DNA from: Balanoglossus misakiensis
Taxonomy: Eukaryota > Animalia > Hemichordata
Assembly (NCBI GenBank): GCA_040954595.2
Contig: CM082596.2
Coordinates: 5,015,849 to 5,079,848, forward strand
DNA length: 64,000 bases
Direction of reading: 5' to 3'
The notes beneath the pieces were generated by a model. That model saw only the letters and a program-made list of their open reading frames with translations. It did no database searches and was not told the DNA's origin. Positions within the stretch are counted from its first letter, which is position 1, and every line of letters begins with the position of its first letter. Of the stretch, positions 1-64,000 are shown piece after piece. Position numbers and translations under genes: made by a program.

Positions 1-699
1 AAAAGCTGTTTGTACTTTACTACGAGTATCCTCAAAATCAAGTAACCTCAAAATCAAGCGACCAGTCTGTACAGGTTCATGAGGTGGATCAGCCAGGGGG
101 GAAATAATTAGTAAAAATAGTCATAAATTCAAACGATGTAAACAATTACGACAGTGCATGGCTTAAAATAGAATCGAAACTAGTGTGCCGAAATATGCGA
201 CCCGTATCCCGTAGACCTATTAGGTTTTGACTTTACGCAAAATAAAAAAAATAGATAGGGCCAACAACTTACAAGAAGAAACAACATAGTTCTACAAGGG
301 GAAAATAAAGGGGATACGTGCAAGATGAAATGTAGTCTAAGATATGATCATTTCTGATTAGTTTAGAATCAAATGAAACAAGGTCGAACAAAGGTAATCG
401 ATATGTACTGGCTACTTGGCACGTAGGCCAGAGCTTGTACCTGTACGTGTGCCAGGTTGCCGGCTGCGGCTCACGATTTGCAACAGGTAGCCATGTGATT
501 GAGGTATGCGTCAGATTTCTTCCTCTAACGAACTAGCCCGCTGCAGTTAGCAGAAAAATAAACTTCAAAGTGTGTTTTCTGCACAAACATTTTACTCACA
601 CTTGACAGCCCAAGCTATTAAGCAAAATCTCCGGGAACACTTAAGAAGTTTTTTTCGGGAAAAGTATGAACATCGTTGATTTGATGACGCAGAAGTGAC

Positions 700-1063
700 C
701 TTTGGTTGGGGTCACTTTTCGCATAAATTAAATATGGCAGCCATCATTGGAAGATGAAGCTGACGACAAGCTGTCCATTGAAACACATCGTAGAGAAGGC
801 CCAGGTGACTGTTGTGTAGGTTTGTAGGATAACTGACCAGAGGATGTTATCAACTTCGGGACTGTTTTAGTTGGATGAAAATAGCTGAACTACGGAGATA
901 AAAAACAGTTGGTACCGACCGATCGACAAACGTACCGGAACATAACGGAATATACAGTACGTCCGGAAAGCGTGGCCGTGGGTGTGTGTGCCAGATATTC
1001 TCGGATTTTATATAACCATACGTCGTTGTAACACTTCTGAAAGTACTAGCGTGATCTCAAGAG
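700..1063 (+). promoter_or_regulatory. Candidate TRAK promoter and non-coding first exon
   Basis: Locally CpG-rich, with ETS-like CCGGAA motifs (about 935 and 963) and a consensus donor GAG|GTAAGT at 1063/1064. The next good acceptor is at 6805. No long ORF. Confidence 0.4.
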
Positions 1064-4000
1064 GTAAGTAAGTTTTCACTATTTACTACTTAGTTAACTG
1101 CCTGAGCGTAGCAATCTACGACGGCCCACAGCGGAAATATACATACCACTGAAAGCCAATCGGTAAAGTTCACCTGAGGCCCGTATAAAGTAGACGCTAC
1201 GAATGGCGACATGCAGTTGTTGCAAGTTTATTTTTAAATCACAAGATATTTGATGTTACGTGCAGCTCGAGTATGGTCCAAATGCCCTTGTCTGACCAGA
1301 CGGGGGTGACGCAAATTTATCGAATGAATGAACAGGAATGGACAACGGATATGTGACCATGGTTTGGAGGCCAAGTGTGAGGTGGTCATTTCTGTAACTT
1401 GCGTATTGCGAATTGTTCGCAATGTAGGCCTCGAAACCATCTGTCACAAATCCACACGTGAGAAAGTTGACAAATTAACAGGCACCCACCCCAATATCAC
1501 AAACAGAGACGGCGATATGTCATTGACCTTGGTTTGACCTTTATTTACATTATGAGGTCAAACGAAGAAAGTGATTTAAACGTCGTTTCGCACTGTGAAC
1601 AATAGTTAACGGTCAGGAATGGATTATAGATGTGTAGAACATAACCTGGGTATTTAGGTCACGATTTTGTCTGCAGCTATGTGTATATATAAATAGTTGT
1701 GGACAAAAGGTTCAGTCAAGTAGAACCAGTCCCACATCTTGCACTTGCTGAAGGTGACCCACTTTTCTTCACTTGAGAGGGTAAAGTTTCTGAACACCAT
1801 TGTGAAAGTCTCACAGTACAGCAAACCACTTTCACGGGTTGAGTGTTATCGTTTTGCAGTTATCTTTTCTCTTCCTGATCCTGTAAAATAAAGAAGATAA
1901 AAGGCTGTTTAATGTTAGGAATTCCAAATTTGTTACCTAAGCTTTATTAATGGGGGTTTCATACAGGAAAGATATCTGTATTGTTCAGCCAATCAGCTTA
2001 TTGGGTTACTTTAGGTCATACTGCATATGATAGGCATCATTTGATTGACAGTCTGATTGTTTTCGGATAAAACTTTGGATCTAAGGGCACAATGAACTTG
2101 TTACAGCCATTATTATAGTAGCTGGAAGGGTCTTTTCACATAATGATATAACTCTCCTAAGATTATTGCAGTTTTCAAAGTCTTGTCGATTTGTACCTAG
2201 GGTGATATTGGTTCAACCATGATTTCTTGCCATACAGTGGTACTATAGTAAACTAAACCACCAACTCAACTGATGTAATGTTGGCATTTATAAAACAAGC
2301 ATAATCTATACGTAACAGAATTTTAGTTGTCAGACAGTCAATGTTTTATCATGTACGTGATTATATTGTAACGATCTGAAAACTGTAATAGATGACAGTG
2401 TACTGTCCTACATTACAAGTACATTCGTGTATAACAGTGTCATCATTGTTTCTGTACTTGTGCAATGATGACGCATTTTATAGGTTGAAAAATTAAAAAT
2501 TAAATCAATATTTCACATTCATGATTTTTTGCCACCTTTTTTTACCTTCAGAATTTTGAATTATGCATCCTTATTATGCCAGGGACAACACTTTTATCAC
2601 ATTGATCTGATTCCCAGAAATAAATTCGGAAATTTACAATATAATTACTGTTTGACCTGTACCTGCAGGTGTTTGCCCATATTTGTCTAGGGTGCTGTGG
2701 GACGTCGTTAACTCTCATGAATATTCAGTGACTTTATTTTAATCCTATGGCCTTTTAAATGATTTATGGAGGCTGTAATATTGATATTTCATAGTTCAGT
2801 GCTGGTTATACAAATAACATTTCCTGCTAATATTAACCCTCAAATGTATCAGTTAATTTTTATGCTTGTAGATCAAACAAAGGTCAGGGAGAAAGGAAGG
2901 TGAAATTGTGATATCTTTATCAACAGATTTTTTCAAGGTTACATGTACATACGAATATGATGCAATGATGCAATATTACAATTACCCTGATCGATTACAG
3001 TTGAAAGGTGTCGCGTCGACCAAACTCATGAACAGTGGTCACCTGTGCCTCCCAGATTCACAGCACTTGACTTTTAGCTAGCTCTGGGCTCGTTTAGGAT
3101 GATACATGTGTAGGGTGAAAAGTTGAAGAACAGGGTTACTGTAAACGCGATACTAGTGTATCTGATGACAGATCCAATTCCTGATGAAATATAATCCCGC
3201 CAGAGTGAAAACATAAATTTCCAGGTCAGAACAGCAGGTCGTACAAATATTTTCACACAAGGAAGATACCTTACTGGTTTCCATTCCTTCTGGAATTTGA
3301 TACAGTGTACATTACAAGGCAAAAGTACATTGTACAAATGTCTTGTTGGAAATGTCATGGCTTTAGCCAACTTGAGTGTGGCCTAATTAAACACAAATAT
3401 CAGGACTGAACTTGCACACACCTGAGATTTGGACTTTCTACAGTACTCGGACTCAGAGAGGTCAGTCTGCACAAAGTTGTGCGAACATGCATTAATTCAG
3501 GCAGACTGTGGCCCGCTCTGTAGACAGTCCACAAACGTCTAATGGTCGGGTAATGTGGGCTGATGAGGGACACGCCGGACATAATCACCACAATACAATG
3601 AATTGTGTGTTTTGTTGAAAATGAGGTGACATGGATGGAGAATGTTATTAGCCTGACAAATATTGACCTAAGGGGATCAAGTTTCGGCAAACTGTATGGT
3701 ATACATGTACCACCTGCACCTTCTGAAAACGAAAAAACCACACCCAAACGTTATTTTCACTGATGCGTGCATCGCATTTGCATGTAACAGATGCGATCAG
3801 CCACCTTCCATTGTGTAGTGTTTGCATGGCCTCATCAGATAAGTGTGCATCAGACATTAAGTAAACACATTGTTTGTTTATAGATAACAGTAAATAACAG
3901 CAAAACACACATACTTCACAGTCTTGGTGGCCTGAATGAGTGACCCTAAATGAAATACTACATATTATAGGGTTACTTTGGATAAGATTCTTGTTCACGG

Positions 4001-6570
4001 TTCTGTTGTTCCATGTGTTAATATACATCGGCTTCAAATAAAAAAGTCGGTATTACAATTAGAAGTACATTTTTCTGGCTGACGAAAATGTTTAATGTAT
4101 TAATTCATGATAGCCTGAGTACTATCTTTGCTAGCTATGCTAGGCTTGTTTGTGACCTTAAGTTCTAGACAGTGTTGGCTGAGATAACACATCTATGCAA
4201 TTTGGACAAGATGCGAACTTGTGTGATTTGAATACCAAACTAGGATATTCTAAGGTCAGTTTGCAAATTAATCACTGAAATCAGGTGGCCTGATCACCTG
4301 ATCAGCTCAGGTGGCCAGACTGCAAAGAGCGTTGTCAAGTGTCTCCTTGAAACCAACCTCGCATCTTTGCGCAATTTTCTCGAGTAGTTTTGCTGTTTAT
4401 TGTGCAATTTGTGGTGAGTGCAATGACCAGTTACAGCATACGTGTAGAATTTTACTTTGTATATGCACAGCAAAAAGGTACTTGTAGTCAGCCAAAGGGG
4501 CCAGGCTAGCCAAAGGGTGTCAAAGGGAACCTCTTGATTTGTCCTCATCATAAAATGCATAGTGTGTACGCATGTGTCTGACCAATAAACTACCAACTAC
4601 TACTATTTTTGCACATCTGTCACTATTTTCAAACGTGACATTTTTATCTGTAAACTGATATTAATCATAGCAAAACTCTAACGTAATGTGTGTTCAGCAT
4701 GAGATATGATAAATTATCGCGTGAAACACATTGATAACAATTGCGATATTGCTAATTGGAATTTAAGCATCGTTTACTGTCACAGATCATTATTCATAAG
4801 TAAACTTATCAGATATGGTGTACAGTACCGGTACATGTAGTAACATTTGAAATTTGCAATTAGGCACCAATGGAAAATTCATTACATGCTATCGTCACAT
4901 TTCCTAAAACCTATCTACCTGCCGTGTGAAAAGATATCTACATAGTTTTGGGAGAGGGACCTTTTAATGCTATGCTTACAATGCAAGGAAATCAAACTAG
5001 GACATTTAAGCTTGGTTAGAACAACTACATGTAACACACATGCAAACACTCTCATGGTTGTTTATCATGTCCAGAAGGTCACTGCAACTTTTAGTCAATT
5101 TGCCATATTGGATGGCTGTACACATCAGTAGCAAATCCTTGGAGCAAAATATTTGTTGATTGTTTTGTTTTAGTATGTGCTCGTTGCCTCATACATATAT
5201 CATTATTATTGATTTCCTTCCAAAGAGAAAATATTGTAAATAGTTTGGTAACTGAAGAACTTTGTCCCCTCTGCGCCATTGCGCAATGTTGACAGTGGAA
5301 ATAGCTACAGTACCAGTGAGAGAAAAAAGGTGACTGCCCGATATTCACTGATATTGTCCTGTTACCGAATTTGTTTTTTACCACAGCAATGTTATTTTGT
5401 AAAGTCTGATATAGCAATTCTGAAGCCAAGATCTTGTCCATTGCAAACAGAGTGTGCATCATATAGGAAGTTTGTTGTCCCAAAAAGTATATCAGTACAA
5501 GGTACATACACGACCCCCGTACTTGAAACTACCATGATAACGACAACCTAAATGGTGCAGTGTACTTCTGTGCCCTGAATTGTCCACAACTTCACTGCAC
5601 GTAAATTCCATCCAATTTATGCTTATCTGATTTGTAGAATTTGTTCAGTGGTTCTCAATGTGATTATGCTAATTAAGGATAATTACGTGAGCTTCTGTCC
5701 ATTATAATCAAACTTAGTGTGTGTGTTCACCCCATTCAGTAAATCAGTGAGTGTTCAAGCCAGTCATGGATGACAAGAGCACAGCTGAGTCCATTTTAAG
5801 CTGAATTTCCTTCTGCATTTGTAATACACAGCTGGTCAATGATTGATTAGCAGGTGTAACTGCCAAGCTGGTTAATTTATAATAAAATATGAAATTTCGC
5901 AATAAAAATCGGCTTAGTCATGGGGGACACACTTACAAACACAGATTGTAATCAATAATGTCTGTCTTCAGATATGTACATATTGAGAATACCCTTATAT
6001 TCATATGATTAATTCATGTATAATGTAGAATAGTTCTCAGTGATCATTTAACAAGATGCGTGTATAAATGCTTCTTTGTGAAAAACAAAAGCAACTTTAC
6101 TATGCCAGAATATAATGTAGTTGAGGTATCAATTTCAAGCTGTTTGATATTTAAACAAAAAAGGCATATGCAGACAGATGTATTTACCTATGTGCTTTGT
6201 GCTTGTTCAACCAGGTTGCGACTTTATGTAAATTTTGGAGTCTATGGCTGCATCAGATTTGTGTAACCTCTAGAGGAAAGACTGAGTTCAAACTTCCTTG
6301 TGTGATTTACTTCCTTTTAATACTCTGTTGCCAATTATACTTATATAAATACAAAAAGTAGGTTGCTTCAAATTGTCAATAGTTTTTGATATGCCAGGTT
6401 AATTATTAATGGTCTTCGTTGAAACGTGGTGGGTTATCTTGGTGCATACAAGTTGAGAAGAGCGTCCTCTATGAAACAAGCTGCTGTAATCTTTTGTTTA
6501 CAATATTACCGGTAATCCGCAAGTGGCAATCATTGGTTATGATCAATTGCTTGCTCATACATCACAGAAT

Positions 6571-6757
6571 GTGTAAAACCTGTCTAAACCGAACCCTGTC
6601 TAATCTGGAAACCTGTCTACACTGAACACTCTTTCCAGTCCCCTTCACATAAGTCCTAATGTTAGAACTAGAAGAACCTCTATAAACCAGACACCTCTGC
6701 AAACCGAACAATATTCTCAGTCCCCTTTGGGGTACGGTTCAGACAGGTTTTACTGTA
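6571..6757. mobile_element. Short non-autonomous DNA transposon (MITE) with terminal inverted repeats, Tc1/mariner-pogo-like end
   Basis: Left GTAAAACCTGTCTAAACCGAACCC (6573) is the reverse complement of right GGGTACGGTTCAGACAGGTTTTAC, which is followed by TGTA (2 mismatches over 24 nt). The right end reads ...ACTG-TA. Internal sub-repeats of ACCTGTCTA/AAACCGAAC. Confidence 0.65.
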
Positions 6758-6805
6758 TCATGTTGTATTAAAATTGACTACAATGTCCATTCATTTTTTC
6801 TTCAG

Positions 6806-7135
6806 GATTTGGTACAAGTCAACTGATTGCTGTTTAGCTGCTACTGATCAACTTGCTCACAAGGAGGACCCTTTTGGACTGTGCGTGTGTGACGTGGCAA
6901 CCCCTGCATCAAGCAAGCACGGCATCGACCCATCTTGCGCAGACGTGAGACGAGAGCCCCGGACGGGAGACGGAGCATGGTAGCCTGGCGGTGACCCACC
7001 GGTAATTGTAGCCTGTCAAGCTGGCTCGTAAGCAGATACCCAGCATTTCTTTCAGGTCCGATGACGAGGAGGTGTTTGCCAATGAACTGAGCCCCAACGA
7101 TGGCATAGTTTACAAGGAGGCCAGTACTCTTACAG
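6806..7135 (+). CDS. TRAK1: TRAK 5' exon (UTR plus coding LARKQIPSISFRSDDEEVFANELSPNDGIVYKEASTLT)
   Basis: Acceptor ttttttcttcag at 6805. Donor ACAG|GTGAGT at 7135, phase 1, joins G+AT to give D of DVC. KEASTLT-DVC resembles TRAK2 RDSESIT-DVC as recalled. An alternative acceptor tttctttcag lies at 7055. Confidence 0.65.
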
Positions 7136-10100
7136 GTGAGTGGAATTGTGGAGAGAAAAGTTTGCAATCTATCTAGAATGAAAATGATGTAAAACAACAC
7201 AGATACATCAGTGTCAATCTTATCAAACTTATTTTTTGATTTCCCGATTTTAATGCCTATGCTTTCAAATGATTAGTAAATTAGTGCATGCCATACTAAC
7301 AGTTGCCTTTTTGTTTTGCTTATTGTGTGTTGGTTTCATTTCATTTCATGCTTTGCCAATGTCACAGCCACTGCCACTGATAATGCCACTGCCAATGCCA
7401 AGGTCATTGCCAATGCAGGGAGTGGAGTAGCTGGTCAGGTACCCGGCAAAGCCTCTCCAGGTATTACCATGTCATTTTGTGCACTGTCACTGAGCCTTGT
7501 GATCTTAAAATGCTTCTGTTTCTACCTAACACCACTTCATATAGCCTACGACACGACACAACACAACACAACACAACACAACACAACACAACGCAACACA
7601 ACGCAACACAACACAACACAACACAACACAACACTGTCTTGAAGTTTGACTTGAGATATAAAACAAATGTGCACATACAAATTCTTCCATAAATTTCATC
7701 TGCACATCCGTTCAGTGGGTTTATGGCACATTCTGGGATAGATATGATTTCATGAAATCTCAAATACTTTGCGTGACTTCTCTGTTTGCGGTGGAGGGTG
7801 CTTTGGACTTTGTGTGTGGTTTTTCTAAACTTGGTGGTAGGGGGCGCTTTTACTAACACACCCTGGGTAGATGTCTAGTTCCCGCTACTGTCTATGGTTC
7901 TATGTACTCTCTTCAACCTCTCTCACAACACAGCCCCCTCACCGGCAACTCAGTCTAAGCCAAGCCAGGTCAAACAAAGCTCTGAGTAGCTGACATTTGC
8001 TAGTCAATACAATGCTGGATCTGTGCTTGTTGCAAACTGTCACAGATCATTAGATACTGGCAGCTGAAAAAATATAATTTTAATTCATGATAGTTCAAGT
8101 TCATCATTGATGCAGAACACCATGTAGAAAATGGCAGTCAAATTGAACTTAATCACAAAGTAACATGTACTATTTACCAAAACACATGGTTATGATGGTC
8201 AAACTTTGTTATATTATGTTTCTTTGGTTCCTTTTATCAATGATTAATTTTGATGGCCATAGAGTACACTTAAAAAAGCAACTACAGTCTACTGTAGGTA
8301 TTGAAAAATACAGTGTGTTGAAATTTTGTTTACTCTTTGCAAGTTGCAAGCACAACTTGTTTTGACACTAGTGCAACAGTTAAATTTTATGCCGTGCCAT
8401 TTCTGGTGCTGTGTTTTATGGTTTGGCCTGTTCCGCACAGACTCTTTGAATAGCCTGGGTTTATAGAATTCTCTTTAAAAACATTACCAGTTGTGAGATT
8501 CATTCAAAGACGAGGGTGGTCAGGGTACTAGGTGACTCGAAGGCATTTTGTGACTGAGGTAATTTTAAGAGGGAATGTTTGAGTGTGTGTCTTACCTCAA
8601 TCGACTTGCTCGAGCGCAAGGCCACTTTTTGATCAACAAATTGACCATGAAGCACAGTAGGTACATACGTGTGGTTGTCCACTAAGCTCTTTCTGTGGAA
8701 GACTAGTCCCACAGGTAGCACTCAATACCAGCCAACAATCACCTTGTTGTTTCACCGGCCCATACAGCACTTACTGACAGTGCGATGAGATCTCATGCAT
8801 AGTGAGATCACCACAAAATTACCCACAATGCCACAAATTTAAGACCAGGCTAGAATATTGTGAAAGGTAAACGCTCACCAATGCAAATTTAGGCACATTT
8901 CCAACAGGGAGTTGAGATCTAGCCAATGAGAGATTTTCACTTGGGTGACCTGAAAATAGGACACCACCACACGGTCATGAAAAGACTAAGGCATGCCTCT
9001 GGAGCTTGACCATTGTCAGAGTGACCAAATTCTTGCAAAGTATTGTATGATCTGTCAAGTGTAAATTTTCCATTTTCTATATAAGCTGTAAAGATTGGTT
9101 TCACTGATGTGGATTTTTTTCATGTATTCTATCACTGAGAATATCGCCAACATTGTATCTAACTCCTCTAATAAATCCTGTTACTCTGTCTTCCAATGAA
9201 TCAGAAAATATTTTTGGTAGAAATGTACTAACCGTAGTTTGATACATTTTGTGTGTGTGTTTTTTTATCACGTAGATGTGTGCAACAATTCTAATATTCC
9301 AGAAGTTGAGATTATCAGTCTGCTGGAAGAGAAAATCCCTCTCTATAAATTACGAGCCGATACAATCACTAATCTAACGTACGATCACGAAGACTGGACG
9401 CACACAGCTTCCGCCGCTCACCACGAGCAGGAGGAGGAGGCGTATGACCTTTCACCTGCCCTTGCAGAGGAGACACTGAAATATTTCAGTAAGTGGAGTA
9501 CAGTCTAGTCTGAGTGTGTGTGTATGTGTGTGTTTGTTTGTGTGTGTGCGTACAGTGATTTTGTTGAGACTGGTACCTTGGTAAATGTTCACGGGATTCT
9601 CCAGTTATTTCACCAGGGATCCCCTGGATATATCTATGCATTTATACGATAGCTACTTTTTTGTAGCAGAAACATTTCTGGGGTCCCCGGTTCATTTACC
9701 AATGGTTCTTAACCTTAGCAAAAACACTGTGTGTGCAGCACATTGTTCTTATGTATCAACTGTATTGTACGTAGCTTTGTGTTCGCCAGTATATGTTGAT
9801 GCTGATGGCGAAATTTTTCCAGTTTGTCTGTACTCCTCTGCTCATCTATACTGGATCCAAAGTACCGGTAAGTTACCGACTGGGTCAGGTGGGGTGTCTT
9901 ACGGCCCTGACTGAGGATTGCAGAAAAATGTAATTTCATGGAGACGAAGATGAAGCAGCCAAAAACTGTTGAAATACGAAGAAACTGGACAGCGGACACC
10001 CTCTACAATGTACTTTGTGATTTTACCACCTTGTAACCTTTCACCATGTGGTTCTCAGCTCTTACTGGTCAAATGACAAATCTTAGATTTTGGCGCAGTC

Positions 10101-13100
10101 TGATATGATAATAGTAATTGTAATTGTCAATTAGCACTAAATTTCAGATGCATATTGTAGCGTTGAAGCCAAATCTGCCTTGGCAGAAGCTGAGTACTGG
10201 AAATGTTCCAAATTTAGTTGCTGTATCATGGCAGGTCTTGTGATTTGCTATGCGGGCCACTTAACCTTAGTTACCCTTTTTGGTTAAAATTTTGAGAAAA
10301 TTGATGAGAATTCATCTGTCTCGATCAGTGATTAATTTTTCAGGGATTGAATTGTCTGTGCATGATCCTTTTAAGTTTTGTTCATATTTGACGAAAAAAA
10401 TTAATGGGGATTACGTCACTGTTTTAAGAAAATGACATAATTTGTCATGATGATCATTGCTGCAAAAGGCTGAGGCAGTTGTCGTAAAAGGGTGCAGTGT
10501 TTGCTGCAAAGGGGTGCACAGGACATTGCTGTCTTGTGATTGGCTGATGTTTCATTGTTGAGTTTATGCAACAGGTAGCTGCATGATTGACATCTTAAAA
10601 ATGCATGATGTAACCCACAACCTGTGCGATAACCTCAAATGACCTTTTTGATATGATAAGTAAAAAAACTGAGATAAAGTGTTGGACTTTGAATGGTGAA
10701 AACAGCGATGGCACAGTGCGTTCTTTGTCGGGTAATTATACACCCAGGTGTTTGCGATTCATGACCGGGCAATCTGTCAAATTATTAGTGGACGTCGTCG
10801 GATTTAGTCTTGTATTACAGATCGTGACTATTGTCAAGGCATCTGTATAGAGCCAAACAAACAAACAAGATTTTCATGGTTTCTCCCAGTCCTTGTGGAG
10901 CTGAAAAAACGGCACAACCTCGTTCCCATCTCTGTCACATTGGTGCCCACCCCATGGCCCCGTGTATCTTCTCTGTAGGAATATTCCGTCCCCGTATGCT
11001 GCGATTAACGTACTATTCTTGCAGTGTGTTGACATACTTGGTTGGGGGAGGGTGTGGGAACTGGGTGTTTTGACGTGCACCTGAGGTCGAAATTTTATCC
11101 CAGGGCACTGGAAATATGATTGGCTGTTTTGCTTGTTTCTTGCATAGCATATCAGATGTTGTCCAGGTGTTGTGTGTGATACATTCACACGATGGAAATT
11201 TGACTTAATTGGAAAATAATCCATGAGAAATGTTTGGGTTGCTGTCCTTGGTTCAATAAACTTATAATGTCAGTGATGAAGGAGCTGACCTGCTTTCTGT
11301 TGCTTGCACTGTAACTACACTCTACATCTCAGTAATTAATAGATGATAAACTCCTTTGTTGCTAGGGGTTACATAATCCTCTGCAGCTATGAGAATTATA
11401 ATATGTCAAAAGGGATGACTGATCACGTTTGTATACTAATGAATTTATAGCCGACAGTTTTCAATAAGATTTCAAGTGATTAACTAGGACTTGATTATAA
11501 AGCAGCATGCCCAGTCTAGCCAAAGGTCACCCGCAGGAAATTGTGTCTCTGAGGAAATGAAGTGGGAACAAGCACACCCTGGTTACCTAGCAACAGTGAT
11601 TATGTACATTACCACTTGTAGTGGGGACTTTGTGTTCCGTCTGCTAAGGAATCTTGATTCCCTGATGCCTATTGTTCTCCTAGACTTTTATCCCATTGGA
11701 TCATTATCCTACAGAACAATTGCCACAGTGGGATACATCTTAAGAGGCTAATATCCAGTGAGATAAATGCCCTTTACTGATTTAAGTGGGTAACAACAAA
11801 ACAATGTCTGAAAAAATTACCTCATTTGTGATGTACATATAAAAGAATTTAAAGTAGCAATGTCTACCTGGTGCTCATAGGTTAGTACCAGGTGTATGTA
11901 CTGATTATGGTGTGTTTTCTTGTTGTTCATACTATCTACCAAAATATCTGAATCTTCAAACAAGTGCTCGATTTCCCATGTTCATCAGGTATGATGATAA
12001 CGTCAGATGCGATGAACTTCATTAACCATGAATGTCACGAAGTGGCTCGTTGTTTACATTGCACACATTCAAGTATTCTCTCCAGGGTAACTTCCTTGTC
12101 AAATATTTGCCTTTCCATTTATAGAGTTTTAATTTTCTGCATATAACTGCATGAAATTCTGAAATGTTTGGATACATTGAGTCAAGAGGGGTGTCTGTCA
12201 GTTCAGAAAGTAGAAAAATAAACATTAGCAGTGATTGTCACATTACTTCAGCCATACATTATTAGGACAGTTATAAACAGAATTTTCATAATATGATTAC
12301 ATAAGCACTAATATTAAAAAAATTATGGATGCGTTTATGGAAAATTTATATTATATAATGCCTTACTAAATGTATTTTGGCGATGTATTCTGTGTGATTG
12401 TCACGACAACTGAGGTTGCTAGTTTTTCAGTCACTGACTGGCGACGTATTGTAGGTGTGTCTGAATTGAAAGTGGATTCATAATGTAGTGACGAATAAGC
12501 TTGATATTAGCATGACAATAGAATCATTGTCCAATCCTTTGAGTGAAGCGAACACCCTTCACTTCATTGTCTTTTCAGCGCCGTGTGTACGTACGTATGT
12601 AACCTACCGGCGGTCGCTGACTCGATTATAAGGGTCCGAGGGCTGCCATCGGGCGACCTTACCACACCTGGAAAATGTAGCGGTGTCACTATTCTGTCCT
12701 GTTTTTATTTCGAGGGAGATAAGCGTGTGCGCATCATTCTGTGCCTTTCGCCGCCCCTGTGACTGAAAGCGAACGTAAAATGTAGCGTGGGTTATGCCCC
12801 TATAGTGGGAACCTGCCTCATTCATGGAATTCTGTGTGTCCGACATTGACAGTACTGATGTAACAGCCACGGAATGTGCCTTAAATGCCGTCACGCAAGG
12901 TACGAATCCGAACGTTAATTTCACCTGATCGCTTTTCTGCTAGTAATAGTATGATTCATGTAACAAGAGGGGTCATCCTTCATTTTGTAATCCACACACA
13001 TACGCTTGATGTTCACTCCTAATGATAGGGTACATATTATCTCAACCAGGTTCTATGTGAATGTCAAGTGAATTTATTTCTCTTTGCATAAGCTTGAAAC

Positions 13101-16100
13101 ACTCACCCAGGGAATTAATTTGCCCCAGGTAAGTGTTTGGGTAATGTGTTAGTAATTCATACATTGCACTGGAAATTGACACACCTGCTGTAGACGAGGC
13201 AAGCAAATTATTTCGGTTGGCTGTGAAATTTTACCGCGATCATTACACCGTGTCCATAACAAGGTACATTGTAACGTTATAACTCAACATGATCTGTCAA
13301 TATTCTGTCCTCTGTTTCTGCGTCTATTTTGTGTTTAGGGAATTGTAGTATGGCTGTCACGCATCAATGAAATGGGATAAGTAGACCAGGTCATGTTTAC
13401 TGTCAGTGGATATTCTCGTCGTGCGCGATACAGTGCTTGTGTGTGTGTGTCTCGTACAATGGATGGAGGTGGTGCTTTCCATTGGGATGAAATTCAAATA
13501 CTGTATTAACCAGCTTCGTGGATAAATTCATTAGAAGGGCTCTTATGTTGCCATAGACCACTTAACTGCTACACACTCGCTTGGTTCGTTTGTGCCGTTT
13601 TATTGACTCCTGGTTCATTTGTATCGTTTTATCGATTGCAACCGTTCGTTTCTCCATTGTTTTGTACGTCGGTGCTGTGATTCTTTACATTGTATGGACA
13701 GAATTTAGCAGGAAGTTGTGATTTTTTTGTTGTTGAAAAGAACTAAAGGATAGGGTCATCTCGGGTGACTAAATTGGCTTTTAAAAATTAACATTTCTTG
13801 GCCGGTTCTGAAACTTGTCTCTAGACAGTTTCAGATTTCATTCTAATCATGTCTGTGTGGAAAAATGTAACACCTGATGCTCTTTATAAATCAACATGGG
13901 TACAATCGACATTTGTCTACGTGTAGCCAGAAATTAAAATGTTTCTTAATTTTACCTGAAAATTTTAATAGCTTATTGTTAAAGGTGGGATGAAAAGTGA
14001 AAACTCAGTTTCTTTGTCAATCATGACATTTAACTTCGTGTGCGTGTCGGGAACCAAGGATGCCAAATTTACCAAATTATTGACAACATGTATCAGAACT
14101 TTCCAATTAAAAATTTGAAGTAAAAATGAGACGGAGTTGGAAACAGATACACAGACAGACTCGCAGACACACAGACAGATCTCGAACTGCATCTAAAAAC
14201 AGGCAATATTATTTGACTTTGATCATAAAACAAACATTTATATCTGTATAACTATTGATTAAAGCTTATGTACAATTGTGAAGCAAATAAAAATTCAGAT
14301 AACCAAAGGGAACAAACATAGATAAAAGGCGGCAATACCATAACTCCACGAACAGAGAGTTGATTCATTTTGCCTGAAGCACTCCAATATTCAGTATATG
14401 TGAACTGACGCAAAGTTCACACTGATAGGACTAAAAAGATGCGCAAATGCTGTGGTACAATATACAGTATCTAATTTTGATAATCAATGTTGTGGTCTAT
14501 GCATATATTGCAGTAATGTCCTCCGTATAGCATTCACACATCAAATCCGTGAAATGGGATTTTTCTGCTTTGTGTAATTGTATTGAGGTTTGTGTGTACA
14601 GGCAATATAATACTAATATTGCACTTCTACCCAGTGTAATGAATACTGCAGTCAAAGCCCTATAGCTGCATAAAGGCAAACCTGGTTTACCTACCGACAT
14701 GAAAGCAATCAATTCCAGCAAGTATTGTGCCGTTGCCATGGAAACAGCCCCACTAAGTATCAAGACAGGGAAAATCTAATTGAAAAGGGCGTCTTGCTTG
14801 CGTCGGGGAAAAAATTGTGTTTGGTGTCCCTGGGGTGCTAAGTCTTACGTTGTCCATGAAATGACTGTATTCGTTGAAAGCTGACATTAGCAAAACCAGT
14901 GAAAGGTAATGATAAATCTATTGTCAGTTTCATATTTTTGCTGTTTCTCCTTTCTTATGCTTGTCAAATTATCGTAATTATGCACATATACATCAGACGT
15001 CTTCTAGTCAGATTATTGTAAATGGATATTGACAGCAGCTCTTTTCTCACATATTCACCGATAATGGGATTACAATTACCATAATGCGATAAAGTGTGTG
15101 TTTCCATATATCACGGTTAGGTCCTTGCTGGTGGTTTGAACATAGACATTTCCCTCTAGGGTCTGTGGTTTAAAGTAAATTTATGGATGATACTCTGTTT
15201 TGTCTGTCTGCCTTGTACTGTAATCTTGTCTTTTTATCATTGTCTGTCTGTCTGTCTGTCTGCCTGCCTGTCTGTCTTGCGCCTGCAGTATGCCTGTATG
15301 ATGTCAGTCTCTATTAGTAATCATGAACACTAGAATTTACTGTTCTCTTCATTTTTAATTTTCAATAATTGCTGTGTATCTAACTTCCTCTTTTAATAGT
15401 AATACGAGCTGATGGGGAATGTGTAAATTAGACTGTGAATCATACAGAAGGAATAAGTTAACATTTTGAAAGATTGCCAGAAATTGTCGTGATAAAGTTT
15501 AGGACGATTGGTCGAAAATACAGGATCTCGCAAAAGCAAATGATGGCCATTAGGAAACATCCTCTTTCCCAGGCAAGCCATTGATTGGGGAGATTAACAT
15601 ATATTTAGTCACAATAGTTTGTACAGGAAATAGTTGCATGTACGAGGTTAATCTGAAGATACAGTGAAGCTGGTGAATGATTTAACTTCAGAACATGTCT
15701 GAATTACGTGTTGGGGGGGGGGGGGGGATGATGGCTTGCATATGGCTGGCATTTGCACAGAGCGAGCAGTTGAGTTGGAAAAGTTGCCAAAGATTGCATT
15801 CAGAAACTTTGACATTCTTTTACCCTGTACTTTTTGGTGGAGTTGTTTGTGCATTGGTTTGTCCCGGTGATGCATACAAATTGAAAAAAATAGTCTCATA
15901 GAGCATTATTAAAAGGTGGGGGGGGGGGGGGGTGTGGAGATTAATTGTATATGTAGAGGGATGGGGTGTGTCATAGTGGTGTTAAATCATTATATATAAA
16001 GAGACTTTACCTGGTACCCATTTCAATTATTGACAGCACAGTCTGCAGACCAGCAATTTGCACATCTGTTAACGAAATACAAGGTTTAAAAATTCTCACC

Positions 16101-19100
16101 TGGATTTGACACCTTCTAAATCCTAGCACAGAAATCTCACCGGTGATTTCCAAGGTCTTCTGTATTGCAAAGGGAAAGCTCAATGCTCCAGTTAAACAAC
16201 ATTTGTGGGATTTTTTCAGATTCTTTGGTCGCTACAGCTCGCTATAAACACTTGTGCGCGGACAGACCTCCTTTTGTGAGTGTGCAGTTTTGAAGTTTCA
16301 AGAGGCTTGTTTTGCGTCGGGATCAAGTCACGCGTCCAATGATATGTGGTGGCGTCTTTATCTGGAAAACATTGCCTTCAACTTTTGCATGCCCACATTC
16401 ATTTATCACTTGATTTATTTCTAGAAATGCCATCACAGAACTTTGTTTGGCTCGGTACTCACATCCAAACTACATTTATCCAAGACAAAACATTTATTTT
16501 TAATAAATTTGGAGTAGAAAATCGACATGTATCTCATATGCTGATTTGTTTCAGATGTTGATCCAACACACACATGTCCAGACAGTGTATAAACATGTAC
16601 AATGTATGTTGTGTGTACATAACTGAAATTTACCTGACAGACCCCAGATAGCAGCTGATCTGTGTGTTTGCATTTGTGATTGTAAACAATTATAACTCCC
16701 AGTCAAAATAAACGTATCCTGCTTTGTTGTTTTAGGACATTTACTACCAGGATATCCTTGTGTTGTTGTTGTTATTGTGGTGGTTTATCTGGTTGCTGTT
16801 GTGATGGTACATGTACTACATGTACTGGTTGTTGTCAATCGAAACATGTCATCAAACATATAGGCTATAGTCCCCTTCTACTGTCTGTGTTCAAACACCC
16901 ATACAATGAATGAGTGTTGCTTTGACATTTCTCTTTGACATTCTGATATTCTGTCATAGTCACATCCAGAAATTGCAGTAATATTACCGGTATTTATTTA
17001 TTCTTTAATTGATAGAGATATACAATTTGTATGTAGTACAAGGCTTGTAGAGCTTGGTCTAGCTGTTGCATTCTTGTGTCGTCCTAGCTCTCCACATCTT
17101 GCGTTGAGCGATCGTCTCACACGTAAGCCACCACAAAATCCCACTACAGTGTCAGAATTATGAGAAAAGAGCATCAGACTTACAAACTATTCTCCGTCAG
17201 CTTGCGATAAAGCCAACGTTATCGCGCGTTCAATCTTGATACAAGCCCATTAATTTTACCAATCTGTGTGCATAGGTATTATTGATTTACTGAATTCCAG
17301 TCGGAAGCGCTGATAAGTGGCTTGAAACAATGCAGGTTATTGATTCGGATCGGCCAATTTGCTGTCTTTTGTCGGTCAATTGGCTGCTGACAACTCAATT
17401 GGCGACTCTCCCGATTCCTGGCTGATAACTGGTGCACGCTTACATCATCGAATGAACAGGTGACAGGAAAATGCTGGCTTCAAGTAGATTCCTGCAAAAT
17501 GATTTAAGTGCGTGGTGTTGTTGATCAACTGCTGATAAACACTCAGAGTGGCTAAAACCCTGGCCTGACATATGCGCATATATTTTTGATCTCCTGGTAA
17601 ATGACAATTTGTTTGTAAAAATTTGTTAATTTCAGGTGATGATGGAAATATACAGAGATGAGACTTCTGCTTGTCTGACTTGAATAATAACAAAAATGTC
17701 AAGTAGTAATCACAGTACCCAGCAAGTTATCCACGAAAACTTTTTAACTAAGTATGTACATGAAAGTTAGTTATCCATCAAGGGAAGGATGATGTTGCTT
17801 GACAGCCTTCTCCAACAGCACAGACGTGCTGATGCCGCCCAGAATGTCCAGTTGTGAGACGACGACGTGAAGCTCCTTAGACGCCCACGCGACAATCTCC
17901 ACGGCCATAAGCGAGTCGACGCCATAGTCGATCATGGGCTTGGTGATGTCAATGTCGTCTGGCGACTGACCGATCATCTGGCCCAGTTTCTTTTTGACCG
18001 AATTCTCCAGGTCTGTGGGCGACAGCTGGCGTTTGCGCTTGTTCAAACTTGAGTAGTCCATCAGGTGGTGAAATTTCAAGTTTGTCTTGTGTGTAAATTT
18101 AGCTGTTGTGACCCAGTCCTGGTGGGCAAAAAACGGGATAATTAGATTCCGGTTCATACATTATACAGAAGACTGTGCTCATCCTACTGAAGAGAAATTG
18201 CTAAACAAATGTCACGACCATTGTTGTTGTTGACAAATCAATTCTAGTCCGGACTTGAATTCAAATTGTGGACATGAACAATACCGACAATACACACATA
18301 TGTTGTGTTGATAAAGCTAAATGCTGGGCATTTCATGTTTCAGGAATTTGAACAAGAAACTGCAGTAGCTACAGGAAACAATAAGTGTGATGTTAACTAC
18401 TTCTTACCTGATTAGCCAAGCAAACTACAGGCTTTTTGTAATCAGTCAAAAGACTCCCAAGAAGTTCCATGATTTCATCGATGTGAAGTGTGCCAGCTCC
18501 CTGGTCTTCCAGAACCTTGATGGTTTCTGCTTTGCCCTCAAGGTACCCAGCCCCTCTGACAGCTCCCATCTGCAGTGACAGTGCTGGTAGGCCCAGACCG
18601 TGCCTGTGTTCTGCAAGGGCGTCCAGCGCAGAATTGGCTGCGCAGTATGCTGGTTGAGCCGAGTGGCCCCGTACTGTCGACACTGACGACATCAGGAAGA
18701 ACACGTCCAAGCTTTCTTCTCTTGTCAGATCGTGCAAGTGATGCGCGCTCACAGCCGTTGACTTCATCACAAGGTCAAGCCGGTCTGGTTTCAAGTCTGG
18801 CAGGAGAGTCTCGTCCACTACGCCGGCAAGATGGAAGACACCCTTCAGTGGTGGGATATCTGCTCTGGATTTCACCTGGCCTAAGATACTCTTCACAGTG
18901 TTGTAATCAGACACGTCAGCTGCAAAGGTGTGGACTGCAACACCTTTACGCTTCAGGAAATCCCGAGTGCGCCGTGCGGCAGCCGACTGCCCACCACTTC
19001 TCGACACCATGACCAGATGTCTGGCTCCCATCCTCTGCATCCATCGGACCAGCGCCTGACCGACCCCGCCGAATGCACCGGTTACAAGGTACGCTGCCTC

Positions 19101-22100
19101 TTCATGGAAGATGTCACCCTGTAGATCAAATCTTTCCGGAACGTAGGAAGCTGGAATTTCAAAAACGACTTTACCGATATGCAGGCCCTTCGACATCATC
19201 CGAAAAGCTTCCAAGTAGTCACCGATTTGATACACGGTCACTGGCATTGGAGTCAGTTTTCCTTCTTCAAAAAGTCTGACAACCTGTTCGAGCGAGTACT
19301 GCACGCCTTCGGGATCTTGTCGTAGCCTGATGTCAATCTGACAGGAGAGGAAAGACTTGTTTTCCAGGAAGGTCTTCAGGTCCATCTGCGAATTTTCCAA
19401 TATGTCTCTCTTCCCGATTTCACAAAATCTTCCTCCAGGGGCCAGGGAAGCCAGCCCCCTTTCCATCAGTCGACCGTACAGAGAATTAAGGACTACATTC
19501 ACGCCTTTACCATTTGTCCACTCCATGACGTCGTGGTAAAACTGATCTGATCTGGAATCTGTGACGTATTCAATGCCCAACTCGTTTCTGAGATAGGCGC
19601 GCTTTTCTTCGGTTCCCGCTGAACAGATGATTGTTGCTCCTTGCATCCGTGCAATTTGGATGGCAGCTAAACCGACACCACCACAGGCAGAGTGGATCAA
19701 CACCGTTTCTCCCTTTCTCAGGTTGGCCCTCTCGACCAAACTGTGATAGGCTGTGGTGAAGGCGACTGTGATGCCAGCACTATCGACCATGTTGAGGTGT
19801 TTGGGTTTAGACATCACGAAGCGGCCATCATTGATGACATGGGAAGCGAAACTGGACTTTGTGAATGCGATGACCTCATCCCCAGCTTTCACGTGAGTGA
19901 CACCTTCACCGACGGCTTCAACTACTCCGGAGCACTCCAGGCCAAAACGGTAGCGCGTCTCCTCAGCCTCTAATCCTTCCAACATTCCATGAGCCATCAT
20001 GACGTCCTTGAAGTTCAGCGCTGCCGCATGGACCCTTACGATCACTCGACCAGGTCTGAGGGTCAAATCAGGTAGTCCGCAGAATCCCAAGTCATCAAGC
20101 GACGCACCCTTTCCATGATGGCGGATGTTTTGTTCAAGGCGCCAATACTTGACGCTCTGGGTACAGACTTCAGGTTTGGTAGCAGTGATAATTCTTGGAC
20201 AGAGAACTTGGTTTTCTTTCATCACGAGTGCTCTCTCTGGTTGGTTTGAATTGCGGATGATGCCGCACAGCATTTGCACGTTTTGTTGCATGGAAACTTG
20301 AGAGTCTAGGTCCACATAGTACACACGGCCTGAGATGATTTGGTTGCAGACGGATCCCGCGAGACCAAAAGCGGCGTGTGACCACAGATTTCCTTGCTGT
20401 TTGTAGGCCCCATGTGTGACGATGTAAACGGACCGGATCCCATCTTTACGTGCATCCATTTCCTGCAACAAGGCGAGGATGAAATGGAGTTTTGCATCCC
20501 AACTGCCGCACCAGTAGATAACGTTTGATGGTTTGTTGGTGATGATGACAGACTGGATGTCATCCATCGTTGGAGTCATGACCATAGAGCAAGGCTTCTC
20601 CAAAGATTCACTTATCGCCGCCTGGACCGTTTCATCAGGACAGCCAAGCAAGAACCATCGGTCGTCGGCAACATTGCTTTGCTCCGGAGGATACAGGAGG
20701 TCGGCAGTTTTGCGACCAACCACTATGCTGTGGAAAAGTTCCCCTGGGGTGGAGACACTGACAACATCACTGTAACCGTTCTCCCTGAAGAGGTCCTCCC
20801 AGCCTTTACGAGGCAGCCAGCATGTTTCTTGTCTGAAGTCTTCGTACACCCAGCAGAGCGGAAGGGAGCCGAAGACTAACTCAGTCATGTAGTTGGAATT
20901 GGTTACCTCGTACATGAACAGCCAGCCGTCTTCGCAAAGGAGGTTGCGCATGTGGTACATAGCAGTGTTGACGTCGACCGCAAGGTGGAGGGTATCAAGA
21001 CACACTACAATGTCAACACTCCCAGGAATGAGTCCCTGAGGTTCGACGTCTTTCTCGATGTCGAGCTGCTTGAATTGTACCAGTGGAAACTGTTGGGCGT
21101 GTGCGAAGAACAAAGCAGTCCGGTCGGTGAAAACATACTCGACTTGTTTCTTGGACACTTCTTCTTTCAAATTTCCGAGGATGTACTTCGAGAGGCCACC
21201 CAGTCTTCCGCCGACTTCAAGAATTCTCACCACCTTCTTCTTTTCCATTGACTTTCTTACAGCTCTTGCTACTGCCTCCGCACCAGCTTCATAGAACAGG
21301 CGAATTGTTGGTGCGTCAGCAAAGTACTGCGGAAGACTGTCTGGGGCAGACAGCAGTGACACGCCAATGTCAGGATCTTTGAGTGTGTCCGCCAAGGCAT
21401 CCCCAAGAGTCTTGACCATCTTCAATTCTTGGGATAGTTCTGGAACAGTGGCAGCTACTTCTTCTATTGCCACTGGAATGTGTCCTCTATTTAGTGTTTT
21501 AAGAGTGGTATCTGCGGCAATGACCCTCAGTCTTCTAATAAATCGCCCATTTCTTCCCCCAACTTCATTATCTTTAACTGCATCGAGGGCGTGCTTGATG
21601 TAAGACTTGCAGATAGTCTTGATTTGTGGCATAACTGCATCTGTTCTCGTGACTATGTCCATGTCTTCTGGGAAAAGCTTTCGCAGGCTGTCCTCTTCAA
21701 ATAAACAGCACACATCGTCTGTAGTAGGGAGGCATGACTTCACGGGCTGTAATTCTGTTGAGTACAGACACGACTCCAAGTCAACTGCAGAACTGCTGGC
21801 TTGTAGACTCTGGACCACCAATCCAGCAACTTTCACCAGAACCTGCCCATTGCTGCTGCTGCACAGATATGCATCACCTGTGATTGACGTACTGTCGCAA
21901 TCTGTTACTTTTGCGTAAGCCAGAAGCTGCTCTCCCAAGGGCACTTTTGGAACAGTCATCTGCATCACCCCCAGCTTGACAGGCAGATAAGCTGTGGTGA
22001 ATTTACCCAGTGATGCTATCACCAGTTGAAAGCATCCATCCAGCAGTGTTGTCTGCACTCTCTGTTTGGTGTCAGAAGGGTTCACCATCACCGCCACTGC

Positions 22101-25100
22101 CTCTCCGTCGCCCAGCATCATTTGCTGAATCACCTGGAAGGTGGGGCCGTAATTCAAGCCTTTGGATGCAAGCTTTTGATACAGTTCGACACCTGACATC
22201 AAAGTTTTACATCTCTGCTTTATCTCGGGGAGTTGAAGGCACTGGAACATTTCACCAGGGGTCTCCGGAGTGTCCATCTCTGCCGTGTAGTGCAGGGTTT
22301 CGCCAGATGTTACGTGAAGAGATGAACCTTCTTTTGAGATTTGAAGTGCGACATCTTCTCTGGATGGTCTGCCACTTTCATCTTGTGGCCAAATCAAGGC
22401 ATGAAGGAAATGTATGTTTTTCAGTGCCGGGGTTTCCGTTTCCCCGAAGAACATCTCCACGCAGTACTCTATGTAGCCAGCACCGGGAAATACCACTTCG
22501 TTATCCACGGCGTGGTCAGCTAAGAACGGGAACATGTCAAATGACAGGTTGCCGTTTTGCCCCTTGAAGCTCTTGTCCTCCAGTCCTAGACGATGTTTCA
22601 TCTTGTGTTCGGGTTCCGTCCAGTGAGTGTGATGTTGCCAAGCGTATGTCGGAATGGGAGCCCATTTGGAAGTGTTGCCTGTCATGTTATTCCAGTCGAT
22701 GGATACACCTGCAGCGTACAAAGAGCCAACGGCCCTGAGCAGTGTATGGCGGTCATCCTTGCCTCGCTGTCCGAGTGGTGCCGTGATGATCTTTGGCAAT
22801 CCCACCTCCTGCTTGATTTTATTGACGGATGATATCAGGGTTGCGGACGCTCCACATTCTATGATGATGTCCGGTTCGATTTCAGTGAGCATGGTGGTTA
22901 CAGCATCACTGAAGGCAACTGCGTTTCTGACGTTCTTCCACCAGTAGGGCCCATCGAATGTACCGTTGTATCGCTTGCCATCTGCAGTAGAATAAAATGG
23001 GATGCGGCCGCGTCTTTCAGTTGTTCTGACAACACCATCCATAGCGTCCAGGAAGCTCTTCCGAATTGGGTCCATGTACGGTGTGTGAAAGGCACACTGG
23101 ACTCGCAGTTGTCTTGCTTGCTGTGGATTGTTTGCAGCGATATCCTGGATCACTTTGATGTCGCCAGCAATCGTGACTGATCCAGGTGCGTTGACAGCCG
23201 CAATGTACACGTTGTCGTGTTCTGCGCACAACTTTTCTGCTTCTTCGGTGGACTTGCGTAGAGCGGCCATTCCTCCAGCTCCTTTCAACGTTGCCTGCTG
23301 CGTGCTCCTCACATAGATAGCGGTCACTGCTTCAGCCATGGTCAGCCCACCACATGCATGAGCAGCGGCGACCTCACCGAGACTGTGTCCCACTACAGCC
23401 GCAGGGGTGATGCCCCAGTGCTTCAGCAAATGGAACAGTCCAATCTGGAAGAACAGAATGACAGGCTGGGACACTTCCATTTCATCTACCAGGTTATCAG
23501 AATCGACAGGGAGGTTTGCTGTGGTGGATGGTTGCTTCAGGCCGTTGAACAGACCGGCATCCTGAAGGAGAGACCACCCGCTGAGTCTCTGGAACACAGC
23601 ATCACACTGGTCGATAACTTCACGGAAGACTTCTTCAGTAGCGTACAGCTTCTTTCCCATGGCTGCCCACTGCTGTCCCTGGCCGGGGAAGACCATGCAC
23701 ACTTTAGGCTGTGTGCCAGACGTTGTACCCGTCACAATGGAATCACTGGACTCCCCATCGAGATAGGTCTCCAAGTTGCGCTGGAACTCCTTCCCGGATT
23801 TGGCCAAGATGCACATTCGGAAATCGTGGTGCTTTCTTCTTATGGCTTGCCAGCCGATCACTCCCAGAGCATCAGCGGTGTTTTTAAAAGAGAGCCATTT
23901 CTTTGCCAAGTCGTCAACTGCTTCCTTTGTTTTTGCTGACAGAGGCAGCAGTATTTCTTCACCCACCTGTTCACTGCCGAACTGCCATCCACAAACACGA
24001 TTTGCTTCGTCTTCCATCGCCGGCGGTTCATCAAGGACAAGGTGAGCGACTGCTCCGGCAATACCAAAGCTGTTGACGCCGATGCGGTAGCTTTTGTTCG
24101 GCAAGAAGGCCTCCTTTGATGTTTGCACTTCCAGCTTCAACCCTTCCAGATCAATTGATGGATTCGGTCTCTTGAAGTTGATTGTGGGACAGAGCGTGCG
24201 CTTGGACAGCATAAGGGATGCCTTGATTGTCGCGGTAATACCAGCCGCGCATTCGTTATGCGCGAAATTGCTCTTTCCAGACCCGATTTTCAGAGGGTCT
24301 TTTCTGTGTGGGGCAAAGGCGTGACCAATTGCACGGGCTTCGATGGGATCGCCCACGGGGGTACCCGTGCCGTGGGCTTCGACGTAGTCAACAGAGGACT
24401 TGGGCAGGTCAAATCGGCTGTACGCCTCGTTCATGACGTGCTCTTGGGCAGCCTGCAGAGGCATGGTGAGGCTTCCGCAGAAACCATTGGCGGCGATCGC
24501 GCTCCCACGGACGACCGAGTAGACGTGGTCGCCGTCGGCCACAGCCTGTGAAAGCGGCTTCAGGACGAGAGCGCCCCAGCCCTCGCTTCGGACGTAGCCC
24601 CGTGCCTCGTCGGAGAAAGGACAGCACCGACCCTCCGGGTTCAGCACTCCGAGAGCGCTGAACCCGACGGTGACGTCTGGGATGAGTACGCTGTTGCAGC
24701 CGCTGACCACGGCCACCTTGCACTCCCCGATCCAGAGATGCGTGCAGGCCAGATGCATGGCCGTCATGGACGAAGCGCAGGCTGTGTCGACAGCGTAGCT
24801 CGGGCCTTGCAGGTTGAACGCGTAGGATATGCGATTGGCGGCCACGCTGTGGGCGTTGCCGGTTATAGTGTATGGGGTCATGGTGTGGGCGTCGATGTTA
24901 AGAAGACCATAGTCGTTCATACCGATGCCTAGAAACACCCCACAGTCTGCCTTCAGTGTGTCTGGATCGATGCCCGCGTCTTCGAAGGACTCCTCTACCA
25001 CCTCAAGTAGTAGTCTCTGCTGGGGGTCCATGGATGCCGCCTCTCTCGGCGATATCTTGAAGAACCCGTGATCGAACTGGTCCACGCCATCAACGAACCC

Positions 25101-28100
25101 CGCCCTCCTGGTCACCATCTTGCCCGGTTTCGACTGATCGCTGTCGTAGAAGTCGTCGATGTTCCACCTGTCCTTGGGTACTTCTGTCACTGTATCCCGG
25201 CCTTCACTGATGACCTCCCAGAAACCTTCTGGTGAATTCACTCCACCTGGCATTCGACAACCTATGCATGGAAAAATATAAATATGCTAGTGTTGAAGTT
25301 TTATAGAAAAGTCATCTTGACTTTGAACCCTACTGGCAGATCAAATCACCTACCTATCCCTGTGATTGCGATGGGAAATCCATAGGTTTCACTTTGCCCA
25401 GTAGTTGGACACTTGCTGCTTTCCCCTTTGGTGTCCTGTTGATGTAAAAATGAAATTAATATTAATTAGGAGGTGAATAGTGACTATTGAAATCTTTCTA
25501 CAATCAATGGAAAGATGTTTCTAAAAAGAGTAAATATACCTTGAAAATCCCTTATTTTAATTTTCTTCATAAACATAACACAGGGGCCATGTTGAATTTC
25601 ATATTTGAGACAATTTGTTACAAGTTTGCTATGTCATTCCAAATTTTGCAAAGTGATTCCTGATTTTATTAAAACGAGAACAATTCAAAGCAAAATACGA
25701 GAAAAAAAAAGTTTAAGACTGATATTGAGGCACGTTTTATCTCAATCATGTCGATCAATACCAAAAAGTAAAATACCTGTTTCAGTTGTTTTGCAAGCGA
25801 CCATTTTTCTCTGTCTTCCCTAGATGGCATCGTTGGTCTGAAGTATAAATCCTATCTGCAGGTTTTCAATGTGGAATTAGACTGGTTAGTGTAAAGAAAA
25901 AAAAGACACCCTTTTGGCTTCGTCATAATAACCAATGAACAGTGTTCCTTAATCCCCTGTTGTTTCGGAGACAATAACTCGAAAATGGAGAGGTTCACAC
26001 CATTATCGTTTTGTGTGTTACTGGTGCGCGATCTTCTTGAATGACGTCTGATTTTGTTCGTGACAAGACAACCAAATGCTTAGCAAAGTCCCAACATTGA
26101 AATAATAAGGATAGCAAAATCATGTTTGCGCATCATGAAAACTTGTGACAGTTTTAGTATCTGGTACGTCATGGATATTGTGAAAAAAATTCATTTGCCA
26201 GCTCGCGCTTACGAACAGAAAATTTACGCTTGAATCCTGTCACGTAACGGCCACACAGTGACCTTCAACAGTGACCTTCATGGGGGAAGTTCACCTTCAA
26301 ATCGGGTCATCAAAGATATCTAAAAATCCAATACCTACCTTTGGAAATTTTGGAAGGTTCCAGAAGGCAGCTGAATTGTCGTGTCGTATTCCCCCAAATA
26401 CTGCCTGTGAACAAAACCCACAGATTTTTAAAGTGACTTTCTTGAAACAACGCACTCGGCTACTTCTGTCTGATCATCCGCTCTCACGACGGGTGAAAGT
26501 CTTTCCGTCCTTTAACCTCTGGGCATGCATCCCATTTGCTGGTAGGGGTGTTTGGCTTGGGGTTGGGTATTCACCTTGTGTTTGTGGGCTCTGAGTGTGT
26601 GATAGCTAGTTGTGTTAGGTACCTCATTATGAATGGTAAAGCCTGAATATATGAGCAAGCATTTTCTTTTTGATCTCTAAGTAACCCAAGGCCATCTGTT
26701 GTTAAGTCAAGACGTTTAACATCAGTGTGACATGGCCCCATTCCAGCCAAAATGGGCCATTCAAATGGGCCATTCAAAAATTCTCATTCTTGTGAGCCAG
26801 GGTCTTCCTCCCGGAGACAGGAGGCTGGCTAGACTTGCTCCAAGTCTATGGGATGTGTAGGGAACGTGTCGACGCTACCCGAAACCCCAAGCTCAGTCGC
26901 AAATTCGAAACTCGCCTCACTACCAAAAACACGCTAAAGGCAAGCATGCACGCAAAAAGTATTGAAATTATTTATTAAGACAAAAAACCACCGAAAACAC
27001 AAAAAGTATTGAGATTTAAAAATCACCAAGCGACTAGTGGGCTAGTCTAGAGGCTGGCCTATTTGTCAGGGAATTCTTTTTTTATGATGAGTTATTCATG
27101 AGTTGGCAGGATAAGTTAATCGCCAGTCTTGTTGTGAAGTGTATCACCGGTTTTCATATGGTTATTAGCTATTGCTGTACGAAAAACGTTTGAGCGTGGT
27201 ATTAAAATGAGATGTTGATCTCTGTGTTGAGGGAACAGAAACCATTAAACGTGTATGAGTGTATAAAATAATAATAATAATTTATTCTCAGCCAATCTCC
27301 CTTGTATGACAGCTCACTCTGAGCTGTCATACAAGGGAGATGGGCTGTCCACCACATGGCCAAAGGTGTTGCTTTTCTGCTGGTACCTGTTGATACCAGC
27401 CCGGGCACACTGTTTTTCATCAATAGATCACCATGGAACAAACGCTGTTTCATAGTGTGTTCACACATGATATACTTGAGTCAGCCCAGGGCCACTTCTT
27501 GGCCGTACTCTTTAACAAGAGCAAACATTGCCGGTGGATGTTTTTAGTTTCTGCCAAATGTGAGCAAGGTTCCCGAGTGATTAGGGTAGAGCAATTTGTT
27601 TCTGGTCCTCCTCATTAGTTTGTTTTTCTCATCACATCCGTTGGCTTTCAAGAAATAAACCGACCCCTGGATGAATAAAATTCTGTAATTTTTTAACCCA
27701 AGGTAAATATTTTTGATGAAATTGATAGATGTGTGATTGTTGTGTAGAGGGGGGTTTGCATTACGCTCTTTCTCCCAACCTGTCTCTCAGTATCAACGCT
27801 TTAATCCAATTTAGAGCCAGACAAATTGGCTGTACACCAGGAGTACAGGCATTTATGACAGCAGAGATGTATACGGTGTTTGGTATGCTACATATTTGTT
27901 GCACGGGCCTGTCGATATGTCAACCGTTTACATGATTTGTTTCAACTTCGAAACTACAGCCGAGAATGCTTTTACTTCGGATTCTGTATGACATGTGTGT
28001 GCATGTCTAGAGTTTGGTGAACAATTGAAGCTAATCAAAGAAATGTTCACCAGAAGAGACAGACAGACAGACAGAGATGGAGGGGTAGGGAGAGATAGCC

Positions 28101-31100
28101 AGACAGTGACAGAGAGACAGGCAGACAGACAGATTGAGGGAGGGAGGGAGGGAGAGATATACAGGTTGGACAGTTAGATGGAGGGAGAGAGATTGGTCGA
28201 TTTTCAAGAAACAGACTGTCATGACAAAGGTGTCAGAGAGTACATTGTGAAATTATCTCCTGCAAGCACTTTTGGTTTGCGTGAAACTTGGACCGGTGGA
28301 TGACACAGGTACACAATGTACACATGTTTGGCTCTGTAACTGCAATCGTGTTATCAGTGGTTACAGCATATGTGATATAACAGTGATAATACCCACACTT
28401 CCATCATTGATAGATATCGAGGTCATGATCTTTCCTGTCATTACTATGGATTAGAGATTAAGTAATGGGGTCCAAAGATGGTGTGCACAAGCACGCGGGA
28501 ATGACAGACCCAAATATACGGACAGGCCTGTCCAGGGGCTTGACAACGTTTAGGCACGGCTGTAGTTGTCATGATCACTTATCGGCGTGGTTATTTGTGT
28601 ATATGGGTGTGTCACATTTGTGGGATGATAGTGGGCAATTGTTGCTGATTTAGTAGTTTGTGAGGATGAGTTGGGATGGTGATCATATGATGCTGATGGT
28701 GATGGTGATGATGATGATGATGATGGTCTTGGTGGTGGTGGTGGTGGTGAAGGAGATGATCTTGTGATAATGATGGCAGTGGTGGTGATCTTGGTAATGA
28801 TGATAATGATGGTCACTATGACCATGATCATAACTATCACGTCCTTGCCCTTGACAGTGGCCATGTTGCTAATTTTCTCCAACAAAGAAGGTCGACAGTC
28901 TAACGTTTTTGGTATGTGTGGGTGGAGCATTTCATGGGGTTTTGAATTCTGAGATGGTGAGAAGTGCCAGAGAGATGAAGCCAATGACAGCAATGAACAC
29001 ATCGCGTGCTGTCAAAGTCTACAGGCAGTAGTGAACCCACCCTAGATCTGTTGCATCGAACATGAGTCACGTATCTGTCACGTGTTTGAGGATGCAGAGG
29101 GTGTACATGTATAAGCTGAGCTCCACAAATTTATAGCCTACCTGTCGCATCTTTGACCCAGCTGTCTGGGTGGCTAAACTTTAGGATGCTATTTATTATC
29201 GAGCGGGACAGAGTTTGAGATAAGGCAGTCTTTCCTCAAAAACGCTTCTGACGAATGCAGAAGAACGCGAAAAATTGCGAGGTTCTGGAATATCACTTAC
29301 TGGACGTCATAGCGATTGTTCATGCACCCAGAGTGATAAAAATTAGGGATAATATCAGTTGTATGTCTGTCAAGATTTACATGTAGTTATTTTTAGACCC
29401 CTGGATCATAGCTGAGAGACTTCCCTCAGACCACTTTTGTGGATGTCATCGCCTGGCCCGCACCACTTCAGACGTTCCTGGCAACGTTATGCAATTAACA
29501 GGTGTGCGGTTTGCAGAGGGCCATTTTATCATTGTGGGCATCCGACATCCAAATACCAGTGTGTATAACTCATTGTGCTTATGTTCATCAAAATGTCAAG
29601 GATGGCGTTCCTCCGTTTATACGTATTTCCAAATTTTGATATTTACGACTGTAATGAGATTAGTTTTAGTACTTTAAAGGGACTTTTGACATTATTTTCT
29701 TTATATGGTGAACACCGATTATTCATTTTGGCAAGATTTTTACTCTCGTATCCTACAAACAGGATGGAAGTTGTATATGGTCGAACGTTGATTCACTATA
29801 TATCCACATGTATAATAACATAAATAGTGTCTTGTATCAAACATAATTAATGGAAAAAGGGCAGCGAGAGAGAGACTTTGAACCTTTAAGTTTTGAGTGG
29901 CTACAGCCTATCAGAAATGTCTACCCCTCGATTTGTTGCTTTTGAATGTTTGATATCATAAGTTCTGCTTTTTTACTTAAAAGAACATTGTTATGATGGA
30001 GTTGTCCATTTTTGGTGGAGTGTGGGTCACTTGGTAGCCCTCATCGAGTTTAGCGTTGAAGCGTTTTTCTGCCGAGAGATCGGATGTTCATGACATTCCT
30101 CAGTTGGGCAGCGCTGCAATCGTGCCTATTGTTCTTTTATTGTACCTGTCGGCCTTCTTTAGACAACTCTTGAGGAAGTCCTTGCCCTTGAAAAGTTCTC
30201 CAGATTGCGATAAAGGATTAGATTTGCTCTGTCCATGGGTCCTTGGATGTCAAACGTCAATACCTATTATATGCATGCCTTCTTCTCCAGCTTATGCTTT
30301 GATGTAAAATTGAGAATTCTCATCAAAATTCGCGAAAGATACAGATTGTAGATGTGCTGGATGTGTGAGTCATTCAAGTCGAAATCTGCAGAACTGCGCA
30401 CCTGGAGGGACGGTACACATAGCCCAGTTTGCGGGGTCACTCAGGGAACAGACGAAAAAGTTATTAAATAACCCGTAAGTAGGTGACAGCATGCCTATAA
30501 ACATATACCCCGCCTGTCAGCGTTTGTTATTATGTAACTTAGGATTCGTCAAAGTTCGAGTCGCGCAGAACCCTGCCAACATTTTGACTGACGGAGCCTG
30601 ATGTTGAACAACAGGGCTCTGTGGAGGTAGTGAGTGTGGTGGGTTTTTTTTGAGGTTCGCACCGGAGTATGGGAAACAGAATTGTCCGACTACGCAAAGT
30701 TAAATCCCTGCTATGGAGACTAGAGTTATTTTGGTTGAAGATATTAGACGACGGAAACAGCTCGTCGTCATAGATGAACACCAGGGTAGGTTTTTTCTCT
30801 CGACTTATCGCAAGAATAACGATAGCTGGTAACTGTTGTGGTTTTTAGCGCAGCGTTCTGGGTTTAAAGTCAGAGATCGCAAAGGTGTCGTAATTTCTGA
30901 AAAAAGATCAGGAGCCAGTGTTCGTCCATATAAGAGATTTGGTAATTATTGATGATGATCGTATCAGCAGCCTCCATTGTTACTAAGAAAACCAATAATC
31001 TGGGATTTGAATAGCCTTGTATAACGCTCACAGAGTTTTTCAGAAACTGCAGAGGGACCGAGCGAGAGAGACAGAAAAAAGAGAATGGTGGAGAGAGAAA

Positions 31101-34100
31101 GAGAGAGGGGGAGAAAGGGAGAGAGAGAGAGAATGAGAAAGAGAAAGACAGAGAGATGAGCGAGAGAGAAAGAAGGAGTGGGAAGCTTTTATATCAGATT
31201 CAAAATGCACACTCATTTAGGTTTCATAGAACATATCATCTAACTGTTCATTATCTAAATCAGTGGTAACATGTTTTTCCAGACATGATATCATCAAATG
31301 ATGAAGGTTAGCTGTGACATGAATAATGCAGCAGTGATTCATTCTCAGTCCAAAATAAAACAAAGATAACGGGGACAAGGTCAAATTGTTTTATTTTCAC
31401 CTGTTATCGTTTCGTGCGTTCAATTGTTCTGCACATTCAGTCCTACTGACTTGCTAGTTGTTTAGAACTAACACCATTCTTTGCGATTGTCTCTCAACAT
31501 GATACTAGGGCTAATTGTCAGTGATGAGGAAAATTCATGACAGGCTAGTCGTCACAACGCAAGATCACGTCTTTTACTGTTTGACTAGTCTAGAAATCTA
31601 TCCAGGTATAAGTTTCACCTATTACATAGCCCGAATTTTCTGGCACATTGGATTTTCAGACCACCTGTTGAGGAATACAAATTTGATTCTCAAGAAAGAC
31701 AACCATAGACAGTCATCTTCAAATAATTGAATGTAAGGTTTTTTATAGATGCAGCTTTAGAATACTACCCCATCTGGACTGTAACTTTATCCCCAATCAT
31801 TTGTAGATTATTACGATTGATTTTATACGGGATGTCACGATTTTGCGTTTTTCTGTGGGTGGCGGTAGTTTTCCCGGTAGGAAATCCAGTGTTTTTTGCA
31901 CAACCTGAAAACATTTGGCTGAGATAGAGAGAGAGAGAGGTAACAAACAGACTGACAGAATTTTGGCATTAATTGCACTAACTATGAGAAGGGTGAAATG
32001 GTTACAAGCTGGTGATGGGCACGAATAGATCAAGAATGCAGTATTTTTTTTGTATATTTACATAAGGATTTAGTACTGAACCAATAGGAAAGGTTCTAAT
32101 CAATCACATGACCGAATCAAAGGACAGACCACTTCCCTTTCTGGTCACATGACCAACTTTAATCCAATCAAAGTCAGAGCTCACGTCAGATGATGCCCTG
32201 TCTTGTAATGATGAACACCCTGGCATAAACATTCGCAGTGTCCATGCTGTGTTCATGTGGGACTGTCAACTTTGTGTTGTAGATGGCTCCAGTCCAATAT
32301 GCTTCGCCCATCATCAGGGGGCGGTGTCCGATAAACTAGCAAAATTGACTGGGGGTGCATGTACCAGTATGTACAGACCTACATGTCAGAAAGTTCTGAT
32401 ATTAAAAATCCCCGCAATTTGAACGACTCTTGAAATTCATTGAGTGCTGTCAAGTGAGACGTAGCCTATTCAGATTAACCCTTTTACCACCATCATTTGG
32501 TCCATATCCATATATGTCACTCAGTTGATGATGCATGGCTTTCCTGGCTACGACTTAGAACAGTCGTTTGGCAGCCTAGCAGAATTGTGCTACATTTGTC
32601 ACTTTGGATCAGTATTGATGAGTTCAGCATGTAAGCATGGTACGCTCGCCCATTCCACACACCTGGGACCAACGCTTAGCAGTGGTGCAATACAACCATA
32701 TTGTTGTTGTCATTTTTCTAGTGATTAAATGCTTTCGATAATAATGATTCTTTGGTGTGTTTTGAAATCGTATTACCTGTACTCTTGTCTGGGTGTCTCT
32801 GAAAGGACATCAATTGTGGTGTTTGGGGTAGTGAAAGTTTGACTAGCATCTGATCAAAAGCTATTGTTGATTTTATGTGCTGTGGAAATTCGCACGTAGT
32901 CCACCATTTGGACAAACACCTCCCCTCGTTCATTCGCCTCTAGGCGGCCACCATTGTATTGTTCCCGGTTGGAACAGATGTGGGGAACTGTGCCGTGGTA
33001 CGGAAGTCTTTCTCAGCACATTTGTATGCTTGGATAATAGTATATGCCTGGCGTGGAATTCTAACTCTGAGATACAAACAGCACATTTTGAAATGGATGC
33101 TGTGAATGATATCGGTATCTGGTCCGTGTTCAGTTCTTCGAGATAGACAAGCAAGGATTGGGTAGATCTTACATTGAATGGAGACTAGACATACTATTGA
33201 AGGGAGTGGTCGATTCACAGTCAGGGAACCAGGTCATGTAAGGGTCGGTGTACTTCTCAAAGTGAAGACTAATGATCTCAGGTACAGTACATTGCACTCG
33301 TTGGAAACTAAGTCGTCTTGAACTCAGTAACATCATTGGACAACAGCTTAGTGAAAGTAAGCATAGCAACACTGATCAAGCACACACGTGACAGAAATGA
33401 TATTCCAGTTATGGACAGATGCATGGACTCTGAAATCTCCTCACACCAGAGACTGAAATGTATATAGCATCCAGGACAGTGTCACCGAAATGCGGTTAAA
33501 TATAAAGTTCTTTGAGCTATTCCCATCAATAGCAATGTTTGCACACATCCACCCCATCATTATGCACAGGCACGCGTTCCCAGAATGCCTTTGAAGTCGC
33601 GGCCATTACGCGCGTGCGACGGCTCACGTAACTTGATGACACGGCAGGCTTTCTAAATGGTAGAAGACCATCATCAAAACAGAATAAGGTTTTCATTTGT
33701 AGTAACAGCCGGCCCACAAACAGTCAGTGTTTGTTGCACTAAAAGCACAGGCTTTTTGAACTCTCGGCCATCTTAGAACTGTGAATAATAGAACCCCAGA
33801 CGTAAAAGATGAATGAAAGGAGCTCATATTGATAGGAGTTTGATCTTATGATCTCGCTGTTAATAGGCAGACAAGTTCTCACTGTTTCGGAGGCTATTTC
33901 ACGTGCGAAAAAATCAAGATAATAAAGTGTGAATGTATGTACCTATGAAAACTTTTGAAATGAAGCCATCTGTAGTTCAGATGCAGGCTACAGTACGCTC
34001 TTTTCACGGCTGGGTGTTCACTATGTGAAAACATCACAGGCAGAAAACACCCATTGGGCAAAAACATCAAGTCGACTGTGTGCCACTGACAAAAGCAAGC

Positions 34101-37100
34101 TTAAGACCAAAATACCATGGTTATATGATCACTTGTTTTGCTGTTGAGGTGTGCATGTACTTTTGATACGTTCAGTGAACCACTGCGACTTATCCTCCAA
34201 TGGACCATTGCGACTTGTCCATATTGTGATGTTACTCAACCTCCGATCTTGAGGCCATTTTGTCGAAAGAAGGAAAACACACGGATGTTAACATTTTTGT
34301 GCTGTTTATGTCGATTGGACACTCAGGTCAGTGGGGGAAATTTCTTAAAGTACATGTATACTGATCAGAAATAGCCATTCCACACAATAACTTCCAACCA
34401 CCTGTTGATTCTAGCCTGCTTTGAAAGACAGCATCTGATTGGCCAAAGTGACTGATCATTCTATCCTGTGACCAGTGAGAAGTGATGTTTCTGTCAGCAA
34501 AAGAAAGGAGAAATTTTTCTGAAATTTTGGGACTTGTTTGCTGGGTTTTTAATGTCCAAACTTTTTTTCTATGAAAATGTGAATAATGTGTCTGTTTACG
34601 TGTGATTTATGTGTTTACAAACTTCAGAAATAGCTGAATTGCAAAATTGGAGAGAAAAAAGAAATCTAGTTTAGTACATGTCAGCTGGGACCACTGTTGG
34701 AGAAAGAGACAGTGTTTGTTCATTCATTGCTGGGTTACTGTTCTGTCATTCCTCCGAAAAGACTGGACTCGGTCAAAGTACGGACACTGTTGTTTTCTTG
34801 TGTTTTGATGATATCATGAGTAGAGCGAAGAGAATGAACAACTCCCATTTGTATATAGGTATGTGGACCAGAGTGTGATAAAGTGTCTAGCTTATGACCG
34901 GGTAATCCACAATGTCGCTGTGGTTCATTTCACACACGTCTATCACAGTGCCTGTCAGTTGCGCTTATGTTGTTTATACCAAAGAAGAGCGGTGATTAAT
35001 TCTGAAGACAATTTCCTCTGATTGTGTTTGGCAAGAAGAGCCTGTGACGTCCATGTAATCCACGATTTTGATCATTTCACTGGAATTTGGAATTCTTAAT
35101 CATCTATTAGCGATAAAACACTTTGATAAAACACTTGATATATTTCAGCGCTGCGTTTGTGTGACGTCAATGAAAGAAGGGACGATTAGGGAAGTGTTTT
35201 TTTGCAAGTCCTGTGTGCAACAATGGTGTTCTCAAGAAAGCTACTAATAGCAGTTTAATAGTCTGCCTGTTTCTCTGTAACATCAGGTATATTGACAACA
35301 GTTACCAACAATCAAAAAAACAATAGGAAAGTCACTCCGGAGGAACAGGATATTCTCAGAAGTGGATCTTTATTTGTAGATATAAATTTGAACTGCAGCT
35401 ATAAGGGGTCATACCTATTTCATCCCTGCTCCAGTTTGTGTACAAACAAAGATGATGTCATATCCTTGACTGGCTGCCCTCATACATCCTTTTGTTCAAA
35501 GGTCATTATGACTTCCACAGACACATAGACAGGTAAATGTCTGAGGGCGTTGACATTACCCTTCTCAGTTTAAAAAAAATTCCACACTGTGAGTGACAGC
35601 AAAAAAGATACCTTCTGTCATCAGGGTTGATTGGCCGAAGGTGCAGTGGTAAAGGATAAATTGTTTGTTTGGAAAAAGGTTTGTTTATTTACACTTAGTC
35701 CATCCATATGGTGAGGTGATTAGCTTTTCCCAGGTGAATGAGCCATATGATTCGTCCACGGACCATCACGGCTGTTATCTATGTCAATGACCAAAATGAA
35801 TTGTTTTTTCCCCTTTACCCGAAGTTATGCATTCAGAGAAACAGTGAAAGAAAACTGTAGGAAGTGTTGTTTTCTGTGTAAAGAAAACATCACTTGTATG
35901 TCGAGGTGGCTGCATGTGCGAGTGGTGCAGTTTTCAGTCGTAAACGTCTGTTTGTTTACTTACTGTCACAGGGATAAGACAAGTGAAGTGTGATAAATGG
36001 GGCAACAGTTTACACAGTCTGTGTTCATTGCACAGTTGAAAGTGTGGTTGAATGTTTTCCCCCCATGACTCCTCCCATCCAATTACGGAGATTTTCCCAC
36101 TGGCTGCAACCCCATGGAATAGCGCTCCCTCCAGCAGCGTTATCCGGGATAGTTATTTGTGAACACAACGAGTCAAAGACCCAGAAATGGATGCCGGCTT
36201 GTGCACGTAGGCACGGCACACATCAGTATAATTATTCAGCGTATCCCAGCCCCTGTTGTTCTGTGAGGTTACCTGAGGACAGACTGACTGGGCGCACACA
36301 GCCAATCGCTGTCACTATGCAAACGAGAACCCTTGTGTCACATGACCGCGGCTCATTACCATAACTTGTGTTTATTGGCTTGGTATCTCCGCTGGCCTCA
36401 GATGAGCTGTGGGTCTCACTGTCTGGTTTTTGTGAGTGTGTGCTGATGCGCTGCTTTGCTGCTGCTGTGACATAGATGCTCTCACCAGAAAACGGCCACA
36501 GCTAACACAACAGCCCCAAGATGTGTTTATTCTGCGTGAAAGATGCCAACGCCAACCCCGCAAAACCCCCGCTTGAAAATAGCACCGTGGTGTCAGAAGT
36601 AGAAGTGACCAATGTTTACGCGCAGGAAGATATTGTCGTTGATCTTCAGAATCGGACATGTCAGGTCAAACGAGGTAACACTTCAAAACTCTCATTTACT
36701 TGATTTATTTTACCCTTTTTGTGAATTTTGTTCAAATCATACTTATCTAAAAAACAGGGATTTTTTCTGCCCAGTATCTCAGAATCTTTTGCAGTATTTT
36801 TATATCTTCAAAAGAATGTTTGATGATCATGTTTCTGAAAGGCTTGGACTGTTCTTGATAGGAGATACATTAATCTCAGACTACATGTAACTGTTTCCAA
36901 AGTCTATCTAAATGTGATATAAATGACCCCGGTTATTTCTGTACCCAAGCTACTGTACATGAAAATTAAACTCCTAGGGTTAAAAAGCCAGCCCAGCCTA
37001 GATGTACGCTGACTTAGGGATGACTTTTATTAGAGGCAATGAAATTCTGCCATGAAAATTTAACAACTTCTGCATCACTACATCTGAAGTCTGATAACCA

Positions 37101-40100
37101 CGAAGCGTGCAAATTCTTCAAAGGAAAATCTTGTCGAAGAAAAAGGTCAGATTTCTGTAGATTTGCTGCGGAGTTGTGAAGAATGCGGTCGTGTGAGCAC
37201 TCAGAAGAGATTACCCTGGCATTTTGTGATTTTAAATTGAAATTGATGACATATGCAAGCTAGAAAATAGATAAAAACAGAATTTTATAAACTCGAAAAC
37301 CCAAATCGGAGATGAAGATTGGACTTTCTAATTGTACAGTTTATGATTTTAGAAGCAGAATTTGTATGTTGTTGCAAATTCTGTCCTACCTTATACTTTC
37401 ATCAGAACTCAAATAGATAGAAGTTTTGGTAGATACAAACACATTTACAGCAATCGTTTGTTATCATTTTATTCTCACTGCGGACAGAAAGCACGTATTT
37501 CTGTGAATAATTTCTAAGAATACATGTCAGAATGCATGGCATAAACTTTTAAAGTTCATCCCTAAACAACAACAAATGCACATCCTTTGGGATTATGATT
37601 AACCAGGATGTGTGTGACCCTTGCTAGTCGGTCAGTCGTCATGGTGATGTAAATGATGTTTTCAAACTAAAGAGAGAGAATTTTGAGTCCCTGATATTTT
37701 CAAAATATGGTTACTAGACAAATATTGACATCAGCAGAGAATCTTGTGCCACAAGTATTAATGATAAGAAGGTACAATGTAGATAGTGCAAAACAGACTC
37801 GCTTTTGTGTAACTTAAGTGTCAGCGATTAAGAGATAAAGAAGTACACCTATAAGTCAATGTACGAAGAATATGAACAAGCAACTTCCTGGTGAGGCAAG
37901 AATTTCGGGAGTCCGGCGACCACTTAAACTGGACCTCGCTCCGCCCCTCTCTGCGTCTGAAAATTATGTCATCTGTTTGCGGCACTGACTTATCGGTCCA
38001 TTGTCCTCTTCACGTGTCGAGTCGCACAAGATCCGACCAGGTGGATTTCGTTGCCCAGATGCACCTGTATGTGCAAACACAAAATGATGATTAACTTTTC
38101 AGTGACTTTTGGATGTGCATTATGTAAATTTCGTTCCGTGGTACGTACACCCTGTTAAAAGACGCAACCTGACACCGTGTCCGATTCGCTTAGTTCGGGA
38201 GAGCGCGTAAGCCCAATTGCTTATCGCGACTTTAGGTTTGTAAGGAGGAAGATAATGGTAGGATTTGACCCCTCCCAAGACTTATAGTAATAAGACACAA
38301 TGAGCCTTTGTCCATTCAAGCAATAGGACTTATTGGAGTGCGCTGGTGTGTGTCTTAAGATGAAATATAAACCTGCGTGGCCAGCTCATAAGCGTGTTGC
38401 GTTTGAATGAACAACGTACACTTTTCCGAGTCCAAGTATTTTGCGTACGTGACAGAGCACAGTTTCGGCAAGCTGGCATCTTCTGATTGATTCTCGTCAC
38501 CTTGACACCTCATCGTTCATTGTCTATCCCTTTCACTCCCCTTTTCCTTGTATTGGGGTCCGACTTTCCCATAGGGAACAATGGATTTGGACCAAACCAT
38601 GTGGTGAAAGGGTTTATCTGAAGGGTATATGCTTTCAACTTCAATGACCGGACATCCTTAATGGAGCCTGCTTCTTATAAGCGTTGTACGGTGAAATGCT
38701 CTATAAGCCATCCATGAGTTTATTACTCTGAGGTGTCTAAATGGACTTCTGAGATATGTACAAGTGTGCAATGGGTGTGTTTTAAATCAATTGATAAAAT
38801 TACTTGTAATAGTCAATTTTTAATTTAATGGGCATTGTCATGACATGACGTGGGCTGGTAATTACATGGAAACACTATTTAGAGATATCACGAATAATAC
38901 ATGTAGCAGTGTCTACTCATGCCAGCCTCACCTCACAAGCAAGGTGGTGCTGTTGAAGTTGTACTTTGAACCTAGGCTTGGTTTAATACTGCCAATGGCA
39001 GTCAAGTGCCAAAGTCCAGTTGCGTGGTGACGTCATCATCTTCACATTAAATCGTCCAACTGGGTGTTTGAGCTACTGGCAATATTTTGTTTTCCGAATC
39101 TGTCAAATTCCGGGACCCAGACGTGTGCGTTTTGCCGTTATCGTAGGGTAGGAGACGACAATGGCTGCGAATCGGCGTCCAACGGGAGGATAAGACATGA
39201 ATCCAATGTATTCACAGTAAAACACCTGACTGTACCTGGGTACGTAACTGTCCACTTCACATAGCACATTCCGCGGTGCACTGAATCGAGTCTCAGAAAC
39301 GTCCATGAGTTTTCCGTCATTAATGCATCGTTATACGAGTTTAATCTTCTGATATTATAAATCAAACAAGATTATCACTACCTTCTTAATCTTAATCCAG
39401 TTAATACCAGTCAGACTCTAAGCAGTATTCTTTCCATTGACACATACATAAAGTACACAGTCATGTACAATAAAGACACAACTTGTGTTCAACATAAACT
39501 GTACGATGAACCAGATCAAAGAAATGTACTCTTTGTAACTGTTGTCTCTTAATGAGACTGTTATATTTAATGGTTGTATTTTGCATATTGATTAGAGAAT
39601 TTGAATATAAATGAATGTTTTGGTATCTTGTGAATATTTAATTTGAGTGGCATTTATTGTCATTTCATATATTGTAGACATGCCAAAGGTATTTACTGTT
39701 GTTTTATACTGGATCAGTTACATGGGTATTGATGAATTCTTCTCGGTTTTAAGTGGATGATGGTTAAATTTGTTGCGAGTCGTTAATTGGTGTTGTCTTT
39801 ATTGTCAAGATGCAACAATACGGCTGTATTGATTGATTGTGTTTTGTGTATGGGAATTTGTGTGCAGTGGAAGGTTGTTTTGCATTGTTGTGTACATGAT
39901 GTGTGAACTTGGATGACTGCCTTTGGGGAATTATGACTTCAGTGGAACGTTTGATGGGGTTCTTTGCGTGTCTTTGCACGTGAGTGTCGTCAGGGTTATG
40001 TTGTGCTGGCAATTTATACGTCTTGAATAATTGAAGACGTTGACAATAGGCGGGCGTCTAGGGTCGCTTAAAGGGCTCACAGCAAAAACAACAGACAAAA

Positions 40101-43100
40101 CGTAAACATGACCCGTGTGGTGGGCATTCTCCAGAGTTTCTGAAATGTGAGGAAATTTTACCGTCCGCGATGTCCGGGAAAAGAAATCCAGATTTGGAGT
40201 CCAAGAAGTTTATGTGGACCTGTTATCGAGCGAAACAAAAGTTCCGAGCTCGATATGTGTACATTAATGATAGTAGACGGTGCTTTACTGGTGAGAGTTA
40301 GATGTGATGTTGTGGCGATTGCTTTCTTTAATCCCTGATGTGAACAATTTTGTGTGGGTTTTCATGTGTGTTTGTCCTTCCTTTTATGTGTGTCCATCTT
40401 TCTTCTGGGAGCCTTGAACCATATAGTCCATCACGACATATTACGCTATTCTGCGTCCAGACATTGTACTTGCTCATCTGAGAGAAGATTACCATTTCAT
40501 GTTTACCAATGGCTCATATTGCAATTTACTGGATTTTGTCTTATAATTTCTCTCTCTCTTTCTTCTTGTATTTTAGCTTTATGCGCTGAGCGTGTAAGCC
40601 AAATGACCAAGACATACCATGATATTGAAGCAGTGACAAGACTTCTGGAAGAGGTATGTTCTTATTTACATGTATATATTGCCATTCTCAAAGCAACTTC
40701 TTGAACATAAGCTTTTAGCTATAGGACACTTAAGCTAAAAATATGTATTTTATGAAGTTCAAATTTTGAGAGAAAACTATATGAAAGTACTGGACTGTGC
40801 TAGAAGCACTGAAAAGGTAGGGAAATTGGCAGAAGTAATTTGATCGATTTTGTGGTCTGGAACCCTATAAAGTTAATCAAATTTAATGTGGTTAATTAAC
40901 ATACCAAGTGTGAAGTACGTAAAGTCGTGATAGAGACATTCTGTTGGTTAGTTGTGGCTGCAACTATGCTCGTTGGCTGGAAGTCTTTTCAGAATGAGTG
41001 GCCAATAAAAGGCATCAATCTTAAAGTCAATTTCTGGTTTCCAATCCCCAACAGAAAGAGAAAGATTTGGAGCTGGCAGCCAAGATAGGCCAGACACTAC
41101 TCCAACGAAACAAAGCTCTTGAACTACAAAATGAACAGCTGGATGAGCAACTCACCATCGCAACAGAAAAGGTAAGTCTATGTTCATCCCTTTCATCACT
41201 CAAGTGCAGGAAAAGTTTAAGACAAGTAGATCCTGCCCCAGGAAGCGTCAGTGTCTTGTTTGTATACCACAAAGTGCGGATGTCCAATTGTTAGGGTTAG
41301 GGATGTTGACAAACACCTGTTTGATTCTTTTTATGTCTCTCCCCAGAATGCTCAGCTTTCCCATGAGATTCAAATGAAAACTGACCTGTTACAAATTTAC
41401 ACCAATGAAGTGGATTACAGCGAATCAGAGGATGATAGTGTAGTATCGTATGGGTAGGTGTTTTTATGTGAAAATCTCCAACACTTACATGTACCGTACA
41501 TCAAGAATGCAATCAGAAATGAATGAACAGAATAATGGTATTTTGGTTCCAAACACTCGACCAGTAGAGGAAATAAACATTTCTTAAGTACTAGTATTCT
41601 GTTTTTATTTTTCGGTTTGTTTAGTGTTTGTCATATATTTTGACTTGTTCGTGCTTTGAAGCACGGTCACTCCACGCAGCACATTGTGTAAAAATTTGCC
41701 TGGAAATCAGCAGACCATTTCACTCTTTCTCTTCACAACATATCACCATGCTGTCGTGTAGCAATTCTAAACACTGGATTCTTTTGGCTGTGTATCTTCG
41801 AAAGACAAAATTGCTGAAGCATGTCAGCCAATCATAGTTTCCCTCTCAAGAGGATGTAGGCCAATCACAATTCTGGATTGCTAAAGTTCATCCAAACATT
41901 GTCGTTCATTGTGTCGTCTTTCTCTCTATCGAACACCTTGCTTTTTTGCTGTTGAAAATAACCCCATCACATCTCTGGTACTGATACTAGAGATCAATCT
42001 GCCTCTAACAGGGGGTCCTTTGTCAATTTGGAGTCACTGCACAAGAAAATCAACTGCCTCGAGGAAGAAAATCTGCAGTTACGACTAGAAGCCACACAAA
42101 TCTCAACAGAGACGAATAATTATGAAGAAAAGGAAAATTTACTGGTACATGATTGTGTTAAGCAATTGGGTGAGTTGCCTGTTAAGTTATCAAGAATGTG
42201 GATGATATATAAATGGTTTTTCATCTTTTTGCAGTTTTCATTATGGACAGCCTCAAATAGTTTTCTGTCTAAGAGTGTAGAGATCGAGGAAATCATAAAT
42301 GTGAAAATGAGAATTCTTCAAGAAAGATGACGCAAGTGTAACTTATCATTTCATTTGTCCAAGATTTTTTATTCATCATGATTTCAAATTCTTTATTGAT
42401 GTACAGGAGAGGTGAACACCAGTGTGGAAATTCTCAAAGAGGAATTGTACAAAAAATGGGAGGAGAACTTCAGACAACAGGAAGAAATCACAAGTCTTCT
42501 TGCACAAATTGTCGATTTACAGGCCAAAGTTAAAAAAGTAAGTGGTTTCCGTGATGTGTTTATGATTCAACATTCCTAATGGCCATGGAGGTGTGCAGAT
42601 TAAATTTTTCAAACAGATGTTATACGCACGATGTTTAGAATTGAAGTTGACCATGTTTGTTTCGAAGGTCATGAGTAGCTAGCTGTTGTGGCTGTGCATT
42701 GATAAACAAGAGAAGCAATACTTGAACACTAGTGGGCAGTAGATTGAAATTCACAGCTAGGGTTGTGCGCTAATATTTTCGTCTCATCTTTCCCATACAG
42801 CTGACGATAGAAAATGATGAGCTCCACCAAGAGTTACAAGCTGGTAAGGATGCTCAACATGAACTCACCCATGAGGTACGTATACATAGATTATTTTCAC
42901 TTTCTTAATTCTAAATGATTTACCATAACTCTAAGGACATGCCAAACGACGAAAGAAGAAGTTTGAGAAGCTGTTGTTTAATACACAAGTCTTACTCGTG
43001 CGGATAAGAGAAACCGCATATTTCCATTATGTCAATCTCTCTTTCTAAACTAACGGTACTTTTCAGCTCACCGAACTCAAGGAAAAATATGATGAGTGCA

Positions 43101-46100
43101 TGGCTATGCTCCGGGAATACCAGGAAGATGCCAAGTCTTCCCGGAAGCCCAGTTTATCGGCCCGGACACCGTTTGTTCCGTTGTCATCGGTTTTTGCACA
43201 GGTGAAGATTTCCTCACTTACTCTATCTAACTGTACCGTATATTACATGTATTTGAAAAATAACCAAAATCTTAAAAGAAGTACTGAGTGTAAGATCCTG
43301 ACTGAAGACAAAAACAACCTGTGTTTAGTTGAAATACTTACTAATATCATCTGTCTTTGCCCTGCAGGACTCTCTTGCATCAGAAATCGAGAGTACAGTC
43401 AAACAGACCTTGATGCATGCAGAGGGATATTCGCCAAAGGAAACCAAGTAAGAATTCTCTCGTGGGTTTTTGAATTGAATGAAGTGGGCGAACTCATATT
43501 TATGCTAGGTTGTACTGTATATGGTTATATGTCAATTTTGTACCCTTCATTTTCTGCAGGGAACGGAACAAAAATGTGATGAAGACCGTCAAGGCCGCCA
43601 ACAAGACCCGAGCCGGTGGCTTTCTGAGTATTCCGGGGTCATCCATGCAATCCCTGCGAACCAGCCGCAGGACGTCACCGACCAGCTCCATTGCAGCGTC
43701 CGACAGGGACACGCCTCTCAGCGATCATTACCACGGCGACGAAGAAAGTGGCAGTGAAGTTGGGAGGTAGGAATGGTCACATGTCAATCCTGTGTTTTTT
43801 TTATTAGAACAGTTGAAAAGACAATGATTTCTTTTGGTCTCTCAGTGCAATTTACTGCCTGACAGACCTGAAAATCACTCTCTTAGCCTTACATATAGTC
43901 CAAATTGCAACTGGATGAGAACATTCCAATAGAGAGTAATGATTAACAGTATCACAGGTTATTTATGTAAACAAATAAAAAAAACCTAACAAATACGTAA
44001 AACACAACAAATGTTATTAACATTGTTACCCTATTCCCTGGTGACTCACATATAGATGTTATATGGAAGTTTTCTTGCAATTACATCATGCTTAACTAGA
44101 AAACCTGTTTCATCCTATACAGCACAAGGAGGCGTCTTGGTCGTCCTGGAATCCCGGGTTCCAATGACCTTGAACTTGCCCTCCGGCGCCTGTCCTTGCG
44201 ACGGCAAAACCAGGAATTTGAGAGGAAATACGTGGAAGTGAGCCGTGGAAAGGAGAGTTCCGGCACTGCCACACCTCTGGGGGTGTCCCCAGAGAGTATC
44301 ATGTCCACCGGCAGCTTCTCCGAGTATTCCGGCATTTCAAGTACTTCCGGGATGGGGATACGCTCGTACATTCCGGAGAAACTTCAGATAGTCAAACCTA
44401 TTGAAGGTATGTTGTAACTTTTTGCTTTTGTTATCTGTAAGCGTTTGTATGCAGCGAAACTTTCAGAAATCATGAAGGTGAATGCAAAGCACTGGTGCAC
44501 TAAGTAAAAATTCTTCTTCATGCAATTCCAGGTTCAATGACTCTGCATCACTGGCAGAGACTGGCGACTCCAGACATGGCCAGCATGTTGGACACACGGC
44601 CTGGCATCTATACCAAGGGGTATAAAACTCTGGAACACGAAGAGGAGATATTCTCACTGGACGAGTTCGAAGACGATGGCAATGTCTCAAGTAAGCGAAA
44701 CCCTTTATTGATAATTCATCCTTCTTTTGTTGAGAGATATTATCACCCTCACAGAGGGTATTATAATACAGCCAAACTGTGCATGTGGTTGGGAAAGTAT
44801 ATGCAGATGAAGGCAGAGAAATTATAGTATCGCACAGCTCAAGTAGCCATTGCATGGTTTAATATACTCTGGTGGTATACATGTAGGTACAACATCACTG
44901 AATATGTCTAACATTTATGCAATCTGTGCACATGTATTTGGGCTTTGGGGGACTACATTTGGAGCCATTATTTTTTTTAGCATTTCATCTGTCAAAACTT
45001 CTGTCACTTTAAGATTGTTGATGATATCTGAATGCCACTTTGAAATGTTTTTGGGTAGGGCACTCTTTCGGTTGTGATGTAGGTCCACAGTTCCCCATTT
45101 GTTTCTGATTGGTGTTTTTCATTTGGACGGTTTGTACATTGTAGCTGGTCTTTCCTTTCTTCTGTTGTCGGGTGTGGCCATTTTCTCGTTTGACTTGGTG
45201 AGAAATCTTCGAATGTGATTTCAGTCCTTCCCACAGCTTGCCTCCCATGTGCATTATCCTTCCCCTTCAATCCAATCCAGTCCATGGCTATACTTAGTAC
45301 ACGAAACAAACAACACAATACATGTATACTGGCATGACACTGCAGCTAAAAATTAAATGTATTCAGTAACTGTAATCTGTTACAGTACAGTCAAATGACA
45401 CCTTAGAACTTACCACCACAAAAAAGCATGGGGGTACCTTGAAAAGATACGGAAAAACCTAGGTCTAAAATGGTATTTCAGTCGTCTATTTATTTTACAA
45501 ACATCCAAAACACTGGTGATACATTATCATAACTCATGATGGCGCTGTCATTGTCAGTCAGCAGCACTCAATGTTTCATGGACAGAGTTCCTTTAATGCA
45601 TCTGTTCTGTACACTCACACCACACACTGCATTTACCCACGATCACACACACTGCCTGCATAAACCATTCAATGTCCATTCCATTTTGCCAATGCCATCC
45701 TAACCGTAGGACGGAGGCGCCGTAGACGGCACTTGCGTAAATCGCAAAGTGAGTAAGTATGGTTGTGGGTGGTAGTGGTGCGGGTGTATTCAACTGCCTT
45801 TGGTGTCGGTCATAGTGTTCAGCTGCAGTCATGTATGGTGTAGTTGGCAGATCTTTCAACTTTTCATTGCCTGTCAACTGGTCTTAACAGAATTCGGTAT
45901 CATGTACAATATTTTAAAAGAAACTTTGAACAACATGCTTTCTTCTGTCCTAAGCTTCATATATCATCACTGATGTTTCCATTGTCTGGTTTCGTCTCTT
46001 CTTTTTTCCGTAATTTTACAATTTTCATGTGCATTGTTTCTGGGTTTTTTTTTCTTCTAAATATCAGTACAAATTGGTCAACTCTTTCAGCTGGACTTGT

Positions 46101-47464
46101 GGGTCATTCTCGGGGTTGTCTTGTTTTCCTCATCAACGCCCATTTATTTTGTCCAAGAATGAAAAGAAAGATGCGTTTCACAGCTGTGTGTTTGTGAGGC
46201 TTTTCATGATGCATGGCGGTTGATTTCATCTAAGCCATTACACATACAGTACACATACTACACTGACAGGCACACATCACTAACAGTAGCAAATTTGATA
46301 AGTTCTTCATACGCCCAGAGGTGTTGTTAGCGTTTAGATGGACTGCCAAAGTCACACATTGCAACAAAGACACAAATAACCTCGTTTGGTGTACGGTAGA
46401 TGTACCTCTGGTTAGTTAGCTGTGCGCGTATACATGCAAACAGCCAATAGAATTGTGTGTGTGTGTGCATTGCAATGTAGTAACCACTGCTGACGTCTAT
46501 TGCACTGTAGGTTCGCCATACACAGCACCCAGCAAGCTTGAAAACACAAATACAACTCTCACGTTTACAAACAGTAAGATCCTGCATCTTGACGACAGTA
46601 ATACCCAAGTCAGTGGAAGGTGAGTGATTCAGATTTCTTTCCAATGCATGTACAGTAAACCGAACTCTGTCTAATCTTAATGATTACATAAGTTGGATTA
46701 TCAATTGCAAAAGTGGCAATATTGATTTGCTGAGAAAAACTCACACAGCGTGATGAAATATGAATAGTTTGTATGATGAAATAGAAATAACTTGTAAACA
46801 TGAAAATATGCACATTTTAGTACCACTTGATGATTTTTGTGTGTGTTAAGTAACTTAATATATTTGTATGTTTTCTTAATGTAGCACTTCATCAAAACAA
46901 AGTATTGTGACATGCCTGCCGAAATTGGACTCTCCTTTGAACGAGAAGGCCACTCGGACATTCAGTACCACAATAGGACTTGCACGCCTCCTGCAAGAGA
47001 GGGGCATCTCCCCAGGGACTCCACCTCTGTCGTCGGACAATGAATCGGAAAAAATGGACAAGGAGAAGTCGCCGACTTCCGACAACGCGGTCAGCCCCCT
47101 CGTGCCGCCACCCAGCCCCGCCCCGGCCAAGAGTGGAATCATCCAGCGCAGCGTCATCATGTCGGGCTCGCAGATGAAGACCGCGCCCTTCCCGACGTCG
47201 ACGTCCACCGCGGGGCAGTCGGCCAGGTACAGCCTGGTGGACAGGCTCAAGGGCATGGGGGTGCAGTCCAACATGGCCTCCACCCAGTCGACCATGAGCA
47301 CGTACACGACGGCCCGCATGTCCACGTACTGCAGCTCGCCGATGATGGTGACCCCCACGCAGACCACCTCGCAGAGCGGCCACGTCATGAGTGGACCCAT
47401 GGCCGTCTTGTCCGGCTCGCTGGCTCTCAAGTCGATCAGAAAGGGCGGTGGACCCATCTTGTAA
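7021..47464 (+). CDS. TRAK1: Trafficking kinesin-binding protein (TRAK1/TRAK2/Milton family), whole spliced model: join(7021..7135, 9276..9488, 40577..40653, 41055..41171, 41347..41453, 41991..42169, 42407..42537, 42801..42875, 43067..43201, 43368..43447, 43560..43766, 44123..44406, 44532..44690, 45710..45752, 46885..47464); about 833 aa; start codon uncertain
   Basis: All junctions are GT-AG and phase-consistent (sum 2502 nt = 834 codons). Family motifs: [75 protein letters not shown] (HAP1_N), [50 protein letters not shown] (Milton domain), GLARLLQERGIS. The symbol indicates family only; it is probably co-orthologous to TRAK1 and TRAK2. Confidence 0.93.
7368..7460 (+). CDS. Candidate TRAK cassette exon (ATATDNATANAKVIANAGSGVAGQVPGKASP)
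   Basis: cacag| acceptor, CCAG|GTATTA donor, 93 nt, phase 1-1, open in the TRAK frame. No homology support. Confidence 0.25.
7549..7632. repeat. (ACACA)n pentanucleotide microsatellite
   Basis: About 16 copies of acaca with occasional acgca, seen directly. Confidence 0.95.
9276..9488 (+). CDS. TRAK1: TRAK exon ([19 protein letters not shown]...EETLKYF)
   Basis: tag|AT acceptor and TTCA|GTAAGT donor (phase 1). Highly conserved TRAK N-terminal motif. Confidence 0.93.
12824..12899 (+). CDS. Candidate alternative TRAK first coding exon (MEFCVSDIDSTDVTATECALNAVTQ)
   Basis: ATG-initiated and open to a CAAG|GTACGA donor in phase 1, matching the 40577 acceptor. Preceded by a CpG-rich patch at about 12580-12790. 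Confidence 0.45.
15241..15276. repeat. (TGTC)n microsatellite
   Basis: tgtctgtctgtctgtctgtctgcctgcctgtctgtc. Confidence 0.8.
16993..17002 (-). promoter_or_regulatory. Candidate polyadenylation signal of the nested PKS
   Basis: Overlapping AATAAATAAA on the minus strand, about 770 nt downstream of the PKS stop. Confidence 0.3.
17771..18118 (-). CDS. pks1: PKS last exon (ACP domain)
   Basis: cag|GAC TGG acceptor in phase 0. PMIDYGVDSLMAVEI phosphopantetheine motif, then stop TAA. Confidence 0.92.
   Translation of the reverse strand, partial: DWVTTAKFTHKTNLKFHHLMDYSSLNKRKRQLSPTDLENSVKKKLGQMIGQSPDDIDITKPMIDYGVDSLMAVEIVAWASKELHVVVSQLDILGGISTSVLLEKAVKQHHPSLDG
17771..25830 (-). CDS. pks1: Iterative type I polyketide synthase, animal Pks1-like (KS-AT-DH-cMT-like-ER-KR-ACP, no thioesterase); complement(join(17771..18118, 18408..25261, 25354..25435, 25777..25830)), about 2445 aa
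   Basis: KS: FPIAITGIG-CRMPGG, DTACASS (Cys 24777-24779), EAHGTGT, KSNFAH. AT: FPGQGQQW, GHSLG (Ser 23382-23384), CAFH. DH: DHAVDNEVVFP, LLDGCFQ. cMT-like: ILEVGGRLGG, LDIEKD. ER: LNFKD, LIHSACGGVG. KR: LVTGAFGGVG, QPAYCAAN. ACP: GVDSLM (Ser 17912-17914). All three introns are GT-AG and phase-consistent (7338 nt = 2446 codons). The KS closely resembles sea-urchin Pks1 as recalled; the orthology and symbol are not verified. Confidence 0.95.
18408..25261 (-). CDS. pks1: PKS main exon, 6854 nt (KS through KR)
   Basis: Uninterrupted 2286-aa ORF. Acceptor atag|GT TGT CGA ATG and donor CAG|GTAAGA. Confidence 0.96.
25354..25435 (-). CDS. pks1: PKS exon 2 (DTKGESSKCPTTGQSETYGFPIAITGI-G)
   Basis: Supplies the PIAIxGIG start of the KS. 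caacag| acceptor and ATAG|GTAGGT donor (phase 1). Confidence 0.88.
25777..25830 (-). CDS. pks1: PKS probable first coding exon (MPSREDREKWSLAKQLKQ)
   Basis: ATG plus 17 further codons to CAG|GTATTT, phase 0 matching exon 2. No homology support. Confidence 0.6.
28054..28156. repeat. GA/GACA/GGGA low-complexity tract
   Basis: agagagacagacagacag ... gagggagggagggaggga. Confidence 0.75.
28676..28832. repeat. (GAT)n/(GGT)n compound trinucleotide microsatellite
   Basis: gatggtgatggtgatgatgatgatgatgat ... ggtggtggtggtggtggt. Confidence 0.85.
30713..30785 (+). CDS. Candidate alternative TRAK first coding exon (METRVILVEDIRRRKQLVVIDEHQ)
   Basis: ATG-initiated and open to a CAGG|GTAGGT donor in phase 1, matching 40577. 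Upstream is a CpG-richer patch with a TATAAA at about 30496. Confidence 0.5.
31050..31180. repeat. (GA)n purine-rich microsatellite
   Basis: About 130 nt of almost pure purines on the + strand. Confidence 0.85.
36521..36674 (+). CDS. Candidate alternative TRAK first coding exon (MCLFCVKDANANPAKPPLENSTVVSEVEVTNVYAQEDIVVDLQNRTCQVKR)
   Basis: ccaagATG start, 51 open codons, CGAG|GTAACA donor in phase 1 matching 40577, followed by an abrupt shift to T-rich intron-like sequence. Confidence 0.55.
40577..40653 (+). CDS. TRAK1: TRAK exon ([25 protein letters not shown])
   Basis: Long polypyrimidine tract plus ttttag|. GAG|GTATGT donor. HAP1_N motif. Confidence 0.95.
41055..41171 (+). CDS. TRAK1: TRAK exon ([19 protein letters not shown]...TEK)
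   Basis: acag| and AAG|GTAAGT. HAP1_N coiled coil. Confidence 0.95.
41347..41453 (+). CDS. TRAK1: TRAK exon (NAQLSHEIQMKTDLLQIYT...)
   Basis: cccag| and GG|GTAGGT. Confidence 0.92.
41991..42169 (+). CDS. TRAK1: TRAK exon (...LESLHKKINCLEEENLQLRLEA...DCVKQL)
   Basis: ctag| acceptor (phase 2) and TTGG|GTGAGT donor. Confidence 0.9.
42407..42537 (+). CDS. TRAK1: TRAK exon (...RQQEEITSLLAQIVDLQAKVKK)
   Basis: tacag| and AAA|GTAAGT. QQEEITxLLxQIVDLQ family motif. Confidence 0.93.
42801..42875 (+). CDS. TRAK1: TRAK exon (LTIENDELHQELQAGKDAQHELTHE)
   Basis: atacag| and GAG|GTACGT, 75 nt, phase 0-0. Confidence 0.92.
43067..43201 (+). CDS. TRAK1: TRAK exon (LTELKEKYDECMAMLREYQE...VFAQ)
   Basis: tttcag| and CAG|GTGAAG. 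Confidence 0.9.
43368..43447 (+). CDS. TRAK1: TRAK exon ([15 protein letters not shown]...)
   Basis: ctgcag| and AA|GTAAGA. DSLAxEIE motif. Confidence 0.9.
43560..43766 (+). CDS. TRAK1: TRAK exon (ERNKNVMKTVKAAN...IPGS...)
   Basis: ctgcag| and AG|GTAGGA, phase 2-2. Confidence 0.88.
44123..44406 (+). CDS. TRAK1: TRAK exon ([22 protein letters not shown]...[13 protein letters not shown])
   Basis: tacag| and GAAG|GTATGT. Milton-domain motifs. Confidence 0.93.
44532..44690 (+). CDS. TRAK1: TRAK exon ([14 protein letters not shown]...RPGI...)
   Basis: tccag| and TCAA|GTAAGC (phase 1). Confidence 0.9.
45710..45752 (+). CDS. TRAK1: TRAK 43-nt microexon (RRRRRRRHLRKSQSD)
   Basis: ctaaccgtag| acceptor and GA|GTAAGT donor. 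It converts phase 1 to phase 2 exactly as needed between 44690 and 46885. Seven consecutive Arg are written with five different codons. Confidence 0.75.
46885..47464 (+). CDS. TRAK1: TRAK last coding exon (...TFSTTIGLARLLQERGIS...GGPIL*)
   Basis: gtag| acceptor (phase 2), GC-rich Ser/Thr/Pro-rich ORF, GLxxLLxERGIS motif, TAA at 47462-47464. Confidence 0.88.
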
Positions 47465-49712
47465 CTCTGTGCTTCCCCCCCAAGCTGCAAATGGCACATC
47501 TGCTCTGGCAATGGACAGGAGCAGTATACATGTCGATTATGGGGGTGTACCGTATATGCTTGTGTGACTGGATGAACTTTTGGCCAAAATGCAACTTCTG
47601 GCATGAGGAACCTCTGCTGTATATAGCACGCACACATACACCATAGAGTGATCTGATGCATTGACATTATTCTCTGCTAAGGAAGTTGTTGTGGAAGGCT
47701 TATATCAAGATAAGCAACGGCCAATCCCAAATGTAGAAAATATTTAAGGATGTGAAATGCAAAACAGACATTTCAGGAATTGTAGTCTTTCTGTCAATTA
47801 TCAAAGTCATCCCCCAAAAGTATATATTTTCTTGAAGTCCAGTAATAAGGGGACCCCAGTTGTGTACTGTGCACAGCATTTATTTATATGTGTTTAAAAA
47901 AAGACAAAAACTGATAATTTTCTCACCAATGTTTTGTTTCGACCAAACAACTCCAAAACCATGACTATATGAATGATTTTTCACTTTCAATGCCCAACAA
48001 TCATACCCTATACTAGCCATATAAAACTGGTAGTTTTCACTGAAATCACGCCCTGATCTAGTGCCTTCTACAGCAAATAACAACAACAACAACAAAAGCA
48101 TTTCGAGAAAATCCAAGACAATTCCTGAAAAGTCTATTTTGTATGTCACATCTCTCTTAACTTTGTATATTGAATAACGAGTATGATTTCTCCATACTCA
48201 TGATTGTGTTTGCTGCACCCATGCATTTTTTTAAAGTTTTTATGCAAAAGCATTACTTTAAAAGGAAACCTGACTATTTTTCTCAGCAGATGTGTGCTGT
48301 AATTTTTGTGTGCAATGTTATCCTAGTATTTACTATTTTTAATTTTTAAAAGAAGCCAAGGAAACTTAGTAAAGCTTGTTTAGATGTGTATAGACATAAT
48401 GTGCCTCGGTCATTTTTGATGCCAGAAGACAATTTTCACACAGCTTGGTTTCTCCACCTATCGTGTCATTTTGATCAAAACATCTTTATTGCTGATGGTC
48501 AACTGTTCGCATATTTTGTGTTTGCAAATCAGTACCAAAATTATGTTTCTCTGTGGAAATCAAATAGCTGATATACGTAATCGTTAACCAAAACCCCATT
48601 CCCCACCAGTGCATAACTACATCACAGCTTTACAATTTAACATATCGTGGGCAAAACTTTAATTCCATCTCATTGTTCAAACATTTGGAATATTATACAT
48701 ATTTATTTTGACATTCTCTGAATGTTACCAAAGATTTTAGTCAATTAAATCTCTGTCAGATGGAGTTCTGGGATCATGTACTGTTTTGTTTACATCAAAA
48801 GTGTCGGCAGAAGCAAATTCGTGTTTTAAAACGGAACATTTCTGCATTCATATCTTTCATGGTGCTGTTATTTTTTGAGCAACACTAGATAATGTTATCA
48901 AGTGAAGCTCATCGACATAACTAGCTTATAAATTCCGTGCTTATAGTAAAGCAGACTTTGCTTCAACAAAGGTTGCCCTGATTGGTTAGGTTACAATCGT
49001 GCGATATTCATTGTTAAGATATAATATATAATTTATGAGTGGGAAGGACACCCAAATGTGGACATTTGTTAATCATTTACAAACTTGGACATTGCATGTA
49101 TAAATTGTATATAACTCGTGTTGCTGGGGCATTAGTAATGTTTTGTGTAATGTATATATACCAAATTCCTGCTGCTTCCGTAGATTTTTAAACTTGGTGA
49201 TTTTTCAAGCAGTGTTTTCTCGCAAATGCCAATATTCACAGATTTCTGTTGAACCGGACTTCACAAGAATGAAAATATCTCAGTGATTCCTTCGTGGGTG
49301 TTACTGGAGGGGGTCACAGTTATAATTCATGACTTCATGCATGTGTTATGGAGAGGGGGGAGTTTGACACCATTTCGCTAACTGTAGATAGTGTGAACAT
49401 GATGATCCATTTTGTGGCACATTGTTGTATTACCCAGTTGTAAGGGGGCGTGGACAGATGGATAATGATGTATAAGAGAAGGCCTTCTCTAGTATATATT
49501 TAATCTGTCCATTAAATGGGTTTGTGTACAATGTACATGAGAGTTTGAAAGAGAACCTGCAATTAAAATGTTGTCTTTAAAGCCACGTGGTCAGTTTATT
49601 TCCAGAGGTAATACGTTCACACACAGCGATGAACTTGGCCGAAAGGTGCATTCTAACAATGTTTCCTATAGGCCTATTCCATCTGTGAATTTTCAAAATT
49701 TCTTCATTAAAA

Positions 49713-52700
49713 AAATTTTGAAAATTCGCGAAGTCGAAAAATTGAGGTTTCTGTACGATTTTCATGAGCTATAACCCATGGTTTTTATCAAAAAATCACC
49801 AAATTTTGAAAATTCGCGAAGTCGAAAAATTGAGGTTTCTGTACGATTTTCATGAGCTATAACCCATGGTTTTTATCGAAAAATCACCAAATTTTGAAAA
49901 TTCGCGAAGTCGAAAAATTGAGGTTTCTGGACGATTTTCATGAGCTATAACCCATGGTTTTTATCGAAAAATCACCAAATTTTGAAAATTCGCGAAGTCG
50001 AAAAATTGAGGTTTCTGGACGATTTTCATGAGCTATAACCCATGGTTTTTATCGAAAAATCACCAAATTTTGAAAATTCGCGAAGTCGAAAAATTGAGGT
50101 TTCTGGACGATTTTCATGAGCTATAACCCATGGTTTTTATCGAAAAATCACCAAATTTTGAAAATTGGCGAAGTCGAAAAATTGAGGTTTCTGGACGATT
50201 TTCATGAGCTATAACCCATGGTTTTTATCGAAAAATCACCAAATTTTGAAAATTGGCGAAGTCGAAAAATTGAGGTTTCTGGACGATTTTCATGAGCTAT
50301 AACCCATGGTTTTTATCGAAAAATCACCAAATTTTGAAAATTGGCGAAGTCGAAAAATTGAGGTTTCTGGACGATTTTCATGAGCTATAACCCATGGTTT
50401 TTATCGAAAAATCACCAAATTTTGACAATTCGCGAAGTCGAAAAATTGAGGTTTCTGGACGATTTTCATGAGCTATAACCCATGGTTTTTGTCAAAAAAT
50501 CACCAAATTTTGAAAATTCGCGAAGTCGAAAAATTGAGGTTTCTGGACGATTTTCCTGAGCTATAACCCATGGTTTTTTCAAAAAATGACCAAATTTTCA
50601 AAATTCCCAAAGTCGAAAAATCTTCGATTTTTGACGATTTTCCTGAGCTATAACCCATGGTTTTTTCAAAAAATGACCAAATTTTCAAAATTCCCAAAGT
50701 CGAAAAATCTTCGATTTTTGACGATTTTCCTGAGCTATAACCCATGGTTTTTTCAAAAAATGACCAAATTTTCAAAATTCGCAAAGTCGAAAAATCTTCG
50801 ATTTTTGACGATTTTCCTGAGCTATAACCCATGGTTTTTTCAAAAAATGACCAAATTTTCAAAATTCGCAAAGTCGAAAAATCTTCGATTTTTGACGATT
50901 TTCCTGAGCTATAACCCATGGTTTTTTCAAAAAATGACCAAATTTTCAAAATTCGCAAAGTCGAAAAATCTTCGATTTTTGACGATTTTCCTGAGCTATA
51001 ACCCATGGTTTTTTCAAAAAATGACCAAATTTTCAAAATTCCCAAAGTCGAAAAATCTTCGATTTTTGACGATTTTCCTGAGCTATAACCCATGGTTTTT
51101 TCAAAAAATGACAAAATTTTCAAAATTCCCAAAGTCGAAAAATCTTCGATTTTTGACGATTTTCCTGAGCTATAACCCATGGTTTTTATCAAAAAATCAC
51201 AAAATTTTGAAAATTCGCGAAGTCGAAAAATTGAGGTTTCTGTACGATTTTCATGAGCTATAACCCATGGTTTTTATCGAAAAATCACCAAATTTTGAAA
51301 ATTCGCGAAGTCGAAAAATTGAGGTTTCTGGACGATTTTCATGAGCTATAACCCATGGTTTTTATCGAAAAATCACCAAATTTTGAAAATTCGCGAAGTC
51401 GAAAAATTGAGGTTTCTGGACGATTTTCATGAGCTATAACCCATGGTTTTTATCGAAAAATCACCAAATTTTGAAAATTCGCGAAGTCGAAAAATTGAGG
51501 TTTCTGGACGATTTTCATGAGCTATAACCCATGGTTTTTATCGAAAAATCACCAAATTTTGAAAATTGGCGAAGTCGAAAAATTGAGGTTTCTGGACGAT
51601 TTTCATGAGCTATAACCCATGGTTTTTATCGAAAAATCACCAAATTTTGAAAATTGGCGAAGTCGAAAAATTGAGGTTTCTGGACGATTTTCATGAGCTA
51701 TAACCCATGGTTTTTATCGAAAAATCACCAAATTTTGAAAATTCGCGAAGTCGAAAAATTGAGGTTTCTGGACGATTTTCATGAGCTATAACCCATGGTT
51801 TTTATCGAAAAATCACCAAATTTTGAAAATTGGCGAAGTCGAAAAATTGAGGTTTCTGGACGATTTTCATGAGCTATAACCCATGGTTTTTATCGAAAAA
51901 TCACCAAATTTTGACAATTCGCGAAGTCGAAAAATTGAGGTTTCTGGACGATTTTCATGAGCTATAACCCATGGTTTTTGTCAAAAAATCACCAAATTTT
52001 GAAAATTCGCGAAGTCGAAAAATTGAGGTTTCTGGACGATTTTCATGAGCTATAACCCATGGTTTTTATCGAAAAATCACCAAATTTTGACAATTCGCGA
52101 AGTCGAAAAATTGAGGTTTCTGGACGATTTTCATGAGCTATAACCCATGGTTTTTGTCAAAAAATCACCAAATTTTGAAAATTCGCGAAGTCGAAAAATT
52201 GAGGTTTCTGGACGATTTTCCTGAGCTATAACCCATGGTTTTTTCAAAAAATGACCAAATTTTCAAAATTCCCAAAGTCGAAAAATCTTCGATTTTTGAC
52301 GATTTTCCTGAGCTATAACCCATGGTTTTTTCAAAAAATGACCAAATTTTCAAAATTCCCAAAGTCGAAAAATCTTCGATTTTTGACGATTTTCCTGAGC
52401 TATAACCCATGGTTTTTTCAAAAAATGACCAAATTTTCAAAATTCGCAAAGTCGAAAAATCTTCGATTTTTGACGATTTTCCTGAGCTATAACCCATGGT
52501 TTTTTCAAAAAATGACCAAATTTTCAAAATTCGCAAAGTCGAAAAATCTTCGATTTTTGACGATTTTCCTGAGCTATAACCCATGGTTTTTTCAAAAAAT
52601 GACCAAATTTTCAAAATTCCCAAAGTCGAAAAATCTTCGATTTTTGACGATTTTCCTGAGCTATAACCCATGGTTTTTTCAAAAAATGACCAAATTTTCA

Positions 52701-55700
52701 AAATTCGCAAAGTCGAAAAATCTTCGATTTTTGACGATTTTCCTGAGCTATAACCCATGGTTTTTTCAAAAAATGACCAAATTTTCAAAATTCGCAAAGT
52801 CGAAAAATCTTCGATTTTTGACGATTTTCCTGAGCTATAACCCATGGTTTTTTCAAAAAATGACCAAATTTTCAAAATTCGCAAAGTCGAAAAATCTTCG
52901 ATTTTTGACGATTTTCCTGAGCTATAACCCATGGTTTTTTCAAAAAATGACCAAATTTTCAAAATTCCCAAAGTCGAAAAATCTTCGATTTTTGACGATT
53001 TTCCTGAGCTATAACCCATGGTTTTTTGAAAAAATGACCAAATTTTCAAAATTCCCAAAGTCGAAAAATCTTCGATTTTTGACGATTTTCCTGAGCTATA
53101 ACCCATGTTTTTTTCAAAAAATGACAAAATTTTCAAAATTCCCAAAGTCGAAAAATCTTCGATTTTTGACGATTTTCCTGAGCTATAACCCATGGTTTTT
53201 ATCAAAAAATCACCAAATTTTGAAAATTCGCGAAGTCGAAAAATTGACGTTTCTGGACGATTTTCATGAGCTATAACCCATGGTTTTTATCGAAAAATCA
53301 CCAAATTTTGAAAATTCGCGAAGTCGAAAAATTGAGGTTTCTGGACGATTTTCATGAGCTATAACCCATGGTTTTTATCGAAAAATCACCAAATTTTGAA
53401 AATTCGCGAAGTCGAAAAATTGAGGTTTCTGTACGATTTTCATGAGCTATAACCCATGGTTTTTATCAAAAAATCACCAAATTTTGAAAATTCGCGAAGT
53501 CGAAAAATTGAGGTTTCTGGACGATTTTCATGAGCTATAACCCATGGTTTTTATCGAAAAATCACCAAATTTTGAAAATTCGCGAAGTCGAAAAATTGAG
53601 GTTTCTGGACGATTTTCATGAGCTATAACCCATGGTTTTTATCGAAAAATCACCAAATTTTGAAAATTCGCGAAGTCGAAAAATTGAGGTTTCTGGACGA
53701 TTTTCATGAGCTATAACCCATGGTTTTTATCGAAAAATCACCAAATTTTGAAAATTCGCGAAGTCGAAAAATTGAGATTTCTGGACGATTTTCATGATCT
53801 ATAACCCATGGTTTTTATCGAAAAATCACCAAATTTTGAAAATTCGCGAAGTCGAAAAATTGAGGTTTCTGGACGATTTTCATGAGCTATAACCCATGGT
53901 TTTTATCGAAAAATCACCAAATTTTGAAAATTCGCGAAGTCGAAAAATTGAGGTTTCTGGACGATTTTCATGAGCTATAACCCATGGTTTTTATCGAAAA
54001 ATCACCAAATTTTGAAAATTCGCGAAGTCGAAAAATTGAGGTTTCTGGACGATTTTCATGAGCTATAACCCATGGTTTTTATCGAAAAATCACCAAATTT
54101 TGAAAATTCGCGAAGTCGAAAAATTGAGGTTTCTGTACGATTTTCATGAGCTATAACCCATGGTTTTTATCAAAAAATCACCAAATTTTGAAAATTCGCG
54201 AAGTCGAAAAATTGACGTTTCTGGACGATTTTCATGAGCTATAACCCATGGTTTTTATCGAAAAATCACCAAATTTTGAAAATTCGCGAAGTCGAAAAAT
54301 TGAGGTTTCTGGACGATTTTCATGAGCTATAACCCATGGTTTTTATCGAAAAATCACCAAATTTTGAAAATTCGCGAAGTAGAAAAATTGAGGTTTCTGG
54401 ACGATTTTCATGAGCTATAACCCATGGTTTTTATCGAAAAATCACCAAATTTTGAAAATTCGCGAAGTCGAAAAATTGAGGTTTCTGGACGATTTTCATG
54501 AGCTATAACCCATGGTTTTTATCGAAAAATCACCAAATTTTGAAAATTCGCGAAGTCGAAAAATTGAGGTTTCTGGACGATTTTCATGAGCTATAACCCA
54601 TGGTTTTTATCGAAAAATCACCAAATTTTGAAAATTGGCGAAGTCGAAAAATTTAGGTTTCTGGACGATTTTCATGAGCTATAACCCATGGTTTTTATCG
54701 AAAAATCACCAAATTTTGAAAATTCGCGAAGTCGAAAAATTGAGGTTTCTGGACGATTTTCATGAGCTATAACCCATGGTTTTTATCGAAAAATCACCAA
54801 ATTTTGAAAATTCGCGAAGTAGAAAAATTGAGGTTTCTGGACGATTTTCATGAGCTATAACCCATGGTTTTTATCGAAAAATCACCAAATTTTGAAAATT
54901 CGCGAAGTCGAAAAATTGAGGTTTCTGGACGATTTTCATGAGCTATAACCCATGGTTTTTATCGAAAAATCACCAAATTTTGAAAATTGGCGAAGTCGAA
55001 AAATTGAGGTTTCTGGACGATTTTCATGAGCTATAACCAATGGTTTTTATCGAAAAATCACCAAATTTTGAAAATTCGCGAAGTCGAAAAATTGAGGTTT
55101 CTGGACGATTTTCATGAGCTATAACCCATGGTTTTTATCGGAAAATCACCAAATTTTGAAAATTGGCGAAGTCGAAAAATTTAGGTTTCTGGACGATTTT
55201 CATGAGCTATAACCCATGGTTTTTATCGAAAAATCACCAAATTTTGAAAATTCGCGAAGTCGAAAAATTGCGGTTTCTGGACGATTTTCATGAGCTATAA
55301 CCCATGGTTTTTATCGAAAAATCACCAAATTTTGAAAATTCGCGAAGTCGAAAAATTGAGGTTTCTGGACGATTTTCATGAGCTATAACCCATGGTTTTT
55401 ATCGAAAAATCACCAAATTTTGACAATTCGCGAAGTCGAAAAATTGAGGTTTCTGGACGATTTTCATGAGCTATAACCCATGGTTTTTATCGAAAAATCA
55501 CCAAATTTTGAAAATTCGCGAAGTCGAAAAATTGAGGTTTCTGGACGATTTTCATGAGCTATAACCCATGGTTTTTATCGAAAAATCACCAAATTTTGAA
55601 AATTCGCGAAGTCGAAAAATTGAGGTTTCTGGACGATTTTCATGAGCTATAACCCATGGTTTTTATCGAAAAATCACCAAATTTTGACAATTCGCGAAGT

Positions 55701-58700
55701 CGAAAAATTGAGGTTTCTGGACGATTTTCATGAGCTATAACCCATGGTTTTTATCGAAAAATCACCAAATTTTGAAAATTCGCGAAGTCGAAAAATTGAG
55801 GTTTCTGGACGATTTTCATGAGCTATAACCCATGGTTTTTATCGAAAAATCACCAAATTTTGAAAATTCGCGAAGTCGAAAAATTGAGGTTTCTGGACGA
55901 TTTTCATGAGCTATAACCCATGGTTTTTATCGAAAAATCACCAAATTTTGAAAATTCGCGAAGTCGAAAAATTGAGGTTTCTGGTCGATTTTCATGAGCT
56001 ATAACCCATGGTTTTTATCGAAAAATCACCAAATTTTGAAAATTCGCGAAGTCGAAAAATTGAGGTTTCTGGACGATTTTCATGAGCTATAACCCATGGT
56101 TTTTATCGAAAAATCACCAAATTTTGAAAATTCGCGAAGTCGAAAAATTGAGGTTTCTGGACGATTTTCATCAGCTATAACCCATGGTTTTTATCGAAAA
56201 ATCACCAAATTTTGAAAATTGGCGAAGTCGAAAAATTGAGGTTTCTGGACGATTTTCATGAGCTATAACCCATGGTTTTTATCGAAAAATCACCAAATTT
56301 TGAAAATTCGCGAAGTCGAAAAATTGAGGTTTCTGGACGATTTTCATGAGCTATAACCCATGGTTTTTATCGAAAAATCACCAAATTTTGAAAATTCGCG
56401 AAGTCGAAAAATTGAGGTTTCTGGACGATTTTCATGAGCTATAACCCATGGTTTTTATCGAAAAATCACCAAATTTTGAAAATTGGAGAAGTCGAAAAAT
56501 TGAAGTTTCTGGACGATTTTCATGAGCTATAACCCATGGTTTTTATCGAAAAATCACCAAATTTTGAAAATTCGCGAAGTCGAAAAATTGAGGTTTCTGG
56601 ACGATTTTCATGAGCTATAACCCATGGTTTTTATCGAAAAATCACCAAATTTTGAAAATTGGCGAAGTCGAAAAATTGAGGTTTCTGGACGATTTTCATG
56701 AGCTATAACCAATGGTTTTTATCGAAAAATCACCAAATTTTTAAAATTGGCGAAGTCGAAAAATTGAGGTTTCTGGACGATTTTCATGAGCTATAACCCA
56801 TGGTTTTTATCGAAAAATCACCAAATTTTGAAAATTCGCGAAGTCGAAAAATTGAGGTTTCTGGACGATTTTCATGAGCTATAACCCATGGTTTTTATCG
56901 AAAAATCACCAAATTTTGAAAATTCGCGAAGTCGAAAAATTGCGGTTTCTGGACGATTTTCATGAGCTATAACCCATGGTTTTTATCGAAAAATCACCAA
57001 ATTTTGAAAATTCGCGAAGTCGAAAAATTGAGGTTTCTGGACGATTTTCATGAGCTATAACCCATGGTTTTTATCGAAAAATCACCAAATTTTGAAAATT
57101 GGCGAAGTCGAAAAATTGAGGTTTCTGGACGATTTTCATGAGCTATAACCCATGGTTTTTATCGAAAAATCACCAAATTTTGAAAATTCGCGAAGTCGAA
57201 AAATTGAGGTTTCTGGACGATTTTCATGAGCTATAACCCATGGTTTTTATCGAAAAATCACCAAATTTTGAAAATTCGCGAAGTCGAAAAATTGAGGTTT
57301 CTGGACGATTTTCATGAGCTATAACCCATGGTTTTTATCGAAAAATCACCAAATTTTGAAAATTCGCGAAGTCGAAAAATTGAGGTTTCTGGACGATTTT
57401 CATGAGCTATAACCCATGGTTTTTATCGAAAAATCACCAAATTTTGAAAATTCGCGAAGTCGAAAAATTGAGGTTTCTGGACGATTTTCATGAGCTATAA
57501 CCCATGGTTTTTATCGAAAAATCACCAAATTTTGAAAATTCGCGAAGTCGAAAAATTGAGGTTTCTGGACGATTTTCATGAGCTATAACCCATGGTTTTT
57601 ATCGAAAAATCACCAAATTTTGAAAATTCGCGAAGTCGAAAAATTGAGGTTTCTGGACGATTTTCATGAGCTATAACCCATGGTTTTTATCGAAAAATCA
57701 CCAAATTTTGAAAATTCGCGAAGTCGAAAAATTGAGGTTTCTGGACGATTTTCCTGAGCTATAACCCATGGTTTTTTCAAAAAAAAGGACCAAATTTTCA
57801 AAATTCGCAAAGTCGAAAAATCTTCGATTTTTGACGATTTTCCTGAGCTATAACCCATGGTTTTTTCAAAAAATGACCAAATTTTCAAAATTCGCAAAGT
57901 CGAAAAATCTTCGATTTTTGACGATTTTCCTGAGCTATAACCCATGGTTTTTTCAAAAAATGACCAAATTTTCAAAATTCGCAAAGTCGAAAAATCTTCG
58001 ATTTTTGACGATTTTCCTGAGCTATAACCCATGGTTTTTTCAAAAAATGAGCAAATTTTCAAAATTCGCAAAGTCGGAAAATCTTCGATTTTTGACGATT
58101 TTCCAGAGCTATAACCCATGGTTTTTTTCAAAAAATGACCAAATTTTCAAAATTCCCAAAGTCGAAAAATCTTCGATTTTTGACGATTTTCCTGAGCTAT
58201 AACCCATGGTTTTTTTCAAAAAATGACCAAATTTTCAAAATTCCCAAAGTCGAAAAATCTTCGATTTTTGACGATTTTCCTGAGCTATAACCCATGGTTT
58301 TTTCAAAAAATGACCAAATTTTCAAAATTCCCAAAGTCGAAAAATCTTCGATTTTTGACGATTTTCCTGAGCTATAACCCATGGTTTTTTCAAAAAATGA
58401 CCAAATTTTCAAAATTCGCAAAGTCGACAAATCTTCGATTTTTGACGATTTTCCTGAGCTATAACCCATGGTTTTTTCAAAAAATGACCAAATTTTCAAA
58501 ATACCCAAAGTCGACAAATCTTCGATTTTTGACGATTTTCCTGAGCTATAACCCATGGTTTTTTGAAAAAATGACCAAATTTTCAAAATTCCCAAAGTCG
58601 AAAAATCTTCGACTTTTGACGATTTTCCTGAGCTATAACCCATGGTTTTTTCAAAAAATGACCAAATTTTCAAAATTCCCAAAGTTGAAAAATCTTCGAT

Positions 58701-61040
58701 TTTTGACGATTTTCCTGAGCTATAACCCATGGTTTTTTCAAAAAATGACCAAATTTTCAAAATTCCCAAAGTCGAAAAATCTTCGATTTTTGACGATTTT
58801 CCTGAGCTATAACCCATGGTTTTTATCGAAAAATCACCAAATTTTGACAATTCGCGAAGTCGAAAAATTTAGGTTTCTGGACGATTTTCATGAGCTATAA
58901 CCCATGGTTTTTATCAAAACTCACCAAATTTTGACAATTCGCGAAGTCGAAAAATTTAGGTTTCTGGACGATTTTCATGAGCTATAACCCATGGTTTTTA
59001 TCAAAACTCACCAAATTTTGAAAATTCGCGAAGTCGAAAAATTGAGGTTTCTGGACGATTTTCATGAGCTATAACCCATGGTTTTTGTCAAAAAATCACC
59101 AAATTTTGAAAATTCGCGAAGTCGAAAAATTGAGGTTTCTGGACGATTTTCCTGAGCTATAACCCATGGTTTTTTCAAAAAAAAGGACCAAATTTTCAAA
59201 ATTCGCAAAGTCGAAAAATCTTCGATTTTTGACGATTTTCCTGAGCTATAACCCATGGTTTTTTCAAAAAATGACCAAATTTTCAAAATTCGCAAAGTCG
59301 AAAAATCTTCGATTTTTGACGATTTTCCTGAGCTATAACCCATGGTTTTTTCAAAAAATGACCAAATTTTCAAAATTCGCAAAGTCGAAAAATCTTCGAT
59401 TTTTGACGATTTTCCTGAGCTATAACCCATGGTTTTTTCAAAAAATGAGCAAATTTTCAAAATTCGCAAAGTCGGAAAATCTTCGATTTTTGACGATTTT
59501 CCTGAGCTATAACCCATGGTTTTTTTCAAAAAATGACCAAATTTTCAAAATTCCCAAAGTCGAAAAATCTTCGATTTTTGACGATTTTCCTGAGCTATAA
59601 CCCATGGTTTTTTTCAAAAAATGACCAAATTTTCAAAATTCCCAAAGTCGAAAAATCTTCGATTTTTGACGATTTTCCTGAGCTATAACCCATGGTTTTT
59701 TCAAAAAATGACCAAATTTTCAAAATTCCCAAAGTCGAAAAATCTTCGATTTTTGACGATTTTCCTGAGCTATAACCCATGGTTTTTTCAAAAAATGACC
59801 AAATTTTCAAAATTCGCAAAGTCGAAAAATCTTCGATTTTTGACGATTTTCCTGAGCTATAACCCATGGTTTTTTCAAAAAATGACCAAATTTTCAAAAT
59901 ACCCAAAGTCGACAAATCTTCGATTTTTGACGATTTTCCTGAGCTATAACCCATGGTTTTTTGAAAAAATGACCAAATTTTCAAAATTCCCAAAGTCGAA
60001 AAATCTTCGACTTTTGACGATTTTCCTGAGCTATAACCCATGGTTTTTTCAAAAAATGACCAAATTTTCAAAATTCGCAAAGTCGAAAAATCTTCGATTT
60101 TTGACGATTTTCCTGAGCTATAACCCATGGTTTTTTCAAAAAATGACCAAATTTTCAAAATTCGCAAAGTCGAAAAATCTTCGATTTTTGACGATTTTCC
60201 TGAGCTATAACCCATGGTTTTTTCAAAAAATGAGCAAATTTGCAAAATTCGCAAAGTCGGAAAATCTTCGATTTTTGACGATTTTCCTGAGCTATAACCC
60301 ATGGTTTTTTTCAAAAAATGACCATATTTTCAAAATTCCCAAAGTCGAAAAATCTTCGATTTTTGACGATTTTCCTGAGCTATAACCCATGGTTTTTTTC
60401 AAAAAATGACCAAATTTTCAAAATTCCCAAAGTCGAAAAATCTTCGATTTTTGACGATTTTCCTGAGCTATAACCCATGGTTTTTTCAAAAAATGACCAA
60501 ATTTTCAAAATTCCCAAAGTTGAAAAATCTTCGATTTTTGACGATTTTCCTGAGCTATAACCCATGGTTTTTTCAAAAAATGACCAAATTTTCAAAATTC
60601 CCAAAGTCGAAAAATCTTCGATTTTTGACGATTTTCCTGAGCTATAACCCATGGTTTTTTTCAAAAAAAGACCAAATTTTCAAAATTCCCAAAGTCGAAA
60701 AATCTTCGATTTTTGACGATTTTCCTGAGCTATAACCCATGGTTTTTTTCAAAAAATGACCAAATTTTCAAATTTCCCAAAGTCGAAAAATCTTCGATTT
60801 TTGACGATTTTCCTGAGCTATAACCCATGGTTTTTTTCAAAAAATGACCAAATTTTCAAAATTCCCAAAGTAAAAAAATCTTCGATTTTTAACGATTTTC
60901 CTGAGCTATAACCCATGGTTTTTTTCAAAAAATGACCAAATTTTCAAAATTCCCAAAGTCGAAAAATCTTCGATTTTTGACGATTTTCCTGAGCTATAAC
61001 CCATGGTTTTTTCAAAAAATGACCAAATTTTCAAAATTCG
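49713..61040 (+). repeat. Satellite array, forward arm: alternating blocks of an 88-bp subfamily (A) and an 87-bp subfamily (B)
   Basis: A = aaattttgaaaattcgcgaagtcgaaaaattgaggtttctggacgattttcatgagctataacccatggtttttatcgaaaaatcacc (period 49801 to 49889). B = aaattttcaaaattc(c/g)caaagtcgaaaaatcttcgatttttgacgattttcctgagctataacccatggttttttcaaaaaatgacc (29-codon period in the ORF track). Approximate blocks: A 49713-50570, B to 51185, A to 52240, B to 53200, A to 57770, B to 58820, A to 59170, B to 61040. Confidence 0.97.
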
Positions 61041-64000
61041 AAAAATCCATGGGTTATAGCTCAGGAAAATCGTCAAAAATCGAAGATTTTTCGACTTTGC
61101 GAATTTTGAAAATTTGGTCATTTTTTGAAAAAACCATGGGTTATAGCTCAGGAAAATCGTCAAAAATCGAAGATTTTTCGACTTTGCGAATTTGAAAAAT
61201 TTGGTCATTTTTTGAAAAAACCATGGGTTATAGCTCAGGAAAATCGTCAAAAATCGAAGATTTTTCGACTTTGGGAATTTTCAAAATTTGGTCATTTTTT
61301 GAAAAAACCATGGGTTATAGCTCAGGAAAATCGTCAAAAATCGAAGATTTTTCGACTTTGGGAATTTTGAAAATTTGGTCATTTTTTGAAAAAACCATGG
61401 GTTATAGCTCAGGAAAATCGTCAAAAATCGAAGATTTTTCGACTTTGGGAATTTTGAAAATTTGGTCATTTTTTGAAAAAACCATGGGTTATAGCTCAGG
61501 AAAATCGTCAAAAATCGAAGATTTTTCGACTTTGCGAATTTTGAAAATTTGGTCATTTTTGAAAAAACCATGGGTTTATAGCTCAGGAAAATCGTCAAAA
61601 ATCGAAGATTTTTCGACTTTGCGAATTTTGAAAATTTGGTCATTTTTTGAAAAAACCATGGGTTATAGCTCAGGAAAATCGTCAAAAATCGAAGATTTTT
61701 CGACTTTGGGAATTTTGAAAATTTGGTCATTTTTTGAAAAAACCATGGGTTATAGCTCAGGAAAATCGTCAAAAATCGAAGATTTTTCGACTTTGGGAAT
61801 TTTGAAAATTTGGTCATTTTTTGAAAAAACCATGGGTTATAGCTCAGGAAAATCGTCAAAAATCGAAGATTTTTCGACTTTGGGAATTTTGAAAATTTGG
61901 TCATTTTTTGAAAAAACCATGGGTTATATCTCAGGAAAATCGTCAAAAATCGAAGATTTTTCGACTTTGCGAATTTTGAAAATTTGGTCATTTTTGAAAA
62001 AACCATGGGTTATAGCTCAGGAAAATCGTCAAAAATCGAAGATTTTTCGACTTTGGGAATTTTGAAAATTTGGTCATTTTTTGAAAAAACCATGGGTTAT
62101 AGCTCAGGAAAATCGTCAAAAATCGAAGATTTTTCGACTTTGGGAATTTTGAAAATTTGGTCATTTTTTGAAAAAACCATGGGTTATAGCTCAGGAAAAT
62201 CGTCAAAAATCGAAGATTTTTCGACTTTGGGAATTTTGAAAATTTGGTCATTTTTTGAAAAAACCATGGGTTATAGCTCAGGAAAATCGTCAAAAATCGA
62301 AGATTTTTCGACTTTGGGAATTTTGAAAATTTGGTCATTTTTTGAAAAAACCATGGGTTATAGCTCAGGAAAATCGTCAAAAATCGAAGATTTTTCGACT
62401 TTGGGAATTTTGAAAATTTGGTCATTTTTTGAAAAAACCATGGGTTATAGCTCAGGAAAATCGTCAAAAATCGAAGATTTTTCGACTTTGGGAATTTTGA
62501 AAATTTGGTCATTTTTTGAAAAAACCATGGGTTATAGCTCAGGAAAATCGTCAAAAATCGAAGATTTTTCGACTTTGCGAATTTTGAAAATTTGGTCATT
62601 TTTTGAAAAACCATGGGTTATAGCTCAGGAAAATCGTCAAAAATCGAAGATTTTTCGACTTTGCGAATTTTGAAAATTTGGTCATTTTTTGAAAAAACCA
62701 TGGGTTATAGCTCAGGAAAATCGTCAAAAATCGAAGATTTTTCGACTTTGCGAATTTTGAAAATTTGGTCATTTTTTGAAAAAACCATGGGTTATAGCTC
62801 AGGAAAATCGTCAAAAATCGAAGATTTTTCGACTTTGCGAATTTTGAAAATTTGGTCATTTTTTGAAAAAACCATGGGTTATAGCTCAGGAAAATCGTCA
62901 AAAATCGAAGATTTTTCGACTTTGCGAATTTTGAAAATTTGGTCATTTTTTGAAAAAACCATGGGTTATAGCTCAGGAAAATCGTCAAAAATCGAAGATT
63001 TTTCGACTTTGCGAATTTTGAAAATTTGGTCATTTTTTGAAAAAACCATGGGTTATAGCTCAGGAAAATCGTCAAAAATCGAAGATTTTTCGACTTTGCG
63101 AATTTTGAAAATTTGGTCATTTTTTGAAAAAACCATGGGTTATAGCTCAGGAAAATCGTCAAAAATCGAAGATTTTTCGACTTTGCGAATTTTGAAAATT
63201 TGGTCATTTTTTGAAAAAACCATGGGTTATAGCTCAGGAAAATCGTCAAAAATCGAAGATTTTTCGACTTTGCGAATTTTGAAAATTTGGTCATTTTTTG
63301 AAAAAACCATGGGTTATAGCTCAGGAAAATCGTCAAAAATCGAAGATTTTTCGACTTTGCGAATTTTGAAAATTTGGTCATTTTTTGAAAAAACCATGGG
63401 TTATAGCTCAGGAAAATCGTCAAAAATCGAAGATTTTTCGACTTTGCGAATTTTGAAAATTTGGTCATTTTTTGAAAAAACCATGGGTTATAGCTCAGGA
63501 AAATCGTCAAAAATCGAAGATTTTTCGACTTTGCGAATTTTGAAAATTTGGTCATTTTTGAAAAAACCATGGGTTATAGCTCAGGAAAATCGTCAAAATC
63601 GAAGATTTTTCGACTTTGCGAATTTTGAAAATTTGGTCATTTTTTGAAAAAACCATGGGTTATAGCGCAGGAAAATCGTCAAAAATCGAAGATTTTTCGA
63701 CTTTGCGGAATTTTGAAAATTTGGTCATTTTTTGAAAAAACCATGGGTTATAGCTCAGGAAAATCGTCAAAAATCGAAGATTTTTCGACTTTGCGAATTT
63801 TGAAAATTGGTCATTTTTTGAAAAAACCATGGGTTATAGCGCAGGAAAATCGTCAAAAATCGAAGATTTTTCGACTTTGGGAATTTTGAAAATTTGGACT
63901 CTCACGAGCTGTTAACTTTTTTGAAAAACCATGGGTTATAGCGCAGGAAAATCGTCAAAAATCGAAGATTTTTCGACTTTGGGGAATTTTGAAAATTTGG
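61041..64000 (-). repeat. Satellite array, inverted arm (87-bp B subfamily only), runs off the window end
   Basis: Units read ccatgggttatagctcaggaaaatcgtcaaaaatcgaagatttttcgacttt..., the reverse complement of B. About 34 units. Confidence 0.97.

What the first reader, a model, noticed from the sequence alone, without database searches (positions are those of the whole stretch)
17771..25830. Complete animal polyketide synthase nested antisense inside the TRAK/Milton intron
Seen: an intact PKS of about 2445 aa lies wholly within the 31,088-nt intron (9489-40576) that splits the conserved TRAK motif KYF|xLCAERV, on the opposite strand, and has its own three introns. Established: animal Pks1-type enzymes such as sea-urchin Pks1 make aromatic pigment precursors, and TRAK is a housekeeping mitochondrial transport adaptor. 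Inference: a specialised-metabolite gene moved into a housekeeping gene's intron, probably as a lineage-specific relocation or paralog. I know of no description of this arrangement but cannot search for one. No tailoring enzymes (FMO, sulfotransferase) are seen in the window.
Basis: partly seen in the sequence, partly recalled or inferred. Interest (0 to 1): 0.8.

Follow-up and report, generated by a model that had tools for sequence, protein, structure and literature searches.

The report
Acorn-worm polyketide synthase inside TRAK gene
An animal that is likely an acorn worm carries a full-length polyketide synthase gene on the opposite strand among the front exons of its mitochondrial-transport gene TRAK, likely a copy that moved there in this lineage; gene nesting of this kind is common in animals, but two changes at active-site positions mean the enzyme may make a different product from its relatives.

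Summary
A four-exon, open 2445-codon PKS (KS-AT-DH-pseudoMT-ER-KR-ACP, no TE) lies antisense between TRAK exons 9276-9488 and 40577-40653. Homology points to an acorn worm close to Ptychodera flava (TRAK 86%, PKS 74-75% identical). In P. flava, Glandiceps and two Asterias species every retrieved PKS of this family lies on a sequence other than TRAK's, and the window copy branches inside the P. flava paralog set, so a lineage-specific, probably DNA-level, relocation is likely.

Corrections: (1) The 31-kb 'intron' is TRAK's alternative-promoter region, with four first exons. The one RNA-type run shows TRAK starting at 36.5 kb, past the PKS, so the PKS is nested only for upstream isoforms, whose splicing was not seen. 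(2) Aromatic pigment does not follow: unlike CrPKS, the KR tyrosine and the DH and ER motifs are kept. This copy alone has KS GMMD to GMND and KR Lys2214 to Thr, and its last nine codons are in another frame from relatives. (3) Antisense nesting of young duplicates is common in animals.

Verdict: a new member of known kinds (SpPks1-family PKS; nested duplicate), of modest interest.

The parts
25777..25830 (-). PKS exon 1 (start codon, 18 codons)
   Evidence: three full-length P. flava paralogs also have 18 residues ending in Gln before an Asp, which suggests a shared intron position (inference)
25354..25435 (-). PKS exon 2
   Evidence: AG/GT boundaries, in frame
18408..25261 (-). PKS exon 3 (6854 nt): KS about 25261-24174, AT 23693-22704, DH 22553-21798, pseudo-MT 21272-20766, ER 20054-19164, KR 19097-18555
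   Evidence: domain coordinates converted from the Pfam residue ranges; motifs; DNA contig 19995-20586 identical to the window at depth 43
24915..24917 (-). KS Asn161 in the G-M-x-D motif (Met in 20 of 21 named deuterostome relatives with a KS, Asn in none)
18756..18758 (-). KR Thr2214 at the conserved Lys column (Lys in 21 of 21 named deuterostome relatives with a KR; aligns to the Lys of AmphB KR)
18645..18647 (-). KR catalytic Tyr2251, kept (Phe2209 in the CrPKS-like XP_033103353)
17771..18118 (-). PKS exon 4: ACP (Ser2399 at 17914-17912) and stop; last 9 codons out of frame with relatives
16997..17770 (-). putative PKS 3' UTR ending near AATAAA at 17002-16997
   Evidence: contigs of the RNA-type run X3 at 17056-17521 and 17492-17595, 0 differences, depth 5.1 and 3.7; signal; strand not given by contigs
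7057..7136 (+). probable upstream TRAK coding exon of the long isoform (exact acceptor not settled)
   Evidence: weak match to the Asterias long isoform (E 0.63), AG/GT context
9276..9488 (+). TRAK long-isoform exon (HAP1_N 1-49)
   Evidence: (57.5% to Asterias X1, E 5e-24)
12824..12899 (+). TRAK alternative first exon upstream of the PKS (P. flava X10/X6 type)
30713..30785 (+). TRAK alternative first exon (P. flava X11/X7 type; only the first 10 residues match)
   Evidence: (E 0.046)
36521..36674 (+). TRAK alternative first exon (P. flava X5 type; also in Glandiceps and Saccoglossus); the one seen spliced
40170..40290 (+). TRAK alternative first exon (P. flava X3 type)
   Evidence: (E 8e-15)
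40577..47464 (+). 13 common TRAK coding exons (HAP1_N, Milton domain) to the stop
   Evidence: (11 of the 12 joints listed; the 43447-43560 joint only as a loose end)
26821..27058 (.). 220-nt MITE-like insertion (26830-27049) with 6-nt terminal inverted repeats and a 9-nt target duplication, 1 kb upstream of the PKS start; absent in another allele
   Evidence: (229-nt skip in X1 and X2; depth 16,600 against about 55)

Best explanation
This is a full-length SpPks1-family polyketide synthase gene lying antisense among the alternative first exons of TRAK in what is likely an acorn worm; it is likely a duplicate that was copied at DNA level out of the hemichordate PKS gene set after the split from Ptychodera flava, is likely tolerated because the TRAK transcript seen starts downstream of it, and is predicted to make an unmethylated malonate-derived, at least partly reduced polyketide with no functional link to TRAK. 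Shown: the gene model, domains, motifs, tree position, the different host sequences in relatives, and TRAK splicing from the 36.5-kb exon. Inferred: the direction of the move (parsimony over P. flava, Glandiceps and Asterias); the DNA route (three introns kept; exon 1 length shared with P. flava paralogs); a surviving close sister copy elsewhere (depth hint); and expression (a short RNA-type contig in the 3' UTR). Predicted enzymology, from family knowledge: AT (Ser672) loads malonyl-CoA on ACP Ser2399; KS (Cys207, His342, His380) condenses iteratively; KR, DH (His962, Asp1120) and ER can process the beta-keto group, KR probably less well because the Lys is replaced (role of the Lys recalled, not read); the MT is structural only; release is without a thioesterase.
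For: Gene model and domains. Organism: TRAK 86.0% (671 of 780) to P. flava, 74.1% to Glandiceps, 67.9% to Saccoglossus; PKS 74.1% and 75.5% to the closest P. flava proteins, 44-52% to echinoderm and 47-48% to amphioxus proteins. Location in relatives: 5 of 5 P. flava PKS hits lie on a 40,999,305-nt sequence and TRAK on a 44,037,996-nt one; 2 of 2 Glandiceps hits on 25,083,287 against TRAK on 21,295,702; Asterias amurensis 24,396,582 and 18,103,274 against 24,821,337; A. rubens 12,766,117 and 20,558,067 against 22,587,610. Tree: the window copy sits in a hemichordate clade (100) with P. flava XP_070582137/582138 (SH-aLRT 99; with XP_070582058 added, 100). All TRAK proteins retrieved per hemichordate are isoforms on one sequence, so no paralog was seen for the upstream exons to splice to. 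DNA contigs cover 30 of 30 bins of 8.5-28.4 kb in X1 and X2; in X1 the ten bins within exon 3 average about 112 against about 54 for twelve flank bins, in X2 about 215 against 115 (my averages). X3 shows 12 splice joints of TRAK, the 5'-most from 36674. Nested genes typically arise by insertion of young duplicates and about 71% are antisense in Drosophila (PMC5174743, passages).
Against: No relative's DNA could be read, so an unannotated or broken PKS in the P. flava TRAK region is not excluded, and the protein search covered only lengths 1263-4020 aa. Runs X1-X3 are one sample of one study and may be the assembly's source. The tool states that contig depth is no copy number. PKS expression rests on two short contigs of unknown strand at depth 4-5 from a run labelled 'DNA?'. 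Shared intron positions are inferred from protein ends only. No transposon ends or target duplication frame the PKS. Sea-star enzymes also keep the KR Tyr although PMC11414698 reports 10-12-carbon pigments in that group, so a kept Tyr does not prove reduction. No SpPks1 or SpPks2 sequence was retrieved for the trees.
Confidence: 0.62

Rival explanations
1. Same relocation, but the enzyme works like SpPks1 and CrPKS: KS, AT and ACP alone build an unreduced chain that cyclises to an aromatic pigment precursor, with the KR silenced here by loss of the Lys instead of the Tyr and the ring size altered by the GMND change.
For: Same architecture and clade as CrPKS; KS-AT-ACP suffice in SpPks1 and the GM(L)MD motif sets chain length (PMC11414698); Lys2214Thr and Met161Asn are unique to this copy among 21 named relatives each.
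Against: KR Tyr, Ser, Asn and the NADPH motif, DH His and Asp and the ER motif are all kept, whereas the CrPKS-like protein has changes in KR, DH and ER. The review passage read names Ser, Tyr and Asn, not Lys, as the KR active site (PMC7327777).
Confidence: 0.22
2. The nested copy is a surplus duplicate under relaxed selection, on its way to becoming a pseudogene.
For: Faster than its P. flava sisters in 6 of 6 non-independent relative-rate tests (P 0.0002-0.006); 19 changes at otherwise invariant columns against 4-10 in four of five other hemichordate proteins; frame change in the last 9 codons; very low RNA-type cover.
Against: 2445 open codons, canonical introns and all core catalytic residues kept; GC3 0.58 against about 0.40 GC in the flanks; Glandiceps XP_077986958 has 29 such changes and similar rate asymmetry without being nested in TRAK.
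Confidence: 0.15
3. The nesting is older than the split from P. flava, and the copy was lost or is unannotated there.
For: The window copy is only 74-75% identical to its nearest P. flava relatives while TRAK is 86%, which leaves room for a missing true ortholog; P. flava DNA was not read.
Against: All 7 hemichordate PKS hits lie off the TRAK sequences; a 7-kb open frame is unlikely to be missed by RefSeq annotation (inference).
Confidence: 0.08
4. Assembly artefact: a PKS-bearing segment was spliced into the TRAK locus.
For: No spanning record; high-copy repeats lie in and beside the PKS.
Against: TRAK first exons that match P. flava isoforms lie in one orientation on both sides (12.8 and 30.7 kb), so two misjoins would be needed; flank depth is even across 9.8-17.8 kb and at 25.8-26.4 and 27.1-28.4 kb.
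Confidence: 0.04
5. The placement is functional: PKS and TRAK share regulation, or PKS transcription steers TRAK promoter choice.
For: The PKS start faces away from the X11-type and X5-type first exons at 4.9 and 10.7 kb; transcriptional interference is reported for nested genes (PMC5174743, passages).
Against: The arrangement is not seen in four relatives; no known shared pathway (own knowledge); no expression data across tissues.
Confidence: 0.05

Closest known systems
SpPks1 (sea urchin) and CrPKS (Anneissia japonica), echinoderm pigment PKSs (PMC11414698)
   Same: Domain order KS-AT-DH-pseudoMT-ER-KR-ACP without TE; sister clade in the tree; 45.1% identical to XP_033103353, which fits CrPKS numbering (Leu130, Phe at 2209). 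The paper states that SpPks1-like proteins occur in acorn worms.
   Different: KR Tyr, DH His and ER motif kept here but changed in the CrPKS-like protein; KS motif GMND instead of GMMD or GLMD; KR Lys replaced; located in TRAK. SpPks1 itself was not among the retrieved sequences.
Ptychodera flava PKS paralogs XP_070582137, XP_070582138/9, XP_070582058, XP_070532346/7, XP_070532355 and Glandiceps XP_077986126, XP_077986958
   Same: 66-76% identity, same architecture and motifs, same 18-residue start in three full-length P. flava proteins.
   Different: They lie together on a sequence other than TRAK's; those with the domains keep KS Met and KR Lys; none has a described product in the papers searched.
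Nested (intronic) genes of animals (PMC5174743; PMC3814207 seen as search listing only)
   Same: Opposite strand, long 5' intron, young duplicate, faster evolution of the internal gene.
   Different: Internal genes are typically small, intron-poor and RNA-derived; this one is 8 kb with three introns and probably DNA-derived, and it is nested only for TRAK isoforms that start upstream.
SpPks2 and medaka OlPKS (biomineralisation PKSs; PMC4604110, passages)
   Same: Animal iterative type I PKS.
   Different: Their listed architectures lack MT and ER (SpPks2: KS-AT-DH*-KR-ACP-TE; fish: KS-AT-DH-KR-ACP), while this protein has both and no TE.

Membership tests
SpPks1-like (ambulacrarian) animal PKS | Domain order KS-AT-DH-MT-ER-KR-ACP, no TE | tested here: met
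   architecture from PMC11414698
SpPks1-like (ambulacrarian) animal PKS | Groups with echinoderm and acorn-worm Pks1-like proteins | tested here: met
   hemichordate clade 100, sister to the echinoderm clade holding the CrPKS-like protein (91, 100); quick trees; SpPks1, SpPks2 and FAS not included
SpPks1-like (ambulacrarian) animal PKS | KS Cys-His-His, AT Ser and ACP Ser intact | tested here: met
SpPks1-like (ambulacrarian) animal PKS | GM(L)MD motif beside the KS pocket | tested here: not met
   GMND; Met at that place in 20 of 21 named relatives. One changed residue; the tree placement is unaffected.
Aromatic pigment synthase of SpPks1/CrPKS type | KR inactive through loss of the catalytic Tyr | tested here: not met
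   Tyr2251 kept; the Lys column is Thr instead
Aromatic pigment synthase of SpPks1/CrPKS type | Makes ATHN, YWA1 or a like aromatic from malonyl-CoA without NADPH | not testable with these tools
   needs enzyme assay
Highly reducing iterative PKS | KR NADPH motif, Ser, Tyr, Asn; DH His and Asp; ER NADPH motif | tested here: met
   KR residues as in PMC7327777
Highly reducing iterative PKS | KR conserved Lys (role recalled) | tested here: not met
   Thr2214
Highly reducing iterative PKS | Active C-methyltransferase SAM motif | tested here: not met
   GGRLGG, like the family's GGRMGG and unlike the fungal GAGTGG in the same alignment; called a pseudo-MT in PMC11414698
Nested gene | Lies wholly between two exons of one host gene | tested here: met
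Nested gene | A host transcript is spliced across it | tested here: inconclusive
   only the 36674-to-40577 joint seen; upstream exons lay outside the stretch laid, and 4 loose ends were not shown
Nested gene | The internal gene is itself transcribed | tested here: inconclusive
   two short X3 contigs in the putative 3' UTR, strand unknown
Transposon-carried gene (Pack-MULE, Helitron) | Terminal repeats, target duplication or transposase remnants framing the gene | tested here: not met
   none; decayed ends would be missed

The most novel reading that the evidence does not exclude
A relocated acorn-worm PKS copy is caught switching from a reducing to a non-reducing (aromatic pigment) synthase by its own route: loss of the KR lysine rather than the tyrosine lost in urchin and crinoid enzymes, together with a GMND change in the chain-length pocket. 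With its Lys- and Met-bearing P. flava sisters at 75% identity, it would be a natural pair for testing how animal pigment synthases arose and what acorn-worm PKSs make.
Probability: 0.15. Interest if true: 0.62.

Novelty: new member of a known kind. Interest (0 to 1): 0.33.

Why it matters
The nesting is an ordinary kind of event, here notable for the size of the inserted gene and as a datable relocation within acorn worms. The more useful point is enzymatic. The products of acorn-worm PKSs were not found described in the papers searched, most of this family keeps the reducing motifs that the two characterised pigment enzymes lack, and this copy differs from close sisters at two positions tied to chain length and ketoreduction. 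That makes a small, direct assay series possible.

Tried and rejected
No whole genome is held for this window, so paralogs and synteny could not be searched directly. The whole-protein homolog search timed out and was repeated by region. The KS-region search returned only multi-module or unnamed, bacterial-type PKSs among its best 120 and added no animal sequence. No RNA holder was listed; X3, labelled 'DNA?', showed spliced TRAK joints and is treated as RNA-type. Most of 9.8-16.5 kb and of the PKS coding region has no X3 cover, which is no evidence of silence. A metagenome scan with the MT region found 0 relatives among 121 pattern matches. Repeat searches found no long direct or inverted repeat framing the PKS; Pfam on 112 other ORFs found no transposase or tailoring enzyme; Rfam found 0 matches in 1-50,000. 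The careful tree did not finish (one search gives the quick tree; one search timed out; one search is a fast LG+G4 tree). Left out of the tree: P. flava XP_070582058, three unnamed partial proteins, Opitutus and Orchesella. One search used 15 of the 34 aligned rows. Literature searches without hits: 'animal polyketide synthase'+'intron'+'nested', 'polyketide synthase'+'TRAK1', 'Milton'+'TRAK'+'nested gene'+'intron'; 'Ptychodera flava'+'polyketide' gave 2 unrelated papers. The original SpPks1 paper is not held. Four look-ups of earlier findings returned nothing. Rejected: horizontal transfer from bacteria (spliceosomal introns, hemichordate clade); splicing to a TRAK paralog (none retrieved); a Pks2/otolith-type enzyme (architecture differs); the long open frames at 50-64 kb as genes (they lie in an 87/88-nt satellite).


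Full report
Observation. The minus strand carries a four-exon gene, join(25777-25830, 25354-25435, 18408-25261, 17771-18118), with three GT-AG introns and 2445 codons without a stop. Pfam finds KS, AT, DH, MT, ER and KR in the 6.9-kb exon and ACP in the last exon, and no thioesterase. On the plus strand, exon 9276-9488 matches HAP1_N positions 1-49 and the long Asterias TRAK isoform at 57.5%. Exon 40577-40653 continues at profile position 49, and the two are 31,088 nt apart. One blemish: the last nine residues do not match relatives while another frame there does, so a small indel lies just behind the ACP. The read tables were cut and do not say whether it is real.

Organism. No genome is held. 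The TRAK model is 86.0% identical to Ptychodera flava, 74.1% to Glandiceps talaboti and 67.9% to Saccoglossus kowalevskii, and the seven best PKS hits are from P. flava and Glandiceps. The window is therefore most likely from an acorn worm near P. flava (inference).

The 'intron' is an alternative-promoter region. N-termini of P. flava TRAK isoforms (16 isoforms retrieved; 3 of the 18 members of the main cluster were not listed) map to four first exons inside the gap: 12824-12899, 30713-30785 (weak, 10 residues), 36521-36674 and 40170-40290. Each splices in phase 1 to 40577 and gives an open TRAK. Run X3, labelled 'DNA?' but showing 12 splice joints at TRAK exon boundaries, has a contig that joins 36674 to 40577 at depth 51.5. 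No joint from the two upstream exons was seen, but they lay outside the stretch laid and four loose ends were not shown. So the PKS is inside only those transcripts that start upstream of 17.7 kb; for the isoform seen it is a divergent neighbour 10.7 kb away.

Is it real DNA, and is it expressed? Contigs of runs X1 and X2 cover 30 of 30 bins from 8.5 to 28.4 kb, with even depth in the flanks and a 592-nt contig identical to the window inside the PKS. TRAK first exons on both sides would need two misjoins, so an artefact is unlikely. X3 has two contigs at 17056-17595 with no difference to the window, just before an AATAAA on the PKS strand, and a 253-nt contig at 21666-21914 with 14 differences and 3 gap letters. 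This fits low expression of this gene and of a close relative, but strand and level cannot be read from contigs.

Origin. All 5 P. flava PKS hits lie on one 40,999,305-nt sequence and TRAK on a 44,037,996-nt one; both Glandiceps hits lie on 25,083,287 and TRAK on 21,295,702; in two Asterias species the retrieved PKSs and TRAK are also on different sequences. The window protein branches inside the hemichordate clade with P. flava XP_070582137/582138 (99 in the KS-AT tree; 100 with XP_070582058 in the whole-length tree). Parsimony gives a move into TRAK after the split from P. flava. This rests on annotated proteins of 1263-4020 aa; the relatives' DNA was not read. Depth over exon 3 is about twice that of the flanks in X1 (about 112 against 54) and X2 (about 215 against 115) (my averages over ten and twelve bins), a hint of another copy at 90% identity or more, though the tool warns that depth is no copy number. 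The gene keeps three introns, and three full-length P. flava paralogs share its 18-residue first segment, which favours a DNA-level copy over a retrocopy (inference). No element ends frame the gene.

Enzyme. KS Cys207/His342/His380, AT Ser672, DH His962/Asp1120, the ER and KR nucleotide motifs, KR Ser/Tyr2251/Asn and ACP Ser2399 are present (residue numbers from the motif positions printed there). The MT motif is of the family's degenerate type. PMC11414698 (parts 1-3 of 6 of the text read) reports that SpPks1 and CrPKS have this architecture, lack the KR Tyr, make 12- and 14-carbon aromatics, and that the GM(L)MD motif sets chain length; it also says that SpPks1-like proteins occur in acorn worms and that products could not be predicted from sequence. 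Anneissia XP_033103353 fits the CrPKS numbering (Leu130, Phe2209) and has changed KR, DH and ER motifs, whereas 20 of 21 named relatives with a KR, and the window protein, keep the Tyr. An aromatic product therefore does not follow from family membership; sea-star enzymes keep the Tyr too, so reduction is not proven either. Two changes are unique to this copy: Met161Asn in the KS motif (Met in 20 of 21) and Lys2214Thr in KR (Lys in 21 of 21; it aligns to the Lys of AmphB KR). That this Lys supports catalysis is my recall; the review section read (PMC7327777, section 7 part 1 of 2) names only Ser, Tyr and Asn. The copy evolves faster than its sisters (6 of 6 non-independent tests, P 0.0002-0.006; 19 changes at invariant columns against 4-10 in four others), but one Glandiceps paralog has 29 such changes, so the excess is not specific to nesting.

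Comparison and novelty. [quoted passage not shown] This case fits the pattern except for its size and probable DNA route. Few, mostly N-terminal introns are also reported for mollusc PKS genes (PMC10764717, passages). The architectures listed for SpPks2 and fish PKSs differ (PMC4604110, passages). Three searches for this arrangement found no paper; the library lacks most subscription papers and the original SpPks1 paper, and no supplements were read, so acorn-worm PKS alignments there may already show the KR and KS states. Four look-ups of earlier scan findings returned nothing.

Verdict. A real, probably lineage-specific nested PKS duplicate: a new member of two known kinds. Interest 0.33. 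The most novel reading, an independent switch from reducing to aromatic synthase, has about 0.15 probability and would merit about 0.62.

Noticed in passing
window 26821-27058: 220-nt MITE-like element with 6-nt terminal inverted repeats and a 9-nt target duplication, very high copy in the DNA runs and absent in another allele (229-nt skip in X1 and X2): a recently active DNA-transposon family 1 kb upstream of the PKS start.
   Followed up: partly
window 49713-64000: 87/88-nt satellite array beginning about 2.2 kb after the TRAK stop, about 129 copies in one orientation, then an inversion near 61,040 and about 33 copies in the other; it produces the long spurious open frames.
   Followed up: partly
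window 18200-18380, 25570-25700, 38540-38640: High-copy repeats inside PKS intron 3, PKS intron 1 and a TRAK intron (depth peaks and loose ends); single copies in the window.
   Followed up: no
window 9489-40576: TRAK has at least four alternative first exons plus the long HAP1_N-type start, shared with P. flava; a fifth short P. flava start (isoforms X9/X14) was not located.
   Followed up: partly
proteins P0018, P0019, P0408, P0410, P0417, P0418: Unnamed ENA proteins of the same PKS architecture, several per contig, all with Phe in place of the KR Tyr and Cys in place of the Asn: another expansion with a probably inactive KR, in a separate clade.
   Followed up: no
proteins P0008, P0241-P0243, P0021, P0009, P0010, P0017: Sea-star and most crinoid Pks1-like proteins keep the KR Tyr, and the KS motif varies among paralogs within one species (GMMD, GSMD, GLMD, GLSD in Asterias), more than the one-motif-per-class picture in PMC11414698 suggests.
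   Followed up: no
window 47465-48600: TRAK 3' UTR extends beyond 48.6 kb with strong 3' depth in X3; the sample is highly polymorphic against the window in exons and UTR.
   Followed up: no
window 27289-27347: Near-perfect 28-nt hairpin (96% complementary, 3-nt loop) 1.5 kb upstream of the PKS start.
   Followed up: no
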